This document shows, piece after piece, positions 1-64,000 of a stretch of DNA of 64,000 nt. Position 1 is the stretch's first letter. Every line of letters starts with the position of its first letter. The translations under genes were made by a program, and so were the position numbers. The notes under the pieces are model-generated. The model had not been told where the DNA came from. It searched no databases and saw nothing but the letters and a program-made list of their open reading frames with translations. The DNA lies in assembly GCF_036588685.1 (NCBI RefSeq), contig NC_086386.1, positions 21,576,001 through 21,640,000 on the forward strand. Direction: 5' to 3'. The stretch comes from Mytilus trossulus. Taxonomy: Eukaryota.

Positions 1-250
1 AAAACATCATACTTTGAACGACAAAATTATTTATTTAATTAATATTACTTTTACTCATGGATCTTGTCTGCTTTTTATGATTTAAATTTGACGTGACTCT
101 GTACTTATTTATCCGGTCATACTTTGAACCACACAATTATTTTATTTATTATTATTACTTTTACTGTCAAGTCTGTTTTTTGTTATATCTGCTTTACGTG
201 ACTCTGCATTTATGTATGCCGTCATAATTTGAACGACAAAATTATTTATG
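1..250. repeat. Degenerate tandem repeat, ~105-111-bp unit, at least 2.3 copies, cut by the window edge
   Basis: CATA(C/A)TTTGAAC(G/C)ACA(A/C)AATTATTTTAT recurs at ~8, ~118 and ~223; ACGTGACTCTG recurs at ~90 and ~196. Confidence 0.75.
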
Positions 251-499
251 TGTACCTGTGCGAATTTCAAACGCGCAATTTTACACCAGCACTGAAAACC
301 TTCCATCCTTTACGGGTAGACTTTATATAGATAAAAAAAAATCGTATAAGATAAGCGCAATGAGGATGTTAAATTTGATGTATGACTATTTGTGCTTCTT
401 CGTTACATTTGTTGTTTTCAAAGTGATTAAGATGATAACACAATGTTGACTGCTGTATTCCTATTTTTGACATTTTTACTCTTTGAGGTTTTTTTTTAT

Positions 500-735
500 T
501 TTGTTCACGCATCGTTGACAATGTAATGGAATTTGATGCGACTGTCATACAAGTGAGAGGTTTAGCTAGCTATAAAACAAGGTTCAATCCACCATTTTCA
601 ACATTAGAAAATGCCTGTACCAAGAAAGGAATATGACAGTTGTTATCTATTCGTTTGATGTGTTTGGACTTTTGATTTTGGACTTTACTTTTTTAATTTT
701 CCTCAGAGTTCAGTATTTTTGTGTTTTTACTTTTT
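500..735 (+). repeat. Interspersed repeat family (other partial copies ~5715-5810, ~11605-11750, ~12200-12290, and minus strand ~50925-50970)
   Basis: The block ATGCCTGTACCAAG..GGAA.ATGACA.TTGTTAT..ATTCGTTTGAT...GAGTTC.GTATTTTTGT...TTTACTTTT is shared between the copies. Confidence 0.7.
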
Positions 736-2783
736 ACTTATACTTATAATAAATATTTTATGAAGAACTTTGTACCATCACGGATCCCACAACCTGTTGT
801 AAATTAACTGATAGAATTCAATTATCTTATAAACTTTTCAGATAATTAAAAATCGAAAATTAAGAAAGTAATACAATTTTGGTACTCCATATCCTCATTA
901 TCTTATGATCTCGATATTTAGATCATGCAAAGAAAAGCTTTTGCCAAATATGACGAGGACTTAATTATGTTAAACTATTATGAATACGACAATTTAAATT
1001 GTATATATGCAATATTTGTCAAAGTCTCGTTGAAAAATACCATAAGGAAAACCCATCAAAGTTTTCCCCACATATTGATAATGATATCAAAACTTGAATT
1101 GATTGATTGATTGATTCTTGTTTGTTTTACGCCGCATTAGCACAAAATGGCTATATCGCGGCGAGAGCTAATTCGAATATTTTTACATTTTAAAGCATAT
1201 TTAAAAATCAGACAAAAGGTACTTCAATAAACTAAAATTCTAGACTAAAGCAAATTGATTATTTACAAATAAAAATCAACAGTAAGATAAGGTGATAAAA
1301 ACTAATATCGTCTTAAATATAATAACATTTTTATATTTTATAATATACATGTATTCCAATTAATTGAATTGAACAATTAAACATATGAATCAATATCTTC
1401 AGAAAGCACATGAAATTTTGAGAACGAAAATACTCAACACCATCAAGGAAAACTATTCAATACCTAAATCTGTCCAAACAGGAATTCTAAATCAGTAACA
1501 AAGGGTGGAAAGTAATCCCATGGATGTACAGTGGAATCACTGTTACTCCTATTTTTTAAAGGTCCACAAATAATGTGAAGCTTTAATTATACCCAAGCAC
1601 ATATCTATAATTAAATGACGGATTTGTCACCTTTTGGTCGTGTAACCCCACATATTTATTTAGTATTATACGTGCATGCATATATCTTTTCGATTTGATA
1701 TTCTATTATACAAAAAATAGATACTTATCACATAATGTTAATGTGTGGCGTTGAATGGGGATTCATAAGACCTCCATTCATTTTGACCGTTTTCAGGGAG
1801 ACAATAAACGAACCTAGAACTGTCCCCCTCTTGCACATATCTCTACCCTAACGGCTCTTTAGGGTGAGTGTCAAATAATTTCCTAGGGTTCACTTGTGTC
1901 ATCAAGAGGAATCCCCTCCACTTCTGGTATCTTCGCAGTACACATAATTCAGGTTGTTTGCATTTAAAACATCTGTGAGACTGATGTTTTCAGAGGTCTG
2001 TGTAAACAGAGGGGGGTTCCAGTCCACTCTTGCACGTAGGAGGGATGTTTTGACGCTTATGTTATCATAGGCCTATTAAATAACCACACATATATATTTT
2101 GTACATATACTTGTTGTATCATTAGTAATAAATATTATATATTCTTTCTAAAATTTGTATTGTCTGTTTTTCTGCACCAGTAGTCGTCCGTTTATAAATG
2201 TTAAAATAACACGAATTTTTCTTACATTTTATTTTACGTAAAGTGATATTTGGTGCAAATACCCTGACTAATCGAAACACTTTAATGTATAGATAAAATT
2301 GATTGGCTTATTTCTAACTAGTCAAAGTTCAGAAAAATATCGGATTACAGTAGCTTTTAAAAAACATCGTCCAGTGTTGTAAGTTGCTCTTGACATAGTC
2401 TTAGATATATGTTTCATTATAAATCTCATTAGATCATAAATTAAAACTGACCTGAGATGTAGATCAAATAGGCTGAAAAGGATTTATCATGTATGTGTAT
2501 TGGGTAGTAATAAAATCAGTAATGTAAAGACATGACCCATAAACTATCAATACAATAATACAAACGTGCAAGGAAAGCAGAACTGGATTACTGTTTAAAG
2601 CTTTTTCTGAATAGTAACCAAAAAACACGGAAGAATCCTAGTATCATATCACAAGTCATGTTTAAAACCTTTTACCAATTTGTCACGTGATAAGTTCTTA
2701 TACATTTAAGGAGGGGTTGCAGTATCAAAGATCCAAATTCTCCAAAAATTTACTGATAGAAATAGACGTAATTGTAGAACGTA

Positions 2784-4226
2784 ATGTTGCTAAATTATAT
2801 GAGTATCCTTTCTGTGTTTCTCCAAGTTTTGACAGTTCACAGTCAGCAGTGCCTTCAAGGATGTAAATGTTCGTCAAAAGTAACAATATGTGCATTCACC
2901 CAAATTAGTGGAATTCCAACCAATCTTCCGACAGCAATTACAGCGTTGACAATTTCAGGCAGTGTATCTAGTCCAAATTCATTTGGGCATCTCAGTCCAT
3001 CTGCGTTTTCATTTTCAAGAATGTCCCATTTAATAATGAGGTATTGTGGAATTGATGCAATAGACGCTGGGGCATTTAGAACATTACCCGAATTGAAAAG
3101 ATTGAATTTAGAATTCAACAGAATTAAGACATTTACACAGCAGTCGTTTCAAGGATTATCAAAGTTAACATCACTCGATCTGACCGGTAACAAAAACTGT
3201 GACATTAGATCAAATGCTTTTAATGGATTGTCAACTTTATTAGATCTACGATTAGGCGAAATGGACTTGGATAGACTTGATTTAAATTTGTTTAAATCGC
3301 TGCATAGTCTTGTTACCCTTGATCTTCATGGCAATAAATTTAAAACACTTGACTGGACTGTTATATCGTCGCTGACAAATTTGAAGCATGTCGATCTTTC
3401 CGGAAATCAATTAACAACAATTCCATCTAATGTGTCGTCACTATTCACACAAATAGTGACAAAGAAGGGGAGCATACATCTTGGAAATAACCCTTGGAAA
3501 TGTAACTGGGAAATCAAATGGCTGAAAAACATGTCAGTGTCCTTCAGTTCCGTGTTCAGTATAGGAAACATTATTTGCGATTCACCTGCAAATCTTCAAT
3601 ACATTTCATTAATCAGTGTTCCTGATCCTAAACTAGAACCTATACTTCCAAAGATTTTATATTGTGACAAAACAACAGTAACAGTGAATGAAGGTTCGGC
3701 TGTATTTATAAATTGTACGATAAAAGGCGATTCAATAACTGTCAAGTGGATAAATCCGACTGGAACCCCGTTCTCGTCTTCCTCTTTACAACAAAATGGG
3801 CATAACGTGGACGTGAACGGTAGTTTGTATATTGCGGGCACTTCTTCAGCCGACCGTGGCAACTGGACGTTATCGGTATCATCGAAGTTCGGGGAAGATG
3901 AAAGGACTGTTGATATGAATGTTATTTTATCAACTACAACGACGACGACGACGACAACAACAACAACAACAACCACGCCGACACTAACAACAATCAAAAC
4001 AACGATGAAGCAGACGACGTCGATTGTAACAACAACTATACCAACAGTAACGTCTACGGTTTTAACAACCAAAACGACACCAAAAAGGGCAACGTACGCC
4101 GTCAAGGTTCAAGATGTTTCGACAGATTTTACTTTCAAATGGAATTCTGCCCCTCAAATTACAGGAAGCGTAGGATACTTAGTCTTAGTTGTATGTGCAG
4201 CAATTGCATGCCAGATTTTTGTGTAA
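2784..4226 (+). CDS. LRR-Ig cell-surface protein, 480 aa: signal peptide, LRRNT, ~6 LRRs, LRRCT, one Ig domain, Thr-rich stalk, probable GPI-anchor signal; intronless CDS
   Basis: Hydrophobic N-terminus; CxxxCxC LRRNT; LxxLxLxxN repeats; GNNPWKCNW...C LRRCT; Ig-like INCTIKG..VKW..GSLYI..DRGNWT; poly-Thr tract; ends WNSA + spacer + YLVLVVCAAIACQIFV with no cytoplasmic tail. Confidence 0.93.
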   Translation: MLLNYMSILSVFLQVLTVHSQQCLQGCKCSSKVTICAFTQISGIPTNLPTAITALTISGSVSSPNSFGHLSPSAFSFSRMSHLIMRYCGIDAIDAGAFRTLPELKRLNLEFNRIKTFTQQSFQGLSKLTSLDLTGNKNCDIRSNAFNGLSTLLDLRLGEMDLDRLDLNLFKSLHSLVTLDLHGNKFKTLDWTVISSLTNLKHVDLSGNQLTTIPSNVSSLFTQIVTKKGSIHLGNNPWKCNWEIKWLKNMSVSFSSVFSIGNIICDSPANLQYISLISVPDPKLEPILPKILYCDKTTVTVNEGSAVFINCTIKGDSITVKWINPTGTPFSSSSLQQNGHNVDVNGSLYIAGTSSADRGNWTLSVSSKFGEDERTVDMNVILSTTTTTTTTTTTTTTTPTLTTIKTTMKQTTSIVTTTIPTVTSTVLTTKTTPKRATYAVKVQDVSTDFTFKWNSAPQITGSVGYLVLVVCAAIACQIFV

Positions 4227-4607
4227 TAAAGAATGAAGATTACTAAATTTGCCTTCCCCGGGAAGATAGATATATGATTTACTATTGTTTATTGCATTGA
4301 TTTAATAATTCTACTTAGCGGAATTGAAAATTAAAGATTCTTTGCATAGATTCATATCTATATTTAATGAAAACAAACAATGATTTTGTAAAAAAAAAAT
4401 TACTTGTAATTTTCATATTGTAAACAGAGTCATGAGAGTGTAATATATAAATACTAAATTTGTGTTGTTTTATGGGAAATAAATCTATTCAAATATTAGT
4501 TCTTGCGACTATGCAGAAAACTCTAAGCGTTAATTTAATATTTGTTCTAATACTCAAATTGCACACTGTTATAAATTATTGTTTGGCGTACATGAAACCA
4601 GTTTAAC

Positions 4608-4852
4608 TTAGACACCATTTGCGAGTATGGTCTTGAGGAAACGATGAAAGTCCGTCGGAAGGGGACGATAAATGACTGACCCGTGTAAAGAGAGAGCCAT
4701 ATTTCTTGCACGTTAAAGACACCCTTGTAGATTTCGAAAAAGAGTAGGCTAATGGCGCTACAAGGCAGAACTCGCACCTTCAAAGTGGAAAGGGGTTAAT
4801 ATAAGTTGCAAAACTTGTTTCCCAATCCACTTTAAATAATTATGTTTAAACT
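4608..4852 (+). mobile_element. Probable 5'-truncated SINE with a Deu/Nin-like central domain
   Basis: GTCGGAAGGGGACGATAAA...CCCGTGT...GCACGTTAAAGACACCCTTG..TTTCG..AGAGTAGG resembles the Deu/Nin SINE core as I recall it; AT-rich tail; no tRNA head seen. Confidence 0.45.
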
Positions 4853-5220
4853 AACTTAAAGAACAGCGATTGTTGTGACAGTCTTATTATGCCCAACCTA
4901 GTGGAATTGAGTTTTGCAGACTGTGCGTCCATTCGTTCATCGTACCGTTTGTTCACGAAGGAAGTCTTTAATGAAGTTGGCGTCCTATCAACTTGAAACT
5001 TAGTAAACATGTTCCCAATGATATGATCTTTCTAAATTTTACGCAAAATTAGAGTATGACCCGCATTTCAAGATCCAATGAACATAGAAAATGATATTGC
5101 AGGTGGGGAATCCGTGGTCTATTGACACCTTCATGTTATAAGAATGTAATGGAGTTATGATCCAAACTAAACACCTACACAATCTTTAAACTGAAATACT
5201 GTACCAATGCAGGAATATGA

Positions 5221-5420
5221 CAGCAGCGCTTGCATACGGAATTTATATCTTCTAATTGATACGATATTCCCGCGCTTGTATTTCCTATGATTTCCTTGAT
5301 ATAGAGTTGCAGCTCACTAGACAGCTATTAAACTAAGTGTTCCAAAAGGTGAAGTTGAAATCATCCCTTCGTAAATTTTACGGACGACATAACGAGTTGG
5401 TTAACCGTTTCACAGATTGT
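5221..5420 (+). mobile_element. Degenerate Penelope-like retroelement fragment (region C-terminal to the RT)
   Basis: With frameshifts and stops it translates to AALAYG...LIRYSRAC...LL..KVKLKSSLRKFYGRHNELV, matching the PAYGVYISQLIRYxRAC-type motif of PLE proteins. Confidence 0.55.
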
Positions 5421-8400
5421 GTCGGATATTTTTACGTCGTAACTACAATCCCCTTCCCTTGACATGAACTTAACCTACTAATTAGACTATTTATTGGGTT
5501 TGTCATAACATTAGCAATTCGACGGTTGCCACTTGTAGAGCAGGATCTGCTTACCCGTCCGGAGCACCTGAGATCCCCCAGTATTTGGCGGGGTTAGTGT
5601 TGCTCAGTTTTTTATGTTGTTTCTTGTGTTCTATCATTTTTAGCCGTGTGGTTGTCAGTTTTATTTCGAATTAATCGTTTGACTGTTTCTCTGATATCTT
5701 TCGCACCTCTTTTGTATCCATTCGTTTGAGCTTTTGATTTTGCAATTTGATTTGGGACTTACCGTTTTGAATTTTCAGCGGAGTTCAGTATTTTTGTGAT
5801 TTTACTTTTCACCTATGTTTACATATAACACTTATCATGCTTATCCAAACTTATATCCTAAAGTATGTCAGTACCAGTTATAACTCCAGCTGAACGATTC
5901 GAGAAGAGAAATTACAACACACGTGAGGCTTTTTTAAGCATTGTGAATGTATGAATAAAAAGTCAACGAAATAACATTATTTTTTTTTAATAGTAATAAA
6001 ATCCTATTAAGGTAGATAGAGGTTCTGAATAAATATATAATTTATGATAATTTGTTAAAATGTTGTTTTACTCTCCTTCATTAAGGTTACATAAATTGTG
6101 TAGCTTATACGACACATACATATGTTTCATGTAGTAATATGACAATCCTTTTCTTTTATAAGAGCATTTTCGCATTAATGTTGAAGGCCATACAGTAATT
6201 TTTAATTGCTTATATCCATTTAATTAAAACTCTGGATGATGGTTGTCAATTTGGCAATCATACCTCATCTTCGACTTTCTTTAATTTAGAAAAGTTTGTT
6301 AATAGATGTTTATAATAAAGGAGATTTTATATTCTTAAATCTACGCCTAGGTGTTTGAAGTAGTATGTAAGTGACTGGGCATATATGATATTTTGTTGAA
6401 TTAAGTTCAAAATATTCATTTAAATCATTTAAACTGTAAATCAGGAAATACATTAACATATAGAGATCTAACAAATCGACATTTTTATATGCATAAAGCT
6501 TTTCACCTGATATTGTGTTTAAAGATAAAACATTGTCCCTTTGAGTTGATTCGTTATATATTAACTATATTAAGTTAAGTTATCGGTATTCATTATTTAA
6601 TTTTAAATAAGTCATTAAAATGCCTTTTTCAGATATATTTAAAATGTCCTTTCACTCAATAAGTCCTTTTAAGTCTCGTCTATTTTGAGTCTATACGATG
6701 TCTTCTTCCTTAAACTGGCACAGATTGACGACTGTTTACATGTAGCTTTGGTCCAAATGATTTAAGTTTTGCTTCTGTCTGCACCGCATTCTTGAATGTA
6801 AAGTATCTAAATTGATTTGAAATGCCCTAAATAAATACGCATTGCCCAAACCCGTTAATAAAAATCACCATCAAAATTAATGATATCGTTATCTTTAATA
6901 ATTTCCGTTAATTATTAAATTGAGAAGTTGTGATAGAATAAGGTTTAGTCTACTTCGGGCAGAGTTGATCTCGTTATTAATGTAAGGTCTCTATGGTCAT
7001 ACATAGTTGGTTCTTTGCAAATGTTGGGTTCTAGCGTTCCTCAAAATCCTAAAAGCCCTGTCCATACACCAAAATATTTAAGTGTTATTTTAATATATAA
7101 CAATTAAATTTCAAGTAACTAAATAGTAAACGATCGTCCTAACACACTGGTATCTTTGTTTCTCCATTTCCTACATAAATATTATTATTGAAATTATCTC
7201 ATGGTCATATCGAAAGAAAGCTAACAGCAAATATGATGAATTATTCCTGTCATAGAGGCCGTCCAGGATTAGGGTCAGAGAAATTAATACTGCCATATGA
7301 AACCATGGATATATTGGAAAGGGTCATAAACTTGTTCCTTGTAAAAGGCTACCTACTCATCCCTCATTGAGCTATTGCAAGAATTGTCAACGTTGCAAAG
7401 TGCGTGGCTTTTACATCCCGCGAAGCCAAACGAATACGGCAATTTGGAACATGTTTTACTTCTGGTTGGAAGACATCTCCGTGACCATACTTCTATTCCC
7501 TGGTATATTTTTGGAAACTTAAAATTGACTTTCAGTAGTTATTACAGTTTGTTCAAAGTGTTTTCTCCCAAGTATACCCACGCAATTACAAACCCAAACA
7601 GTTGCTCTGTCTGTTTATCTCTCTTAGCAATTGAGTCAATGAGACATGGGGTGTAATTCTGTGCATATATATAATCTCCTATGTGACTTTTTTTCTCTCT
7701 TTTGAAAATATGTTTCTCTTGAAAAAAACTTGGAATGACAATCCTATTGGAAAAACAAATCGGCTATTAAGAAACAAAACAAGCCACAAAAATACTTGCC
7801 GACAGCTTTGCAACCATTTTGTGCCCTAAATAGCATCAAATAAGTCAGCTGACAAGAATTTCGAAAAAAAAGAACTTTTCTCCTAAACCGTGGATTTTTT
7901 CGGTAACATGCTTGATACTATAAACTAATATATCGTCTCGACATGACATTCGGTAATGATGTAACTAAGGTACTTTAAATAACATAGATTGATAGGACAA
8001 CTGATCTGTATTATATCATATGTTACAAACGAATTCCCAAATAACCAGCACATTTTCCCCTCAAATAATTCATGGCATATGTATCTACCGGAATAAAAAA
8101 AAACATCCACCGACAAATTGAGAAGGCCAAAAAAGTTTGTTTTATTCTTTGTGGTAAAACAAAAAACTGAATTACATATCAAGTGTAGGTGTTGTACATA
8201 ACTTATCTATGCCGAATAGAGTTCACTAGATCCATGAGATCCGATCAATGGATGTCCGTAATCGCAAAAGCCTATTACACAATTGGTAGCAATACAATAA
8301 GCTTACGTGTTCTTCAATTTCAACTGATTATAGTTTATGTGAAAGCTAAAACTCATTAAAAGAGTCATGCATTTGTTTTGGTTGTGAATATTAAGACTCG

Positions 8401-11400
8401 GCATCGACTAAGGGGGTACAACAAAGAATGTTAATAACATAATATATTCCTCTGCATTAAAAGGACTTACAGTATGCATCTTTTGTATTGTCTTATATTT
8501 CCTTTAAATCACGCATATCGAACATAACTCAATATTTAATTGACAAATTGTGAAATTAGACTTCAAATTCATGAAATAACAGGCATTGAATAAGTTAAAA
8601 GGTCTTTTAGTTTAAGTCTTATTTAGTAAGATATAATTGTAATATTACGAAAAGACATGAAACGTGCATTAAAAATGATTTATATGTGCGCACGTGCATG
8701 ATAGAATGGTTCATTTTAGTTAAAAAAAACTTTATAAAAAGAAACATTTACAATGTATATGTTATGTTTTCTTTTATATTAAACATTTATTATTTATTCA
8801 AAATTATATTTTCCAGAATGATTTGTTAATAAACCATTATAAGATTCTCTGGGGGGGGGGGGGGGGGTACAAATGATTAAACCTATATATGCAAGTTTGC
8901 TGACTTCATTTAAAAATATTAATATTGGTTATTACTGTCTCTTTTAATTAATTTGTTGTTATTGAAAGAAAGCAATCTTTATTAACGAATAAATTTAATT
9001 CTTTACTCAGGAGGGATTGTCAGACCCTCTGTGTTTTTTTCGCTCCCGAGTTTAAATTTCTGATGGTTGTTAAAAAAATTGTGCCAGAAATGTCACAACA
9101 GAATCCGGATAAATGGGAAAATCGAATTACAAAAATATAAATAAAAGATCAGATAAACAGGATTGAGTGTATTATACGTTGGTCATTATGTCTGATAAAG
9201 CTGTCACCTGGCTACCATAAAATTTTACTCAATAATGCAATATAAAGTCAAATAGGTCATTTGTGAATTGAGAAATTAGTAAAGAAATTTTGTCATAATT
9301 TAATTAGAAATGATGAAAAATAAGTAATTTATTAAAGTGATTGGCCGTCATATTTATTCATATCAGATATTTTATATAGAAAAGCTATTCTTAATTTTCA
9401 ATGACGTGTGTTTCGAATTGAACGTGACAACTTAATGCTAAAAATATTATAGTATACTCAAAAGTTAAAGAAATATATTACTAACTTCTAGTTTATTTTT
9501 ACAGTTTTCACATTTAGATTCAGATCTAATTTTATTCAAAATAAGAAGGCGTCAATGCAAGTTCCTGCAATTGAGATGTATATATTTTTTATTGTTAACA
9601 ATGACAATATTGATGGTATATGCTTCTTTGTTGAATGTAGAGGATATTTTTAACTCTGCTACTGAATTTATACAAAGTCGTGTCCAATTGTAATTAATCA
9701 CCACCTACTATCCATGATGTTTCTATTTATGACCCTTTGCCATTCATACATAATCCGTCATGTGCATACCACCTTCAAAACTTATTTCTCTTTACAACTA
9801 ATGTTTGCGAACCACTGTCACAAATCATCATTCCAACCAATAGAAACAAGTAAAATGAAAATAGCGTACAGCAGTTAACATTGTGTGTTCATCTTAATCT
9901 CTATAAAAACAAGCAGGTATGTCAAAAAAATCAACAAAAATGCATTAAAACAAACCACATCAGCAAAATCAAAAGACTCGAATACAAAATTTTCCCGTCG
10001 AACAATTAATGACAGAATGCATAATGAAGAGAGCCACGTCAAATTGATATCGCCAAACATAGATTAAACAGTAAAAAGTATAATTTACAAAGATGAGTAA
10101 AAGAATACTATAACACGTTATCATCCCTTTGTAAATTCTTCAGACGCCATCACGAGTTCATTGACCGTTATGTAATAACCGTTTCACAAATAAAATCGGA
10201 TATACTCTTTATGTTGTAACTACAATACCCTTCCCTTTTCACGAATGTGACCTGCCAATTATTTACCGAATTTGTAATAACATAAGCAACACGATGGCTC
10301 TGTACTCCGGATCATCTAGAACCCCCAGATTTTGGTGGGGTTTGTGTTGCTTAGTCTTTAGTTTTCTATGTTGTGTCTTCTGTACTATTATTTGTCTGTT
10401 TGTCTTTTTTTCAGCCATGGCGTTGTCAGTTTATGTTCAATCTATGAGTTTGACTTTCCCTCTGCTAATTCGTCCCTATTTTATTAAGAAGATAAACAAA
10501 GTCAATACCTTGATCTAAATTTCAAGACCATTGTGATCATTTGTGCAGTTAATACAGAATATTTATCAACAAGGTCTTGGTATTTATCTGATAAATTCTC
10601 TTAGAAAAAGGACGAGACGTTTTTACCATACACCTGGTTCATCAACTGTCTGCTCAGACACTAGTGACGTTTTACAAAGTGTGAATAGCAGCTGAAAGTT
10701 CATGAAAACCGAATGAGTTTGGAACTGTTTATACTATATGCCGGTGGAGTTGGTGGGGGAAATCGAAGTTCCGCCTCTTATTTAATTCTGTTGACCACGT
10801 TATTATCTGTGAAATCTGTTTTCAAAACATCACTTATTGGAAACACAGTTTCAAAATACTGATGAATTCAGTCGCGGATTATGCCAGTCATAACGTGCAT
10901 AATGCCCAAAATAATGAATTACTGCAGTAAGGTCATTGATAAATTATTAGAATTAAAGTCTATGTATACACATGCTTCATCGATCTTTATACCCAAATGT
11001 TGCTGAGCTCTTGTTCTACTTCAATAACAAATATTTTAATATATCCGCATTTTAAAAACCCCAAACAATATCGTTTTTGTGTGAAAATCTCATTGCATCA
11101 ACTGTTTAATAATGAATGAGGTATTGACACTTCACATAAGAACTCAACATATACCCCACCACACTTACGAACGAAGAAATCAATAATAAGAAATCTCTTT
11201 CTTAATTATCAGAATCAATTTTATCACAAATCAAAGTTGGGCATAGAAGTTAATTTAAAAGTTGTCTACTCTATGGGCCGTGTGAATCAGATGTGAAAAC
11301 CTAAAATTTGTATTTCGTTGAACATTTGAGTTCGTGGTTCTCCTGTACCCAAGAAATCTACGAAAATTGGTATCCAACGAATATTAATGAATCCACAGTA

Positions 11401-14004
11401 TACAAGAAAGCTATTACACCAGGGTTCAAAGTCGTGAAGTTGATGGTATGCCTCCAAAACCTTTGCAAATGGCAACTGTTTACTCTTTTTGTTTTGCCGT
11501 TAAGGAATAATTGCAGTAACCATAATTCCGTCTGTTCGGTCATATTTCTGTCCACGTCACTTTGGTCAGCTCTTAATAAAATTGTACATCACAACTTTTC
11601 TACATACGAGAATGCCTGTACCAAGTCAGGAAAATGACATTTGTTATTCATTCGTTTGATATGTTTCAGCTTTTGATATAGTTTTTTGATTAGGGACTTT
11701 CCGTTTTGAATTTTCCTCGGAGTTCGGTATTTTTGTTATTTTACTTTTGTGTGTGACACCATATACGTTGATTCTAATAACCATATATATCATCGAAGTC
11801 ATAATGAATGAACTAATGTTAATAAGTTTGACCCGAACTTATCAAGTAATCTTTTGATTTGCTGGTGCAACAAAGAAAACACTTCTTTTATCATGCAAAA
11901 TACAAACGTACAACAATCATCTAGTTGTCTGCATATTGATATTGTAACATTTAATAAAATATCAATGTGCAGACCCCCTGATAATCAGAAGATATTTTTC
12001 CTCGTATCAATCCGTCTTCACCGAATTATACTTTATCAACGAATTTGTAATTAAATTAAATTATAATTAAAACGACGGATGCACCATGTTACCAATCCGA
12101 TCAGTGTGTGATGGAGTACGTTCTGCTCAGCGGAGGCTGTTGTTTGTCTTATGCTCGTTGTTTTTAATTGCTATTGCATTTACAATTTGTTTTGTTTCGA
12201 TTGATGTGTTTGAGCTTTGGATTTTGCCATTTGATTATGGACTTTATGAAGTTTCCTTGGAGTGCAGTATTTTTGTGATTTTACTTTTCATTATGAAAGA
12301 CTATTTTGATGTAGTGTTGTACATTTTGGTTCTTTTGGTGCACATCTAAATTTATAGTAATTAATTTGAAAATTAAAATTGTTAACCTTAAGAAAAGTGA
12401 TAACTTTAGCTGCCCAGTGAACCTTTGGCATGTCCCTCTTATTATAATTTTTGCCAAATACTGAAAATGTGCCAAGCCTTTATACTTAAGCTCGGCATCA
12501 ATATGCATTCATATGTCTTTTTTTTAAAGAAAGCACGACATTATAACATTATAACTTTAGACCAAACTAATACATATACAATATTGGTTAATGTCAGGAA
12601 AATATCATTTGTTTTTGTATGAGGCTAAGAAAGTGGGGAAGGGCGAGGTTCTACCATGTTGTTAACCAGTTTTGCGCCGAGTACAAAAAAGTTGATATTT
12701 TTCGGACATTGAACTAATATTGTTTTTATACTGCAACTTAAATTAATACATTGCTAGCTTTTTTAATCGAAACACAAATGTCAAACTTATTGTCATCCCT
12801 GATTGAGGAGAAAGTGTTCCATGATGAAATTTACATGATACCAAATATAGCTTTGTTACTATAATTAGGAAATAAACACAACTAGTTGCAGTATAAATAC
12901 CAATGCTCATTTTTTTTGTAAATATTAAGCTGACTGTGAAAACAATAAGTGAAACTTGGCTCTGCTTTCTTTTCGATGTCAATAAAATCATGACAGGATT
13001 TATATGTATTATAAAAACAATCAAAATGTTAAGTGACCTTTTTTTAATTGTTAAACAAGAAACCCAACAATAAACAAGAATCAATATGTATATTTTATAT
13101 CAAGTATAGCAACGAAAGATTCTTTCCTTCGAAAAAATTCCAGATAAATTCAAATAATCAAATAAGAAAAGAAAATAAGCAATTCTCGTTTGTAAAGTTA
13201 AAACAATAAATAAAAGGCAATACTTTCAGAAATATGTATGCTAACTTTGGTCTCTTTCTTTCTCTCTCTTAATATCTTTTTTTCGATCCCCCTCTACATT
13301 GATCGTGGTATTCCCTTTACATACGAAACATGCGAAATGAACTAATTAAATCGATAATAAATGATATGAGTGTTCAAAACTATGACATCAACCTCCTATG
13401 CATTATTTGATTGTGTTTCTGATGTTATGCCAAACACAGAAATTACTTGCTTTTATATTACCAATTAGAAATTGTCTATCAATTAAACATCTGGAAATAA
13501 ACTTGAATAAAATATCGATTGATCTTTCAACTTTGTGTTTCCTCAACTTTTGAATCATAAGGGTTTTCAAAGGTGCTATAGTTATGTTGGTAAAATTTCG
13601 GACATCTATAATTGTAAAGACGGGTTGATATTTAAAAATAAAATTTTGGGATCATTTTTGCACTTGGTCCAGGGACGTGGTCTAAGTAAAAATACTAATG
13701 CAACGCACAAAAGTGACGAAGTAGTTATCTGATGGCATAATTGATTTTATAATAACTGAAACTAACATTTCCGTCGACATTTTGTTTTTAATTTTGTTTT
13801 AATTGAGATGAGCTTTTTTACACAATTTGCCGTACTCAAAACAATAGCTAATAGATAGACCAAACTCTGAAGTCTTATAGAAAGACACACAATTTAGACG
13901 CCATTCGATTTATATCATACGTAATGCAATGGCAATGATAATGATAAATGAATAATGCAAACTGAGCTGCTAGTCTCTCAACTTTACGATAATCAGGAGA
14001 AAAC

Positions 14005-15579
14005 TCAATAGTAAGCATGTTTCAAACTATTTGCTCGTGGAGCCACATTAACCCTTCTAGGTCTTGGTGTTTTCCGCGGTGTTTTCACAGAATCAAATCG
14101 TTCAGCATCATTTACATGTCCAGATTTCTTACATTTTAAACAACATATAATTATAGTGATCAACAACAATAAAAATCCACCACCACCACCTGCTGCGTAA
14201 TACATTAACATATTTGGCGCTTCCGGTGATTCTGGTTCCTTGGTTTGTGAAGGAACAGTCGACATTGTCAAAATCGTAGACGATGCTGTTGACATAGTTG
14301 TCGTTACCATCCTCGTAGTTGTCGGCGTCGTAGTTGGCGTTGTAGTTGGCAGCGTTGTTGTAATTGTTGTTGGTGCCGGTGTGGTTGTTGTGGTTGTTGT
14401 AGTTGTCGTCGTTGTTGTTGTTGTTGTTGTTGATAAAATTACATTAACATCAACAGTCCTTTCATCTTCGCCGAACTTCGATGATACCGATAACGTCCAG
14501 TTGCCACGGTCGGCTGATGAAGTGCCAGCAATATACAAACTACCGTTCACGTCCACGTTATGTCCATTTTGTTGTAAAGAGGAAGACGAGAACGGGGTTC
14601 CAGTCGGATTTATCCACTTGACAGTTATTGAATCGCCTTTTATCGTACAGTTTATAAATACAGACGAACCTTCATTCACTGTTACTTTTGTTTTGTCACA
14701 ATATAAAATTTTTGGAAGTATCGGATCTAGTTTAGGATCAGGAACATTGATTAATGAAATGTATTGAAGATTTGCCGGTGAATCGCAAATAATGTTTCCT
14801 ATACTGAACACGGAACTGAAGGACACTGACATGTTTTTCAGCCATTTGATTTCCCAGTTACATTTCCAAGGGTTATTTCCAAGATGTATGCTCCCCTTCT
14901 TTGTCACTATTTGTGTGAATAGTGACGACACATTAGATGGAATTGTTGTTAATTGATTTCCGGAAAGATCAACATGCTTCAAATTTGTCAGCGACGATAG
15001 AACAGTCCAGTCCAGTGTTTTTAATTTATTGCCATGAAGATCGAGAGTGGTAAGACTTTGCAACGGTTTTAGCAAAATTAAATCAAGCGTATCCAAGTCC
15101 ATTTCACCTAAGCGTAGCTCTAATAAAGTTGATAATCCATCAAATGTATTCGGTTTAATGTCACAGTTTATATTTCCCGTCAGATCGAGTGCTGTTAACT
15201 TTGTTAATCCTTGAAATGATGTCTGTGTTAATGTCTGAATTTTGTTGAACTCTAAATTCAATCTTTTCAATTCGGGTAATGTTCTAAATGCTCCAGCGTC
15301 CACTGCATCAATCCCACAATACCTCATTATTAAATGGGACATTCTGGAAGATGAAAACGCAGACGGACTGAGATGCCCAAATGAATTTGGACTTGATACG
15401 CTGCCTGAAATTGTCAACGCTGTGATTGCTGTCGGGAGATTGTTTGGAACTCCACTTATTTGGGTGAATGCACATATTGTTACTTTTGACGAACATTTAC
15501 ATCCTTGACGGCACTGCTGACTTTGAGCTGACGAAACTAGCTGAACAAATATTACCGCTTTCATAAATTGTAGATACAT
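14005..15579 (-). CDS. LRR-Ig type I transmembrane protein, 524 aa, paralog of 2784-4226, with longer Thr/Pro stalk, TM helix and ~43-aa basic cytoplasmic tail; intronless CDS
   Basis: Same ectodomain as the plus-strand copy; TM MLMYYAAGGGGGFLLLLITIIICCL followed by KCKK stop-transfer; tail ends ...SLKHAYY. Confidence 0.93.
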   Translation of the reverse strand: MYLQFMKAVIFVQLVSSAQSQQCRQGCKCSSKVTICAFTQISGVPNNLPTAITALTISGSVSSPNSFGHLSPSAFSSSRMSHLIMRYCGIDAVDAGAFRTLPELKRLNLEFNKIQTLTQTSFQGLTKLTALDLTGNINCDIKPNTFDGLSTLLELRLGEMDLDTLDLILLKPLQSLTTLDLHGNKLKTLDWTVLSSLTNLKHVDLSGNQLTTIPSNVSSLFTQIVTKKGSIHLGNNPWKCNWEIKWLKNMSVSFSSVFSIGNIICDSPANLQYISLINVPDPKLDPILPKILYCDKTKVTVNEGSSVFINCTIKGDSITVKWINPTGTPFSSSSLQQNGHNVDVNGSLYIAGTSSADRGNWTLSVSSKFGEDERTVDVNVILSTTTTTTTTTTTTTTTTTPAPTTITTTLPTTTPTTTPTTTRMVTTTMSTASSTILTMSTVPSQTKEPESPEAPNMLMYYAAGGGGGFLLLLITIIICCLKCKKSGHVNDAERFDSVKTPRKTPRPRRVNVAPRANSLKHAYY

Positions 15580-16137
15580 TGTTATAAATTTTAAAAAAAA
15601 TATTCAAAATTTGAATGTTCTAATTTTTCAATTCTATTCAACTCCCGTGTCCAATACTCTCCTATCAAGAATACTCTACGATAACTTCGAATAATTCGAA
15701 TTTATATTTTCTCGTGAATATATACAGGAGAGTCGAATCAATTATAAATATGATAGATAAGATTGAAAGTTTTTATATATTACTTATTTATGTGACTGAT
15801 TTAAGGCCATACATACATACATATTAGTTTTTCTTTCTTCTATCTCGTATTTGTTTTGATTTGTAGGTGTATATGTCAATATTCGCACATTATTCGTCGA
15901 TGTAACTCGCAGCATTTGTTTAAAGAGATAATGCTTATCATTTTTATGAGCGATACAAGCATTTTATTGGACTGTATGTAAATGCTTTTGTGTGGGTTCC
16001 TGGTTCAAAAATATAAGAAAATAGGAAGTCGGTATCTTTATGAAAGTTTTCCCACTTTACATATAATCGAGTTGATACTGTGTATTTGAACAATTTTAAA
16101 ATTGTAAATTCTACATAAGGATATATTATTATCGTAT

Positions 16138-16310
16138 TTAAGGATGCACTTAGGTGAGGTTTTCAAATTTGTTTCAAATGTTCGGACTCCTTGGTGATTT
16201 TCCATACAATACAATGTAAAATATTATGCCCCATAACACCCATTTATATTTTTCATTATAAGACTTAATAGCTCATGAAAGGTCATTTACCAAAATTTTA
16301 GAGGATTCTT
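16138..16310 (+). mobile_element. One end of a DNA-transposon-like element beginning TTAA|GG (Kolobok-like); related copy at ~40438-40600
   Basis: TTAAGGATG.ACTT..AGGTGAGGTTT...ATGTTCGGACT.CTTGGT...TGCCCCATAACACCC is present at both loci, and similarity starts at TTAA. The opposite end was not identified. Confidence 0.45.
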
Positions 16311-18583
16311 GATTTTCTTTCTTTTGTTTTGGGACCCAAATAATACCAATGCAAATATAAGGTAATACTGTATACTACTGTTGCCTTTCATTTATTGGTT
16401 AAAAATTACTTCTAATATCTAATATAAGTGCAAATGGAAAAGACTATAAATATTGCTTGTGCTATGAATGCCATTGTATAAAAAGTGAACTAACATATAT
16501 CATTCGTAAATAATTAATTAATGAATTTAGATATTTTGGAAGACATTTTTGTTTATGACAAAATTTGTAAACCTTTTTTTTTTTTTTTTTTTATCTAAGA
16601 CTAAATAAGTAAACCCAGTGGTCTAGATATCCAAGAATCAAACTTTAGAATATTTTAAGAATAAATTATGATAATGTTAGGACCGACCATGTCCGAAGAT
16701 GGCACCCACAACCAGTTCCCAGTTTAATAACATATAATTTTTAACCAGTACTTTTTAAAAAAAAATGAATCTGTCAAAGTTCTAAATAAAACGATTGTAC
16801 ATAAAGTAGAACTTAGATGACGAAAACTAATATATATACAAAATTAGTATTGCAGTTTTTGCCAATACAAAATTGCCACTGCAAATAAAATTCATTCATT
16901 AAAATACATATATATCTTATACATGCACGGATGATATATATTAGATTTTTATTTGATTTTCGATTGTTAGATGCATAGTATTTAGTAAACGGGTAAAACA
17001 AAATTTTATATCTTGAAAGGTAAAAAGACAAAATTTCTTAAACTTTTGTGTGGTGATCCTATTTTCTAGTTTTTAACAGTCGCCCGAAAATTATGTATCA
17101 AGTTTCTATAAAAACGTTATGTAAAAAAATGCAAAGAGATAATTCTGACATTAAAGACAGACTCAAATAATAGTTCATTCAAAAGTTCAAACATTTAAGA
17201 AAAAATAAAAATGATGTACTACTTCTTAAAATTATAATATATAGCTCCATAACAAAGTGAATCAAAATAATAACTATCAACCAAACCAGAAAATATTATC
17301 GGCCTTTACAAGTGCGACTTTCTACCCCAAGTGAACCAATTATCTGTTAAATGCGGGGATTATTTAGTGAATAAATGAACAATTTGACGTTTTAGGATGG
17401 TATTCAAACATTTATATACATACTTAGGTTGCCCGTTTATCAAAATCCCGATTTGAATCTATCATCTAAATTAAGCTTTAAGACCATTTAATACAATCCA
17501 ACTCTTTATGTGTGCTTTGTTCATTACTTTCAATTCCAATTGAATGTTTTGCCGTAAATTATTTCTTTCGATTGATAAACAATGGTTAAAGTAAAAGGTC
17601 GCCTGGTAAATTAGAGTAAATAACATGGTTATGTCTAGCTTGTTAGTATTTGACAGTTGTGAAAATGTATGTTAAAAGTTCGACATTATAAAAAAAGATA
17701 GGTTTTAAATTAGATCAAATATTTTCTATCGAGTCCATAAAATAGACCATGCGAAGAGTGTGCGGTAAAAGGGGTTGAAAACGTTTTATACGAATATGGA
17801 AAACAACATGTATATGTGTCTCCTTGCATTAATCCAAATAAATCAACATTTTTTAGCAAATTAAGTTTTACATAGAACATAACTATATGTGTTGGCCACT
17901 TAAAAGAAAGCGAAACAACTTCAAATTACAGACGTTTTCATATTTACATAGTAAATAACCATTTGTGACTTTATAATGATAGTGTTGCCTGGATAAAATA
18001 AATGTTTTCTAGTAATTCATTAAAAAAAGATTTAATAATAACCTTAATGAAAAAAAAATAGTTTCATTTAGTAAGCTTGTTTTTTGTAAATTGTTTGTGT
18101 TTTTAACCTTTATATCTATTACTTTTGAATTACTTGCTGTTTTATAAGGAAAGAAAATAGAATATATAAATACCAGAGATTAAGGTTTTCAAACAAAAAT
18201 TTATCAAACCAATAAAAGCTATTATTGTTATATATTGTATCTGTTCGTGCATTATCAACGCTCTAATAATTCATATTAATATATTAGTATTTACTGTTTG
18301 AGAAATATATATAATACTAAAATAGATTATTCGTCGACATGCATAAATACAATTTTGTTTTTGTATATAAAACAGTATAAATCAGGAAATCAATTATTTT
18401 ATACGCAAGGGAAAACTTTCTCAATGAAGATATTAAATGGGTTACCTATATCAAAACTATTTTGATGACACATGATTTGGTAACATATGGCATTACCAAG
18501 AAGGCGTCAATCCGGGGTTTCTTATATACTAATAAACAAAGATTACATTGTCAATCTTAACTTATCCAGAATTGATACATCCA

Positions 18584-19164
18584 AAGGAGTAAGTTCGGTA
18601 AGGGCCATATTTGGCCCCAATTATAAAGTTCATAGTTACAAGACAATAAATGTTTTAAGTTGCCTTAAAGACATGTTAGAAAGTTAAACAGAACTGTTTT
18701 TGTCAAAGTTTAATTCTAACACGTTGATTTTTACATCCAAAAAAGGTCAAAATAAGGGATTTTGGGGAAATTTGACAAAATCAGTAAGATTTCAACCAAA
18801 TAAAGGACCAGGAAACATAGAGCGCAGGCGTCGACTAGCTTAAGATTTAAATAAAGGATGTGAAATGTCTTCACAAACATTATTTTAAAAGATCTTTGTT
18901 GTCGACGCATGCGCTCTATGTTTCCTGTCCAATTATCTATGGAAATTTACCCATTTTCATTGATTTTTTCGTGAAAAATCAATATGAGTACAACTTTTGA
19001 CGTCATAATGAAACGCAGAAACGTAAAATTTTCAACAAAATGGTTTATATCCTAGCTAGTCAATGTATTAGCTGTAATTTATCGTGATATTGGTCGATAA
19101 ATCTGAATTTGAAATTTACGCTAAAAAAGGGGGCCATTTTAGGACCTTATCGAACATACTCCTT
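18584..19164. mobile_element. MITE (581 bp) with ~35-bp imperfect TIRs, an internal inverted repeat and a 4-bp TSD (TCCA)
   Basis: Left TCCA|AAGGAGTAAGTTCGGTAAGGGCCATATTTGGCCCC; right GGGGCCATTTTAGGACCTTATCGAACATACTCCTT|TCCA; internal IR AGGAAACATAGAGCGCAGGCGTCGAC (18810-18835) / GTCGACGCATGCGCTCTATGTTTCCT (18901-18926). Confidence 0.85.
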
Positions 19165-19329
19165 TCCAACTCATCAAGGGGCGAATTGCAATTTAAATCA
19201 GAAATTTAAAAACATTTATAACTTTTTTAAATCTTTACAGGGACAAATATCTTTAAACCCAATGAATTTATTTATCAATATGAAATGCATTATTCAAAGA
19301 TATCATGTGTTTCTTCACTTAGCACTTAA

Positions 19330-19740
19330 TGATGTGTGTGAAGTTAGCAGCCGGTTCGTTATTCGATATTCGATATTCAATATCCAACCGGCTGCTAGCA
19401 GTCGGTTGGATATTCAAAATTAAGTTGAAAATAAAAAAGGAATAATACTTAATAACATTAAAAGCATGATGATTTTTATAGTAAAAAGAACTGATAAGAC
19501 ACGTAGGAAATAGTTTCATGACCTCTTCAAGCTGTCGCATATTCTCGTTGTTCTCGAATATAAACCCTTTTCTAATTTGCATATTTGTCTAAATGTAATA
19601 TAGATTGTTGTCAATAAAAAAAAATCAAAGAGGTACAGTACTTTTACACAGGATTTTTCTTAAAAACAAAAACAAAAACCGATTACTCTAGAAAACAATT
19701 AGGATTATAAATAGAAATATTTATGGAAAGCCCATAAAAG
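19330..19740 (+). repeat. Left terminal inverted repeat, unique portion (~410 bp)
   Basis: Reverse-complement match to ~28190-28597; outer ~90 bp nearly identical, inner part clearly more diverged (e.g. CAAGCTGTCG, GAATATAAACCCTTTTC, TATAAATAGAAATAT.TATGGAAAGCC conserved). Confidence 0.9.
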
Positions 19741-22357
19741 AAATATACAGTGAAAAGCTACCTGAGACCGCTTAAATGAGGGTGAGACCCCCCTGGTCTT
19801 TCAATGTCCACAAAATTTAAGAAAATCATAGACTCTGTATATATAAAGGTTGTATCAGAAGGATTGCCAAGAATAATGTCATATTCGATATCTATGGAGG
19901 GCTTGTCACTTTTCAGCTAAAAATTATCAAAATTTTAGGACAAAGAGTACAGGGCAATAGTGAGAGCCCCCTAATTGCTCAATCTGTCTAATATTTTGCA
20001 GACATTTAGTCATTAGGTAGATACACACGTGACTAAAAGGAATATGGGTAGACTTTCTGTCTTTTATGTTTACGGAGCGCCCAAAGTGCCAGTTAGATAT
20101 TCAAAATATATAGTGAAAAGCTACCTGAGACCGCTTAAATGAGGGTGAGACCCCCCTGGTCTTTCAATGTCCACATAATTTTAGTAAATCATAGACTCTG
20201 TATATATAAAGGTTGTATCAGAAGGATTGACCAGAATAATGTCATATTCGATATCTATGGATGGCTTGTATTGTCACTTTTCAGCTAAAAATTATCAAAA
20301 TTTTAGGACAAAGAGTACAGCGCAATAGTGAGAGCCCCCTAATTACTTAATCTTTCTAATATTATGCAGACATTTAGTCAATAGGTAGATACACACGTGA
20401 CTAAAAGGAATTTGGGTATACTTCCTGTCTTTTATGTTTACGGAGCGCCCAAGGTGCTAGTTGGATATTCAAAATATATAGTGAAAAGCTACCCGAGACC
20501 GCTTAAATGAGGGTGAGACCCCCTGGTCTTTCAATGTCTACAAAATTCAAGAAAATCATAGACTCTGTATATATGAAGGTTGTATCAGAAGGATTGCCAA
20601 GAATAATGTCATATTCGATATCTATGGAGGGCTTGTATTATCACTTTTCAGCTAAAAATTATCAAAATTTTAGGACAAAGGGAACAGGGAAATGGTGAGA
20701 GCCCCCTTATTGCTCAATCTTTCTAATATTATGCAGACATTTAGTCAATAGGTAGATACACACGTGACTAAAAGGAATTGGGGTAGACTTCCTGTCTTTT
20801 ATGTATACGGAGCGCCCAAAGTGCCAGTTGGATATTCAAAATGTACAGTGAAAAGCTACCTGAGACCGCTTAAATGAGGGTGAGACCCCCTGGTCTTTCA
20901 ATGTCCACAAAATTTAAGAAAATCATAGACTCTGTATATATGAAGGTTGTGTCAGAAGGATTGCCAAGAATAATGTCATATTCGATATCTATGGAGGGCT
21001 TGTATTGTCACTTTTCAGCTAAAAATTATCAAAATTTTAGGACAAAGGGCACTGGGCAATGGTGAGAGCCCCCTAATTGCTCAATCTTTCTAATATTATG
21101 CAGACATTTAGTCAATAGGTAGATACACACGTGACTAAAAGGAATTCGGGTAGACTTCCTGTCTTTTATGTTTACGGAGCGCCCAAAGTGCCAGTTGGAT
21201 ATTCAAAATATATAGTGAAAAGCTACCTGAGACCGCTTAAATGAGGGTGAGATCCCCTGGTCTTTCAATGTCCACATAATTTTAGGAAATCATAGACACT
21301 GTATATATGAAGGTTGTGTCAGAAGGATTGCCAAGAATAATGTCATATTCGATATCTATGGATGGCTTGTATTGTCACTTTTCAGCTAAAAATTATCAAA
21401 ATTTTAGGACAAAGGGCACTGGGCAATGGTGATAGCCACCCTAATTGCTCAATCTTTCTAATATTATGCAGACATTTAGTCAATAGGTAGTTACACACTT
21501 GACTTAAAGGAATTTGGGTAGACTTTCTGTCTTTTATGTTTACGGAGCGCCCAAAGTGCCAGTTGGATATTCAAAATATATTGTGAAAAGCTACCTGAGA
21601 CCGCTTAAATGAGGGTGAGACCCCCCTGGTCTTTCACTGTCCACAAAATTTAAGTAAATCATAGACTCTGTATATATAAAGGTTGTATCAGAAGGATTGC
21701 CCAGAATAATGTCATATTCGATATCTATGGAGGGCTTGTATTGTCACTTTTCAGCTAAAAATTATCAAAATTTTAGGACAAAGGGCACAGGGCAATGGTG
21801 AGAGCCCCTAATTGCTCAATCTTTCTAATATTATGCAGACATTTAGTCAATAGGTAGATACACACTTGACTTAAAGGAATTTGGGTAGACTTCCTGTCTT
21901 TTATGTATACGGAGTGCCCAAAGTGCCAGTTGAATATTCAAAATATATAGTGAAAAGCTACCTGAGACCGCTTAAATGAGGGTGAGACCCCCCTGGTCTT
22001 TCAATGTCCACAAAATTTAAGAAAATCATAGACTCTGTATATATGAAGGTTGTGTCAGAAGGATTGCCAAGAATAATGTCATATTCGATATCTATGGAGG
22101 GCTTGTATTGTCACTTTTCAGCTAAAAAATATCAAAATTTTAGGACAGAGGGCACAGGGCAATGGTGAGAGCCCACTAATTGCTCAATCTATCTAATATT
22201 ATGCAGATATTTAGTCAATAGGTAGATACACACGTGACTAAAAGGAATTTGGGTAGACTTCCTGTCTTTTATGTTTACGGAGCGCCCAAGGTGCTAGTTG
22301 GATATTCAAAATATATAGTGAAAAGCTACCTGAGACCGCTTAAATGAGGATGAGACC
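19741..22357 (+). repeat. Tandem array of a ~367-bp unit, 7 full copies plus a partial, highly similar to each other
   Basis: GTGAAAAGCTACC.GAGACCGCTTAAATGAGG recurs 8 times; near-identical ORFs at 20507 and 20874 are 367 bp apart. Confidence 0.95.
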
Positions 22358-22384
22358 AAAGTATAGTTTTTATATATATAAATG

Positions 22385-22925
22385 ATTGTATCAAAAGTGG
22401 AATGTTCTTGAACGGACTGTTTGCTGCCGATCAGATCAGACCAGAACCCTAGGCCTAGTAGAATCGATGACCTAGTTTCAAATACAAACCGTCACTATAG
22501 GTTGAAGGGAAAACATACAGACCTTTATCACGCACCTTCACACAGCTCACACAACCACCCCTTTTGATGTAAAATCCAGGTCCAAATGCATTGTTGATCT
22601 CTTTTTCACACAGACAACACCTCATGCTGACATGAATTGTGTTCGCCAACATAGGAAGGGCTCGCATTGCCCTTTCCGCTAACATGGATAGGAATCCACT
22701 TTCTTTTTGAATGTTTTTCTTCAATTGGTTAGTGCTTTTTTCCACTAGAATAATTTTGTAGGAGCTTGGTGATCTTTTCAATCAGTCACGGGGTAAGCAA
22801 CATCTTGTGTTCACCTTGCAGGTTTGTGTGTGATAAACGAATGGTGACCGGGAAAACTTTTTTGTCTGCTCTCTGTAATATTTAGATTGACCTTTTATAA
22901 AGTTCAAACCGTATTTCGAGAGACT
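22385..22925 (-). pseudogene. Decayed Polinton core/structural ORF (GGFL / GxGLYL-type, adenovirus pX-like motif)
   Basis: Fragments across frameshifts: EYGLNFIKGQSKILQRA..VTIRLSHTNLQGEHKMLLT; QKESGFLSMLA; DKGLYV..SDGLYLK; GSGLI..NSPFKNIPLL. Confidence 0.6.
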
Positions 22926-22931
22926 ATTTAT

Positions 22932-23423
22932 TCATGCCTCGCGAAGATGGAAGCGGATGGTGAAATGTTTTCTTCCGAGATTGTGGAGGATCGCCGTCTG
23001 GATCAGTGAGGTATGTCTGCATGCGATTGATGGTTCTCAAGATCACGGGTAAGTACACCATATTTTTGGGGGGTTTGAATGATCTTTACCCCAGGATCGA
23101 TTGCGGGGGGGGGGGGGAGCTTCAGATAGTGGACTGTTGGGTGCCGTGTATGTAGCTGCTATTGATGATGCCACTGTTCACCAGGATGCTGTTGATTCTT
23201 CTGATGCTAACAATGTATTCACCCTCTTTGTAACATGTGTTGCCCGATCAAATGTGTAGAGCTGTCTCTTAAATCCCAATGTGGTGTTCGATTCCTTAAA
23301 TTGTAGTTGGGGGAGGGGGTTGAACCGAGTACAAATGCGACTGTCGTTTCCAGAGACAAGGATGGAAAACCCTTGTTTTTGGTCTGTGTTGTGGACGATT
23401 TGCTGCAACAGTGTGGTGTCCAT
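22932..23423 (-). pseudogene. Decayed Polinton minor capsid protein (penton), internally deleted
   Basis: N-terminus MDTTLLQQIVHNTDQKQGFSILVSGNDSRICTRFNP; C-terminal fragments VNSGIINSSYIHG..DPGVKIIQTP..NMVYLPV..TINRMQTYLTDPDG..FTIRFHLREA*; lies directly downstream of the MCP remnant. Confidence 0.7.
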
Positions 23424-23430
23424 TTATTTA

Positions 23431-24146
23431 TTAAAACACGACGTTCAACTACTGACCGACCGATTCGAACTGGAGGCCTAGGCCTCCTACGGAGATTGGA
23501 AGTGCAAATGCTTCGATGTTGGCGGGAACATAACGCTCGAATTCCGCTCGAATCTGGATGTCCGCTCGGACTGATGACTTACATCGATGACAAACAGCGG
23601 CTATATGTCAATGAAATCAGAGGGGTTGACACCACCGTTACTGAGGAGGGTGTCAATGTTGTAGAATTTCTTTCTGGAGTCTACATCCTCCTTGAACACT
23701 CTGGCAACCTTGTTTTGTGAAAAAAACGGCATTAAAGTCGACGGCTGAGTAGCGTTCACCTTTGAGGGTGACATGGATATTTTGCAATCGACAGCGATTG
23801 AACACGGAAGCATTATGGGTTTTGTCATTATCTCTGTCGGTTTGAAAGGCAACGATAATATATCTTCGCTTTTCTTGACCACTATTGGCAGCTAGGCGGC
23901 AGTTAAACGGTGAGGCTTGGGGAACGGCTATGAAATCACACTGTCTCATGCAAAATCCACAGAGGATCGTGGATTTTTTCTGGATGGTTTTGTACAGTTG
24001 CATCTTGTTTTCGTCTGCAGGAGTGACACTCAAGAGTTGGTAAGTTGGGCGCCGGCTTAAGGTTCGAATTCGTGAAGCTGGTATTAATATTTTTGAAGAC
24101 TTTCATCGAAGGTCAACCCTTCTGTGATTGTAAGGATGTCAGACAT
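23431..24146 (-). pseudogene. Decayed Polinton major capsid protein (double jelly-roll), large internal deletion
   Basis: Start MSDILTITEGLTFDESLQKY; C-terminal half RQCDFIAVPQ..EKRRYIIVAFQT..NASVFNRC..ERY; PLFVIDVSHQSER; FERYVPANIEAFAL; contains stops and frameshifts. Confidence 0.8.
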
Positions 24147-24159
24147 TATGTATTTATGT

Positions 24160-24480
24160 ATAGCATTGGAGGAAGTTGGGATGGTACCGATGCCACGACC
24201 AGAGATGAGATTGTTTAACTGGGTTTGGTTGTTGGGCTTTCTGCATTTAACACTGGGCTTGCTGCGTTGGTCAATGGGTTTTCGAGTGCGGGTCACTTTG
24301 TCAACGACATGGTTGACGACTACCACCTACCACTCCTATCATGGCTGCATTGGTGGCAGTGCTCATAGGCCTGCTTTTCAATGTCTTGGCAGCAGAGGAG
24401 GTGAACATGCGACCTGCGATACTGGCGATAGCGTCAAAAAACTTCTACCACCGTATGCATACTTTCGAGCAAAACCTTTC
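24160..24480 (-). pseudogene. Decayed small Polinton virion-core-type ORF with Gly-x-Gly motifs
   Basis: KGFARKYAYGGRS / FDAIASIAGRMFTSSAAKTL (amphipathic) ... QLNNLISGRGI, immediately upstream of the MCP. Confidence 0.5.
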
Positions 24481-25391
24481 TTAATTGAGGATATTTCGAT
24501 GGAGTTGCTTATATTCCTTGATGCTGATGTGTTCCCCTTTCTTTATGGCATCGAGGATCGCCATAATCGCGTTGCGCACACCATTGTTTCCAGCACGGTA
24601 TGCAGTGTTGCACAGATCCAAGCGATAGAGGAGCTGGTCAAAGTCGGAGGGTAGAAACACGGTTTGAAGTCCGCTACAATGCTTATTTTGCTTCTTTAGT
24701 TGTGAGACACAATCTTCGTCCACTTTTAGATCTTTATCGCCTTAGGGTTCTCGAGAGGGTTAATTGCCTTGATACATGGCACCGGAACTGGGACAACATC
24801 CCTAATGCGCCTTGAAATGAGGAACTCAAAAGTCACGTGTAAAGCAAAAATCTCTGTGTAGTGATATTGGACATGTTTCTATTTTTAGCAAGTGACTGAA
24901 CTTATAATTGTTTGTGGTGATTAGAAAAATAGAGGAACATAGAACGAATGTATAAAAACTATGGAGCTATTGAATGTGTTCAAAGTATTAAATTTTCAAA
25001 GAACTTATTGTGTTAAAAATGGGATATTTTACCACAAGGAGCCGCATCACAAAAGGTTGTTCGGGGTTTGCTAATTTACGGAAAAAGTTATCTCACTTCG
25101 TACCCCGAAAATTTAACCACATGTGTGAAAATGTCACAGCTTCGAAACGAGCTATCATACATATCCAAGTTAACGATATGGACTGAGCTACAGGAAAAAT
25201 CGTTACCATTACCGCCTATGTAAAAACAATTTAAGATTTTGACCCAACTGTTCAGGAATTTCTGGAGAGTCGACAAGGTCTTTTCGAGGCGATGCTGCAT
25301 GTTATTGGCTTGAATCTTCCGCTTGATCTCTTGCAACTCCCAGGCGAGCGCCTCACACTGTTTAGGGTCTGTTATCTTTATAAACGTTCAT
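24481..25391 (-). pseudogene. Decayed conserved Polinton ORF, interrupted by an AT-rich segment at ~24840-25130
   Basis: N-terminus (frameshifted) FIKITDPKQCEALAWELQEIKRKIQ; C-terminus SGLQTVFLPSDFDQLLYRLDL..AGNNGVRNAIMAILDAI, matching the PxDPxxLxxRLxL..AGN motif of Maverick-family proteins. Confidence 0.65.
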
Positions 25392-25823
25392 TTATTCAAA
25401 GCGTTGACGTGAACCTTCCTAAGTGAAGGGTTGAATACCTGTAAGCGTTTGTTTGAACGCCCCTAAGCGTTGGTTTGAACAGTTGTACCTTTCATGAAAT
25501 TATAGGCATATATCTATCGAAAGGTTAAAAAAAAACACATGCATTTTTGCTCGTTTTTCCATAAATTGAATTGAAAAGTTCGAGCGATAAATATTTGTTG
25601 ATAAACACTACAATAATTAATGGACCTATGGGTGGTACGGATAGAAAAAATACGGACTGTCAAACAGATAAATACCATATAAAACATGCTAAAAACAATC
25701 TAAATGTTCATATAACCCCACTAAGGAGGCTATATTATTCTTCAATTATCTAAAAATCTACTAAGTATTTCATTGTACAAAAACTTTCATATTTAAAAAA
25801 GTCACCATGGCCATAATGCGACA

Positions 25824-27020
25824 CTAAACTTCTAACTGTGTATTGCTACAGAACCTTATCGTTTTTTGTTTCAACCTTATCGGTAAATCAAAGCACTCAA
25901 AGTCCGCGTACACTACGAAAGGGACTCTCATCGGGTGGGTGTTGTTGACAAAAGTCAGCTGGTATGTTTTTTTTTTGGCAGCTCTGATTATGACTGCCTT
26001 GTGGTTGACGCAACACTCTTTGTTGGTTTCCAGAACTTCCTTGCTATAAACGTGGTTCAAGCACATGTAGCCTTCGATCAGCAGTAAGTTGGGTTCTCTC
26101 TCCCTCTGTTCAACAACGTTTGAAATGTGCAGCGGGTATACTTCACTATCATCTATTCTAAATACATTAACCGCCAGGGTGGAATTGGTCTTCTCAACTT
26201 AATTAATATCCTTAAGGCTTACCAGATTGAGCTCTGTGTAACACTGTCCGGTTGTTTTGGTCTACCTGCAAGGCCGAAAGTATGGCCCACTTGAAACACT
26301 CCTCGTCGTTATTTTTCACATTGATTACAGCCTTCTTGGATTTGATCCATGCTTGCTAATCAATGTACTGTGACCTACCCAGCGGTCGTTGGTAATATTG
26401 ACTTGAAATTTTACAATTGCTTTCGATGTCCAGTCACTTTTGTCAGAGGTCCACTGTGCAATCTTCTCTCCGATCTTTTCATCCATCTTCTCAATGGTTT
26501 CAAGCAAGTCCGTGGTTGAGGGGAAAATCTGGTTTCCCGAGTGAAAGTATCCCACATTCTCATCATCCATCTTACCTGTTGGGTTAATCTTCACAGTGCA
26601 GCATTACATTGACTTGTTATCCTTTCAATGCCCAATCGTCTATAAGTTCCACCCTTGACATCTGAGAGACCTCAAGGAAGGTCTTCACATCCATCTTTCA
26701 GGTAGTAAATACATCTTTAAAGGCTTTCTTCAGTTGATGTACCTCAATTTTATCCCCAATGATTTCCTATCTTCTCTGATCTGTTCCTGTAACTTCTCCA
26801 GTAGTCGATCTTTCGACATCCTGCTAACCTCTATCAACTCATGCTGTTTGGCTTGGGTGATAATATCCTTCTTAGTATAGGGTTGGGACAACGCTAAAAA
26901 AATGTTGGTCTTCGTTACGATCAACTGATCCAACTGATCCTTCCTCATCCGGAAGTACCATCGGCGGTGGTTCATTTTGGCAATTCCACTCAGGGCTTTG
27001 ACGTTTTCAACAACTAATTC
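25824..27020 (-). pseudogene. 5' remnant of Polinton protein-primed DNA polymerase B; catalytic domain deleted
   Basis: Two Rho-N/HeH-like repeats (YFRMRKDQL; VSRMSKDRLLEKL); GYFHS..SDW..VNI; KKAVINVKNNDEECFKWAILSAL; LAVNVF; CLNH..C..H; VPFVVYADFEC (exonuclease I motif), then homology stops. Confidence 0.8.
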
Positions 27021-27340
27021 CAGCTATTAATAGCTATTGGATCGACGTCTTAATCTTTATAACAATCCAAAATAAAATCAATTTGTCTCACCCAAAACCA
27101 ATATCCACGATTAAATGGTTTTTAGACCCAGCTTTTGATCTTTCGATCCTATCGTCCATATCAAAATATATAAAATTCGTGGTAACCATAACCGGTGCGC
27201 CTGGTTTTTTTCATCCCATAGCTCACAATTTGCCGAGCTCAATCGGTCTCTCTCTTTGTCAAGACGGTGGTCAGCTGCTTGTTTAATCTCTCACAACACC
27301 AAGTAGGGATGGTTGCCCCCTTCCAACATCAGGTTATAAT

Positions 27341-28190
27341 GTCTGCCTACCTATTAACTAAATGTCTGCTTAGTAATACAAAGATTGAGAGATTAGAGGG
27401 CCATCACCATTGCCCTGTGCCCTTTGTCCTAAAATTCTGATTATTTCGGCTAAAATGTGACAATATAAGCCCTCCATATATATCGAATATGACAATATTC
27501 TGGGAAATCCTTCTAATACAACCTTCATATATACATAGTCTATGATTTTATTAAATTTTATAGACATTGAAAGATTAGGGGGGTCTCACCCTTATTAAAG
27601 CGGTCTCGGGTAGGTTTTCGCTATATATTTTGAATATCCAACTGGCACTTTGGGCGCTCCGTAAACATAGAAGACCGGAAGTGTACCTAAAGTCCTTCTA
27701 GTCACGTTTGTATCTACCTATTGACTAAATGTCTGCATAATATTAGAAAGATTGAGAGATCAGGGGGCTCTCACCATCACCCTGTGCCCTTTGTCCTAAA
27801 ATTTTGACATTTTTTGACTGAAAAGTGACAATCTTAGCCCTCCGTAGATATTGAAGATGACGTTTTTCTGAAAAATCCATCTAAAACAATCTTTATATAT
27901 ACAGGGTCAATGATTTGGTTGAGTTTTATGGACATTAAAAGACCAGGGGGGTCTCAACCTCATTTTAGCGGTCTCGGGTAGGTTTTCGCTATATATTTTG
28001 AATATCCAACTGGCACTTTGGGCGCGCCGTAAACATAGAAGACCGGAAGTGTACCTAAAGTCCTTCTAGTCACGTTTGTATCTACCTATTGACTAAATGT
28101 CTCTTAAATATTAGAAAGATTGAGAGATCAGGGGGCTCTCACCATCACCCTGTGCCCTTTGTCCTAAAATTTTGACATTTTTTGACTGAA
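27341..28190 (-). repeat. Inverted array of the same ~367-bp unit, ~2.3 copies, more diverged from the left-arm copies
   Basis: ACTAAATGTCT recurs at ~27357, ~27725 and ~28093; ORF 27370-27567 (-) is a diverged version of the 20507/20874 ORFs. Confidence 0.93.
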
Positions 28191-28597
28191 ATTTTGTTTT
28201 TTTGGCTTTCCATATATATTTCTATTTATAGTTATAAATATTTCTGGAGTTATTGGTTTTTCTTTTTGTCGTAAGAAATATTATACACAAAAGTACATCT
28301 TTGAAGTCTTTTTTGTGACAAAACTCTATGATACATACAGACAAATAAGTCGCACGGAAAAGGGTTTATATTCAAGGACAACGAGAAATTACGACAGCTT
28401 GAAAAGGTCATTTTATGATTCCTACGTATCTAATCAGTCCTTTTTACTATGAAAATCATGCGTTTTATGATATCAAGTATTTAATTTTCTTATGATTTTT
28501 CATTTAATTTTGAATATCAAACTGGCTGCTAGCAGCCGGTTGGATATTGAATATCGAATAACGAATAACGAACCGGCTGCTAACTTCACATACATCA
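28190..28597 (-). repeat. Right terminal inverted repeat, unique portion
   Basis: Reverse complement of 19330-19740; ends ...CACATACATCA followed by CTTAA. Confidence 0.9.
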
Positions 28598-29735
28598 CTT
28601 AATGTATCTACACTTAATGTATCTAAATCCAAATAAGCGCTTTGGAGACACAATTAAGGTTTAAACTAATATTGCATGATACTAGCAGTGGGTTAATATA
28701 TATCACTGCGGGTGGTATATCAGTCCCTAAGTGTAGCATCAGCTCATGATAAGTTAGTTCGAGTTTCGGAACAGACGTTATTTATCATATAAGTATTATT
28801 CGTCGATCATTGTCAGATGTCATTTGTAAACTCTCTACATGTGCACTTCATAACAAATTGAACAAAACTATGCAGGGATATTTTGCTTATAAAACTTCCT
28901 CATTTCGTTTATGATCGATTGATTTATTGATTGTTGTTATTTGATTCGAGTCCAGTGGCAAATGGTGTTTGTATGATAAAGACAAGAACGAATTTACAAT
29001 TTACAATGATTACAACAGTGGGAACAGGTAGGTTCTGTGGGAAGGGATCGGTTGGGGTGAGAGACAGCAAATTTGAACAGTCAGTGAAAATGAGAGACGA
29101 AAGAGGACAACGCCATGACTAAAAAAGAAAAGGACAAACAAACAACAGACAACAAATCACAACATAGAAAATTAAAGTAACACGAACCCCACAAAAAACT
29201 GGTTACCCGTCTAGTTTCACATATCGAATAAAAAAAAATGGGAATACGTCTCATTTGGTAGGTCACATTCAGGGAAAAGAAAGCGCTTGTAGTTACGACA
29301 TTAGGATCATATCCACTATAATCTGTGAAACGATTATTCCATAACGGTCAATCAGCTCGTAACGGCGTCCGTATCATTTACGAAGGTATGGTTGAAAAAT
29401 TAGGATATGTTGGATAACCAAAGGTATTTTGATTTAAAACTTAATTTTCTGCCGAATGGGAAAAGCTTCCGTGCTTCATACAAAATGTACATCGGTCAAC
29501 ATTTTAAAATACACACAATAAATTTACAAAAAGAAGCATGTGATTTTTAAATCCAACTCGTGATTGCGTCCACAGTTAAACAAATTGAAAGTTACAAGTG
29601 ATAAATTCAGGCCAATCTTATTCGCGTCGGTTCATTTAATATCTTAGCCGTATTTGGCAAAACTTTTTTGGAATTTTGGGTGCTCAATGCTTTTCAACTT
29701 TGTACTTGTTTGGCTTTTTAACTGTTTTGATATGA

Positions 29736-29779
29736 GCGTCACTTATGATTCTTATGTAGACGAAACGCGAGTCTGACGT
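29736..29779 (+). ncRNA. Degenerate, probably inactive, minimal type I hammerhead ribozyme within a Penelope-type repeat (~29640-29820)
   Basis: GCGTCA-CTTATGA-TTCTTATGTAGAC-GAAA-CGCGAGTC-TGACGT: stem I pairs, GAAA and GUC present, but CUGAUGA is mutated to CUUAUGA and stems II/III carry mismatches. The 3' half of another copy is on the minus strand at ~35165-35223. Confidence 0.55.
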
Positions 29780-30529
29780 ATTTAATTATAGAGGCCTCAT
29801 TATAATCCTGTTACATTTGACGTCGTTAGTCCGAGTCAACGTTGTTATGGTATGGTCAATGTATTTGATATTTTAAAAGCTTTTGTCATAAAAAGCTGAG
29901 CAGATTAATGCAAGCAGAAGGAAATGATCATCATTTTTGTTTATGGTTACCTTTTGTCATAATATAATAATTGAGCTTCGATAGACTTCGAAATCTTGTA
30001 TTTACGAGATCTAGTCTACTAAAATTATGTATTTATGAGCTAATATATACAGGAAGTTTATCGAGTTATAAGAGTTCATTGCTTAAATTAGTGCGTAGAA
30101 AAACAACGGTAGTCTGAAAATTAATGAAGTTGAAACATTCTGGTGTTATGGGCAATACCCTAGTCAGGCTTCTCGGTTGTAGGTCAAACTATTATTCACT
30201 TACATGTAACAGAACAGTCAAATAACCCGGGAAAACAGTAAATACGGAGTTTGACAACTACTGTATTGCATGGTGTATAAAAGTAACAAACTCAAAATCT
30301 GTCAATTTTACTAATCAAATATTAAAATATTTCAAATTCAACTAAGAAATAAGTACATTAACAGAATTGGTTTAACATCAGTCTACCTAGTAGACAATAA
30401 CATTCATTTTGCTAACAGAACAATCGTACAAATCATCTACATAGTAGATAACAAAAATCACTATCATTATATAAAGCATATATAATTAGTTCTTGTCAAT
30501 ACCTTATTGTTAAATCCTAAAGTTTTAAA

Positions 30530-30640
30530 GTTCAGAATGATATTGAATAGTATTAAAAATTTCAGAATGTTGTTGAATGATATTAAGAAATTCAGAATGA
30601 TATTAATATTATTAATAATATTAAGATTCAGAATGATATA
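30530..30640. repeat. Minisatellite, ~30-bp unit (TTCAGAATGATATTGAATA.TATTAA); resumes at ~30835-30900
   Basis: TTCAGAA(T) recurs four times here and twice more after a ~200-bp interruption. Confidence 0.7.
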
Positions 30641-31397
30641 GTCCTATAATATAAGACTCTGAAGGTTCATATCATTTACATTCAACGTTTTTTATCGGAT
30701 ATTTTTTTTTTTTTTGACTATCGATAGCTTAGTTAATTAATTAATTCGCTACGCTCACTCGACAAAAAGCTTCATATTATGTCTCGCAGCTGATTTTACA
30801 ATATCAACATGCAGATAACCTGATAATCGGTACATATTAAAATTCAGAAAGCTGTTAATATAATTAAAATTCAGAATGAAGTTGAATAATATTAAAAGTT
30901 TGTTTTGGTTTTGGGTTTTTTCCTATTGCTAAAATACCTGTTGGATTTTACTTTTAAAGAAAGCTTTTTTACAAATCTACGGTGAATAAAAAAGGGAAAT
31001 CACCACAACAACCGCAGACATGTATATTAATAGATCGTCTTGTAACTTTTGTCATCCGTCGGCCTTGTGCCTTTACTTTTCAAATTTCAAACACATTTTG
31101 ATTGTTACTCTTGTTTTGTTTTCTAAATCATGATTGCGATATGTCCTGTTGGAGGACTAGAAGATCTCACAGGCAAATGAGCGTGTAAGCAATCCGCATA
31201 ATTGAAAAACATCAAATCCATTATACCGGATGATCCCTTTGATTATTTTCTTGCTTTGGTTTTATGACATCAAAGTCTACTGGTTTAGCAAACATATAAC
31301 TGTGCAGTTTAACAGCAATTTGTGGTATCCTTTGCATTATATGTATTCAAACAAACGATAGACTTTCGAACCGTATCCTGTCTATGCTAAATTTTGT

Positions 31398-33991
31398 TTA
31401 TGTTTCCCAAATTTTGTTGTTCTGTACTAAGGTTCGTTTTGCTTTCTTTATCATTTTTCTGAGCACGTCCAGTTCAGATGTCACTAATTGGTCACAGAAA
31501 TGACGAGTCATTACGAACTCGGAGTTCCATTCTGATTTTTCTATTGTGCAGGAACGTTTTTTAATATTCCTGCAAAATTTGTGCACACTTGCAATTATTT
31601 TCTTAAAATGTCGTACTTCAGTATAAAAAGAATCATTCTGTTGAGTTATTTGATTTTCGAGACGTGTTTTGAAGAAGTCGTACAGTAAATTATCAGCATT
31701 GTTCAGATTCCTGACGATGTCTATGTCTTCTCTTGTCAGATTTGGTTTGACGGTATTCCGCCATATCCCTTTGTTAACCGGTTGATACAGTATATCTTGT
31801 ATATCCCAGCATAAGTACCTTCTCATCAAAACCAGAGATTCGTCGAAAAGCTCAGTTATGATTACAAGTTTGAAATCCTTATCAAGTTCCCGGATGTATT
31901 CTAGAACAAACGAAGTATTTGATGTTTTTGATTTGGGGATACCGAAGTCATACGACATTCCATTAGTAAAAGACCGCCCTATAGCATACTGTTGGTATAC
32001 CTTCTTCACTATAAATTCGTGTAAAAGCAAACTCCGTTTTATATTTGGAAATTTCCTCATAACAAGTTTATTAAAGCTGAAGTGGTAAAACGCAGACTTG
32101 AATACTGATAATGGATCACGAAGTATTCCGATGCGAACTGTGTCGTTTGGCATAATCTTCTCAAAATCTTGTTTATTATAAATTGCATGGTTGCAAAGAA
32201 TGTTATAAGACATATTTTTCGGTAAGCGAAGTACTGTTTCTTTCAACTTTAAATATTTAGATGATAGATAATTAAACATAGAGCCATTGTCTCTCTTTGG
32301 AAGAACCATATTTAAATTGTTGGCTTGTACAAATCTTGTAAAAATTCCCCATGCTGTTGTACTCCCTGTTTTGTGAACTTTTACGAATATCACATTTCTT
32401 TGTTTATTGCACGTGTTCTCTATCAATTCATTCGGCATATCGTCTGCGTACGATTTTCTTACAAAATATCGATCTGGTATTGCTTTAAAAGCTTTTGATG
32501 TCATTGCCCTCTTTTCTATTCCGTCCAAATTATGAGATGTCCACTGTATTTTCGAGTTAACATTTATATTGGATTTATGTATTATTACAAAAACCACAAT
32601 TACGAATAATCCGATTATCCTGAAATGTAAAAAAAATATATTTTAAAAACAATATGTTAAAATTCGAGTGCATTATCCATGAGAACAAAATAAGTAATTT
32701 AGCTTTAAAATGTATAAACTTATTTGTATGTTGTTACAGAAAAGACGGATAAGGTTTTCTATTTACTATTATCATTAATATACAAATTAATAATACCAAT
32801 TGTATACATATAGGTTAAGATGACCTTCTTTAACATTAAACTTCATTCATATGCAAGATTGTATTTTTCTATAACCTGCTGTTGCGTAAATCTGGACCAT
32901 AGCATACAATTAAGTTAACCTCATTCATGAAATATTTAGGTCAAGTCGTGAAAATTTTAACATAATCAAGAACATTTTACCATAAAAAAAACTACCAATG
33001 AAATTATAAAATAATATCTGAAATATGTTTCCTCTTAAACTGACAAAATTATTGAGTATTGTCATATGAAAAACTAATAACTTTCAGATTTATATTAATC
33101 TAGCTATATCGTCAATATGTATCGCTTCATTTTAAGTCGATTAATATCGAGATATTTTAGTCGATTAATATGGGTCATACCAGTCGATTAAAATGGGTCA
33201 TATATCGAGTTACTTCACTTGTGAATGTGTATCAATTAGTCGATTATTCTTGTTCTGCGATTTTGGATTCTTATTGACTATATATAAATATATTCATTCA
33301 AATTGTTTTTAATTCCCAGTCTTTGTAAGAAGATTATCATAACATGGTTGAAACGAACCTAGTACCGACATAACCATCCTATTTTGAAGGTCTTTCGTTT
33401 CTATGGGTCTGTCAATTCGTGTAATATCTAGTTAACTCTTGGTAAGCAAATTACGGAGTTATCTACCCTTATTGTTTATTTCTAGTACATTTCAACCAAA
33501 TTATATGTTGAAATAACAAAACAGGAAAAAGAAACGATTATAGGACCATAAGTGTTTATCCTTATATCAATTATACATTTAAGTTCTGCGTTAGTGTGTT
33601 AAAATGGTTAATCTAAATTTTAAAATTCCAAACCAAACATGTGTTTTTATGAAAGGTTTATTGTAATTTGTAATATCAAAATGTCAGACTTAAAAAAATA
33701 CCAGTTATTAATAGATAACGTTCCTCAAAATGTAAAACGTCACAACATACACGCGCATTTCAGATATCAATATAACAAACGATTTGGAAGATATACAAAT
33801 ATTAGAAAAATCGCCACGTCTATATCATTGTGCCCGCCAATTGACAATGTATTTTTTTCAAATCTCAACCAGAAGCGACACGGGGTTTTGGAAGTCGAAT
33901 CTTAATATTTGGAAGATAATATAATTACTAAAACTAGACAATTTACTTACTTCCATGCTGAAAGCAATTTTTTCCAGTACACTAAAAGCAT
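31398..33991 (-). CDS. Galactose-3-O-sulfotransferase family (GAL3ST-like) type II Golgi protein; exons 33991-33951 and 32619-31398, ~420 aa
   Basis: 5'-PSB motif IFVKVHKTGSTT; YNILCNH; 3'-PB ILRDPLSVFKSAFY; ITELFDESLVLMRRYLCW; NNADNLLYDFF. A phase-2 intron (AA|gtaagt...tttcag|G) gives MLLVYWKKLLSAWKIIGLFVIVVFVII, a signal anchor. Confidence 0.92.
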
Positions 33992-34576
33992 TCTGTAGTC
34001 ATTTGTAAAATGAACTTTTTTCACTTTTCATCTGTTACCATATTAAATAAGATTTTCTCTTAGTTATTTATTTGCCGACGTAATTACAGTTTTATTAGAG
34101 TTATTCTTATTTATGCATTATTTACACACTTGTAATGGTTATCAAGCTAAACTGACAGTATAACGACCTACCACTATTAATAAAGATGTATTTAGTCAAT
34201 AGCTGGACAATATGTCACAAAGTTGTATTGATGCGGACCAATGCTGTGACGGAAGTTTTATATGTAAAATAAATCAATGCCACCAATTCGAAAAAAGGGA
34301 TTTTTTTCTCGAAAAATATGCGATGAATCATCTAGTCACGACCCGTATTCGCCGTTTTAATGGTCATATTCTTCTTGAAATTCTTTATTGCTTCTCTGTA
34401 TTAACTTCTTGCAGCACTTTTAAGAAGGGAAAACATATAAAAGATATAAACCTTTTTTTCATTTTTGAAAACAAAGAAATAAAAAAAGAATCGCTGTCTT
34501 TTCTGATGGGACTTTTAAACGAATTCCGAAGAATTTTGCACATCTATTAACTTTTCAAAATTATACATTGTAATTG

Positions 34577-34787
34577 GTGTACGTACTTATGAACATGTCG
34601 TGTACATACTTATGAACATGCAGTGTACGTACTTATGATCAGTGTACATATATATACTTATGATTATGCAGTGAACGTAGTAATGATCAGTGTACATATA
34701 AACTTATGATTATGCAGTGTACATACTTATGATCAGTGTACATACTTATAATTATGCAATGTACGTATTTATAACCAGTGTATGTAT
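34577..34787. repeat. Minisatellite with ~19-25-bp units (CAGTGTAC.TACTTATGA[TTATG])
   Basis: About 10 copies of GTGTAC.TACTTATGA; long and short variants roughly alternate. Confidence 0.85.
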
Positions 34788-35751
34788 AGTTCCAAACTTT
34801 ATTAAAATATAATATATAAAAACAATTACTTTTATTCATTTAGCCAGGTTTAACCTACCGGTCAAATCCCACGTATAAAGGTGGATCAAACAGAGGGCTG
34901 TGTATAAAAATAAATGATTTTCTATCGGAAAGTAAAAGTGATTGTTTAGATTTTTTTGTGCATTGGATACTTGACACTTAGAAAACAAATTGACACAAGA
35001 GGGTACGTCTTTAGTGCATTTGATTCCTTCTTTTGCAAAAAGGTAGAAATCTAAAGCTTAATGTATCTAAAGTATGATATTGATAATGAAAAATATCAGA
35101 TTACGAAGTACGTGTAGATGAGAAATATAAACCACAACTATTGGAAAATTGCTGTATTTTCTTCAATAGTTATCAAAGATACCCCATGATTATAATTTAG
35201 TACGCCAGACGCGCGTTTCGTCTTCAAATATGATAGAAAAGGCATTGCATATCAAGGAGAATCTATGAAGTCATGTAATGCTATTATGTATTGAATTAGT
35301 TTTAATAAAAAGAGAAATATCAGTAATTGTTAATGCGACTGCAACTGAACTGCACACGTTCACTGAAATGGAGACCTAGAGGTCATTAAATAGAAGTATT
35401 CAACTATTGACCATCGGTCACATATACCAAATACAAAATCTAATTTAGCGATGTCATGTACTTTAAAATTACAACATTACAATGGCTACGACAAATAACA
35501 TATCAATTGTGACACAAATTTTCTATAAAGGCCAACCAAATCCTTATTGCTAACTTTCAACATATTTGAAGTGCATGATGGCTTCAACATGGCCATTATA
35601 GAAACTATTTGTTCCTTGTAAATAGCAACCATGTATCAAGGAAGTCATCATGGAAATGCAGATCCTAGAACATTTAAATAAAATGCAATGTGCAAGTGAT
35701 TTTACTTTATTTTTTCAAAGGAAAACTCACAACGGGAAAATGAAATATTAA

Positions 35752-36115
35752 AACGAAGATATGGTATGATTGCCAATGAGACAACTATCCACAAAAGACC
35801 AAAAATGACACAGACATTAACAACTATATGTCACTGTACGGCCTTCAACAATGAGCAAAGCCCATATCGCATAGTCAGCTATAAAAGGCCCCGATAAGAC
35901 AATGCAAAACAATTCAAACGAGAAAGCTAACGGCCTTATTTATGTAAAAAAAATTAACGAAAAACAAGACCCGTTGGTGTCCTTCTGCTGTTGTTTTTTT
36001 CTATGGTCGGGTTGTTGTCTCTTTGATACATTCCCCATTTCCATTCTCAATTTTATGTAACACATAAACATACGACAACCACTGAATTACAGGCTCCTGA
36101 CTTTGGACAGGCACA
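35752..36115 (+). mobile_element. Interspersed repeat copy containing a nested ~87-bp fragment of another repeat end (35968-36054)
   Basis: Collinear with 51222-51500 apart from the insert, which matches 50586-50674. Confidence 0.8.
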
Positions 36116-39100
36116 TTAATAAAGTCACTATATTCTTTTTGTCATTGAATCTAGCATGCCATTGACATTTTCTTGCAATTGAAGATACTCAGCAATGTTA
36201 CTTTATCTGTGGTATAATTTATTTTAGTTTCAAGGGAGATAGATGTCATCAACAACTTTATCAAAATGAATACATCGTGTATATAGCGTAATATTTATTT
36301 GAAGATTTAAGCTGGCTTCTTTTCATTCTTCTCTTTAATAAGAAGACCCTGTGGGTATAGGAATAAACGGATGTGAGGGGTTTGCGGTAATGAAACAGAA
36401 ATAAAATTACAAAAAAATATCAATACACATCCTCCTGAGTACAACATATACAATATCTATCACGTTTTGAGTAGTATCAAATTAATAAAATTTGTGAAGA
36501 ATAATACATTAATCATAAAATGTCTAAATAGCATTCCTATAACTTGAACTATCTAATATTTTAATGGCTACCTAGAAACCCCCTTCAGATTAACTTTGTA
36601 ATAAGGCATGGTCAAGAGTCGTGAAATTGTGTTTACACAGTAACAAAATTAATGTTTACATTTTGCATTATATTCCTATTAATTAAAAATGAATGTTAAA
36701 GGTTTGCAGCTGATGGCCCAAATACAACAGTACTTCACTTGTAAAACCAAAGATATTGCCTTCATCTTTTCTTTGCTGATGATTGGACCAAAGTTCTACC
36801 GATATTTGCTCTCAGATTAGTAGTGAAAAGATTATTCATAGGCTGAAGTTAATTAGCATTTTTCTGCCCTTTTGATACTTTAAATGTACAAAACATCGGA
36901 CTACAGATCGAAAGTATTTGTACGACTAACTTGGTGATATTTTGTTTGATTATTAACAGCATTCAAGGCATGTGTGACTTGCTTAACTTGTTAGTTAAAA
37001 CTCATGAAAGAAGAAGAAGATATGTTAGCGTATATATGATATATGACATTCGTATATTTATGATATATTGCACATACAACCTTAACAGGTTATGCATGAT
37101 CTTGAGCTATATAAAAATATGTCCCCACTAAAACGTAGTTCCATTTCTAAAATTACAATTCTTACTTAGTTGATTGTTAGTGTCGTGCAATATTCAAGGC
37201 GGGAAAAATTGAACAATTTGTACAATATACATGATATAGGAAAGTTGAGTCTAGACAAAGCGGGGAGTTGTAGATGACCACTAGAAATACGTTTGGTGGA
37301 AAAGAAATAGATCTTTCTTTACTTTAGAAACTTAAAAAAGGAACTATGATTAAGCTATATATAGTGACAACACCTAAAAAAATGAAAAGAAACTAAAACC
37401 ATTGCAAACCTAATTTCAAGTATCAGTAGTAATCGATTCGAAATAAATACCAATAGAAAAATCACAGTTAAAACGTCACTTGACCACAGTCAATTTCAAA
37501 ATTACTAGGGGCAGCACTCACTGTTACAGAATGAAAAGATTTTAATGCTTGCACAGCACCATGGCCACCACAAAATAATTCTCTGTGGTATAAAAATGTC
37601 TGCATAGAGAACTTAAAACATCAACATAAAAATTTATTCAACTAACTATATAAAAATATATGAATAGTCCATTATTATTTTATTTAGCGTGTTTAATTTC
37701 ATGACATATCGGGTAACAAAAGAGGAGTAACAGTACATGTTGTTTCATTTCCACTCACCCGTTAATTCGATTAACCTCTCTGCATGCTTCTGACCTATGG
37801 AGGTAGAGGTTTTACTATCCATGATTTTTTAATTTCTTCTCAGTTTTAGTTATATTTCGTTTCGGTGACATTCGTTTTTACAGAGAGTACAGTTTATAGT
37901 CGTAAGAAGCCAATGCATTTACAATCATGGTATAACTTATATATATATATTGAATTTTATCAAAATAATACTTGACACTGTGTGTGCTTTTACGTTAGGA
38001 CGTGAAGAGCTGAATCTGCACTGTACGTTTGTAAATAGGATCTTGAAAAACAACAAATCTGGTACGTACAATTAAGTGCACATGCAGTCCTTACTGAATA
38101 AATTGTTCATACCGATTTCGTGAATGGTTATACATATAAATAACGCCAGAATATATAAGGTTATACATATAAATAACGCCAGAATATATAATGATTTGTT
38201 TAATTCAACACAATTTGTAGTATAATTATAAGTCAACAAAGCAGTCATGATATGAACTCTTGTTCAGTAGCAGGATCTGCTTTGCCTTACACATCCGCGA
38301 AGCACGTTAGATCACAGGTGGCCCAGTTCTTTGTTGGGTTCTTGTCTTTCGATTTTCTATTAGGGATTTTGATTAGTTTGACGAGACTGTTAATTGTCTT
38401 TTCGTCTCTCAGCTCCTTGTTGTCATAGTATCATCGGGTTTTCTTTAACTTTTAATTTTAAATTATATCGTTGGTATCTCCTGTCTCTTTTCTTTGATTG
38501 GTGAATCTAGTTTATCTATGTTAATGGGAACAGACGCACGTTCAATTATGGTTGTAAAATTACTTCGGCATAACATTGTATAGAATTGTATGTACTTTTA
38601 GCCATCTACACATTCAATGCATGTCTCTGATTTTTATTTATCTATGTGTATGGTGGTTTCTTTTAAATGCAAGGTACATTAGTACAAATTTGATACAGAC
38701 CTCTAAACTATAATAGACATGGAGTCAATTCAAATAGAGTCAAATCTTCCAACGAGTTATTCGTCGTTGTTACCACATGTTCTTTAACACAATTTACTAT
38801 CACCAATAGGTTTCATTTTCTTCTTAAACTCTATGATTGAATTTTGTACTGTATACCTTTTGACTGTATACACAATTGTCATTTCTCCCTTTATTTGAGA
38901 GCCTTTTTGGTCAGCAAACTGATGAACCAATACAGGACATGCAATCAGAAAGCTCTATTATACGTTTATATATATCAAATCGGTGTATATTCACTCTTCA
39001 AATAAGAACTTGCCAAAGTAAACCAAATGACTTTTGGCAGATATGTTTTCTTTTAGTTTTTATATTATACTCGTTGTATATTTACTTCTAAAATTCTGGG

Positions 39101-42100
39101 ATATACCTTGTCTGTCGTACCTTAGACTATTTCAGACGTCGCTATGATATTTTAGTTTATATTTGCATATGAACAATTGAATACATAATTCCGGAGCACA
39201 CGGGACCGTAGCTAAATCTGGTTATTCTGTTTAGGTCTCTATTGGTCATTTAGCTGCTTAAGTTGCTACGTATTTATACATCCCTGGCTTTCCGGATCAA
39301 GTTCAATTCAGAATAACGTTAAGAGCACACAAAATATATAAGCTGTTATTTGCATTTAGTAAATAGCAAAGGGATAGCAATTACTGCCTTCCGACTTGTA
39401 CCAGGGAACGCTTATAAACTTGCACTATTCGTTTTTATCTTGAATAAGATTAAGTGGAGAGATATATAATAATGAAAACAACGCTTTCTGTAATGCTTCC
39501 AAATCGCCTTTTTTTATTTACCTTCATCAGAAACGCTTAAAGCCGAAAATTTGAAAGCCAAAGATGTAAAAGAACTGCAGCAGCGGAAGAACAATAGGAC
39601 CAAAAAAGACAAATTATTGATAAACAAATCCGGCTAAATTGTACGAGTTAGGTTAATTGAACACCGAATATTTTATGTTTTAATGATGAAACTATCTCCG
39701 TTTTCAAAGTAACAACTTTTTTCTAGGGTTTGACCACTGTGCATTGTTCGGATTTTAACCTTAAAAATTTACTTGATTGAAATGCAAAATGAAACAAAAC
39801 TATTGAATTTCTAATCTGTCTTTTGATGAGGTTTGTATGGAATGTGATCGGCATGTTTCATGCTGTCTCTATCACCTGTACGACTATTCAACCTCTCACA
39901 ATGCTTGTTTATGCTACAACGCTTTTTATTGGTTTTCTATTGAGTGCTACTTAGGAGTTTAGCATAAAATAAATTCTGTGTGAAATTTGGGTATCATTAA
40001 ATTAACATTTATGGAGACTGTATCAACGTTAGGAAGTGTGCATGTATGGAATTAAAATAAGAGTGTACAGGTATGTTAGACTGGGTGTGTTCTAATTACT
40101 AACTTGATCTTTTAAAAAATCCAATTGTCTGTTTTTATCTATTTCAATGTGATATTTATCTACATTCCCAAAATCTTTTTATAGAACTTTGCCTAGCAAA
40201 TATTTTGCTCAGTCCACTCACTACCTTTAATCAGAGAGGCCCGAAATGATTGTAAATGTTGTGTGCATTTGTCTGTGTTTTCACAATTAGGAGGAGGGTG
40301 TATAAAACAAAACTTCATCAACTTTTACTAAAAATATCGACAAACGTATGTAAAGGGGCAACTTTGAACCTCTGTGGTTGCAAGACGGTCCCGGAATACC
40401 TTTCAATTGAGGTAGGGTTGCCTTTAAAAGTTGCCCCTTAAGGATGTACTTGTAGGTGAGGTTTATGGTTAGATGTTCGGACTTCTTGGTTTCCCCCCTT
40501 CAATACGGGGTAAAATCGTTTGCCCCATAACACCCAATTTTCGTTTTCGATAAGACTTTAATAGCTAAAAAATCATTTTCCAAAATTTAAGCAGATTCGA
40601 AATTGCTGGCATTACTTCAACACATTTATTTGGATTGGACCTCCATCAGTTGTTATATAAAATTGGAAGATTTAGTATAAAAAATAAAACAAATGTCTAC
40701 CAGGGACAAAATGACATTAGAAACTATAGAAGACATAACCGACCCTTAGCCATGAGCATAGTAAGCTATAAAAGAAACGAAATAAATGCATCAAAAGTTA
40801 ATACAAGGACAACAAATTAAGTCAAGAATATGATAGCCCTAGCTGCGGAATAACATAAGGACCTATGAGCTACGGTTCCGCAGCTATGATAGCCCATGCA
40901 GTAAGTCAGACTGCATACTTAACATGTATACTTGTTTCAATTTATAAAAGTATTATAAATGAGGAACAGGTAAATGCAAGTATGTTCTTTCTGTCTAAAT
41001 TACAACTCTGTGTTGAATTAAGTATTATTTATAATTAACTCTTCTAAAAACACTTGACTCGAGATTTATATAAGATCTTTTGTTTTTTTATCTGACATGC
41101 CAATAATTGCAGATATTAAAATTATATTCATAATTAATGTTTTTTATTTAGATAAAGACCAAATTTGTACAATGAGATACCATTTGTTTCAGCTTAATAA
41201 TTAATAAGGGTGACACGAAAAAAAAACAATAACCGTAATATATATATATAATGTTAAACACGTCTGCTCTTATTTAAAAATAAAAAGGCTTTAATATGAA
41301 AGGAAAAATCCGTTTTACTTAAATTTTTCACGACTTTAGATTTCGTGTTTTATTTAAAGAAATGTTTATCATTCGATGTCTTTTTTTTTCTATTTGCGTT
41401 TATCTCTTGTCCTATTCTTGATTGTTAACAAATGTTCGAGACCAGATTTGTTATTAGATTAATTGGTACAACCAAAAATCAACAATAAAAATTGTATATC
41501 TCGTCCAACCCAGTTATTTTTTCGCCTTTTCAAAGTCAAAACCGTCAATCCTTTTGGTTGTTATTTCACGCTGACTGTCATAATATTGTAATTAGCATAA
41601 TCCAGACCGCTTGTGATTTCTTTTGAATTGTTTCACGGTTTTTTTTTCCATGCTCGGGCCATTTGCATTACCATATTTATGGCCTTGTTGTTTCATTTGA
41701 ATTGATAGAATGCCAGAATTATGTGTACCTTACTATACGGCTAGGGTTTTGCTCATTGTTGATGAACCACGGTTAACATGCATGTTGCATTGGAAAGTTT
41801 TGTGAAATATTGCCACAGTAATACTTGTCTCTTTTTCAATCATATTTGGTTTTCCTTGAAGTTCTTGGCTTACAAATTTTATTCGATCATAGTTTACATC
41901 ATTCTCACTTAATCCGATATTAAAAAATGCTCTTCTTCAAATAAGGATTTATAAATATATGTCCTTCTTCAAAATAAATTCAAGACGTACGAAAGGAACA
42001 ATTTTGCATGGCCAATAGTTTACTTCTGTCGTCATGGTCAGTTGTTGCAGGCCTACGACCTCAAACATGTATGATATTTTCTGTTTCATTCTAGTTCCTC

Positions 42101-44013
42101 GCCCCCTCTACATAGTTCAATATTTTAGCTACATTGTATGGCTTCCAACATGCAATTGTTTTCTCATTAAATGATCACCACTTTTTAAGAGAAATCAAGA
42201 ACCCATAAAAATATAATTGATAAATAGTCAAATTATAGTTTAAGTTTAAGAAATTATCTGAAAAGAATATTTCTTTTGGCATCATATAAAGCTGAAACGC
42301 AAAATCTGAGTTGATAATTTGTTACCCATATTAGACGATCTTCTATCTAAGTGAAGGCAAACAAGTTTGAAAAGTTTTAAAGATTTAACACAGATTCCGA
42401 TAATTTAATTTACGAAAATGTGACATTTAGCCTCAAACAAACAGAAAATCAAAGATGTTAGCACCTTTGATGCCTTATTTCCGTTAATCCACCTGGATTA
42501 AGGAAATACAGACTTGTTAATCTAATTATCTTCTAACATCTACATTGGATTAACTTGTAAATAAATTATTTTTCTTCAAACACCGGGTAATCACACCTTT
42601 CTTTTGCAGTTACAATACCAGATTGTAATTAAAATCTTGTTTGGTAATATCGATCCATCTCATTAAATATTAAGGTGATAATTTTTGAATGAGTAATTTC
42701 AATAGAGTAGAGATCCATTTAAAAACTGGTATTTGTAATGCAAAATTACTCCTATTGAAAGATAATTGTTAATTGTGTATAAATACAGTTGGATTATAAC
42801 ATGAGAATTAAAACTTGTTGATTTATCATATTGTAAACATATAGCACTGTAATACCTAAATAGAAAATATTAAATATTTATTTTACATACTTATACTTGA
42901 GAATTGAAGGAATATTTGTTGTTAAAAGGTAAGATTTAAGTTTTCAATATGAATAACATTATAAAATGTATAAAACTATTTTCTGTTTTTCCCCTGTATA
43001 TTTCTTGTTAGTAAGCTTGATTTCAATAAAGTGGTTTTAGAAGTGGATGTTTAAACTTCATTCTGAAATTATTTCGATATAGCTAACTATATGATTAATA
43101 TATCAGTTATTTAGTTGTCACTAATGAAAGTTTGCAATTAACAAAAAAGTTACATACAATTATTACATATGAAATGATTGCATGATAATGCATGCCAAAG
43201 TATTAAAAATCTTACTAATCCAGGAGTAGATAATCCACAATTGTACAAATATATATTGCATCAATTTTACTCATTTGAAAAGCTTCTTCATTGAAGTTAA
43301 GCCTTTATAAAAACAAGGCCGGTATGCTATAGAGCTACTATCCACAATGAAAATGTTTATTTAACTAATGTGTGGAAGGTTAATTCTATAAAGTATAATG
43401 TTTTTCAAGAGATTATTTATTTTTGTTTCTTGTTTTTCTATCAGATTTTCAAAGTGTCAAATGCTGACACGTTTTGTGACAACATTATATAAGGTATAAT
43501 ATATATTTTACAGATTTATAAACATTGAGAAGTATTGGATGTTATAGAGAGAACAGACCCACACCTTAAGCGTGAAATAATTCCATGGTAAGTAATAACT
43601 TTGGATTTTAATTTTTTTTAAATATGATTTCATTTTGTAAAATATTGAAGCCTGCGTTGATATCTAACTTGCCATCTCTTCTAAGTATAAAAGTACAACG
43701 GACATACAAATTTAAAAAAAATACAGAAAATAGCTAGACACATGTATCATATAATGATCTTTGAGAAATAATTAAATAATACACGAGGTATATGAAAATA
43801 CAATGACAATGTTTTTAACTTTTGTTGTCATTTGTGAAGCTGCAGATAACATTAACAAGCATGCACAATATAATGCCTTCCAGAAAAGAAAAGAAAAGAA
43901 ACACACTTGATTACAATCATAAACTGTTTTAGTACTCTATTTCACTGGATGTATATATTATTTAATTATTTTTTTTCAATTTTACTTTTATTTTTATTAC
44001 AGTATGCTTACGT

Positions 44014-47000
44014 ATGCTTAAAATGGCTTACATACTGTTAGGTGTGCTATTGTTGACTGGTGTCAGTTTGGCAGAAAATATTATTCGTTTTCATATAGTT
44101 GAAGAACTTCCAGTCGGAACTTTGGTTGGGAATTTAGCAGTTGAAAGCGGACTCCAGTTTAATTTAACAGATGACGAACTTGAAAGCATTCGATACAGCT
44201 TTTTGGACAAAACAAAAATGCGTTCTCTATTCAACATTCACGAAAGAACAGGAAATGTCTTGATAAAGTCGCTACTTGACAGAGAAACAGAATGTATTTT
44301 CATGGATTTATGTGTTTTATCCTTCGATGTTGCAATTCACTCATCAAGTCCACAAATGTTCGAAATTTATTCCATTGAAATAACGATAGAGGACATGAAC
44401 GACAACTCTCCGAAGTTTCCAACTGAACGTATTACTATTAGAGTGCCCGAATCAACAGTAGAAGGAACATATTTCGGACTTTCGGAAGCAATTGACGCCG
44501 ATTCTACGAACAAAAACATAATTCAGACATATGAACTAGTTAATGGGAATGATGTTTTCACATTTAATGCTTCAAAAGATATAGATGGCAGATTATCACT
44601 AAGACTTATTCTGCTTAGCGAGTTAGACAGAGAAGACATCGATTTGTATGAATTAGAACTTCTAGCTAAAGATGGCGGAGATCCAGTAAAAACTGGAACT
44701 TTAACGGTTTACATCGACATCGTAGACACTAACGATAATTCTCCAGTTTTTGAACGTGACTCGTATGCAATAGATTTAAACGAGGGGACAAACAAACAAA
44801 CCCCATTGATTGCCGTCACTGCGTACGATAAAGATGTTGGTGATAATGGAGATATTGTTTACAGATTTAGTCCTAGACAACCAGACATTGAAAGAATTTC
44901 AAAAACATTTTTGATTAATGAGAAAACTGGAGTTATTTATGTAGCTGGAGAAATAACATTTGGAAAACAAAACACTTTCAAAATTATTGTTGAAGCTAGC
45001 GACAAAGGCTCCCAACCTAGAACGTCTTATGCTACTGTAACAGTCACCATACTGGATACTGCAAATAACAAACCGGAAGTGTTTATAAATTTTCTCGTCC
45101 CAGCAAACGACAGTCTTGTTAGTATCTCCGAAGCAGCCGATATAGGAACCGTCATAGCTCACGTGACTGCAGATGATGCCGATTCAGGACCCAATGGACA
45201 AGTTATATGTGCTGTAACAAACCAGTATGTAACACTTCAGAATATTTCTGGAAAACCCGGTTATCTTATTGCATTAAAGATGGAACTTGACAATGAAATG
45301 AAACAAGAACATTATATATCTGTTACATGTTCTGATAATGGCTCGCCAAAATTAAGTTCTTCAAAGAGTTTCATGCTGCGGGTTTTAGATGAAAATGATA
45401 ATGCGCCAATATTCAAAGAGGCAACCTATTCGGCGACAATTGATGAAAATAACCCACTTGGTAAATATTGTTTGAAAGTGTCCGCAACCGACACAGACAT
45501 GTGGCCAAATGATAAACTTCATTACTCGTTGATCGAAGATTCTAAAAATGCATTCTCCATCAATCCTTCATCTGGTGTAATAACAGCAAACCAAAGATTA
45601 GACAGAGAAAAGCAAGATGAATACAGGTTTACAGTCCTAGCCGTTGACGGCGGACGTCCACCTTTGACGGGAACAACTGTAGTCGTTTTAGTAGTGAAGG
45701 ATGTAAACGACAATAAGCCACAATTTGATGTACCATTCTTTCAATTCTTTATAAAAGAGAACTTACCGGCAGATACCATAGTTGACACGGTCAAAGTATC
45801 TGACAACGATACCGGAAACAACAAGAAAATAGTTTTCTCACTTGTACAAAATCCTGGTGAAAATTTGCCGTTTATCATCAACACCATTGGAGAAATTAGA
45901 ACAACTGCTTCGTTTGATCGTGAAGAGGACAGTAGCTTTATCTTTGAAGTAGTTGCCACTGATCAAGGTATTCCTGCTTTGTCGACAAGAATATTTGTCC
46001 GCGTGTACGTAACAGACGAGAATGACAATCAACCTTCCATTATATATCCGAACAGAGTAAACAACACAATAACAGCGTTTTATTCCACAGCAGTAGGAAT
46101 TTACCTCACTAAAGTCAATGCCGTTGATATAGATGAAAATGGACCAAACAGCCAATTAACTTATGACATCGTGGCGGGAAATGAAGATGACATTTTTACT
46201 ATCATTCAAACTTCGGGCAAGATATATTTAAGACGACAACTTGAAGAAAGATCAACAAGCCTGAATTCATTGACAGTGAAAGTTGCTGACAATGGAAATC
46301 CTCAATTACAGACGAATGTAACATTTATTATGGCTTTAAGCTATATCGATTCTAATGCCATAGCCTCGTATTCGTCGGCCGATTCTAGTAGCAAAAATGT
46401 CATAATTGTTATAGCAGTGGTTTCAATGACTATAATAATATCTGGTGCTTTGATAGCGGTGATCTGTGTTTTACGGCGAAGTGAACAAATCAGAAAGAAA
46501 CATATAGAGGAACATACCAAGAAAACGACTATCGTTCCACAGCTTTACAAGGAAGCCAACTATAAACCCAATATTGAAATAAATGTCCAGGAAAGTGTAT
46601 CTTACCACGAAGCGTTACCGCCCAAAGGGAAAGAAATTCACTCTAGTTACGATGAGGATCTTGACAATATGGAACTGTATTCGTCATTTGGTACCTCAGT
46701 GTTTACAGATACTCTACCAGGATTAGAGGTATGTAAAATTAAATCAATAAGCATTCTACGTCCGTGTATGTTATTTATATAAACAAGTCAATCTTTGTGT
46801 GTTCCTTTGGTCATATCTATAGCTCCTATCGTCATGACATATTTAAACAACCATCACATTGAAATGTTATGGACGCACGAATTTTTAATCTTTATTTTCT
46901 TTTAAAAACCAATAGAATATTTTATATAGATTGTTTAATGTAGTTGCCTGGCAAACGGACGTATTATATTCAAACATAGATTAACATTCAAGAATGGAAA

Positions 47001-48415
47001 TATATTGGCATTATCATAACACGACTGCATTTGATTTTTTCAGAAACCTGGTCAGAGTATGGAAGATCAAAGAATAATTATACGATCGTCTTTAAAGCAT
47101 GTGCTTTCTGATGAACAGGTAAATTTTATGGCTTTAGTCTTAACTTTCCCATTTAACTTTGAAATTTACGTATGCAGACATTTCTTCCATCTGTAGTTTT
47201 TGGACTACAAAATGTATAGAAATATGTATAAATTAATTGCATTTCTATTATCAAATACATATTCTTATTCTTTCAAATTACTCCACTTGAAGAGAGCAAT
47301 CTGATATAATAAGCTTTTAATTTAAAATTCGAAGAACAAATGCGCTCTTAAGATTCTGATATCAAATTGCATCGCAAGTAAAACTAATTGGTACTTGACA
47401 GTAATTTTCCCGGGAACGACTTATACACGATCATATGATAATTCATATTTGTAGGTTTTTCCTGATTTTACCAATTTTAACATTCTAATCTTAAACGATA
47501 TATTTTTTTTTTCGTTAAATTTTGATTTTGTACTTGTAGATATCTGGAATCCACAGTTTAGATGATATAAGTGAGATATCAAAAGAAGATTACAATTCTG
47601 ACAGTGGGCGTGGCAGTAGTGATCCTGATTCAACAAGACAGTCAAATCTGTACTGTAAGTATTACTATCAAATAAAATCATCTAATTGTCTATATCATTA
47701 TTTGAACTCGAAGTCTTTTCGGGATAAATTGCGAAAAAAATTGTAAAACCAAATATCCACCAACACCTTTCCGAAAGAACAAAAATAATCAATCTTCTAA
47801 TAAAGCAACCTCTGACAAGGATTTTCACTTGGGACCGGGGTATAAACATACGACTTGGTTATACCAGTTTTATTCTAGCGATTCGTTTTCCCGTTTTATT
47901 CTCAAAAGCGCAATAGCAAAAATGAACTTGAAATTCAAACAAATTTCTGAAAAATACAAGAAAGATGAAAACTTACACAGAAAACCGAAATCAGTACAGA
48001 AACAGCATTTTAAACTATAATATGTAGGTATACTAGACCATTCATTTTACAATATCAAAAAATCAAGGCAGAAACTAAAATTGCTTCTTAAATCTCTGAA
48101 CGGAAACCATGAAGCCCTTCTTCTTACGTCTGCATACATGTTTATTTAGATCTAATGATTCGTTTTCTCTTTCCAGATAACGAAAAATCTACGCAAAGAT
48201 TTAAACCAGTACTGAAGTCGAATATTGGAGATAGATTCACAGACATACAACGTGAAGACGACCGTTCTTATATTCCATTTGAAAAGAAATATTATGGCTT
48301 TGTGGATAGGCCAGCAATCCGCAGTCAAAACACAAACAGCTACAAAAATGATATAAAAACTGTACGTTTTGATGAGAATGGACAATTTTGTGTAGAAACT
48401 TCGTCATTTGTTTAA
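44014..48415 (+). CDS. Delta-type protocadherin (7 EC repeats, TM, CM1 motif); exons 44014-46728, 47044-47118, 47540-47654, 48177-48415
   Basis: Signal peptide; six DxNDNxP-type linkers, LDRE motifs and AxDxG; TM VIIVIAVVSMTIIISGALIAVICVL; GT-AG junctions in phase 0, 0, 1 give an open tail containing SDSGRGSSD and ending ETSSFV. Confidence 0.92.
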
Positions 48416-50339
48416 TGAATAGAATCAGATGTAAAGGCTAAACAGTAATAATGCAAATGAAAAATTAATTTACTTTGAAATTGTGTTTCTTATTAACCGT
48501 ACTTAGGCAATTCACCATGTACATACAAATCCGAACACAACTACCTGATTGATACAGAAACATATTTAGATATACTGGTCCTAGTTTGATATAACAATTA
48601 TTTATTATAAAAACAATGACACCATCTGAGATTACGAACGTTTGTGTGTATGTGTGTGTGTAATGGTGTGTGTATGTGTATATGTTTATAGTGTCATAGA
48701 CAATTATTGAATCGTGCTAATGTCTTTCTTTTCAGATTGTACATGTGTAATTTATTATATTAATTTATAAATTATCGTTTGTTATCTTGCCTAACTTTGT
48801 TGTTATGTTGTTGAAATAACCAAATAAAATATTTAAAATCAATTCACGTTTTAAGATTAATTGATTATTGCCTGCTGAACTTTCAGTTGTAATATTTTGG
48901 CCACGTCTGATGTCACTGGTGGCGCAGGAAACATTAATCCTTCCAGAAGACATGACTGCATGCTCTCAGATTTTTCATATGCCTTTTTTTGCTTAATCTG
49001 CGCCTTTGTTATGTAGTATTTTCATCTATCATTATGTTTCGTTTCCTCGTTTATTTTGAGGTCATTGTGTTGTCCTTTTGTTAAACCTCTGAATTTTCAT
49101 GACAGTATTGCTATTTACTCCTTTGTCATAGCTTTGACGCTTTTGAAAAGTTAACAATCGACTATTGCTGGATACTAAAGCAAGCAAAGTCGAAATAGAT
49201 GGTACAGGTGTAAAATTTATATAGTGTAAGACAGTTGATTACCCTTCCGGGGCACCTTAGATTTAAAATTACAATAAAAAAAAGTCATTTTAACTTATAA
49301 CAAGATGCAAAAGATGTGTTTAAAGTTTTTCAAAATATGAAAATGACTGAAAAATTACCTATATCTGTATACTAGTTTACCATTGGCCCCTCTGGTATCT
49401 TAAGTCCCTCTTTTACCACAGATTTCGCAAAATACGATAATACGAAAAGTGGAATACAATCTTTTTTTGGCAGTGTCAAGTGACAATCTCAATGAAATGC
49501 AATCAAATCAGTAAGAAGTCGGCATACAACAGTTTTTACAGTAAAACATCATACTGTTCATTTAAATGTCAATGAACAAATCCAAAGATCTTACTTTTGA
49601 TGGCGCTAACATGAGACCCACTACGACATCAAATGTAACAAACACAATCGTAAAAAAAGTAAGATATTTAAAAAATAAAATAAAAAGATTCTTATCAAAT
49701 TACATTAGTAGATATAAATAGCAAGTTTTAATGAAAAAAGGGTTATTCCTAACCTTAATATGTTAATACATTGAACATTCAACAATACACTTACCTTTAG
49801 TTCAAAAATGAAATTCAGCCAAGAACTTTTATATTCTGAATACAACAATTCAATACCGTCTTTTTTCAATACCAAATTTACGAAACACAATACGAATTTT
49901 TAGGAGAAGTGGACACCAAATTAAATAATCAAGGACATTAGAATATCACTTTCACATCACAATCTATCTACAACAATGACCATGTACATGTACTATATAG
50001 TAATAGGAAATAAGATACGGTTAATGTTGACAAAATCAGTACCGGATACACTGAAAAAGTGTTATAGGTCACTGTTGTTCATACATGTAACAATCATATC
50101 TATAATACATTATCTATGATGTGGGATTATGAAATCCGACTGACTGATCAGATATTTTCCCAGATATATTTTTTTGTTTTCTGTAAAATCAAATGTTGAA
50201 CAAGCTCCAGACAGGTTTATTGTAAAATGTGAGGAATTTATTTTGATTGGTTTCTGGACGCCAATCTTTGCTCCTTTATTATGTAATTCACTAACAAAAC
50301 AATTATGAAGCTAAGAAACGGAAAAATACTAAATACTAA

Positions 50340-50675
50340 CTACACTGGTTAGAGGTATAGGGGGAGGGTTGAGATCTCACAAACATGTTTAACCCCACCG
50401 CATTTTTGCGCCTGTCCCAAGTCAGGAGCCTCTGGCCTTTGTTAGTCTTGTATTATTTAAATTTTAGTTTCTTGTGTACAATTTGGAAATTAGTATGGCG
50501 TTCATTATCACTGAACTAGTATATATTTGTTTAGGGGCCAGCTGAAGGACGCCTCCGGGTGCGGGAATTTCTCGCTACATTGAAGACCTGTTGGTGACCT
50601 TCTGCTGTTGTGTTTTTTTATTTTGGTCGGGTTGTTGTCTCTTTGACACATTCCCCATTTCCATTCTCAATTTTA
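50340..50675 (+). mobile_element. Intact-looking ~335-bp non-autonomous interspersed repeat, class unresolved
   Basis: 5' part AAACATGTTTAACCCC.CC..ATT...GCCTGTCCCAAGTCAGGAGCC is shared with 51470-51535 (reverse) and 62260-62315; 3' end GTCGGGTTGTTGTCTCTTTGA.ACATTCCCCATTTCCATTCTCAATTTTA is shared with 36006-36055. Confidence 0.7.
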
Positions 50676-51221
50676 TACATTATATTAAAGCTAGCTATTC
50701 TTTCTGTTATCAAAATTAAACACGAAATGCGTGAAACAATACGATGTGTACACAAAGACCAGTGACCAACGTTAACATTTTATTATTTTTTGGGTTACAA
50801 ACTTAAACCGTAGGAAAAACATCAACTATAAGAGGAAAACAACGAAGCAATAGAAACACAGAAATGCAAAAAAAAGAGCAAACAACAATTCATCATTCAT
50901 AGAAACGAATTATTAGATTATAAATGTCATTGTCCTGACTTGGTACAGGACATTTTAAAAAATGGTGGGTTGAACTAATACAAAATTGAACCAACCGTTT
51001 AATCAGAAAAATTACACTGGTTTTATAGCAGTTTGGCAAACACTTATTTTGATCATTGAGAAGCTTAATAGTCCCGAAAGAACACAACGTCATTAAAACG
51101 TTCTGCTGATTTTACTCCTGAGTTATCTCCCTGTAATGTTAGGTACCACCTTAATAACCAGCTACTTGCTTATGTGTGTCCGATTTTCCCGCTGCGTTGG
51201 AGAGCTATTGGTAGCCTCATA

Positions 51222-51600
51222 TAAAAAAAGAATATCAGGTATGATTGCCAATAAGACAACTATCCACAAAAGACCAAAATGACTCAAACATTAACAACTA
51301 ACGGTCACCGTACGGCCTTCAACTATGAACAAAGCCCATACCGCATAGTCAGCTACAAAAGGCCCTGATGAGACAATGTAAAACAATTCAAACGAGAAAA
51401 CTAACGGCCTTCTTTATGTAAAAAATGAACGAAAAACAAATATGTAACACATAAACAAACGACCACCACTGAATTACAGGCTCCTGACTTGGGACAGGCA
51501 CATACAAAAATAATGTGGCGGGGTTAAACATGTTAGCCGGATCCCAACCCTCCTTATAACCTGGGACAGTGGTATAACAGTACAACATAAGAACGAACTA
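51222..51600 (+). mobile_element. Abundant interspersed repeat family (relatives at 35752-36115 and 60265-60530; opposite orientation at 55180-55400, 56100-56450, 62225-62580)
   Basis: GGTATGATTGCCAAT.AGACAACT...CACCGTACGGCCTTCAAC.ATGA.CAAAGCCCATACCGCATAGTCAGCTA...CCACTGAATTACAGGCTCCTGACTT, or its reverse complement, recurs across the window. Confidence 0.8.
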
Positions 51601-52370
51601 TAAAAATCAGGTGAAAAGGCTTAAATCATCAGAAAGACAAAACATACAAGTGGACGTGGTCATGTTCTTTTGTATGGTTGTTTTATCTTTTGTTTCCATT
51701 ATCAATTCGATTCACAGTAGTAAGTCAATACTAATGACATGGTTATAACGTTGAATAGTTGATGTGTTTAATTTGAATCACCATAACATAGTTTGTTATA
51801 CTTCCCCAAACAAGTTTATGGCATCAATGAGGAATCTGTAATAAGAATCAATAAAAAGAGGTGACAGGAATTGCTCAACACAGCAAAACAAACATACGCC
51901 AACACCTTACTCGTACAATCAAAAAATAGTTTAATCAAACAAAGAAAAGCATTAACGAAAACACAAGTTCCCGATAGCGAAACTTGGAAAAGGCACAACA
52001 TGTAGAGCTAACCCAGTCTTACGTTCATAAAAACCTTGCCTGTCAAGATAGACAAAACCTCAATCCTTTGTCTTTCAGTACAGCCAAGACTTTGTCCACC
52101 TTTTACAATATACTACAACTGTGTTGAAAAAAAAGTCTGTCTGTTTAGTTATTTGCATTGGTTATGTCGTCTTTTATGGCTTGCTCTGTATTTTGTGTTT
52201 TTTGTTGAAGACCGTGTAATGATATGTGAGTATTGGCTGCTACGGCATCTAAATCTCTGTCAGACATTGTTCTCATTTACAACCATATCATTTTCTTCTT
52301 TTTTAAATATATTAAACAAAATACGTGTAGACAAGAAGACGTTATAGTAATATCATTTTTGTTTTATTTC

Positions 52371-54322
52371 CTATATCATGAATCCAGAAAACGATGAATG
52401 ACTATCCCCACGTGCATTGTCTACTGCTGGTCCTCTGTGCTGAATGAAAATATGATCACCTGTCTTCAATGTGACAACACCACTCATGACCAGTGACTCA
52501 GCATGGGAAGAACCAGACGAGTAGCCTTTTAATAAAAGTTCATGATTCTTATTCATCTGTGCTTCAATATCTGCACCCTGTCCATTTGAATAAATGACGC
52601 CTGTAAATTGATATGTTCCATCTTTTGGAGCTATGAAAACTCCGGTTATAGGATCATATCCTCCTTCGATATTGGTTTTTACACTGTCGAATTTCAGTAT
52701 TTGTTCGTTCCCGAAATTTTCACCAGAAACTAATAACACTGCAAAAAAGGCTGGTTTCGTATCTGGAAACAAAAATGAACACAACATTAATTTGAATTGT
52801 TACTGTTTAAAATGTGAATATTGTTATAACGTATTGAGTCTTGTAACGTCACATGTACGTATACATGGCAAATAAATTACAACGATGCGAAAAAGGTATG
52901 ATATTGCTACATGTATTTCAATCAATACGAAAATTTAAAAAAGTATCTTCCAAACAAAACTGTTCAGATGTTTATAAAACAATAGTCAGATCGATATCTG
53001 TATTGTTCGAGTTAAATTTGTTTCACAATTTGATTTACATATAGAGCTAGCTGGCATTGATTACTTCATACTGCACTATTACATCCTTGTGCACGAGTAA
53101 TGCAAACATTAAGAATATTTATATCATTTACAATGAAACAACTATCCAGGAAAGACTAAATAAAGTAGATTTAAGCAATTAATGATAACCGTATGTCCAT
53201 AACCAATGAATAAAACATGTCATATAGCAAGCTATGAATGGGTCGACACGACGAAATGTATAATGGTTTAACAAAATAACCAAAGGAATGGTTGTGAATA
53301 TCAGAACAAACGAACTACAGATATGGCAGACAGCTACTAACGTCAACGAATTAATTATAGGCTTTTGACTTCGAAGTGTTACATACAGATTGTGACGGAA
53401 TTAAACTTGCACAGGAGCGTCCAACCCTATTCGTTTCCTAGACAGTGTTGACATATCACAAAATATAAAAAAAACACCTGTTAAATTTTCTGCTGAAGGC
53501 TGGATACATAAATCGACACTAGTCACACAATCAGTAGTTAGAATTCAATAATCAAGTGTACGGTTTATATAAGACCCCCCCCCCCCCCCCCAAACCGAAT
53601 AGGAATACAGTTCGTTTTAAATGAGGGGTACACTTTTTTTCAAATTAAACCTAATAAGCTCCATATATCTAAATATGCAAATCTTAGTAAACAGAATACT
53701 TGATTGTTTACAAATATGCCTGTAACTCAAACTTGTTCATCAATATACTACGCGTTAAGATGACTAAATCAATATTTGAGACCTAAAGGCATGATTTAAA
53801 TAGGTTTAATTGTAAATCTTTATATGAGCTTTGTTCAATAATTATAATGGTAAAATAGTTCCTTTGTGAGACGGTACATTCTTAGATATAAGAAGATGTG
53901 GTATTAGTGACAATGAGATAACTCTCTCATCAAAGTCACAATTTGTAAACTTATGATAAGGTAAATACAATTCATTTGAAACATGAAAAATGGAGTTTTT
54001 TTCAAAACTAAAATAAGATAATTCAGTAACCACTTTTTTTAATCCAATGCTGTAAACGTGGTACCTATAATTATATTGTTTCTAAACATCCGGGATCCCC
54101 TATAAGATATTTTGACAAGATATAACAAAAATACCTACCATTCTGTGTTCTTTTCAGTTGATCAAGTTCTTTTGTTTGGTTTAGTACGGTTTTCTCCAAC
54201 TGATCCAGACGATTCAAAATAGCTGCAGGATCATCTAATAATAGTCGTTTTCTTGCAACCGTAGATGCACCAACATTCAACAAAAAACACATAAATAATA
54301 AGCGATAGTGTGCCTTTGCCAT
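52371..54322 (-). CDS. Secreted C1q-domain-containing protein (signal peptide, short coiled coil, globular C1q); exons 54322-54139 and 52762-52371, ~191 aa
   Basis: Exon 1 MAKAHYRLLFMCFLLNVGAS..KRLLL..LNRLDQLEKTV; phase-1 intron (G|gtaggt...ttccag|AT); exon 2 PAFFA..LKFDSVKTNIEGGYDPITGVFIAPKDGTYQF..LKTGDHIFI..SSFSGFMI. Confidence 0.92.
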
Positions 54323-57300
54323 TGATACGATTTATTCTGAATTTGACATTGAATATCCGTCTTATCTATTCTCACTTGTCATTCTATATTCTGGCCTTGT
54401 TAGATATGACATGGTTAACTTAATTGAGAAACCCAGTTTTCGTGCATTACAAGAACTTTGGGATAATTTCATTTCAGAATTTTTCTTTTTTTGTATTTGC
54501 ATCATTTACAATTGTTTAGACTTGGTAACAATTAACAGATCTACGGTTTATCACGATTGTCAATCATCAACTACCACACAATTGAATTTCATTTCCGTGA
54601 AATGCTGAAATTCCAGCTGTTGTTTGGATCATTCTTGAATTGCCACATGATTACTTAAATGCGGGAAATGTGTTATATGGTACAGGTATCGACATACTTC
54701 AGCTTTGTTATGTTTGCGTATTACTTAAATTTCCTTGCAAGTTTTAAATTCCAAGTTAACAGAAATAATTCCAGAGTTGTCTCTCTTAGTACGTTTTTCA
54801 CTTTACCGTTTCTATTCTGATCAACTTCCATTATTTGTATAAAATCATTTAATTATTAAGAAATGGAATGTATATAGCAAAATGTAATCTTGCTGAAAGT
54901 CAAGCAGCTATTTTTCATTCTGCAAAGGTCGTGCCCTTACCACTAAACAGGTTTTAGTGGTCAAACATTATTCTAAGGTTCACTCAAAGTGTACACGATC
55001 TATCTGATGCCATTTGTGACTTTAATATCAACTAGTATTATAATAATGAATCAGCTTGTATTCAATAAAGAAGAATCGACATGATTTTATTGTTATGGTT
55101 GTATTAATGAGCAGCAAGATTCATAAATTAGCATTATGCTTTGTCAATGAAATCGTTGCAATTTAAAAAAGATATTTTGTTGTTTGCTGTTGTGTAACAT
55201 TTGTTTTTCGTTCACTATTTTGTAAATAAATTAGGTCTCTAGTTTTTTTGATCTGAATTATTTTACATTTTTGATTGGAAGCTTTTTATAGTTGACTATA
55301 CGGGATGCGTGTTGCTAATTGTTGAAGGCCTAATTTCTGTGTCATTTTATCGCTTGTGTGAAGAGTTGTCTAATTTGCAATCATACCACATCATCTTTTT
55401 TTAATAAGACAAAAAAACAGGGAGAATATATCTAAGGGAAAATAAACAATCATTATAGTTATTTTTTTTTACATAAAACCTTTGCTCGATTCGATCATAG
55501 CTATAAACAATTTGGTTTGGAAGATTGGCAGAACTTGTAGAAAACTTATTACAAGCAGAATAGAACATCCTAATGTCTACGGTAATGTGGTTTAAAGTTA
55601 GGTATACACATATTGATCCTTAAAAACTTATTCTTAAAGGTTAGTAACCAATTTAACACGGTAATCAAATCTTTTGTATATTCATTTTATTTGTAAAATA
55701 TCGAGTTTGTTAATATAATCTAACTAAAGTTCATTGTTATACACATATGTACATTCACGGTCCTACATAGAAATCAGAAGATGTGGAACGACGTATTACG
55801 AGTTCCAAATAAGACAACTCTCCACAAGAGAACACAATGACACAGTGATTTACAACTATAGGTAATCTGTCATGATTATCTGTGACTTTTAAAGACTTCT
55901 TTGCAATTGACCTATTAGTTGTCGGATGTGTACTGCTTGATATTTTAGTCTTATATATATTATTGTCTTTCAACTAGATTTCAGTAACTGCGATTTCTCT
56001 CAGATGTGTACTGGGTCTTTTGTGTTTGTCTTAGTTGGTTTTTTGTGCTTTGCATCAATCTAATGAGTTTAGCCCTTTTCAAGGGATTTTTATGGTTTGT
56101 TCTTATTTTATGCTGTTACGCCATTGTCATAAGTTGGGATGGCTTGGTGTCGACACACTCGTTTAACCCTGACAATGAGTGTTTCCTAAGTCAAGAGCAT
56201 GTTATCGTTGTCGTTCGTTGCTGGGTATCTTTGCCCTTCGTGTATTGTTTTGAACATTTAACCAGGCATTTACTTTCTCGTTTGAATTGTTTTACATTTT
56301 TAATTCAGAACCTTTTATATCTGACTTTGGGGTACGGATTTTGCTCGCTGTTCAAGGCCGTACAGTTACATGTATCTATATTATAACTTTTACATCAATT
56401 GATGTTTATTAAAGAGATGTTCCATCGGAAAGTATACCACATCTCCTTATGTTTATATAGATATTACTATGGACAATTCAAAACCCAAGAACAGTCTCAA
56501 CACACAAATATATGTGAGTTATGACGTTTTGTCCGGTGAATATCACTTTTTGTCAGTGCTGTCCTTTGGGAAAGGAGGATTTCTTTATAAATTTAAACTA
56601 GTTAAGGTCATAATCGCATTCATATGTTGTTCGTGCTTGTGTCATTTGGTCTTGGTATGAACCCAGTTTATCCCACGTAGGAATTATTGCCCTTCTAGAA
56701 AAACCTCAACAAGAAACACCGTCGGTTATATGATTGTGTAGCAAGCTATCTGTTTGCCGTCAAAACCGGCCTAGCACGCTTTGTCTTTGGAATGCTGTGT
56801 TTCCGTCGTTATGCATGACAGGTATAAAACGGATACATCCGATCGTGATTTTTCTTGTGAGACGGTCTAAATACTAATTTTTGGTGAAAATATTTGTTTT
56901 GGTTTTGCTTTTGTTTATTTGCCACAAATACAAGGGAGGCAATTTAGAAAAGGCAAGTATATTGGACTTGAATTATCCTTCTTCAATTGCGGAAGTAGTC
57001 TCATGAACACACGAGCTCTGATTAAAATATTTTGAATTCATTATAATATATTTAAACTCTTCAAACGTATGAGAATTAATTGAAACTGACAATAACTGAA
57101 CAACGATGTGGAAACTAACAAGATTTTAAATAAGAGAGGAGGGTATATTAATTGGAGGCTTTTCAGATTTCATCAATTATTTTTTGTCCAAATTTAATCA
57201 AACAGAAATTCAATCGATTTCGTAAACTAAAGGACTTTTTATTTGTATCAGAAAACTGCGTTCAAATTTGTATATCTTTTTGTCCAGATCTCAATAGATT

Positions 57301-60300
57301 AGGATAAAAATAATTTAAAGCAATCGAGAAAACAATTGTTACTGTCATCAACACGTGACACTCTGCCATTTAAATGGAGGATAGTTCCTGGTATTTATGA
57401 ATAATTCAATCAGTTGGAAGTAGACGGTTGCTGGTTTATTGTGCATTGTTTGTATATAGAGTCTATATGAACTCTGATCTTTTCATTTCATCCTAGTTCG
57501 ATCCTCTTCAAATTCAATGGCTACTTTTGAAACTGTAAAACTAAATTTTACAAGGCAATGATTAATTTTTTAATGATTCAGATCAAATTTTCATTGTTGA
57601 TTATAAATCAATCTTTTGTTAATTACGCTTTGAATATTTTGATGCATAATACCGCACATGCACTTTGCACTGCGAAAATTGAAATGTTAATTAAAAAAAC
57701 GTGTGCCCTGCAGCAAAACTCGCATAAATTTCGTGAAGACTGACGTACGAGTTTTTAATTTATTTTTTTTAATTTTCATTATTTGCAAGTGAAATAGAAA
57801 GTAATGTATCTACATTTAATTTCACGTTCTATTAAGAAAAGATTGAAGATTATAAACTATTCTATTTCATTTATAAAAACATCAATTTAGATTTTTAGAA
57901 TTTTTAAAGATAAAGAATGAAGACTGTCTAAACAACAACTCAAAATGATTGATTATTTTGAAATTTGAAGGGTGACGCCATGTATAAAACCTCCCCAATC
58001 CCAAATCCCGCATAGATTTGCGGTATGTATATATAACACTAGATACATGTCGGTTCATTCTTCAGAAGGCCAGACCACAATACACCATAACTGATTCTGT
58101 ACAGCAAAACCACGCTCGTAATACATGTATCTAAACTTATAGTGTTATTTTTCTGAATAATTGAAAGACGTGTATACAAATTACATAAAAACAATGCATG
58201 CCAATTTTTTCCTGTGTTTCTATACATATAAAAAAAAGTATTACAAAAATATCAAAATCCAAGGTTAATGCAGAAAGGGGAATCCCCATAAAAACTGTCA
58301 AATTCAAACGTTATCAACCAAAGGACTCAGAAAAACAACTGTCTTATCCCCTATATATAGCTACTTGTTATAGACATGCTTCGAAGAAAATTGTGACTAA
58401 ACCTGATTATATATGGCGAGCTTAAGCTGCTACTTACATGACCGTTGCTTATAGGTCCGTTATATTGACAAAATGTTGTGGGCAACCCAAACAGACACGA
58501 TAGGTCAACGGAACAATAATTAGGATCCAGAAGCAATAGCTGTGTTAACATACATCACAGACATAGCACCACTGAGTAATACACGGCAAACATACACATA
58601 AATCTAACAAAGACGCCAACCAAAACAGTTTATGTAAATGATACTATAGTAAGTTGACAAAAACACAGATACAAATTATATATAACCGCATATATAGTAT
58701 AACCTTTCTCGACCAAGTCCAAAAAAGTAAGATGTATACAAAATGTACCAAACCAAAATGCGAAATAGAAACAACACTGTAAAAACTTTCGTGTTTGAAT
58801 CGCCTTTCAAAACAGGAACCTGGCAGGTACGTCAGAATTCCGATAGTGGACATGTTAAATGGAAACGACAAACAGAAACATGAAAGCACGATGATATAAA
58901 ATAGTGGGGGAAATTGTTCAATTTTTTTTAACGACGGTCATTGAGATTTCCCCCAAAACACTCCAGTACAATGTACTTTTGTTCGTAGATTCTTTAGTTT
59001 AGTATTTTTTTAAGTTATTTTGTTCTCCTATTATTCAATTCATATAGGCCCTACATTTATAAATTCTTCAATCAATCAGATTAGCGTAATTTTTTTTTTA
59101 AACATCTTTTAATTATATTGAAAATGAGCTGTAATTGACTTTTTCTTATTCGTCCCGTTGGATCAGAAACTCGGAAGCCAAAATAACTATTCTATAAGGT
59201 CCAGAAAATATAATACAAAACTTATTTGGAAAAGTCAAGGCAACGCAATCGTCTGTTTATTTTTTCTAATGCTTTTCGACTTAATTGCAGTCCATGGCTT
59301 GAAAGAAATTTAAAAAAAACTTCAACACCACTTCTGACTCAACAGCTAAGTTACATGATAATTTAAGTACGTGCTCCTTTGCCATTTTAAATTACCTAAG
59401 CCAATTAACATAAAAACAATTACATAATTTTGTTAAACTTATTTTTGTCGGCAAACTTTGTTTTAGCGATATTATGGTACAAGATGCAGATTAGTTCGTT
59501 CTTTGGCCGTAAGACCATTAACTTTAAAAGTGGATATATTTAACTTTAAAAATTGGAGGCCTTTCAATTTTTAATAACTCTTCAACGGATTTAGAATTGA
59601 AGTAGCCCTTTGATTCATGTTCCGTATACGTACCAAATCTTCTTATTTTGATCCAACTAAACCCACTTGAAAATATAAATCTTATTGTATTTGTAGGCTT
59701 GTAGCTTTCGTTATATAATAAACAAAAAACAACCTTGGGGGAGGAACAAGAAAGGATGGCCGGTTACATATACATTATGTACACATATGGAAAATATGCG
59801 ACAATTGTTACATACCTGTCGGCATTTCCTACACAGATTGTTCGTAACCTTCAAAACGTAGAGAAAAACAAAACAGTGACTGCATATATTTCATACCAAA
59901 ATTATTTCAGTGAGAAAAAAAATACTATAATAATACATAAATATTTCAATATAAATCCCAATTAGTATTGTCGTAAGATCTTTTTGTGAAAGAGCAACTG
60001 ACAACGTCCGAATGTTCGTTTGCGTCCGGGTTGTTACCTTCAAAACTGCTTCAACGAGTTCCAAATAAACTTTGCTGTGTATCTGTTTTCTGAAATGAAT
60101 ACATGTGTCCAATGTTCCAGCTAACTAGATATTGGCCACCATAAATTCATACCATGTATACGTAGTCATCAATTAAAGGTATAACAAGATGCAAAACAAT
60201 TCAGAGATTTTTTTTAAATATTTTTTAATACAGTTCATGCATTTATTGAATTTAAATATAATAAAATGTGTGATGATTGCCGACTCTCCATGGACAGGAG

Positions 60301-60349
60301 ACCAAACGCCAAAGAACATAACAATTATAGGTCTCAGTACGGCTTAATG

Positions 60350-60453
60350 TAACCCGAATAATTCAGTCGTTATATTCCGCTGATCTACGAAGGCTACATT
60401 AACTTCGTGTGGGAGAAAATCGGACACGGAAAGGGCTTGAATTATTCGAGTTA
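60350..60453. mobile_element. 104-bp MITE with 16-bp TIRs and a perfect 9-bp TSD, nested in an older repeat
   Basis: GGCTTAATG|TAACCCGAATAATTCA...TGAATTATTCGAGTTA|GGCTTAATG. Confidence 0.88.
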
Positions 60454-63400
60454 GGCTTAATGGCGCTTTACCAATGAGTAAACCCATACCGCATAGTTAG
60501 CTATAAAAAGCCCCGAAATGACAAATGTATAAATTTAAGGATGTTCGTATACATGTATGTAGGTGAATTTAAATAAATCAAGAGTTAAAAAATTAAACTT
60601 TAAGTCAAAAAAGCATTATTTAAGGCTGGTTAAGGGACAAAATAAGCTAAAATTATTCATTGGTTATCATCCGGGAGCTCTTCTTCGAGATAAATGGCGG
60701 GAAAAGGCTCATTCGGACTTTTACCGGCTTATATTTGCATGGTATCATTTGGCATTCGGCAATCCTCTGGGTAGAATCTGGTTTATTTACAAAATAATGG
60801 ACGAAAACAAACACGACATTCAGCAGCAAACGACATTGCCTAATTACTAATCTTTCTTATATATAATACAAATATCGTTATCAACATAGACATACAACAA
60901 AAGGTACGGAGGAGAACTTTATGTTAGATATACTATTCGCAGATATCAAGTAATCTAAATATGTCATTGACATAAAACATGCATGTGCTCTTCAATACAT
61001 TTTATCCGTTAATTATAACAATTTGTGATAAAAAAAAATCATTTTGTAAATCGCCAGTGGCATCTGATACTACAAAACAAATACCAGTAATGTTAGTAAA
61101 AAGAACACAGGGTCGTTCTTTTATTTGTTTTCTGTGTGAACTCTATGAAGTATATTTGTCTATATTATTATAAAAGGCTATACCAGGGTTAAGTGATCAT
61201 TATAGTGAGCGTGGCTTTTAAGTAAAGAAACATTAATAGCATTAACTAAATAGTTTAACAGTCAACTCTACCGCTGTATAGTGATCTATAGTGGGGTATC
61301 GATTAATAGACAAATAGAAATATCAAAATGAAAATTAACTTAGCTTTTGTAAACCTTTTTGAAAAAAAAATTCTATTTGTATTGACTCATGCGTTATTGA
61401 AATTTTTCACATCGATGTTTAAACTGACCAGGGAGACTCTCCGAACGCATGGTGCCAATGTCCGAAAAGTAAATTTGAAAATGTCCGGTATTTAAGAAAA
61501 CAACTTCATCAAATTAAAAATTGTACAATGAACTACAATCGAAGAAGAAAAATATTATTTATGTATTTAATGTAAATCAACAGATGAAATAAAAATATGT
61601 TTCAATAACTGAATACATTAACAAATGATAAAGGTACCTTAACTAAATAAAAGTTGGAAATATTTTGATAATCACACAGGGACGCGAATGCCATTCCTGT
61701 AAGATTTATAAAACTTTCAAATGTCAGTAAATAAGACGAGTACCTCGTGTTTAGTCAATGTCGTTAAACACTACCTATAGCTATAGAAGACTTAGAAGTT
61801 TTAAATAAGACTTGATCTTATACCGATTTTTTTTTAGAAAAAAAATGACAGTATAAGCTGCAATAAAGATCATAACATAAACCCAGTATACAATATCGCA
61901 GGAAAAATAAACCAAGATGTTGTTTTTCGTACCCGTCAATTAAGAAACGATCCTGGTTACTTGTAAATCCTTTAAATAAACTATTTGAGGTTACCATACC
62001 AACACTGTAATTAGATCATTGAATATTGTGTTTTTTGGTATAAGTATTGATTTCTTATCAGTGAATTAAAAGCGAACTACATATTGTTGTTAAATACATA
62101 ATGTATGCACTTTTATGGATTTTCAATATGTCACTATCTGTATCTTGGCATTGCCCAAGGTCGGTTTTTCTCTGGCTGTTTATTGCGTCTTTACACTAAA
62201 TCCATTGGATGTTGTAACACCACCACTGTCTATGGGTAGGGGAGGGTTGGTATCCTGCTAACATGTTTTATCCCGTCACATTCTGTATGCATGTGTCAGT
62301 CTCAATTCAGGAGCTTGTAATTCAGTGGTTGTCGTTTTTTGCTGTGATACATATTTGTTTTTCATTCATTTTTTGTATATTAACTTGGTCGTTAGTTTTC
62401 TCGTTTGAGTTGTTTTACATTTGTCATTTTATGACCTTTTAAAACTGACTATATGGTTTAGGTTTTGTTCGTTGTTGAAGGCCATACGGTTATCTAATAA
62501 GACACTATATTTGTCACTTGCTGTATTCTTTGGTTTCTTGAGAGGAGTTGTTTCACTGGCAATCATACCACATCATCGTTTTTATATATAGTAGAAATAC
62601 TATAATTTGATTTGAATACTTTATTTGAATAAAGTTATAATTTAATATGAATACAATATCAAAAAAAGATAAAAATGCATGTCGGTGCCTATTTAAAAGT
62701 TCATGTAAAATCAAAATGAGTTAAACTGACATTTTATGAATCATCACAACTTTTGTGCTGATATGTACCATACTATAAGCGTCAATAGTCGTCACAAAAA
62801 CCAAAAGGGGTGGTCCGTCTAAATAACACTACAAGGTGAAAACTTTTAATAAAGCTAACGGTTAGTAATACATAAAACAATTTGTATGGAAATCAAGTAC
62901 CCAAATCGTCTTACAACCCTGCTGAGAACTCTAATTAGGATGGCTCAATTTTCAATGGACAACTAAATTTATTGAATATAAAACTTTTCTCCAGGCACTT
63001 TATTTCAATGATTTGCTATTTATTAAACTTTCGAAGGAATGTTTTACCTTCTTAGATTTCATTATAAATTATGCGAAGAAAATATTAAATTTTGTAAAAG
63101 CTTTTGATACAAAAACCGCACCGATGTCATTGTAAAACATCAACATTTTTGTTAATGAATCAGTTTTTAATAAACTCATCCTTGAATATTTGTTCAATAA
63201 AGTATTAAAGAATAAAAATATAGTTTTTCACACCAAGCTTGTTTTCGGAGGTAATATGCATCAAGCTCACAAATTTAAGACTTGTTTCGTATGACATATT
63301 CTTTAAAGTATAGCAACCATAATTCATAAGTGTAAGGTTTATCGCTATAGATGTCTTTTGATAATTGTGTATTTCTGTGTTGATGGTTTGCTGTTTCAGT

Positions 63401-64000
63401 GATGGTCACCCCAAGTTGCCTATATATATATCATTCATATTTATTGGAAGTTATCTTACCATATATAATAACTCAAAGTTTTCAACAAAAATATATGAAA
63501 TTATAATGATATGTTTAACTGATAATATGTGTAAATGCACCAAAGAAACTTTTGAATTCTTTGATTAGGTTTAAGTCTCTTAGATCTACTGCAGTCTTTA
63601 TTTTGTATTATAAGTTGAAGATTGTGAACATAAAAGAGTTTATATCCTTTTACACAAACGGCAGGTCAACGTTTGTCAATGGACCGTCAAATTAAATGAA
63701 TAATTTTGTAAATTTTATGTTTAACTGTTTTTCATTTATGAATGTTTATTACTAAAATGAACTGAGATATGCCGAATATTGTTATTAATAAAGCATGAAA
63801 GGTGTCGTCGTAAATTTCACAAATTGGTGTAAATTTCTTTGTACAAACTTCATATGAACTTTGTTGAAAAGGTGCAAAATGAAAGTTTTGGAACATTACT
63901 GTGAGGTTTCACAAAAATATTTAATAATTCGATGATTGAGGATAATTATGATTTCAAATAGCCGTTTGTCCAGTTTATTGCCAAATTTGTACTGGCCATA

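Follow-up and report, generated by a model that had tools for sequence, protein, structure and literature searches.

Foldback elements are already known as carriers of satellite DNA from Tetris of Drosophila virilis, described as non-autonomous with modular inverted repeats, an outer flanking domain and variable tandem units (PMC4079207). The element reported here, ~9.3 kb long, shares this plan and holds broken Polinton genes between two satellite-bearing arms; it lies in a window from Mytilus trossulus, the whole stretch of 64,000 nucleotides that was analysed. Its units are of 367 bp, against 220 bp in Tetris, and its flanking duplication, if read as 9 bp at the one site analysed, would fall within the 8-10 bp given for Tetris (PMC4079207). 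Both elements share their tips with a MITE, DAIBAM for Tetris and L001 for the Mytilus element, and as far as the cited account of Tetris goes a transposase has been found for neither (PMC4079207). In contrast, Tetris is described with a non-coding middle in a fly host, whereas ~4 kb of dead Polinton genes and two nested repeats fill the middle of the bivalve element (PMC4079207).

Capture of foreign genes between inverted repeats has also been described. For the Caenorhabditis briggsae MULE with the Maverick cargo msft-1/tlpr-1, MULE insertion into a Maverick was proposed, and DNA is carried between long inverted repeats (10.1101/2022.07.12.499685). That element has one live cargo gene, a MULE transposase and 870-bp repeats that are 96.7% identical (10.1101/2022.07.12.499685), whereas the Mytilus element has a dead core-viral block, satellite arrays in diverged arms and no transposase that we found. 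Pack-MULEs likewise carry gene fragments between inverted repeats and depend on a trans-acting transposase, but they are described from plants with host gene fragments (PMC6431247), while the Mytilus element has viral cargo and arms of foldback type.

The cargo itself resembles Polintons/Mavericks/adintoviruses in its pPolB, double-jelly-roll capsid, penton and core genes, which are homologous to ORFs of an intact Polinton, L005 (PMC8097293, PMC8502044). Set against Polintons, the Mytilus element has only broken genes, lacks integrase, ATPase and protease, is 9.3 kb long, shows no 6-bp duplication or AG/AGT end, and has imperfect arms. Polinton-1N1_DR is a non-autonomous element. It is named here (PMC9341505) alongside the mobile polB-less Polintons of Pieris as a parallel for a defective Polinton; in the latter, defective Polinton DNA was amplified after polymerase loss (10.1101/2025.02.07.637071). 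The Pieris elements are described as keeping other Polinton genes and repeats, whereas in the Mytilus element all genes are dead and the ends look non-Polinton. Satellites borne by oyster Helentrons are a further likeness, being short arrays dispersed by non-autonomous elements in bivalves (PMC7492417), but Helentrons are rolling-circle elements with central arrays (PMC12628747), and the arrays of the Mytilus element lie in both inverted arms.

Results

Tips, arms and satellite arrays

On each side of the element, a conserved ~95-bp tip in which motifs recur is followed by ~310 bp of unique sequence and then by a variable array of 367-bp units, and the interior consists of the ~4 kb of dead Polinton genes and the two nested repeats.

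19332..19428, + strand: left tip domain, with three copies of a 12-bp motif (19345+, 19386-, 19396+) and a palindrome with the 16-bp motif shared with the satellite
19429..19740, + strand: left inner unique arm, AT-rich (26% GC), 78% identical to the right arm
19741..22357, + strand: left array, 7.1 x 367 bp, units 93.5-97% identical to each other
27340..28191, - strand: right array, 2.3 units, ~86% identical to the left units
28192..28500, - strand: right inner unique arm
28501..28595, - strand: right tip domain, with three copies of the 12-bp motif

The earlier note had described intact termini of ~90 bp. Over their outermost 90 bp the two ends do agree at 85 of 90 positions, but the inverted repeat is longer than this: the unique inverted arms align over ~410 bp (327 matches, 76 mismatches), and the repeat runs on past that point into the arrays. 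The inner part is 78% identical (238/306), and the better conservation of the tips (Fisher p=0.0016) supports the earlier view of preserved termini. Near-identical terminal inverted repeats were not found, with the inner arm at 78% and the arrays at 86%; age explains a divergence of ~5-6%. The left tip domain folds as DNA (z=-4.1). The unique arm was also considered as an old satellite unit and was rejected, since it has no similarity to the unit (z -1.1 and 0.5).

Differences between the left and right arms would be explained by a composite transposon, in which two foldback insertions of different subfamilies flanked a Polinton fossil, lost their inner arms and moved together. The left units, 93.5-97% alike and ~86% alike to the right units, and the tips at 94% fit this origin, and foldback-bounded composites are known in Drosophila (PMC6431247). 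However, all six sites of the 12-bp motif fall within the two outer tips, with no inner-tip remnants, and the composite is a sub-case of a foldback origin, indistinguishable from long drift within one element; we regard it as highly improbable.

A single long inverted repeat of modular build has the two opposed arrays as its inner domain; together they measure ~3.46 kb (7.1 + 2.3 copies), in agreement with the ~3.5 kb reported before. The right array starts at about 27340-27347 and its innermost unit is the most diverged (83%), while the degenerate tail of the left array (to ~22395) adjoins the last codons of the pX-like gene. The 16-bp tip motif recurs in each satellite unit, with 13 sites in the element and none in the other ~55 kb of the window, a pattern that fits the suggestion of arrays as putative protein-binding platforms. 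The companion suggestion, that arrays are length stuffers, found no support, as the element has 9.3 kb against 12.7-24.6 kb in the intact vertebrate Mavericks described (PMC8097293). In X24 raw reads the satellite depth was 19-44x the interior depth, compared with 9.4 units in the window copy, which counts towards a foldback transposon; longer arrays in other copies could, however, be the source of this excess.

Flanking duplication and end motifs

19323..19331, no strand: left flanking direct repeat in its 9-bp reading (CACTTAATG), an exact match to 28596-28604
28596..28604, no strand: right flanking direct repeat in its 9-bp reading, an exact match to the left copy

An exact flanking duplication can be read as 9, 7 or 5 bp, the shorter readings being inner parts of the 9-bp repeat; 6 bp fits no symmetric ends. 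All three readings are exact because the site starts with CA and finishes with TG, and the terminal bases become ATGT, GATG or TGAT according to the duplication length chosen. The duplication claimed previously therefore exists and its 5-bp CTTAA reading fits, but that reading is not unique. The coincidence odds for 9, 7 and 5 bp were ~27:2.4:1, which at this one site puts 9 bp ahead of 5 bp by 27:1 and ahead of 7 bp by 11:1. The right repeat also opens a 15-bp tandem duplication in the flank (28596-28625).

Two other end definitions were tried and rejected. A canonical AG...CT end with a 6-bp duplication requires one more deletion, on the left side, together with a chance agreement of 4 bases. 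The second definition, Academ-like TAG...CTA ends and a duplication of 4 bp, would need several indels in the first 18 bases, while the remaining tip has 2 mismatches in 60.

These ends bear on a defective, helper-dependent Polinton, whose arms would be its own inverted repeats with expanded satellite and which would depend on intact relatives for trans-acting integrase and polymerase. Read as 5 bp, the duplication leaves TG...CA termini like those of integrase-type elements (PMC2836005, PMC10045372), and 5 or 7 bp fall within the 5-8 bp given for Polintons in one review sentence (10.1101/2023.08.22.554363). However, the 5-bp reading takes ~27x more coincidence than 9 bp, the Polinton target duplication is otherwise given as 6 bp (PMC10045372, PMC8097293), which was not found, and the (AG)3, (AGT)2 or (AC)3A end motifs of vertebrate Mavericks (PMC8097293) are absent from the ends of the element.

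Polinton gene remnants and nested repeats

22386..22848, - strand: pX-like core protein remnant, E=2e-12 to an L005 ORF, with a stop and frameshifts
22938..23423, - strand: penton (minor capsid) remnant, E=9e-11, ~103 codons missing near 23283, frameshifts including one at ~22986
23434..24149, - strand: double-jelly-roll major capsid remnant, PF21738 E=6e-11, 165/234 aligned codons identical to P0001
24150..24479 (aligned 24331-24479), - strand: small core protein remnant, matching L005 ORF 7787-8143 at low score, 15/50 identical, frameshift near 24439
24484..24786, - strand: C-terminal part of a ~300-aa Polinton ORF, homologue of L005 6878-7777, E=8e-9
24790..25245, no strand: nested MITE-like insert 1, GGG...CCC ends, 7/9 terminal match, 4-bp flanking repeat AACT
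25250..25387, - strand: N-terminal part of the ~300-aa Polinton ORF, weak match, E=0.042
25530..25849 (left edge approximate), no strand: nested insert 2, depth ~630, 956 loose ends at 25849 of mixed sequence (agreement 0.51)
25878..27023, - strand: 5' half of protein-primed DNA polymerase B (pPolB), with stops and frameshifts near 26760, 26589, 26390 and 26245

The interior is Polinton-derived, with homologues of the major capsid, the minor capsid (penton), core proteins and the 5' half of pPolB; matches to L005 ORFs had E=1e-8 to 1e-32, with the small core gene matching weakly. The description of the genes as dead was confirmed by stops, frameshifts and large deletions in the capsid, penton and pPolB remnants. 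In the major capsid 189/429 codons are missing at 24028, and there are a 19-nt deletion near 23562, a frameshift near 23724 and stops. pPolB has lost 30 internal codons at 26067-26070 and everything beyond ~25878, and the stretch deleted from it includes residues invariant in 9/9 relatives. The reported lack of integrase, ATPase and protease also held, as those of L005 gave no tblastn match in the element at E<=0.5; at E<=0.01, the L006 ORFs for integrase and ATPase and the L007 ORF for integrase likewise gave none. With these three genes missing and no intact pPolB, the element is not an autonomous Polinton. A six-frame Pfam scan of 22360-27399 detected no transposase, the sole family above the cut-off being the capsid, and Rfam gave 0 matches anywhere in the window.

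The two nested inserts, which the earlier note did not mention, make up ~0.8 kb of the interior and are unrelated high-copy repeats at 20-30x the read depth of the Polinton part. Insert 1 interrupts the ~300-aa ORF, and has an X24 depth of ~950 versus ~30, with 576 loose ends at 24789. Insert 2 adjoins the pPolB truncation and is probably the truncated end of a non-autonomous DNA transposon.

Relatives of the tips, arrays and genes

The tip and array motifs had 0 matches in IMG/VR viral contigs, 0 in prokaryote genomes and 4 in metagenomes (L001-L004). L002-L004 have no inverted motif partner and look like chance. L001 is a 318-bp MITE without Polinton genes, both tips of which are formed by a 20-bp tip motif of the element; it begins 6 bp inside the element tip, and the duplication of the MITE itself is degenerate. 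In viral contigs, one capsid sequence used as the query retrieved no match, while alignment-based queries found the Polintons L005-L007. No paper on this element was found in the literature, as judged at listing level, and the tip motif was not found in the main texts searched or in 12 of 33 supplementary files of PMC10294476, the rest of which may hold a bivalve repeat library naming the family.

Gene position and terminal repeats give the helper-dependent Polinton some support. Like the corresponding ORFs of L006 (beginning at 1730) and L007 (at 915), pPolB points inward, with its start ~1.6 kb from the right tip, and L006 bears minisatellites in its terminal 1.7 kb (one end examined). On the other hand, the inverted repeats of L005 are 99% alike over 1.09 kb, against 78% for the inner arms here, the tip motif ends a MITE that lacks Polinton genes, and the tips and arrays are absent from the three IMG/VR Polintons, all of them distant relatives.

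Spread after gene death

Comparison of lesions supports copying of the element after its genes broke, as had been proposed, because disabling lesions recur in independent records and one animal has ~16-32 interior copies. Two M. edulis gene models, P0091 and P0092 (on 212- and 486-kb contigs), which could be two haplotypes of one locus, share with the window copy the loss of 30 pPolB codons and the out-of-frame tail that follows, and the ENA proteins P0093 and P0094 terminate at the same premature stop. Gene model P0023 of M. trossulus, an example of element copies entering gene annotation, reads through the frameshift near 26390; its first 31 residues come from a copy of the element and its other 563 residues are absent from the window. 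In contigs from two organisms, compared over the interior and both array junctions, the 30-codon pPolB deletion was bridged by X15 record 14, the penton frameshift near 22986 by X2 record 18 (depth 153, 0 gaps), the 19-nt capsid deletion by X1 record 1, and the right array/interior junction by X1 record 8 and X15 record 16. A further frameshift is common to P0091 and P0092 and absent from the window, so dead subfamilies apparently kept branching; further deletions are shared among them, with the joint 23724-23792 found in 3/4 runs. The copy number was estimated from X24 alone, leaving aside the depths of the X1, X2 and X15 contigs; in X24 a median depth of 30.5 over 21 Polinton-derived bins corresponds to the ~16-32 copies at a genome size of 1-2 Gb. 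Multiple copies with shared disabling lesions are the mark of a mobile non-autonomous family.

Other records thus carry the pPolB deletion, the 19-nt capsid deletion, frameshifts and the array junction, but several other lesions are not shared. The 189-codon capsid deletion is missing in P0079 and probably also in X2 record 20, the frameshift near 24439 in P0078 and its cluster, and a 13-nt deletion at 22614 in 8/11 X24 reads; part of the depth therefore comes from less-damaged relatives. The existence of such close relatives favours a helper-dependent Polinton, for which the evidence of spread after death fits equally well and the mobile polB-less Polintons reported in butterflies give a precedent (10.1101/2025.02.07.637071). 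Weighed with its ends and arms, we consider that explanation possible but rather doubtful.

The private lesions also favour decay in place, by which a single Polinton inserted and died, and its region was duplicated passively (segmentally or in tandem) or inherited by several mussel species; 96% of vertebrate Maverick copies are described as degraded fossils (PMC8097293), and no run held half of the interior's words. Decay in place accords poorly, however, with an exact duplication of 9 bp (or 5/7 bp) and tips differing by 5.5% around arms that differ by 22% and genes whose large deletions are shared, with the number of copies in one animal, with P0023 belonging to a gene absent from the window, and with dead subfamilies sharing further deletions, and we judge it unlikely.

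Three clocks gave ~2.5-3%: the tips are 5/90 apart, the left units are 2.8% from the majority state, and word shares were 0.31-0.43 (runs with shares of 0.00-0.03 left out). From these we infer that the window copy inserted ~2.5-3% sequence change ago. Under the 2.8% clock, 7 stops were seen against 2.4-3.5 expected, a modest excess (p 0.01-0.07), and the frameshift excess in the capsid gene was not significant (p=0.23); small lesions were rejected as too weak a proof of death before insertion. Word shares were also rejected as proof of a widespread dead form, since less-damaged relatives give the same shares.

Discussion

In this study, we propose that the element is a Tetris-like non-autonomous foldback DNA transposon, most likely of the Mutator superfamily, that carries a dead Polinton gene block, with a probability of roughly 55%. 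It has the long modular inverted repeats of foldback elements, with an outer domain and unequal arrays, and a middle without transposase. Duplication length and end motif, together with the asymmetry of the arms and a related tip in a MITE, point more to foldback cut-and-paste, and on these same grounds Polinton ends served by a Polinton helper, as the earlier note had it, are unsupported as stated. We give even odds to a fuller history, in which a mussel Mutator-type foldback transposon captured a Polinton core block, spread this dead block through several Mytilus species until it numbered tens of copies, and gained nested repeats and a satellite repeating the tip motif.

In the proposed mechanism, a host cut-and-paste transposase acting in trans would bind the tips, and possibly the array motifs, and would excise and reinsert the whole unit, making the 9-bp duplication. 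The arms and cargo would drift freely, because this route requires the tips only, without homogenisation of the arms. The Polinton block may have been acquired through insertion of a Polinton into or next to a foldback element, or the reverse, with deletions following.

Should the ends instead be those of a Polinton, a fully gene-dead Polinton would have moved in trans, defining the minimal cis signals. If they are cut-and-paste ends, a single captured fossil could inflate counts of endogenous Polintons made from capsid matches and inverted repeats, and dating by the ends would give the age of the carrier, not of the virus. The tip motif in every satellite unit offers a testable reason for array growth inside inverted repeats. 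If the foldback reading is true, Pack-type capture would be extended from single Maverick cargo genes to a core viral gene block, and foldback-borne satellites from flies to bivalves. Furthermore, many of the sequences with inverted repeats that look like Polinton insertions in these genomes would be passengers of host transposons, not infections.

Results

The element has the following parts, which lie between two terminal tips:
19741-22357, left array of a 367-bp unit, 7.1 copies
24790-25245, insert 1, MITE-like, with GGG...CCC ends and AACT flanks
about 25530-25849, insert 2
27347-28191, right array of the 367-bp unit, 2.3 copies

The two arrays, delimited with Tandem Repeats Finder, are mutually inverted, as the earlier note had described. 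Preservation of the outer ~90 bp was also claimed, and the tips do match at 85 of 90 positions, but the inverted repeat that begins there is ~410 bp long before the arrays start, and the arrays extend it further. The inner part of the arms is less alike (238/306 identical; tip versus inner, Fisher p=0.0016). Identity is 93.5-97% among units of the left array and ~86% between left and right units; it falls to 83% for the innermost right unit. A 12-bp motif occurs three times per tip, and a 16-bp motif is present in both tips and every 367-bp unit, with 13 sites within the element versus 0 elsewhere in the window at no more than two mismatches. On sequence comparison, the unique arm is not an ancient 367-bp unit, and this candidate was rejected. 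The anatomy of tip, unique stretch and array therefore indicates that the arms are a single modular repeat in a foldback layout, the same arrangement as excerpts of PMC4079207 describe for Tetris.

The genes between the arms lie on the minus strand and are, starting from the right, the 5' half of pPolB, an ORF of ~300 aa, a small core gene, major capsid, penton and a pX-like core gene. All are homologous, the small core gene only weakly, to ORFs of L005 (1-16929, IMG/VR), an intact 16.9-kb Polinton with a complete linear genome and 1.09-kb terminal repeats that are 99% identical. When the L005 integrase, ATPase and protease served as queries, no match was found anywhere in the element, which bears out the previously noted lack of integrase, packaging ATPase and protease. 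The breakage of all internal genes was likewise confirmed by mapping the breaks, among them a 30-codon pPolB deletion that takes out residues invariant in 9/9 relatives, and the last codons of the pX-like gene are fused to a degenerate 367-bp unit. Among named records, gene models of Mytilus edulis and M. trossulus come closest (83-94% identity), which makes a mussel the probable host. The middle of the element is Polinton-derived; the element does not qualify as an autonomous Polinton. A Polinton-like contig, L007, carries three or four tandem paralogous ORFs with 9-bp (collagen-like) repeats at 7692-10042.

Four runs were mapped onto 22240-27560 at 85% likeness, and the listing covers 40/785 substitutions, 12/49 indels, 15/148 joints, 24/1792 loose ends and 24/10319 pieces. 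In X24, raw reads of one animal (1934 Mb read), median depth was 30.5 (range 16-81) across 21 Polinton-derived bins, equal to 16-32 interior copies if the genome is 1-2 Gb. An excerpt of PMC11183127 gives 1.34 Gb for M. galloprovincialis. Depth reached ~950 in insert 1 and ~630 in insert 2 versus ~30 in the Polinton parts, and these are therefore two nested foreign repeats. Insert 1 has about 500-1000 copies in X24; among the joints listed in X2, a contig run, its end is joined back onto its start at high depth, which suggests that it forms tandem arrays elsewhere. Insert 2 shares its final ~40 bp with a different family (at 25809, 430 loose ends with an agreement of 0.94, among the loose ends listed), and its end is TAG on the minus strand, which we take to resemble Academ ends.

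Of the interior's words, 31-43% were present in 18 of the 24 listed runs (four organism labels and a mollusc metagenome, eight studies) and at least half in none, shares that cannot by themselves tell dead copies from less-damaged relatives. X15-X18, contig sets of only 20-28 Mb, hold 38-40%, reflecting either high-copy DNA or transcripts.

Tip divergence (2.8% per side), left array unit divergence (2.8%) and divergence from word shares (2.7-3.7%) agree on one age for the window copy. The 22% arm difference would therefore be older than the insertion. Stop codons are in modest excess (7 in 851 codons, 2.4-3.5 expected).

Several lesions recur in independent records. The 30-codon pPolB deletion is common to two M. 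edulis gene models (P0091 and P0092); among the pieces listed, X15 record 14 bridges it, and X1 record 6, at a depth of 948, and X15 record 13 cover it with just 27 bases on one side. P0091-P0094, the latter two being ENA proteins, have in common the pPolB frame break near 26760 and the stop that belongs to it; the break near 26390 is found in P0023, an M. trossulus model. Also among the pieces listed, X2 record 18 carries the penton frameshift, X1 record 1 has the 19-nt major capsid deletion, and both X1 record 8 and X15 record 16 span the right array junction. X15 record 9 covers the penton deletion with ~22 bases on one side, short of the tool's bridging rule of 31 bases. Among the indels listed, a minority of X24 reads depart from the window at each of six frame-breaking sites (6/18, 7/21, 5/19, 1/19, 7/32 and 0/36), against 361/459 at a control indel in insert 2; in X1 contigs, however, the majority of depth differs at two of the six sites. 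P0023 (XP_063448080.1) is a mucin-like protein whose first 31 residues come from a dead pPolB frame (matching window 26379-26486), through either an exapted first exon or annotation error.

Other lesions are unshared. P0079, a protein relative, lacks the 189-codon capsid deletion, as does, probably, X2 record 20 among the pieces listed. Neither the relative P0078 nor any of its five cluster members has the frameshift near 24439. Among the indels listed, 8/11 X24 reads lack the 13-nt deletion at 22614. Some changes are missing from the window copy, namely recurrent deletions (joint 23724-23792 in X1, X2 and X15, among the joints listed) and one additional frameshift common to P0091 and P0092. 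The proposal that the element moved after gene death is thus upheld by the common lesions and the X24 copies, but not for every lesion.

The window as a whole consists of AT-rich animal DNA. Its other features include ORFs whose names we assume from sequence recognition, LRR-Ig-like ones among them:
2778-4226 (+) and 14005-15603 (-), inverted single-exon LRR-Ig-mucin-like pair ~10 kb apart, 92% identical across 1189 bp, C-terminal ends differing
18777-18957, 181-bp imperfect palindrome (71%) ~370 bp left of the element, probably an old MITE
31398-32642 (-), presumably sulfotransferase-like
43966-46782 (+), presumably protocadherin-like
52371-52799 (-), presumably C1q-domain-like
35745-36124, 50583-51633, 55177-56374 and 62222-62589, dispersed repeat family in both orientations, 68-95% alike

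Discussion

We consider that the ends probably belong to a host cut-and-paste carrier of foldback or Mutator type (probability about 0.55), a reading that gains slightly when a composite sub-case is included. The putative target site of the element is CACTTAATG, of which an empty allele would carry a single copy. Because the site starts with CA and finishes with TG, three exact lengths fit the direct repeat at the junctions: 9 bp, which leaves ends of ATGT...ACAT, 7 bp, and 5 bp, which leaves TG...CA. With symmetric ends, a length of 6 bp does not fit. When the chance matches required by each length were counted from the window's base frequencies, the values were 0.080, 0.0072 and 0.0030 for 9, 7 and 5 bp, a ratio of 27:2.4:1. 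The CTTAA duplication of the earlier note is accordingly real as an exact duplication, but its length also reads as 9 or 7 bp, with 9 favoured.

The same note held that the ends are the Polinton's own and that a helper moved the element, which we regard as the less likely reading. Excerpts of PMC10045372 and PMC8097293 give Polinton target duplications as 6 bp, a length that does not fit symmetric ends here, although part of one preprint allows 5-8 bp (10.1101/2023.08.22.554363). The end motif, (AG)3, (AGT)2 or (AC)3A in vertebrate Polintons according to excerpts of PMC8097293, is absent from the element, and the arms are unhomogenised, unlike the L005 repeats (99% over 1.09 kb). Nevertheless, pPolB lies ~1.6 kb from the tip and points inward, as in two of the three Polintons compared, L006 has minisatellites close to its end, the 5-bp reading with TG...CA ends resembles the integrase type, and mobile Polintons without polB are reported (10.1101/2025.02.07.637071). 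The terminal repeats of L005 themselves start with TTATTG rather than AG.

The host carrier is further supported by the repeated tip motifs and by a satellite depth of 19-44 times interior depth versus 9.4 units in the window copy. A 19-base tip motif matched four loci in metagenomes, three of which look like chance matches. The motif also ends both tips of a 318-bp MITE on contig L001 (2990-3307), whose 142-bp arms are 84% complementary and in which no Polinton content was found; it starts 6 bp inside the tip of the window element and is flanked only by a degenerate 8-9-bp repeat. A second inverted-repeat element (1381-1780) and a terminal 14-16-bp tandem array are present on that contig.

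The element would work like Tetris or a Pack-MULE; its membership in Mutator is putative, as no partner transposase was found. Each ingredient has precedent, judging from excerpts of the sources: satellites borne by foldbacks (PMC4079207), Maverick cargo taken up by a MULE (10.1101/2022.07.12.499685) and defective yet mobile Polintons (10.1101/2025.02.07.637071). At the level of titles and listings, no report was found of the element or of a foldback with a core Polinton gene block, and the family may already be named in further supplements of PMC10294476 or in Repbase. Our verdict is that the element is real, multi-copy and gene-dead, and the picture is of a family that broke stepwise while its multiplication continued.

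Follow-up and report, generated by a model that had tools for sequence, protein, structure and literature searches.

The arms of a transposon-like element in the mussel Mytilus trossulus carry tandem arrays in which a 16-nt word from the element's tip returns with every 367-bp unit. This raises the question whether the repeated word is a multiplied recognition site for a protein that handles the ends or a passive by-product of array growth. The locus lies within a stretch of 64,000 nucleotides (the window), which is AT-rich animal DNA. A sequence-only reading had described the word as an iteron-like terminal-hairpin motif and a binding site in multiple copies; as a whole, its observation was partly confirmed and its interpretation is partly supported.

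Boundaries and layout of the element

Self-comparison of the window revealed inverted ends. Of the boundary pairs tested, only 19330/28597 combines a 5-bp direct repeat with termini that are identical (TG..CA) and begin TGATGT; alternative boundaries with 4- to 9-bp duplications were rejected because their termini were unequal. Both ends share one plan, a 91-bp tip followed by a spacer of ∼320 bp and then a tandem array:

19325..19329: left target-site duplication CTTAA, 5 bp (boundary-pair test)
19330-28597: whole element, 9268 bp (∼9.3 kb), non-autonomous
19330..19420 (+): left tip, 91 bp, with TG terminus, outer arm, loop with 7-nt reiteration, middle arm and inner arm (arm analysis)
19421..19740 (+): left spacer, overall similarity to the unit not detected
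19741..22357 (+): left array, 7.1 units of 367 bp, each composed of half A and half B (∼183 bp each)
22358..22397 (+): degenerate piece of half A where the left array meets the interior (score equalled by 5/300 shuffles)
27347..28191 (−): right array, 2.3 units of 368 bp, inverted
28192..28506 (−): right spacer
28507..28597 (−): right tip, carrying the 16-mer with one mismatch
28598..28602: right target-site duplication, 5 bp (boundary-pair test)

Tip and spacer together form an inverted repeat of 411 bp with 79% identity in the self-comparison; the arrays extend it to arms of 1.25 and 3.0 kb. Comparison of left and right arms showed a tip that is constrained relative to a fast-changing spacer, with 86/91 identical positions in the tips vs 243/338 in the spacers (Fisher P = 1e-6). 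The arms are ∼14% (arrays) and ∼28% (spacers) apart, as against 2.5% between two right units, so they had probably become unequal before the present copy was inserted. They also enter the array in different phases, the left (19741) at the start of half A and the right (28191) at its end, both at look-alike words, which suggests a deletion between similar sites. A 15-bp exact tandem duplication (28596–28625) overlaps the right target duplication.

Broken Polinton-like genes in the interior

A capsid profile search of genome contigs yielded four loci (L001, L002, L003, L004) from 49 candidates. These are Polinton contigs inside bacterial genome bins, two of them near-complete, and are probably host contamination. 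L001 and L002 have no usable ends; L003 and L004, 93% alike and of one distant lineage, have both. The interior of the mussel element holds only broken Polinton-like genes, all on the minus strand:

22392..22878 (−): broken Polinton gene matching L001:5434-6036 (tblastn, E = 3e-23), which we take to be PZ-like
23002..23411 (−): broken gene matching L001:4309-5430 (tblastn, E = 2e-10), presumably minor capsid-like; Pfam gave no family
23434..24149 (−): broken double-jelly-roll major capsid gene, internally deleted (PF21738, E = 6e-11)
24343..25387 (−): two small conserved Polinton gene fragments matching L001:8198-8677 and L001:7312-8208 / L002:578-1444
25878..26961 (−): B polymerase gene of Polinton type, N-terminal part only, broken (tblastn with the polymerase ORFs of P0007, P0008, L001, L003 and L004, E = 1e-11 to 1e-18); the stretch 26745-26961 was matched only by P0006

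An integrase was not found with the L001 and L003 integrases (rve) as queries (best E = 0.66 and 0.079), nor were a packaging ATPase and a protease found in the element (best E = 0.45, 1.1 and 0.57), and no transposase family appeared among the 12 interior ORFs scanned. Rho_N domains head the related polymerases of P0007 and L001, although Pfam gave no Rho_N/HeH in ORF 26730–27023. The gene order differs from that of L001 and L003. An ORF downstream of the capsid gene in L001 (L001:11501-12682) gave no Pfam family; we take it to be reverse-transcriptase-like.

The 5-bp target duplication lies in the Polinton range of 5–8 bp given in the available part of PMC10748475. The terminal inverted repeats (411 bp, lengthened by the arrays) fall within the 100–1500 bp of Polintons/Mavericks, a double-jelly-roll major capsid gene is recognizable by PF21738, if broken, and of the protein-primed B polymerase only the N-terminal part remains, broken, with homology to Polinton polymerase ORFs. 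Excerpts of PMC8097293 describe three types of vertebrate Maverick end motif, (AGT)2, (AG)3 and (AC)3A, and a polymerase module that points inward; none of these motifs, defined on vertebrates only, occurs at the present ends (TGATGT). The length of 9268 bp is outside the 13–25 kb range of autonomous members and the element is therefore filed as a non-autonomous derivative. Further sources on Polinton features, available in part, were PMC6431247 and PMC8502044.

Folding of the tip and position of its words

The left tip folds with a z-score of −4.0 and carries three arms, the outer (∼19345–19357), the middle and the inner one (19397–19420). A hairpin of outer and middle arm is kept at both ends (−14.6 and −14.3 kcal/mol) and leaves the motif unpaired, whereas the hairpin of middle and inner arm, which holds it, reaches −14.5 kcal/mol at the left end and only −7.8 kcal/mol at the right. 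The name 'terminal-hairpin motif' is thus misplaced: the hairpin kept at both ends excludes the motif, and the one containing it is strong at the left only. The word had further been equated with the inner arm of the palindrome, to which it does belong, but the arm is longer than 19405–19420. The tip words and their array copies are located as follows:

19373..19384: second tip word, a near-palindromic 12-mer at the opposite end of the 48-bp inner dyad
19405..19420 (+): 16-mer, distal portion of the inner arm, with core 19409-19417
starts 20092, 20460, 20827, 21194, 21562, 21929, 22297 (20092..22312) (+): left-array 16-mers, at the end of half B
27627-27642 and 27995-28010 (−): right-array 16-mers
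28507-28522 (−): right-tip 16-mer, one mismatch
19881, 20244, 20611, 20978, 21345, 21714, 22081 (19881..22092): half-A 12-mers of the left array that match the second tip word
27479-27490 and 27847-27858: half-A words of the right array (array on −)

The left-tip 16-mer starts 76 bp from the element end, and the left tip also contains a reverse-facing copy (19373–19388).

Sharing of the word between tip and array

The recurrence of the tip 16-mer in every unit was borne out. It is exact in 5/7 left units and has one mismatch in 2/7, and it is exact in both right units that reach the motif (2/2), with a spacing of 367–368 bp throughout. Extended to 20 nt, the word is exact in 5/9 units and carries one mismatch in 4/9. 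At up to three mismatches we counted 15 matches to the 16-mer vs 3.2 expected, a number that 0/100 shuffles reach, the excess being mostly tandem repetition. One copy per unit and uniform orientation are not evidence, as tandem repetition yields both; the argument from copies 'all oriented the same way' therefore fails, and the tip has its reverse-facing copy as well. Plasmid iterons are closely spaced direct repeats of 17–22 bp (∼20 bp) that bind Rep at a bacterial origin beside the rep gene. The present copies share with them direct repetition of ∼20 bp, but they lie 367–368 bp apart inside longer repeats of an animal genome, and 'iteron-like' is a poor label.

What does carry weight is the match of tip and unit. 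Exact sharing of the 16-mer between left tip and unit was matched by 2/2000 shuffles, and the best 20-nt match reaches 18/20 for the left tip and 19/20 for the right (0/300 shuffles each). The longest exact word shared by the right tip, 12 nt, is weak by itself (94/2000 shuffles), and gapped local alignment of tip and unit gave an unclear signal, equalled by 42/300 (left) and 6/300 (right) shuffles. Tip-unit sharing is above chance.

Two tip words in a dimeric unit

Left units are 92–97% alike among themselves and right units 84–88% like left units. Each 367-bp unit consists of two related halves of ∼183 bp and is thus a dimer (half-to-half alignment z-scores of 7.1 and 3.6); halves A and B are identical at only 85/180 and 92/181 positions (∼50%). 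Their alignment, made without the tips, sets the register on the 48-bp dyad of the tip. Half B matches the last 20 nt of the dyad at 18–19 positions and half A the first 12 nt at 11, and over the middle 16 nt the halves match at 3–5/16, i.e. randomly. The A word sits 1 nt from where the A/B alignment predicts it. Of 734 registers two reach 11/12, one being the motif itself and the other the A word near the prediction; shuffles produced the A word in 1 and 0 of 20 000. Its register was noticed post hoc, the word first and the register second, and we rate the coincidence at ∼1–2%, not at 1 in 20 000. The deep tip match is ascertained, having been noticed because it was present. Islands of this kind are not what evenly spread decay of a common block would leave behind: retention of 19/20 positions at an assumed divergence of 25–30% has a P of 0.024–0.008. 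Their survival requires either selection on the words or local copying.

A degenerate 12-nt pattern built from the words, and fitted to these data, has 21 occurrences in tips and arrays and none across the 60.3 kb made up of spacers, interior and flanks. Among the left units, the sharing of 19 variants is patchy, as unequal exchange or conversion would produce.

The idea that the spacer is a diverged unit was discarded: it found no overall support (six global alignments, z −1.3 to 1.5), and the 20 nt past the tip motif match at only 6/20 and 8/20 ungapped. The last ∼50 nt of the left spacer are weakly like the end of a half-unit (right-arm anchored 22/50, reached by 187/20 000 shuffles). Searched with a profile of the halves, the tips score only E = 0.4 and 3.2, behind a hit in the flank (0.076).

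Conservation of the words within the present copy

Special conservation of the motif, said to be unchanged although neighbouring positions differ, did not withstand a per-column check. The 20-mer carries 3 variant states in the left array vs 3.25 expected, in a test with some power, as zero variants would have given P = 0.04. Of the left-array variants 41/60 are private, which neutral decay since insertion may explain; one change inside the 20-mer is common to two left units and was therefore copied. Over the columns shared by nine copies, conservation of the 20-mer has P = 0.22–0.25. Between the arms, the full right unit differs from the left at 46/369 columns and at 0/20 motif columns (P = 0.07), or P = 0.21 against the rate of half B, which holds the motif. 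Half B as a whole differs less than half A (12/182 vs 34/187, P = 0.0008), a contrast that the third right unit does not show (P = 1.0). The nearest left/right differences lie 24 columns away on the 5′ side of the 20-mer and 7 on its 3′ side, so its neighbours are unchanged too: the run around it spans 49 columns (a run of this length anywhere has a shuffle P of 0.048), and a motif-free run of 48 columns nearby in the unit is equally unchanged. A sliding-window result (6/373 windows as conserved between arms) was set aside because the most diverged right unit misses the motif and the two covering units are 97.5% alike; redone on one right unit, the test gave 68/369 unchanged 20-nt windows.

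The half-A 12-mer is identical in 7/7 left units (P = 0.14) and differs from the left form at 2/12 positions in one right unit and 1/12 in the other, the average rate. In the present inserted copy the words now decay like the remaining sequence.

Support for an array native to the element

Array sequence lies inside both ends in inverted orientation, was not found in the 54.7 kb of flank within the window, and is entered by 2/11 related tips found by translation. The sequence-only reading is thus supported in regarding the array as native. The related tips stem from a phmmer search whose query was a chance ORF spanning the left tip and which gave 13 hits; P0016 and P0018 were dropped, having no match to the window, and the other 11 are translations of related ends, i.e. 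protein-level records chosen by similarity. Several insertions are represented, since the sequence outside the tip is not the same in all of them. P0017 covers array start, spacer and tip in the arrangement of the left-arm junction (∼50% residue identity). P0013, which is a deletion derivative, joins half-A sequence to the tip in the orientation of the opposite arm. P0010 has lost the inner dyad and, like P0011 and P0020, is left out of the following tally, the tip being missing or not covered in frame. In the eight remaining tips the five codons over the 16-mer match at 27/40 vs 158/188 elsewhere in the tip (P = 0.024, although these records are not independent of each other); codons of the 9-nt core match at 22/24 and the edges of the 16-mer vary.

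The gene model P0006 of Mytilus edulis follows three collinear interior stretches with 87–94% identity in the best segments. The polymerase stretch missing from the element is missing from P0006 too, and the final 155 residues of the model have no counterpart in the window. P0006 is probably a sister copy of the defective element in Mytilus edulis. Its collinearity, the polymerase gap that both have and its continuation into sequence that the window does not contain make it probable that the genes had decayed before the defective form was copied. Alternatively, it may be an allele of the present locus with a long intron.

L003 and L004 have palindromes in their terminal inverted repeats (63 bp, imperfect), but no arrays and no tip word >14 nt that recurs inside; the layout is therefore not general to Polintons. 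A 24-nt stretch of the unit had 0 matches in a DNA scan of the genome-contig collection. Left tip, spacer and first unit gave no match to phages and one chance-level match of 47 nt to plasmids. Rfam gave 0 matches over 19000–29000. A chance ORF of half A, searched against longer proteins only, gave none, and a bacterial promoter scan, irrelevant here, found 1 vs 3.9 expected.

Recognition sites or relics

We propose a non-autonomous Polinton-derived element with foldback-style ends. An old monomer of ∼183 bp, which the half-to-half similarity shows to have doubled into the 367-bp dimer, would have carried both AT-rich words that bound the inner dyad of the tip; one word survives in half B and the other in half A, and each half would have kept its own. 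The patchy shared variants suggest that the dimer was then expanded and mixed via unequal exchange or conversion. The words, with a degenerate core of ∼9 nt, may be secondary double-stranded recognition sites for an end-handling protein, as in Galileo, and multiplied sites could raise end occupancy for an element that borrows its proteins. It is plausible that the units are binding sites. That they are old secondary sites built on a short core, whose number rose as the array expanded in a helper-dependent element, is our leading but tentative explanation, suggested by the sequence and by analogy. It is consistent with tip-unit sharing above chance, two words in register, the degenerate 12-nt pattern confined to tips and arrays, a constrained tip, the 22/24 core, probable mobility after gene decay and the Galileo precedent. 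On the other side stand the non-significant short-term conservation, a copied change within the 20-mer, an A word that varies at average rate, 16-mer edges that vary among related tips, P0010 without the inner dyad, a spacer not recognizable as unit, distant L003/L004 without arrays, and an element encoding no intact binding protein. The protein may be an integrase, a polymerase N-terminus or a host factor. To our knowledge, how Polinton ends are recognized for excision, priming and integration has not been worked out. Titration of, or competition for, helper proteins by motif copies found no support.

A possible alternative, to which we give less credence, is that the words are functionless relics in a native array: a tip patch copied once by template switching or conversion, or surviving by chance, and spread by homogenization. 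The motif indeed varies at average rate in the left array, an equally long unchanged block lacks it, and the mosaic of 19 shared variants indicates active exchange; moreover, the inner arm of the right tip is nearer to the unit (19/20) than that of the left (18/20), as local conversion would give. However, the second word at its predicted register must then be a coincidence (about 1–2% from 734 registers), and the middle 16 nt are random where passive descent would have left them similar. The pattern of islands thus favours old secondary recognition sites, held as a tentative view, over such relics, a lesser possibility.

It is unlikely that the ends belong to a cut-and-paste transposon of foldback type that captured Polinton fragments, with the words as its transposase sites. 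The layout is that of Tetris, Galileo and Rehavkus, the termini are TG..CA and not the three vertebrate Maverick motifs, the related Polintons L003/L004 have no arrays, and the gene order is unlike L001/L003. Against this, every recognizable interior gene is Polinton-like and on one strand, palindromes are present in the terminal repeats of L003/L004, and the 5-bp duplication is in the Polinton range of 5–8 bp, compared with 8–9 bp in Tetris, 7 bp in Galileo and mostly 4 bp in Ginger (available part of PMC2836005, which also calls the Polinton excision mechanism unknown). Vertebrate Mavericks likewise point the polymerase module inward, according to the excerpts of PMC8097293. Very improbable is a host satellite captured into both arms with chance resemblance to the tip: the ∼183-bp half-unit is satellite-like, and monomers of 160–180 bp, often riding in mobile elements, dominate the oyster satellitome in the available text of PMC8268682 (where one 1656-bp satellite is classed as Polinton-related), but the tip match is above chance, the two words are in register, the array is joined to tips in two other, diverged copies, and the flanks within the window have none.

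Comparison with known systems

Returning to the element as Polinton-derived with putative secondary sites, the closest parallel is Galileo (Drosophila, P superfamily; PMC3688188, PMC3573991), in which a tip site lies ∼70 bp from the end, as the 16-mer does here at 76 bp. Its footprint was found there, and matching bound sites occur in two of four repeats of the terminal inverted repeat (PMC3688188). Galileo differs in being cut-and-paste, with THAP transposase and 7-bp duplications; the present element has 5 bp, TG..CA ends, a Polinton interior and a dimeric 367-bp unit. Tetris/TIR-220 of Drosophila virilis, as far as the accessible text of PMC4079207 describes it, is also non-autonomous with a flanking domain and then tandem repeats in both arms, the repeats share a 37-bp stretch with that domain, and secondary sites were hypothesized; it differs by duplications of 8–9 bp, a non-coding middle and a monomeric 220-bp unit. 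Long modular inverted repeats with unequal internal arrays (7.1 vs 2.3 units here) and repeats sharing a stretch with the outer part, both typical of the foldback type (Galileo, Tetris), are found in our element; the 7–9 bp duplication and cut-and-paste transposase of the Galileo/P or Tetris families proper are not (5 bp, no transposase). Rehavkus of Tribolium likewise has inverted termini and variable subterminal arrays (6–8, up to 50 units) that can seed satellites, but no Polinton genes, and the available part of PMC12581902 reports no tip word in its units.

With Polintons/Mavericks (partial texts of PMC10748475 and PMC8097293; L001, L003, L004) the element shares terminal inverted repeats with a palindrome, the 5-bp duplication and capsid, polymerase and accessory remnants, whereas its 9.3-kb length, with all genes broken, its array-extended arms and an end motif unlike the three vertebrate types set it apart. 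Palindromes adjoin the target duplication at virophage/PLV ends (excerpt of bioRxiv 10.64898/2026.07.28.741278), and Gezel-14T has a direct repeat of >300 bp in its terminal repeat (excerpt of PMC11296320); these are protist or algal, often without pPolB, and an array with the tip word is not reported in those excerpts. Partial texts of PMC10294476, PMC11136912 and PMC12910113 served as further sources on bivalve and fly repeats. We found no published report of a Polinton terminal array repeating a tip word, though Repbase entries or supplements may describe the family. The layout is already known from Galileo and Tetris; the host element class is possibly new.

A natural element repeating a short tip word many times offers a candidate site for footprinting, and it widens the route from terminal arrays to satellite DNA, hitherto that of cut-and-paste foldback elements, to include a virus-like element. 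From the arrangement of the words one might go further and see a mussel Polinton lineage with foldback-style arms whose dimeric repeat splits the dyad into half-sites, one per half-unit, turning the arm into a ladder of putative recognition sites. This view is doubtful; if true, it would provide a ready probe for Polinton end recognition and would show defective copies outcompeting helpers through multiplied sites. If the word is a relic, the locus is an ordinary decayed transposon with expanded arms.

Surroundings of the element

An imperfect 181-bp palindrome (18777–18957), possibly a small foldback element, lies 370 bp beyond the left end. The genes at 2778–4226 (+) and 14005–15603 (−), both of LRR-Ig type with Thr-rich stalks, are inverted relative to each other and 92% alike over 1.19 kb. 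Host exons encode a galactose-3-O-sulfotransferase (31398–32642, −), cadherin repeats (43966–46782, +) and a C1q domain (52371–52799, −). Short dispersed repeats, 67–86% alike, occur at 595–741, 5360–5816, 10120–10427, 11596–12290 and 29106–29390. A separate dispersed family, 68–95% alike, occupies 35745–36124, 50363–50676, 51219–51633, 55177–55403, 56059–56374 and 62222–62589. The tip flanks of P0010 and P0012 match it at 36004–36072 and 50624–50683, which ties these records to a similar host.
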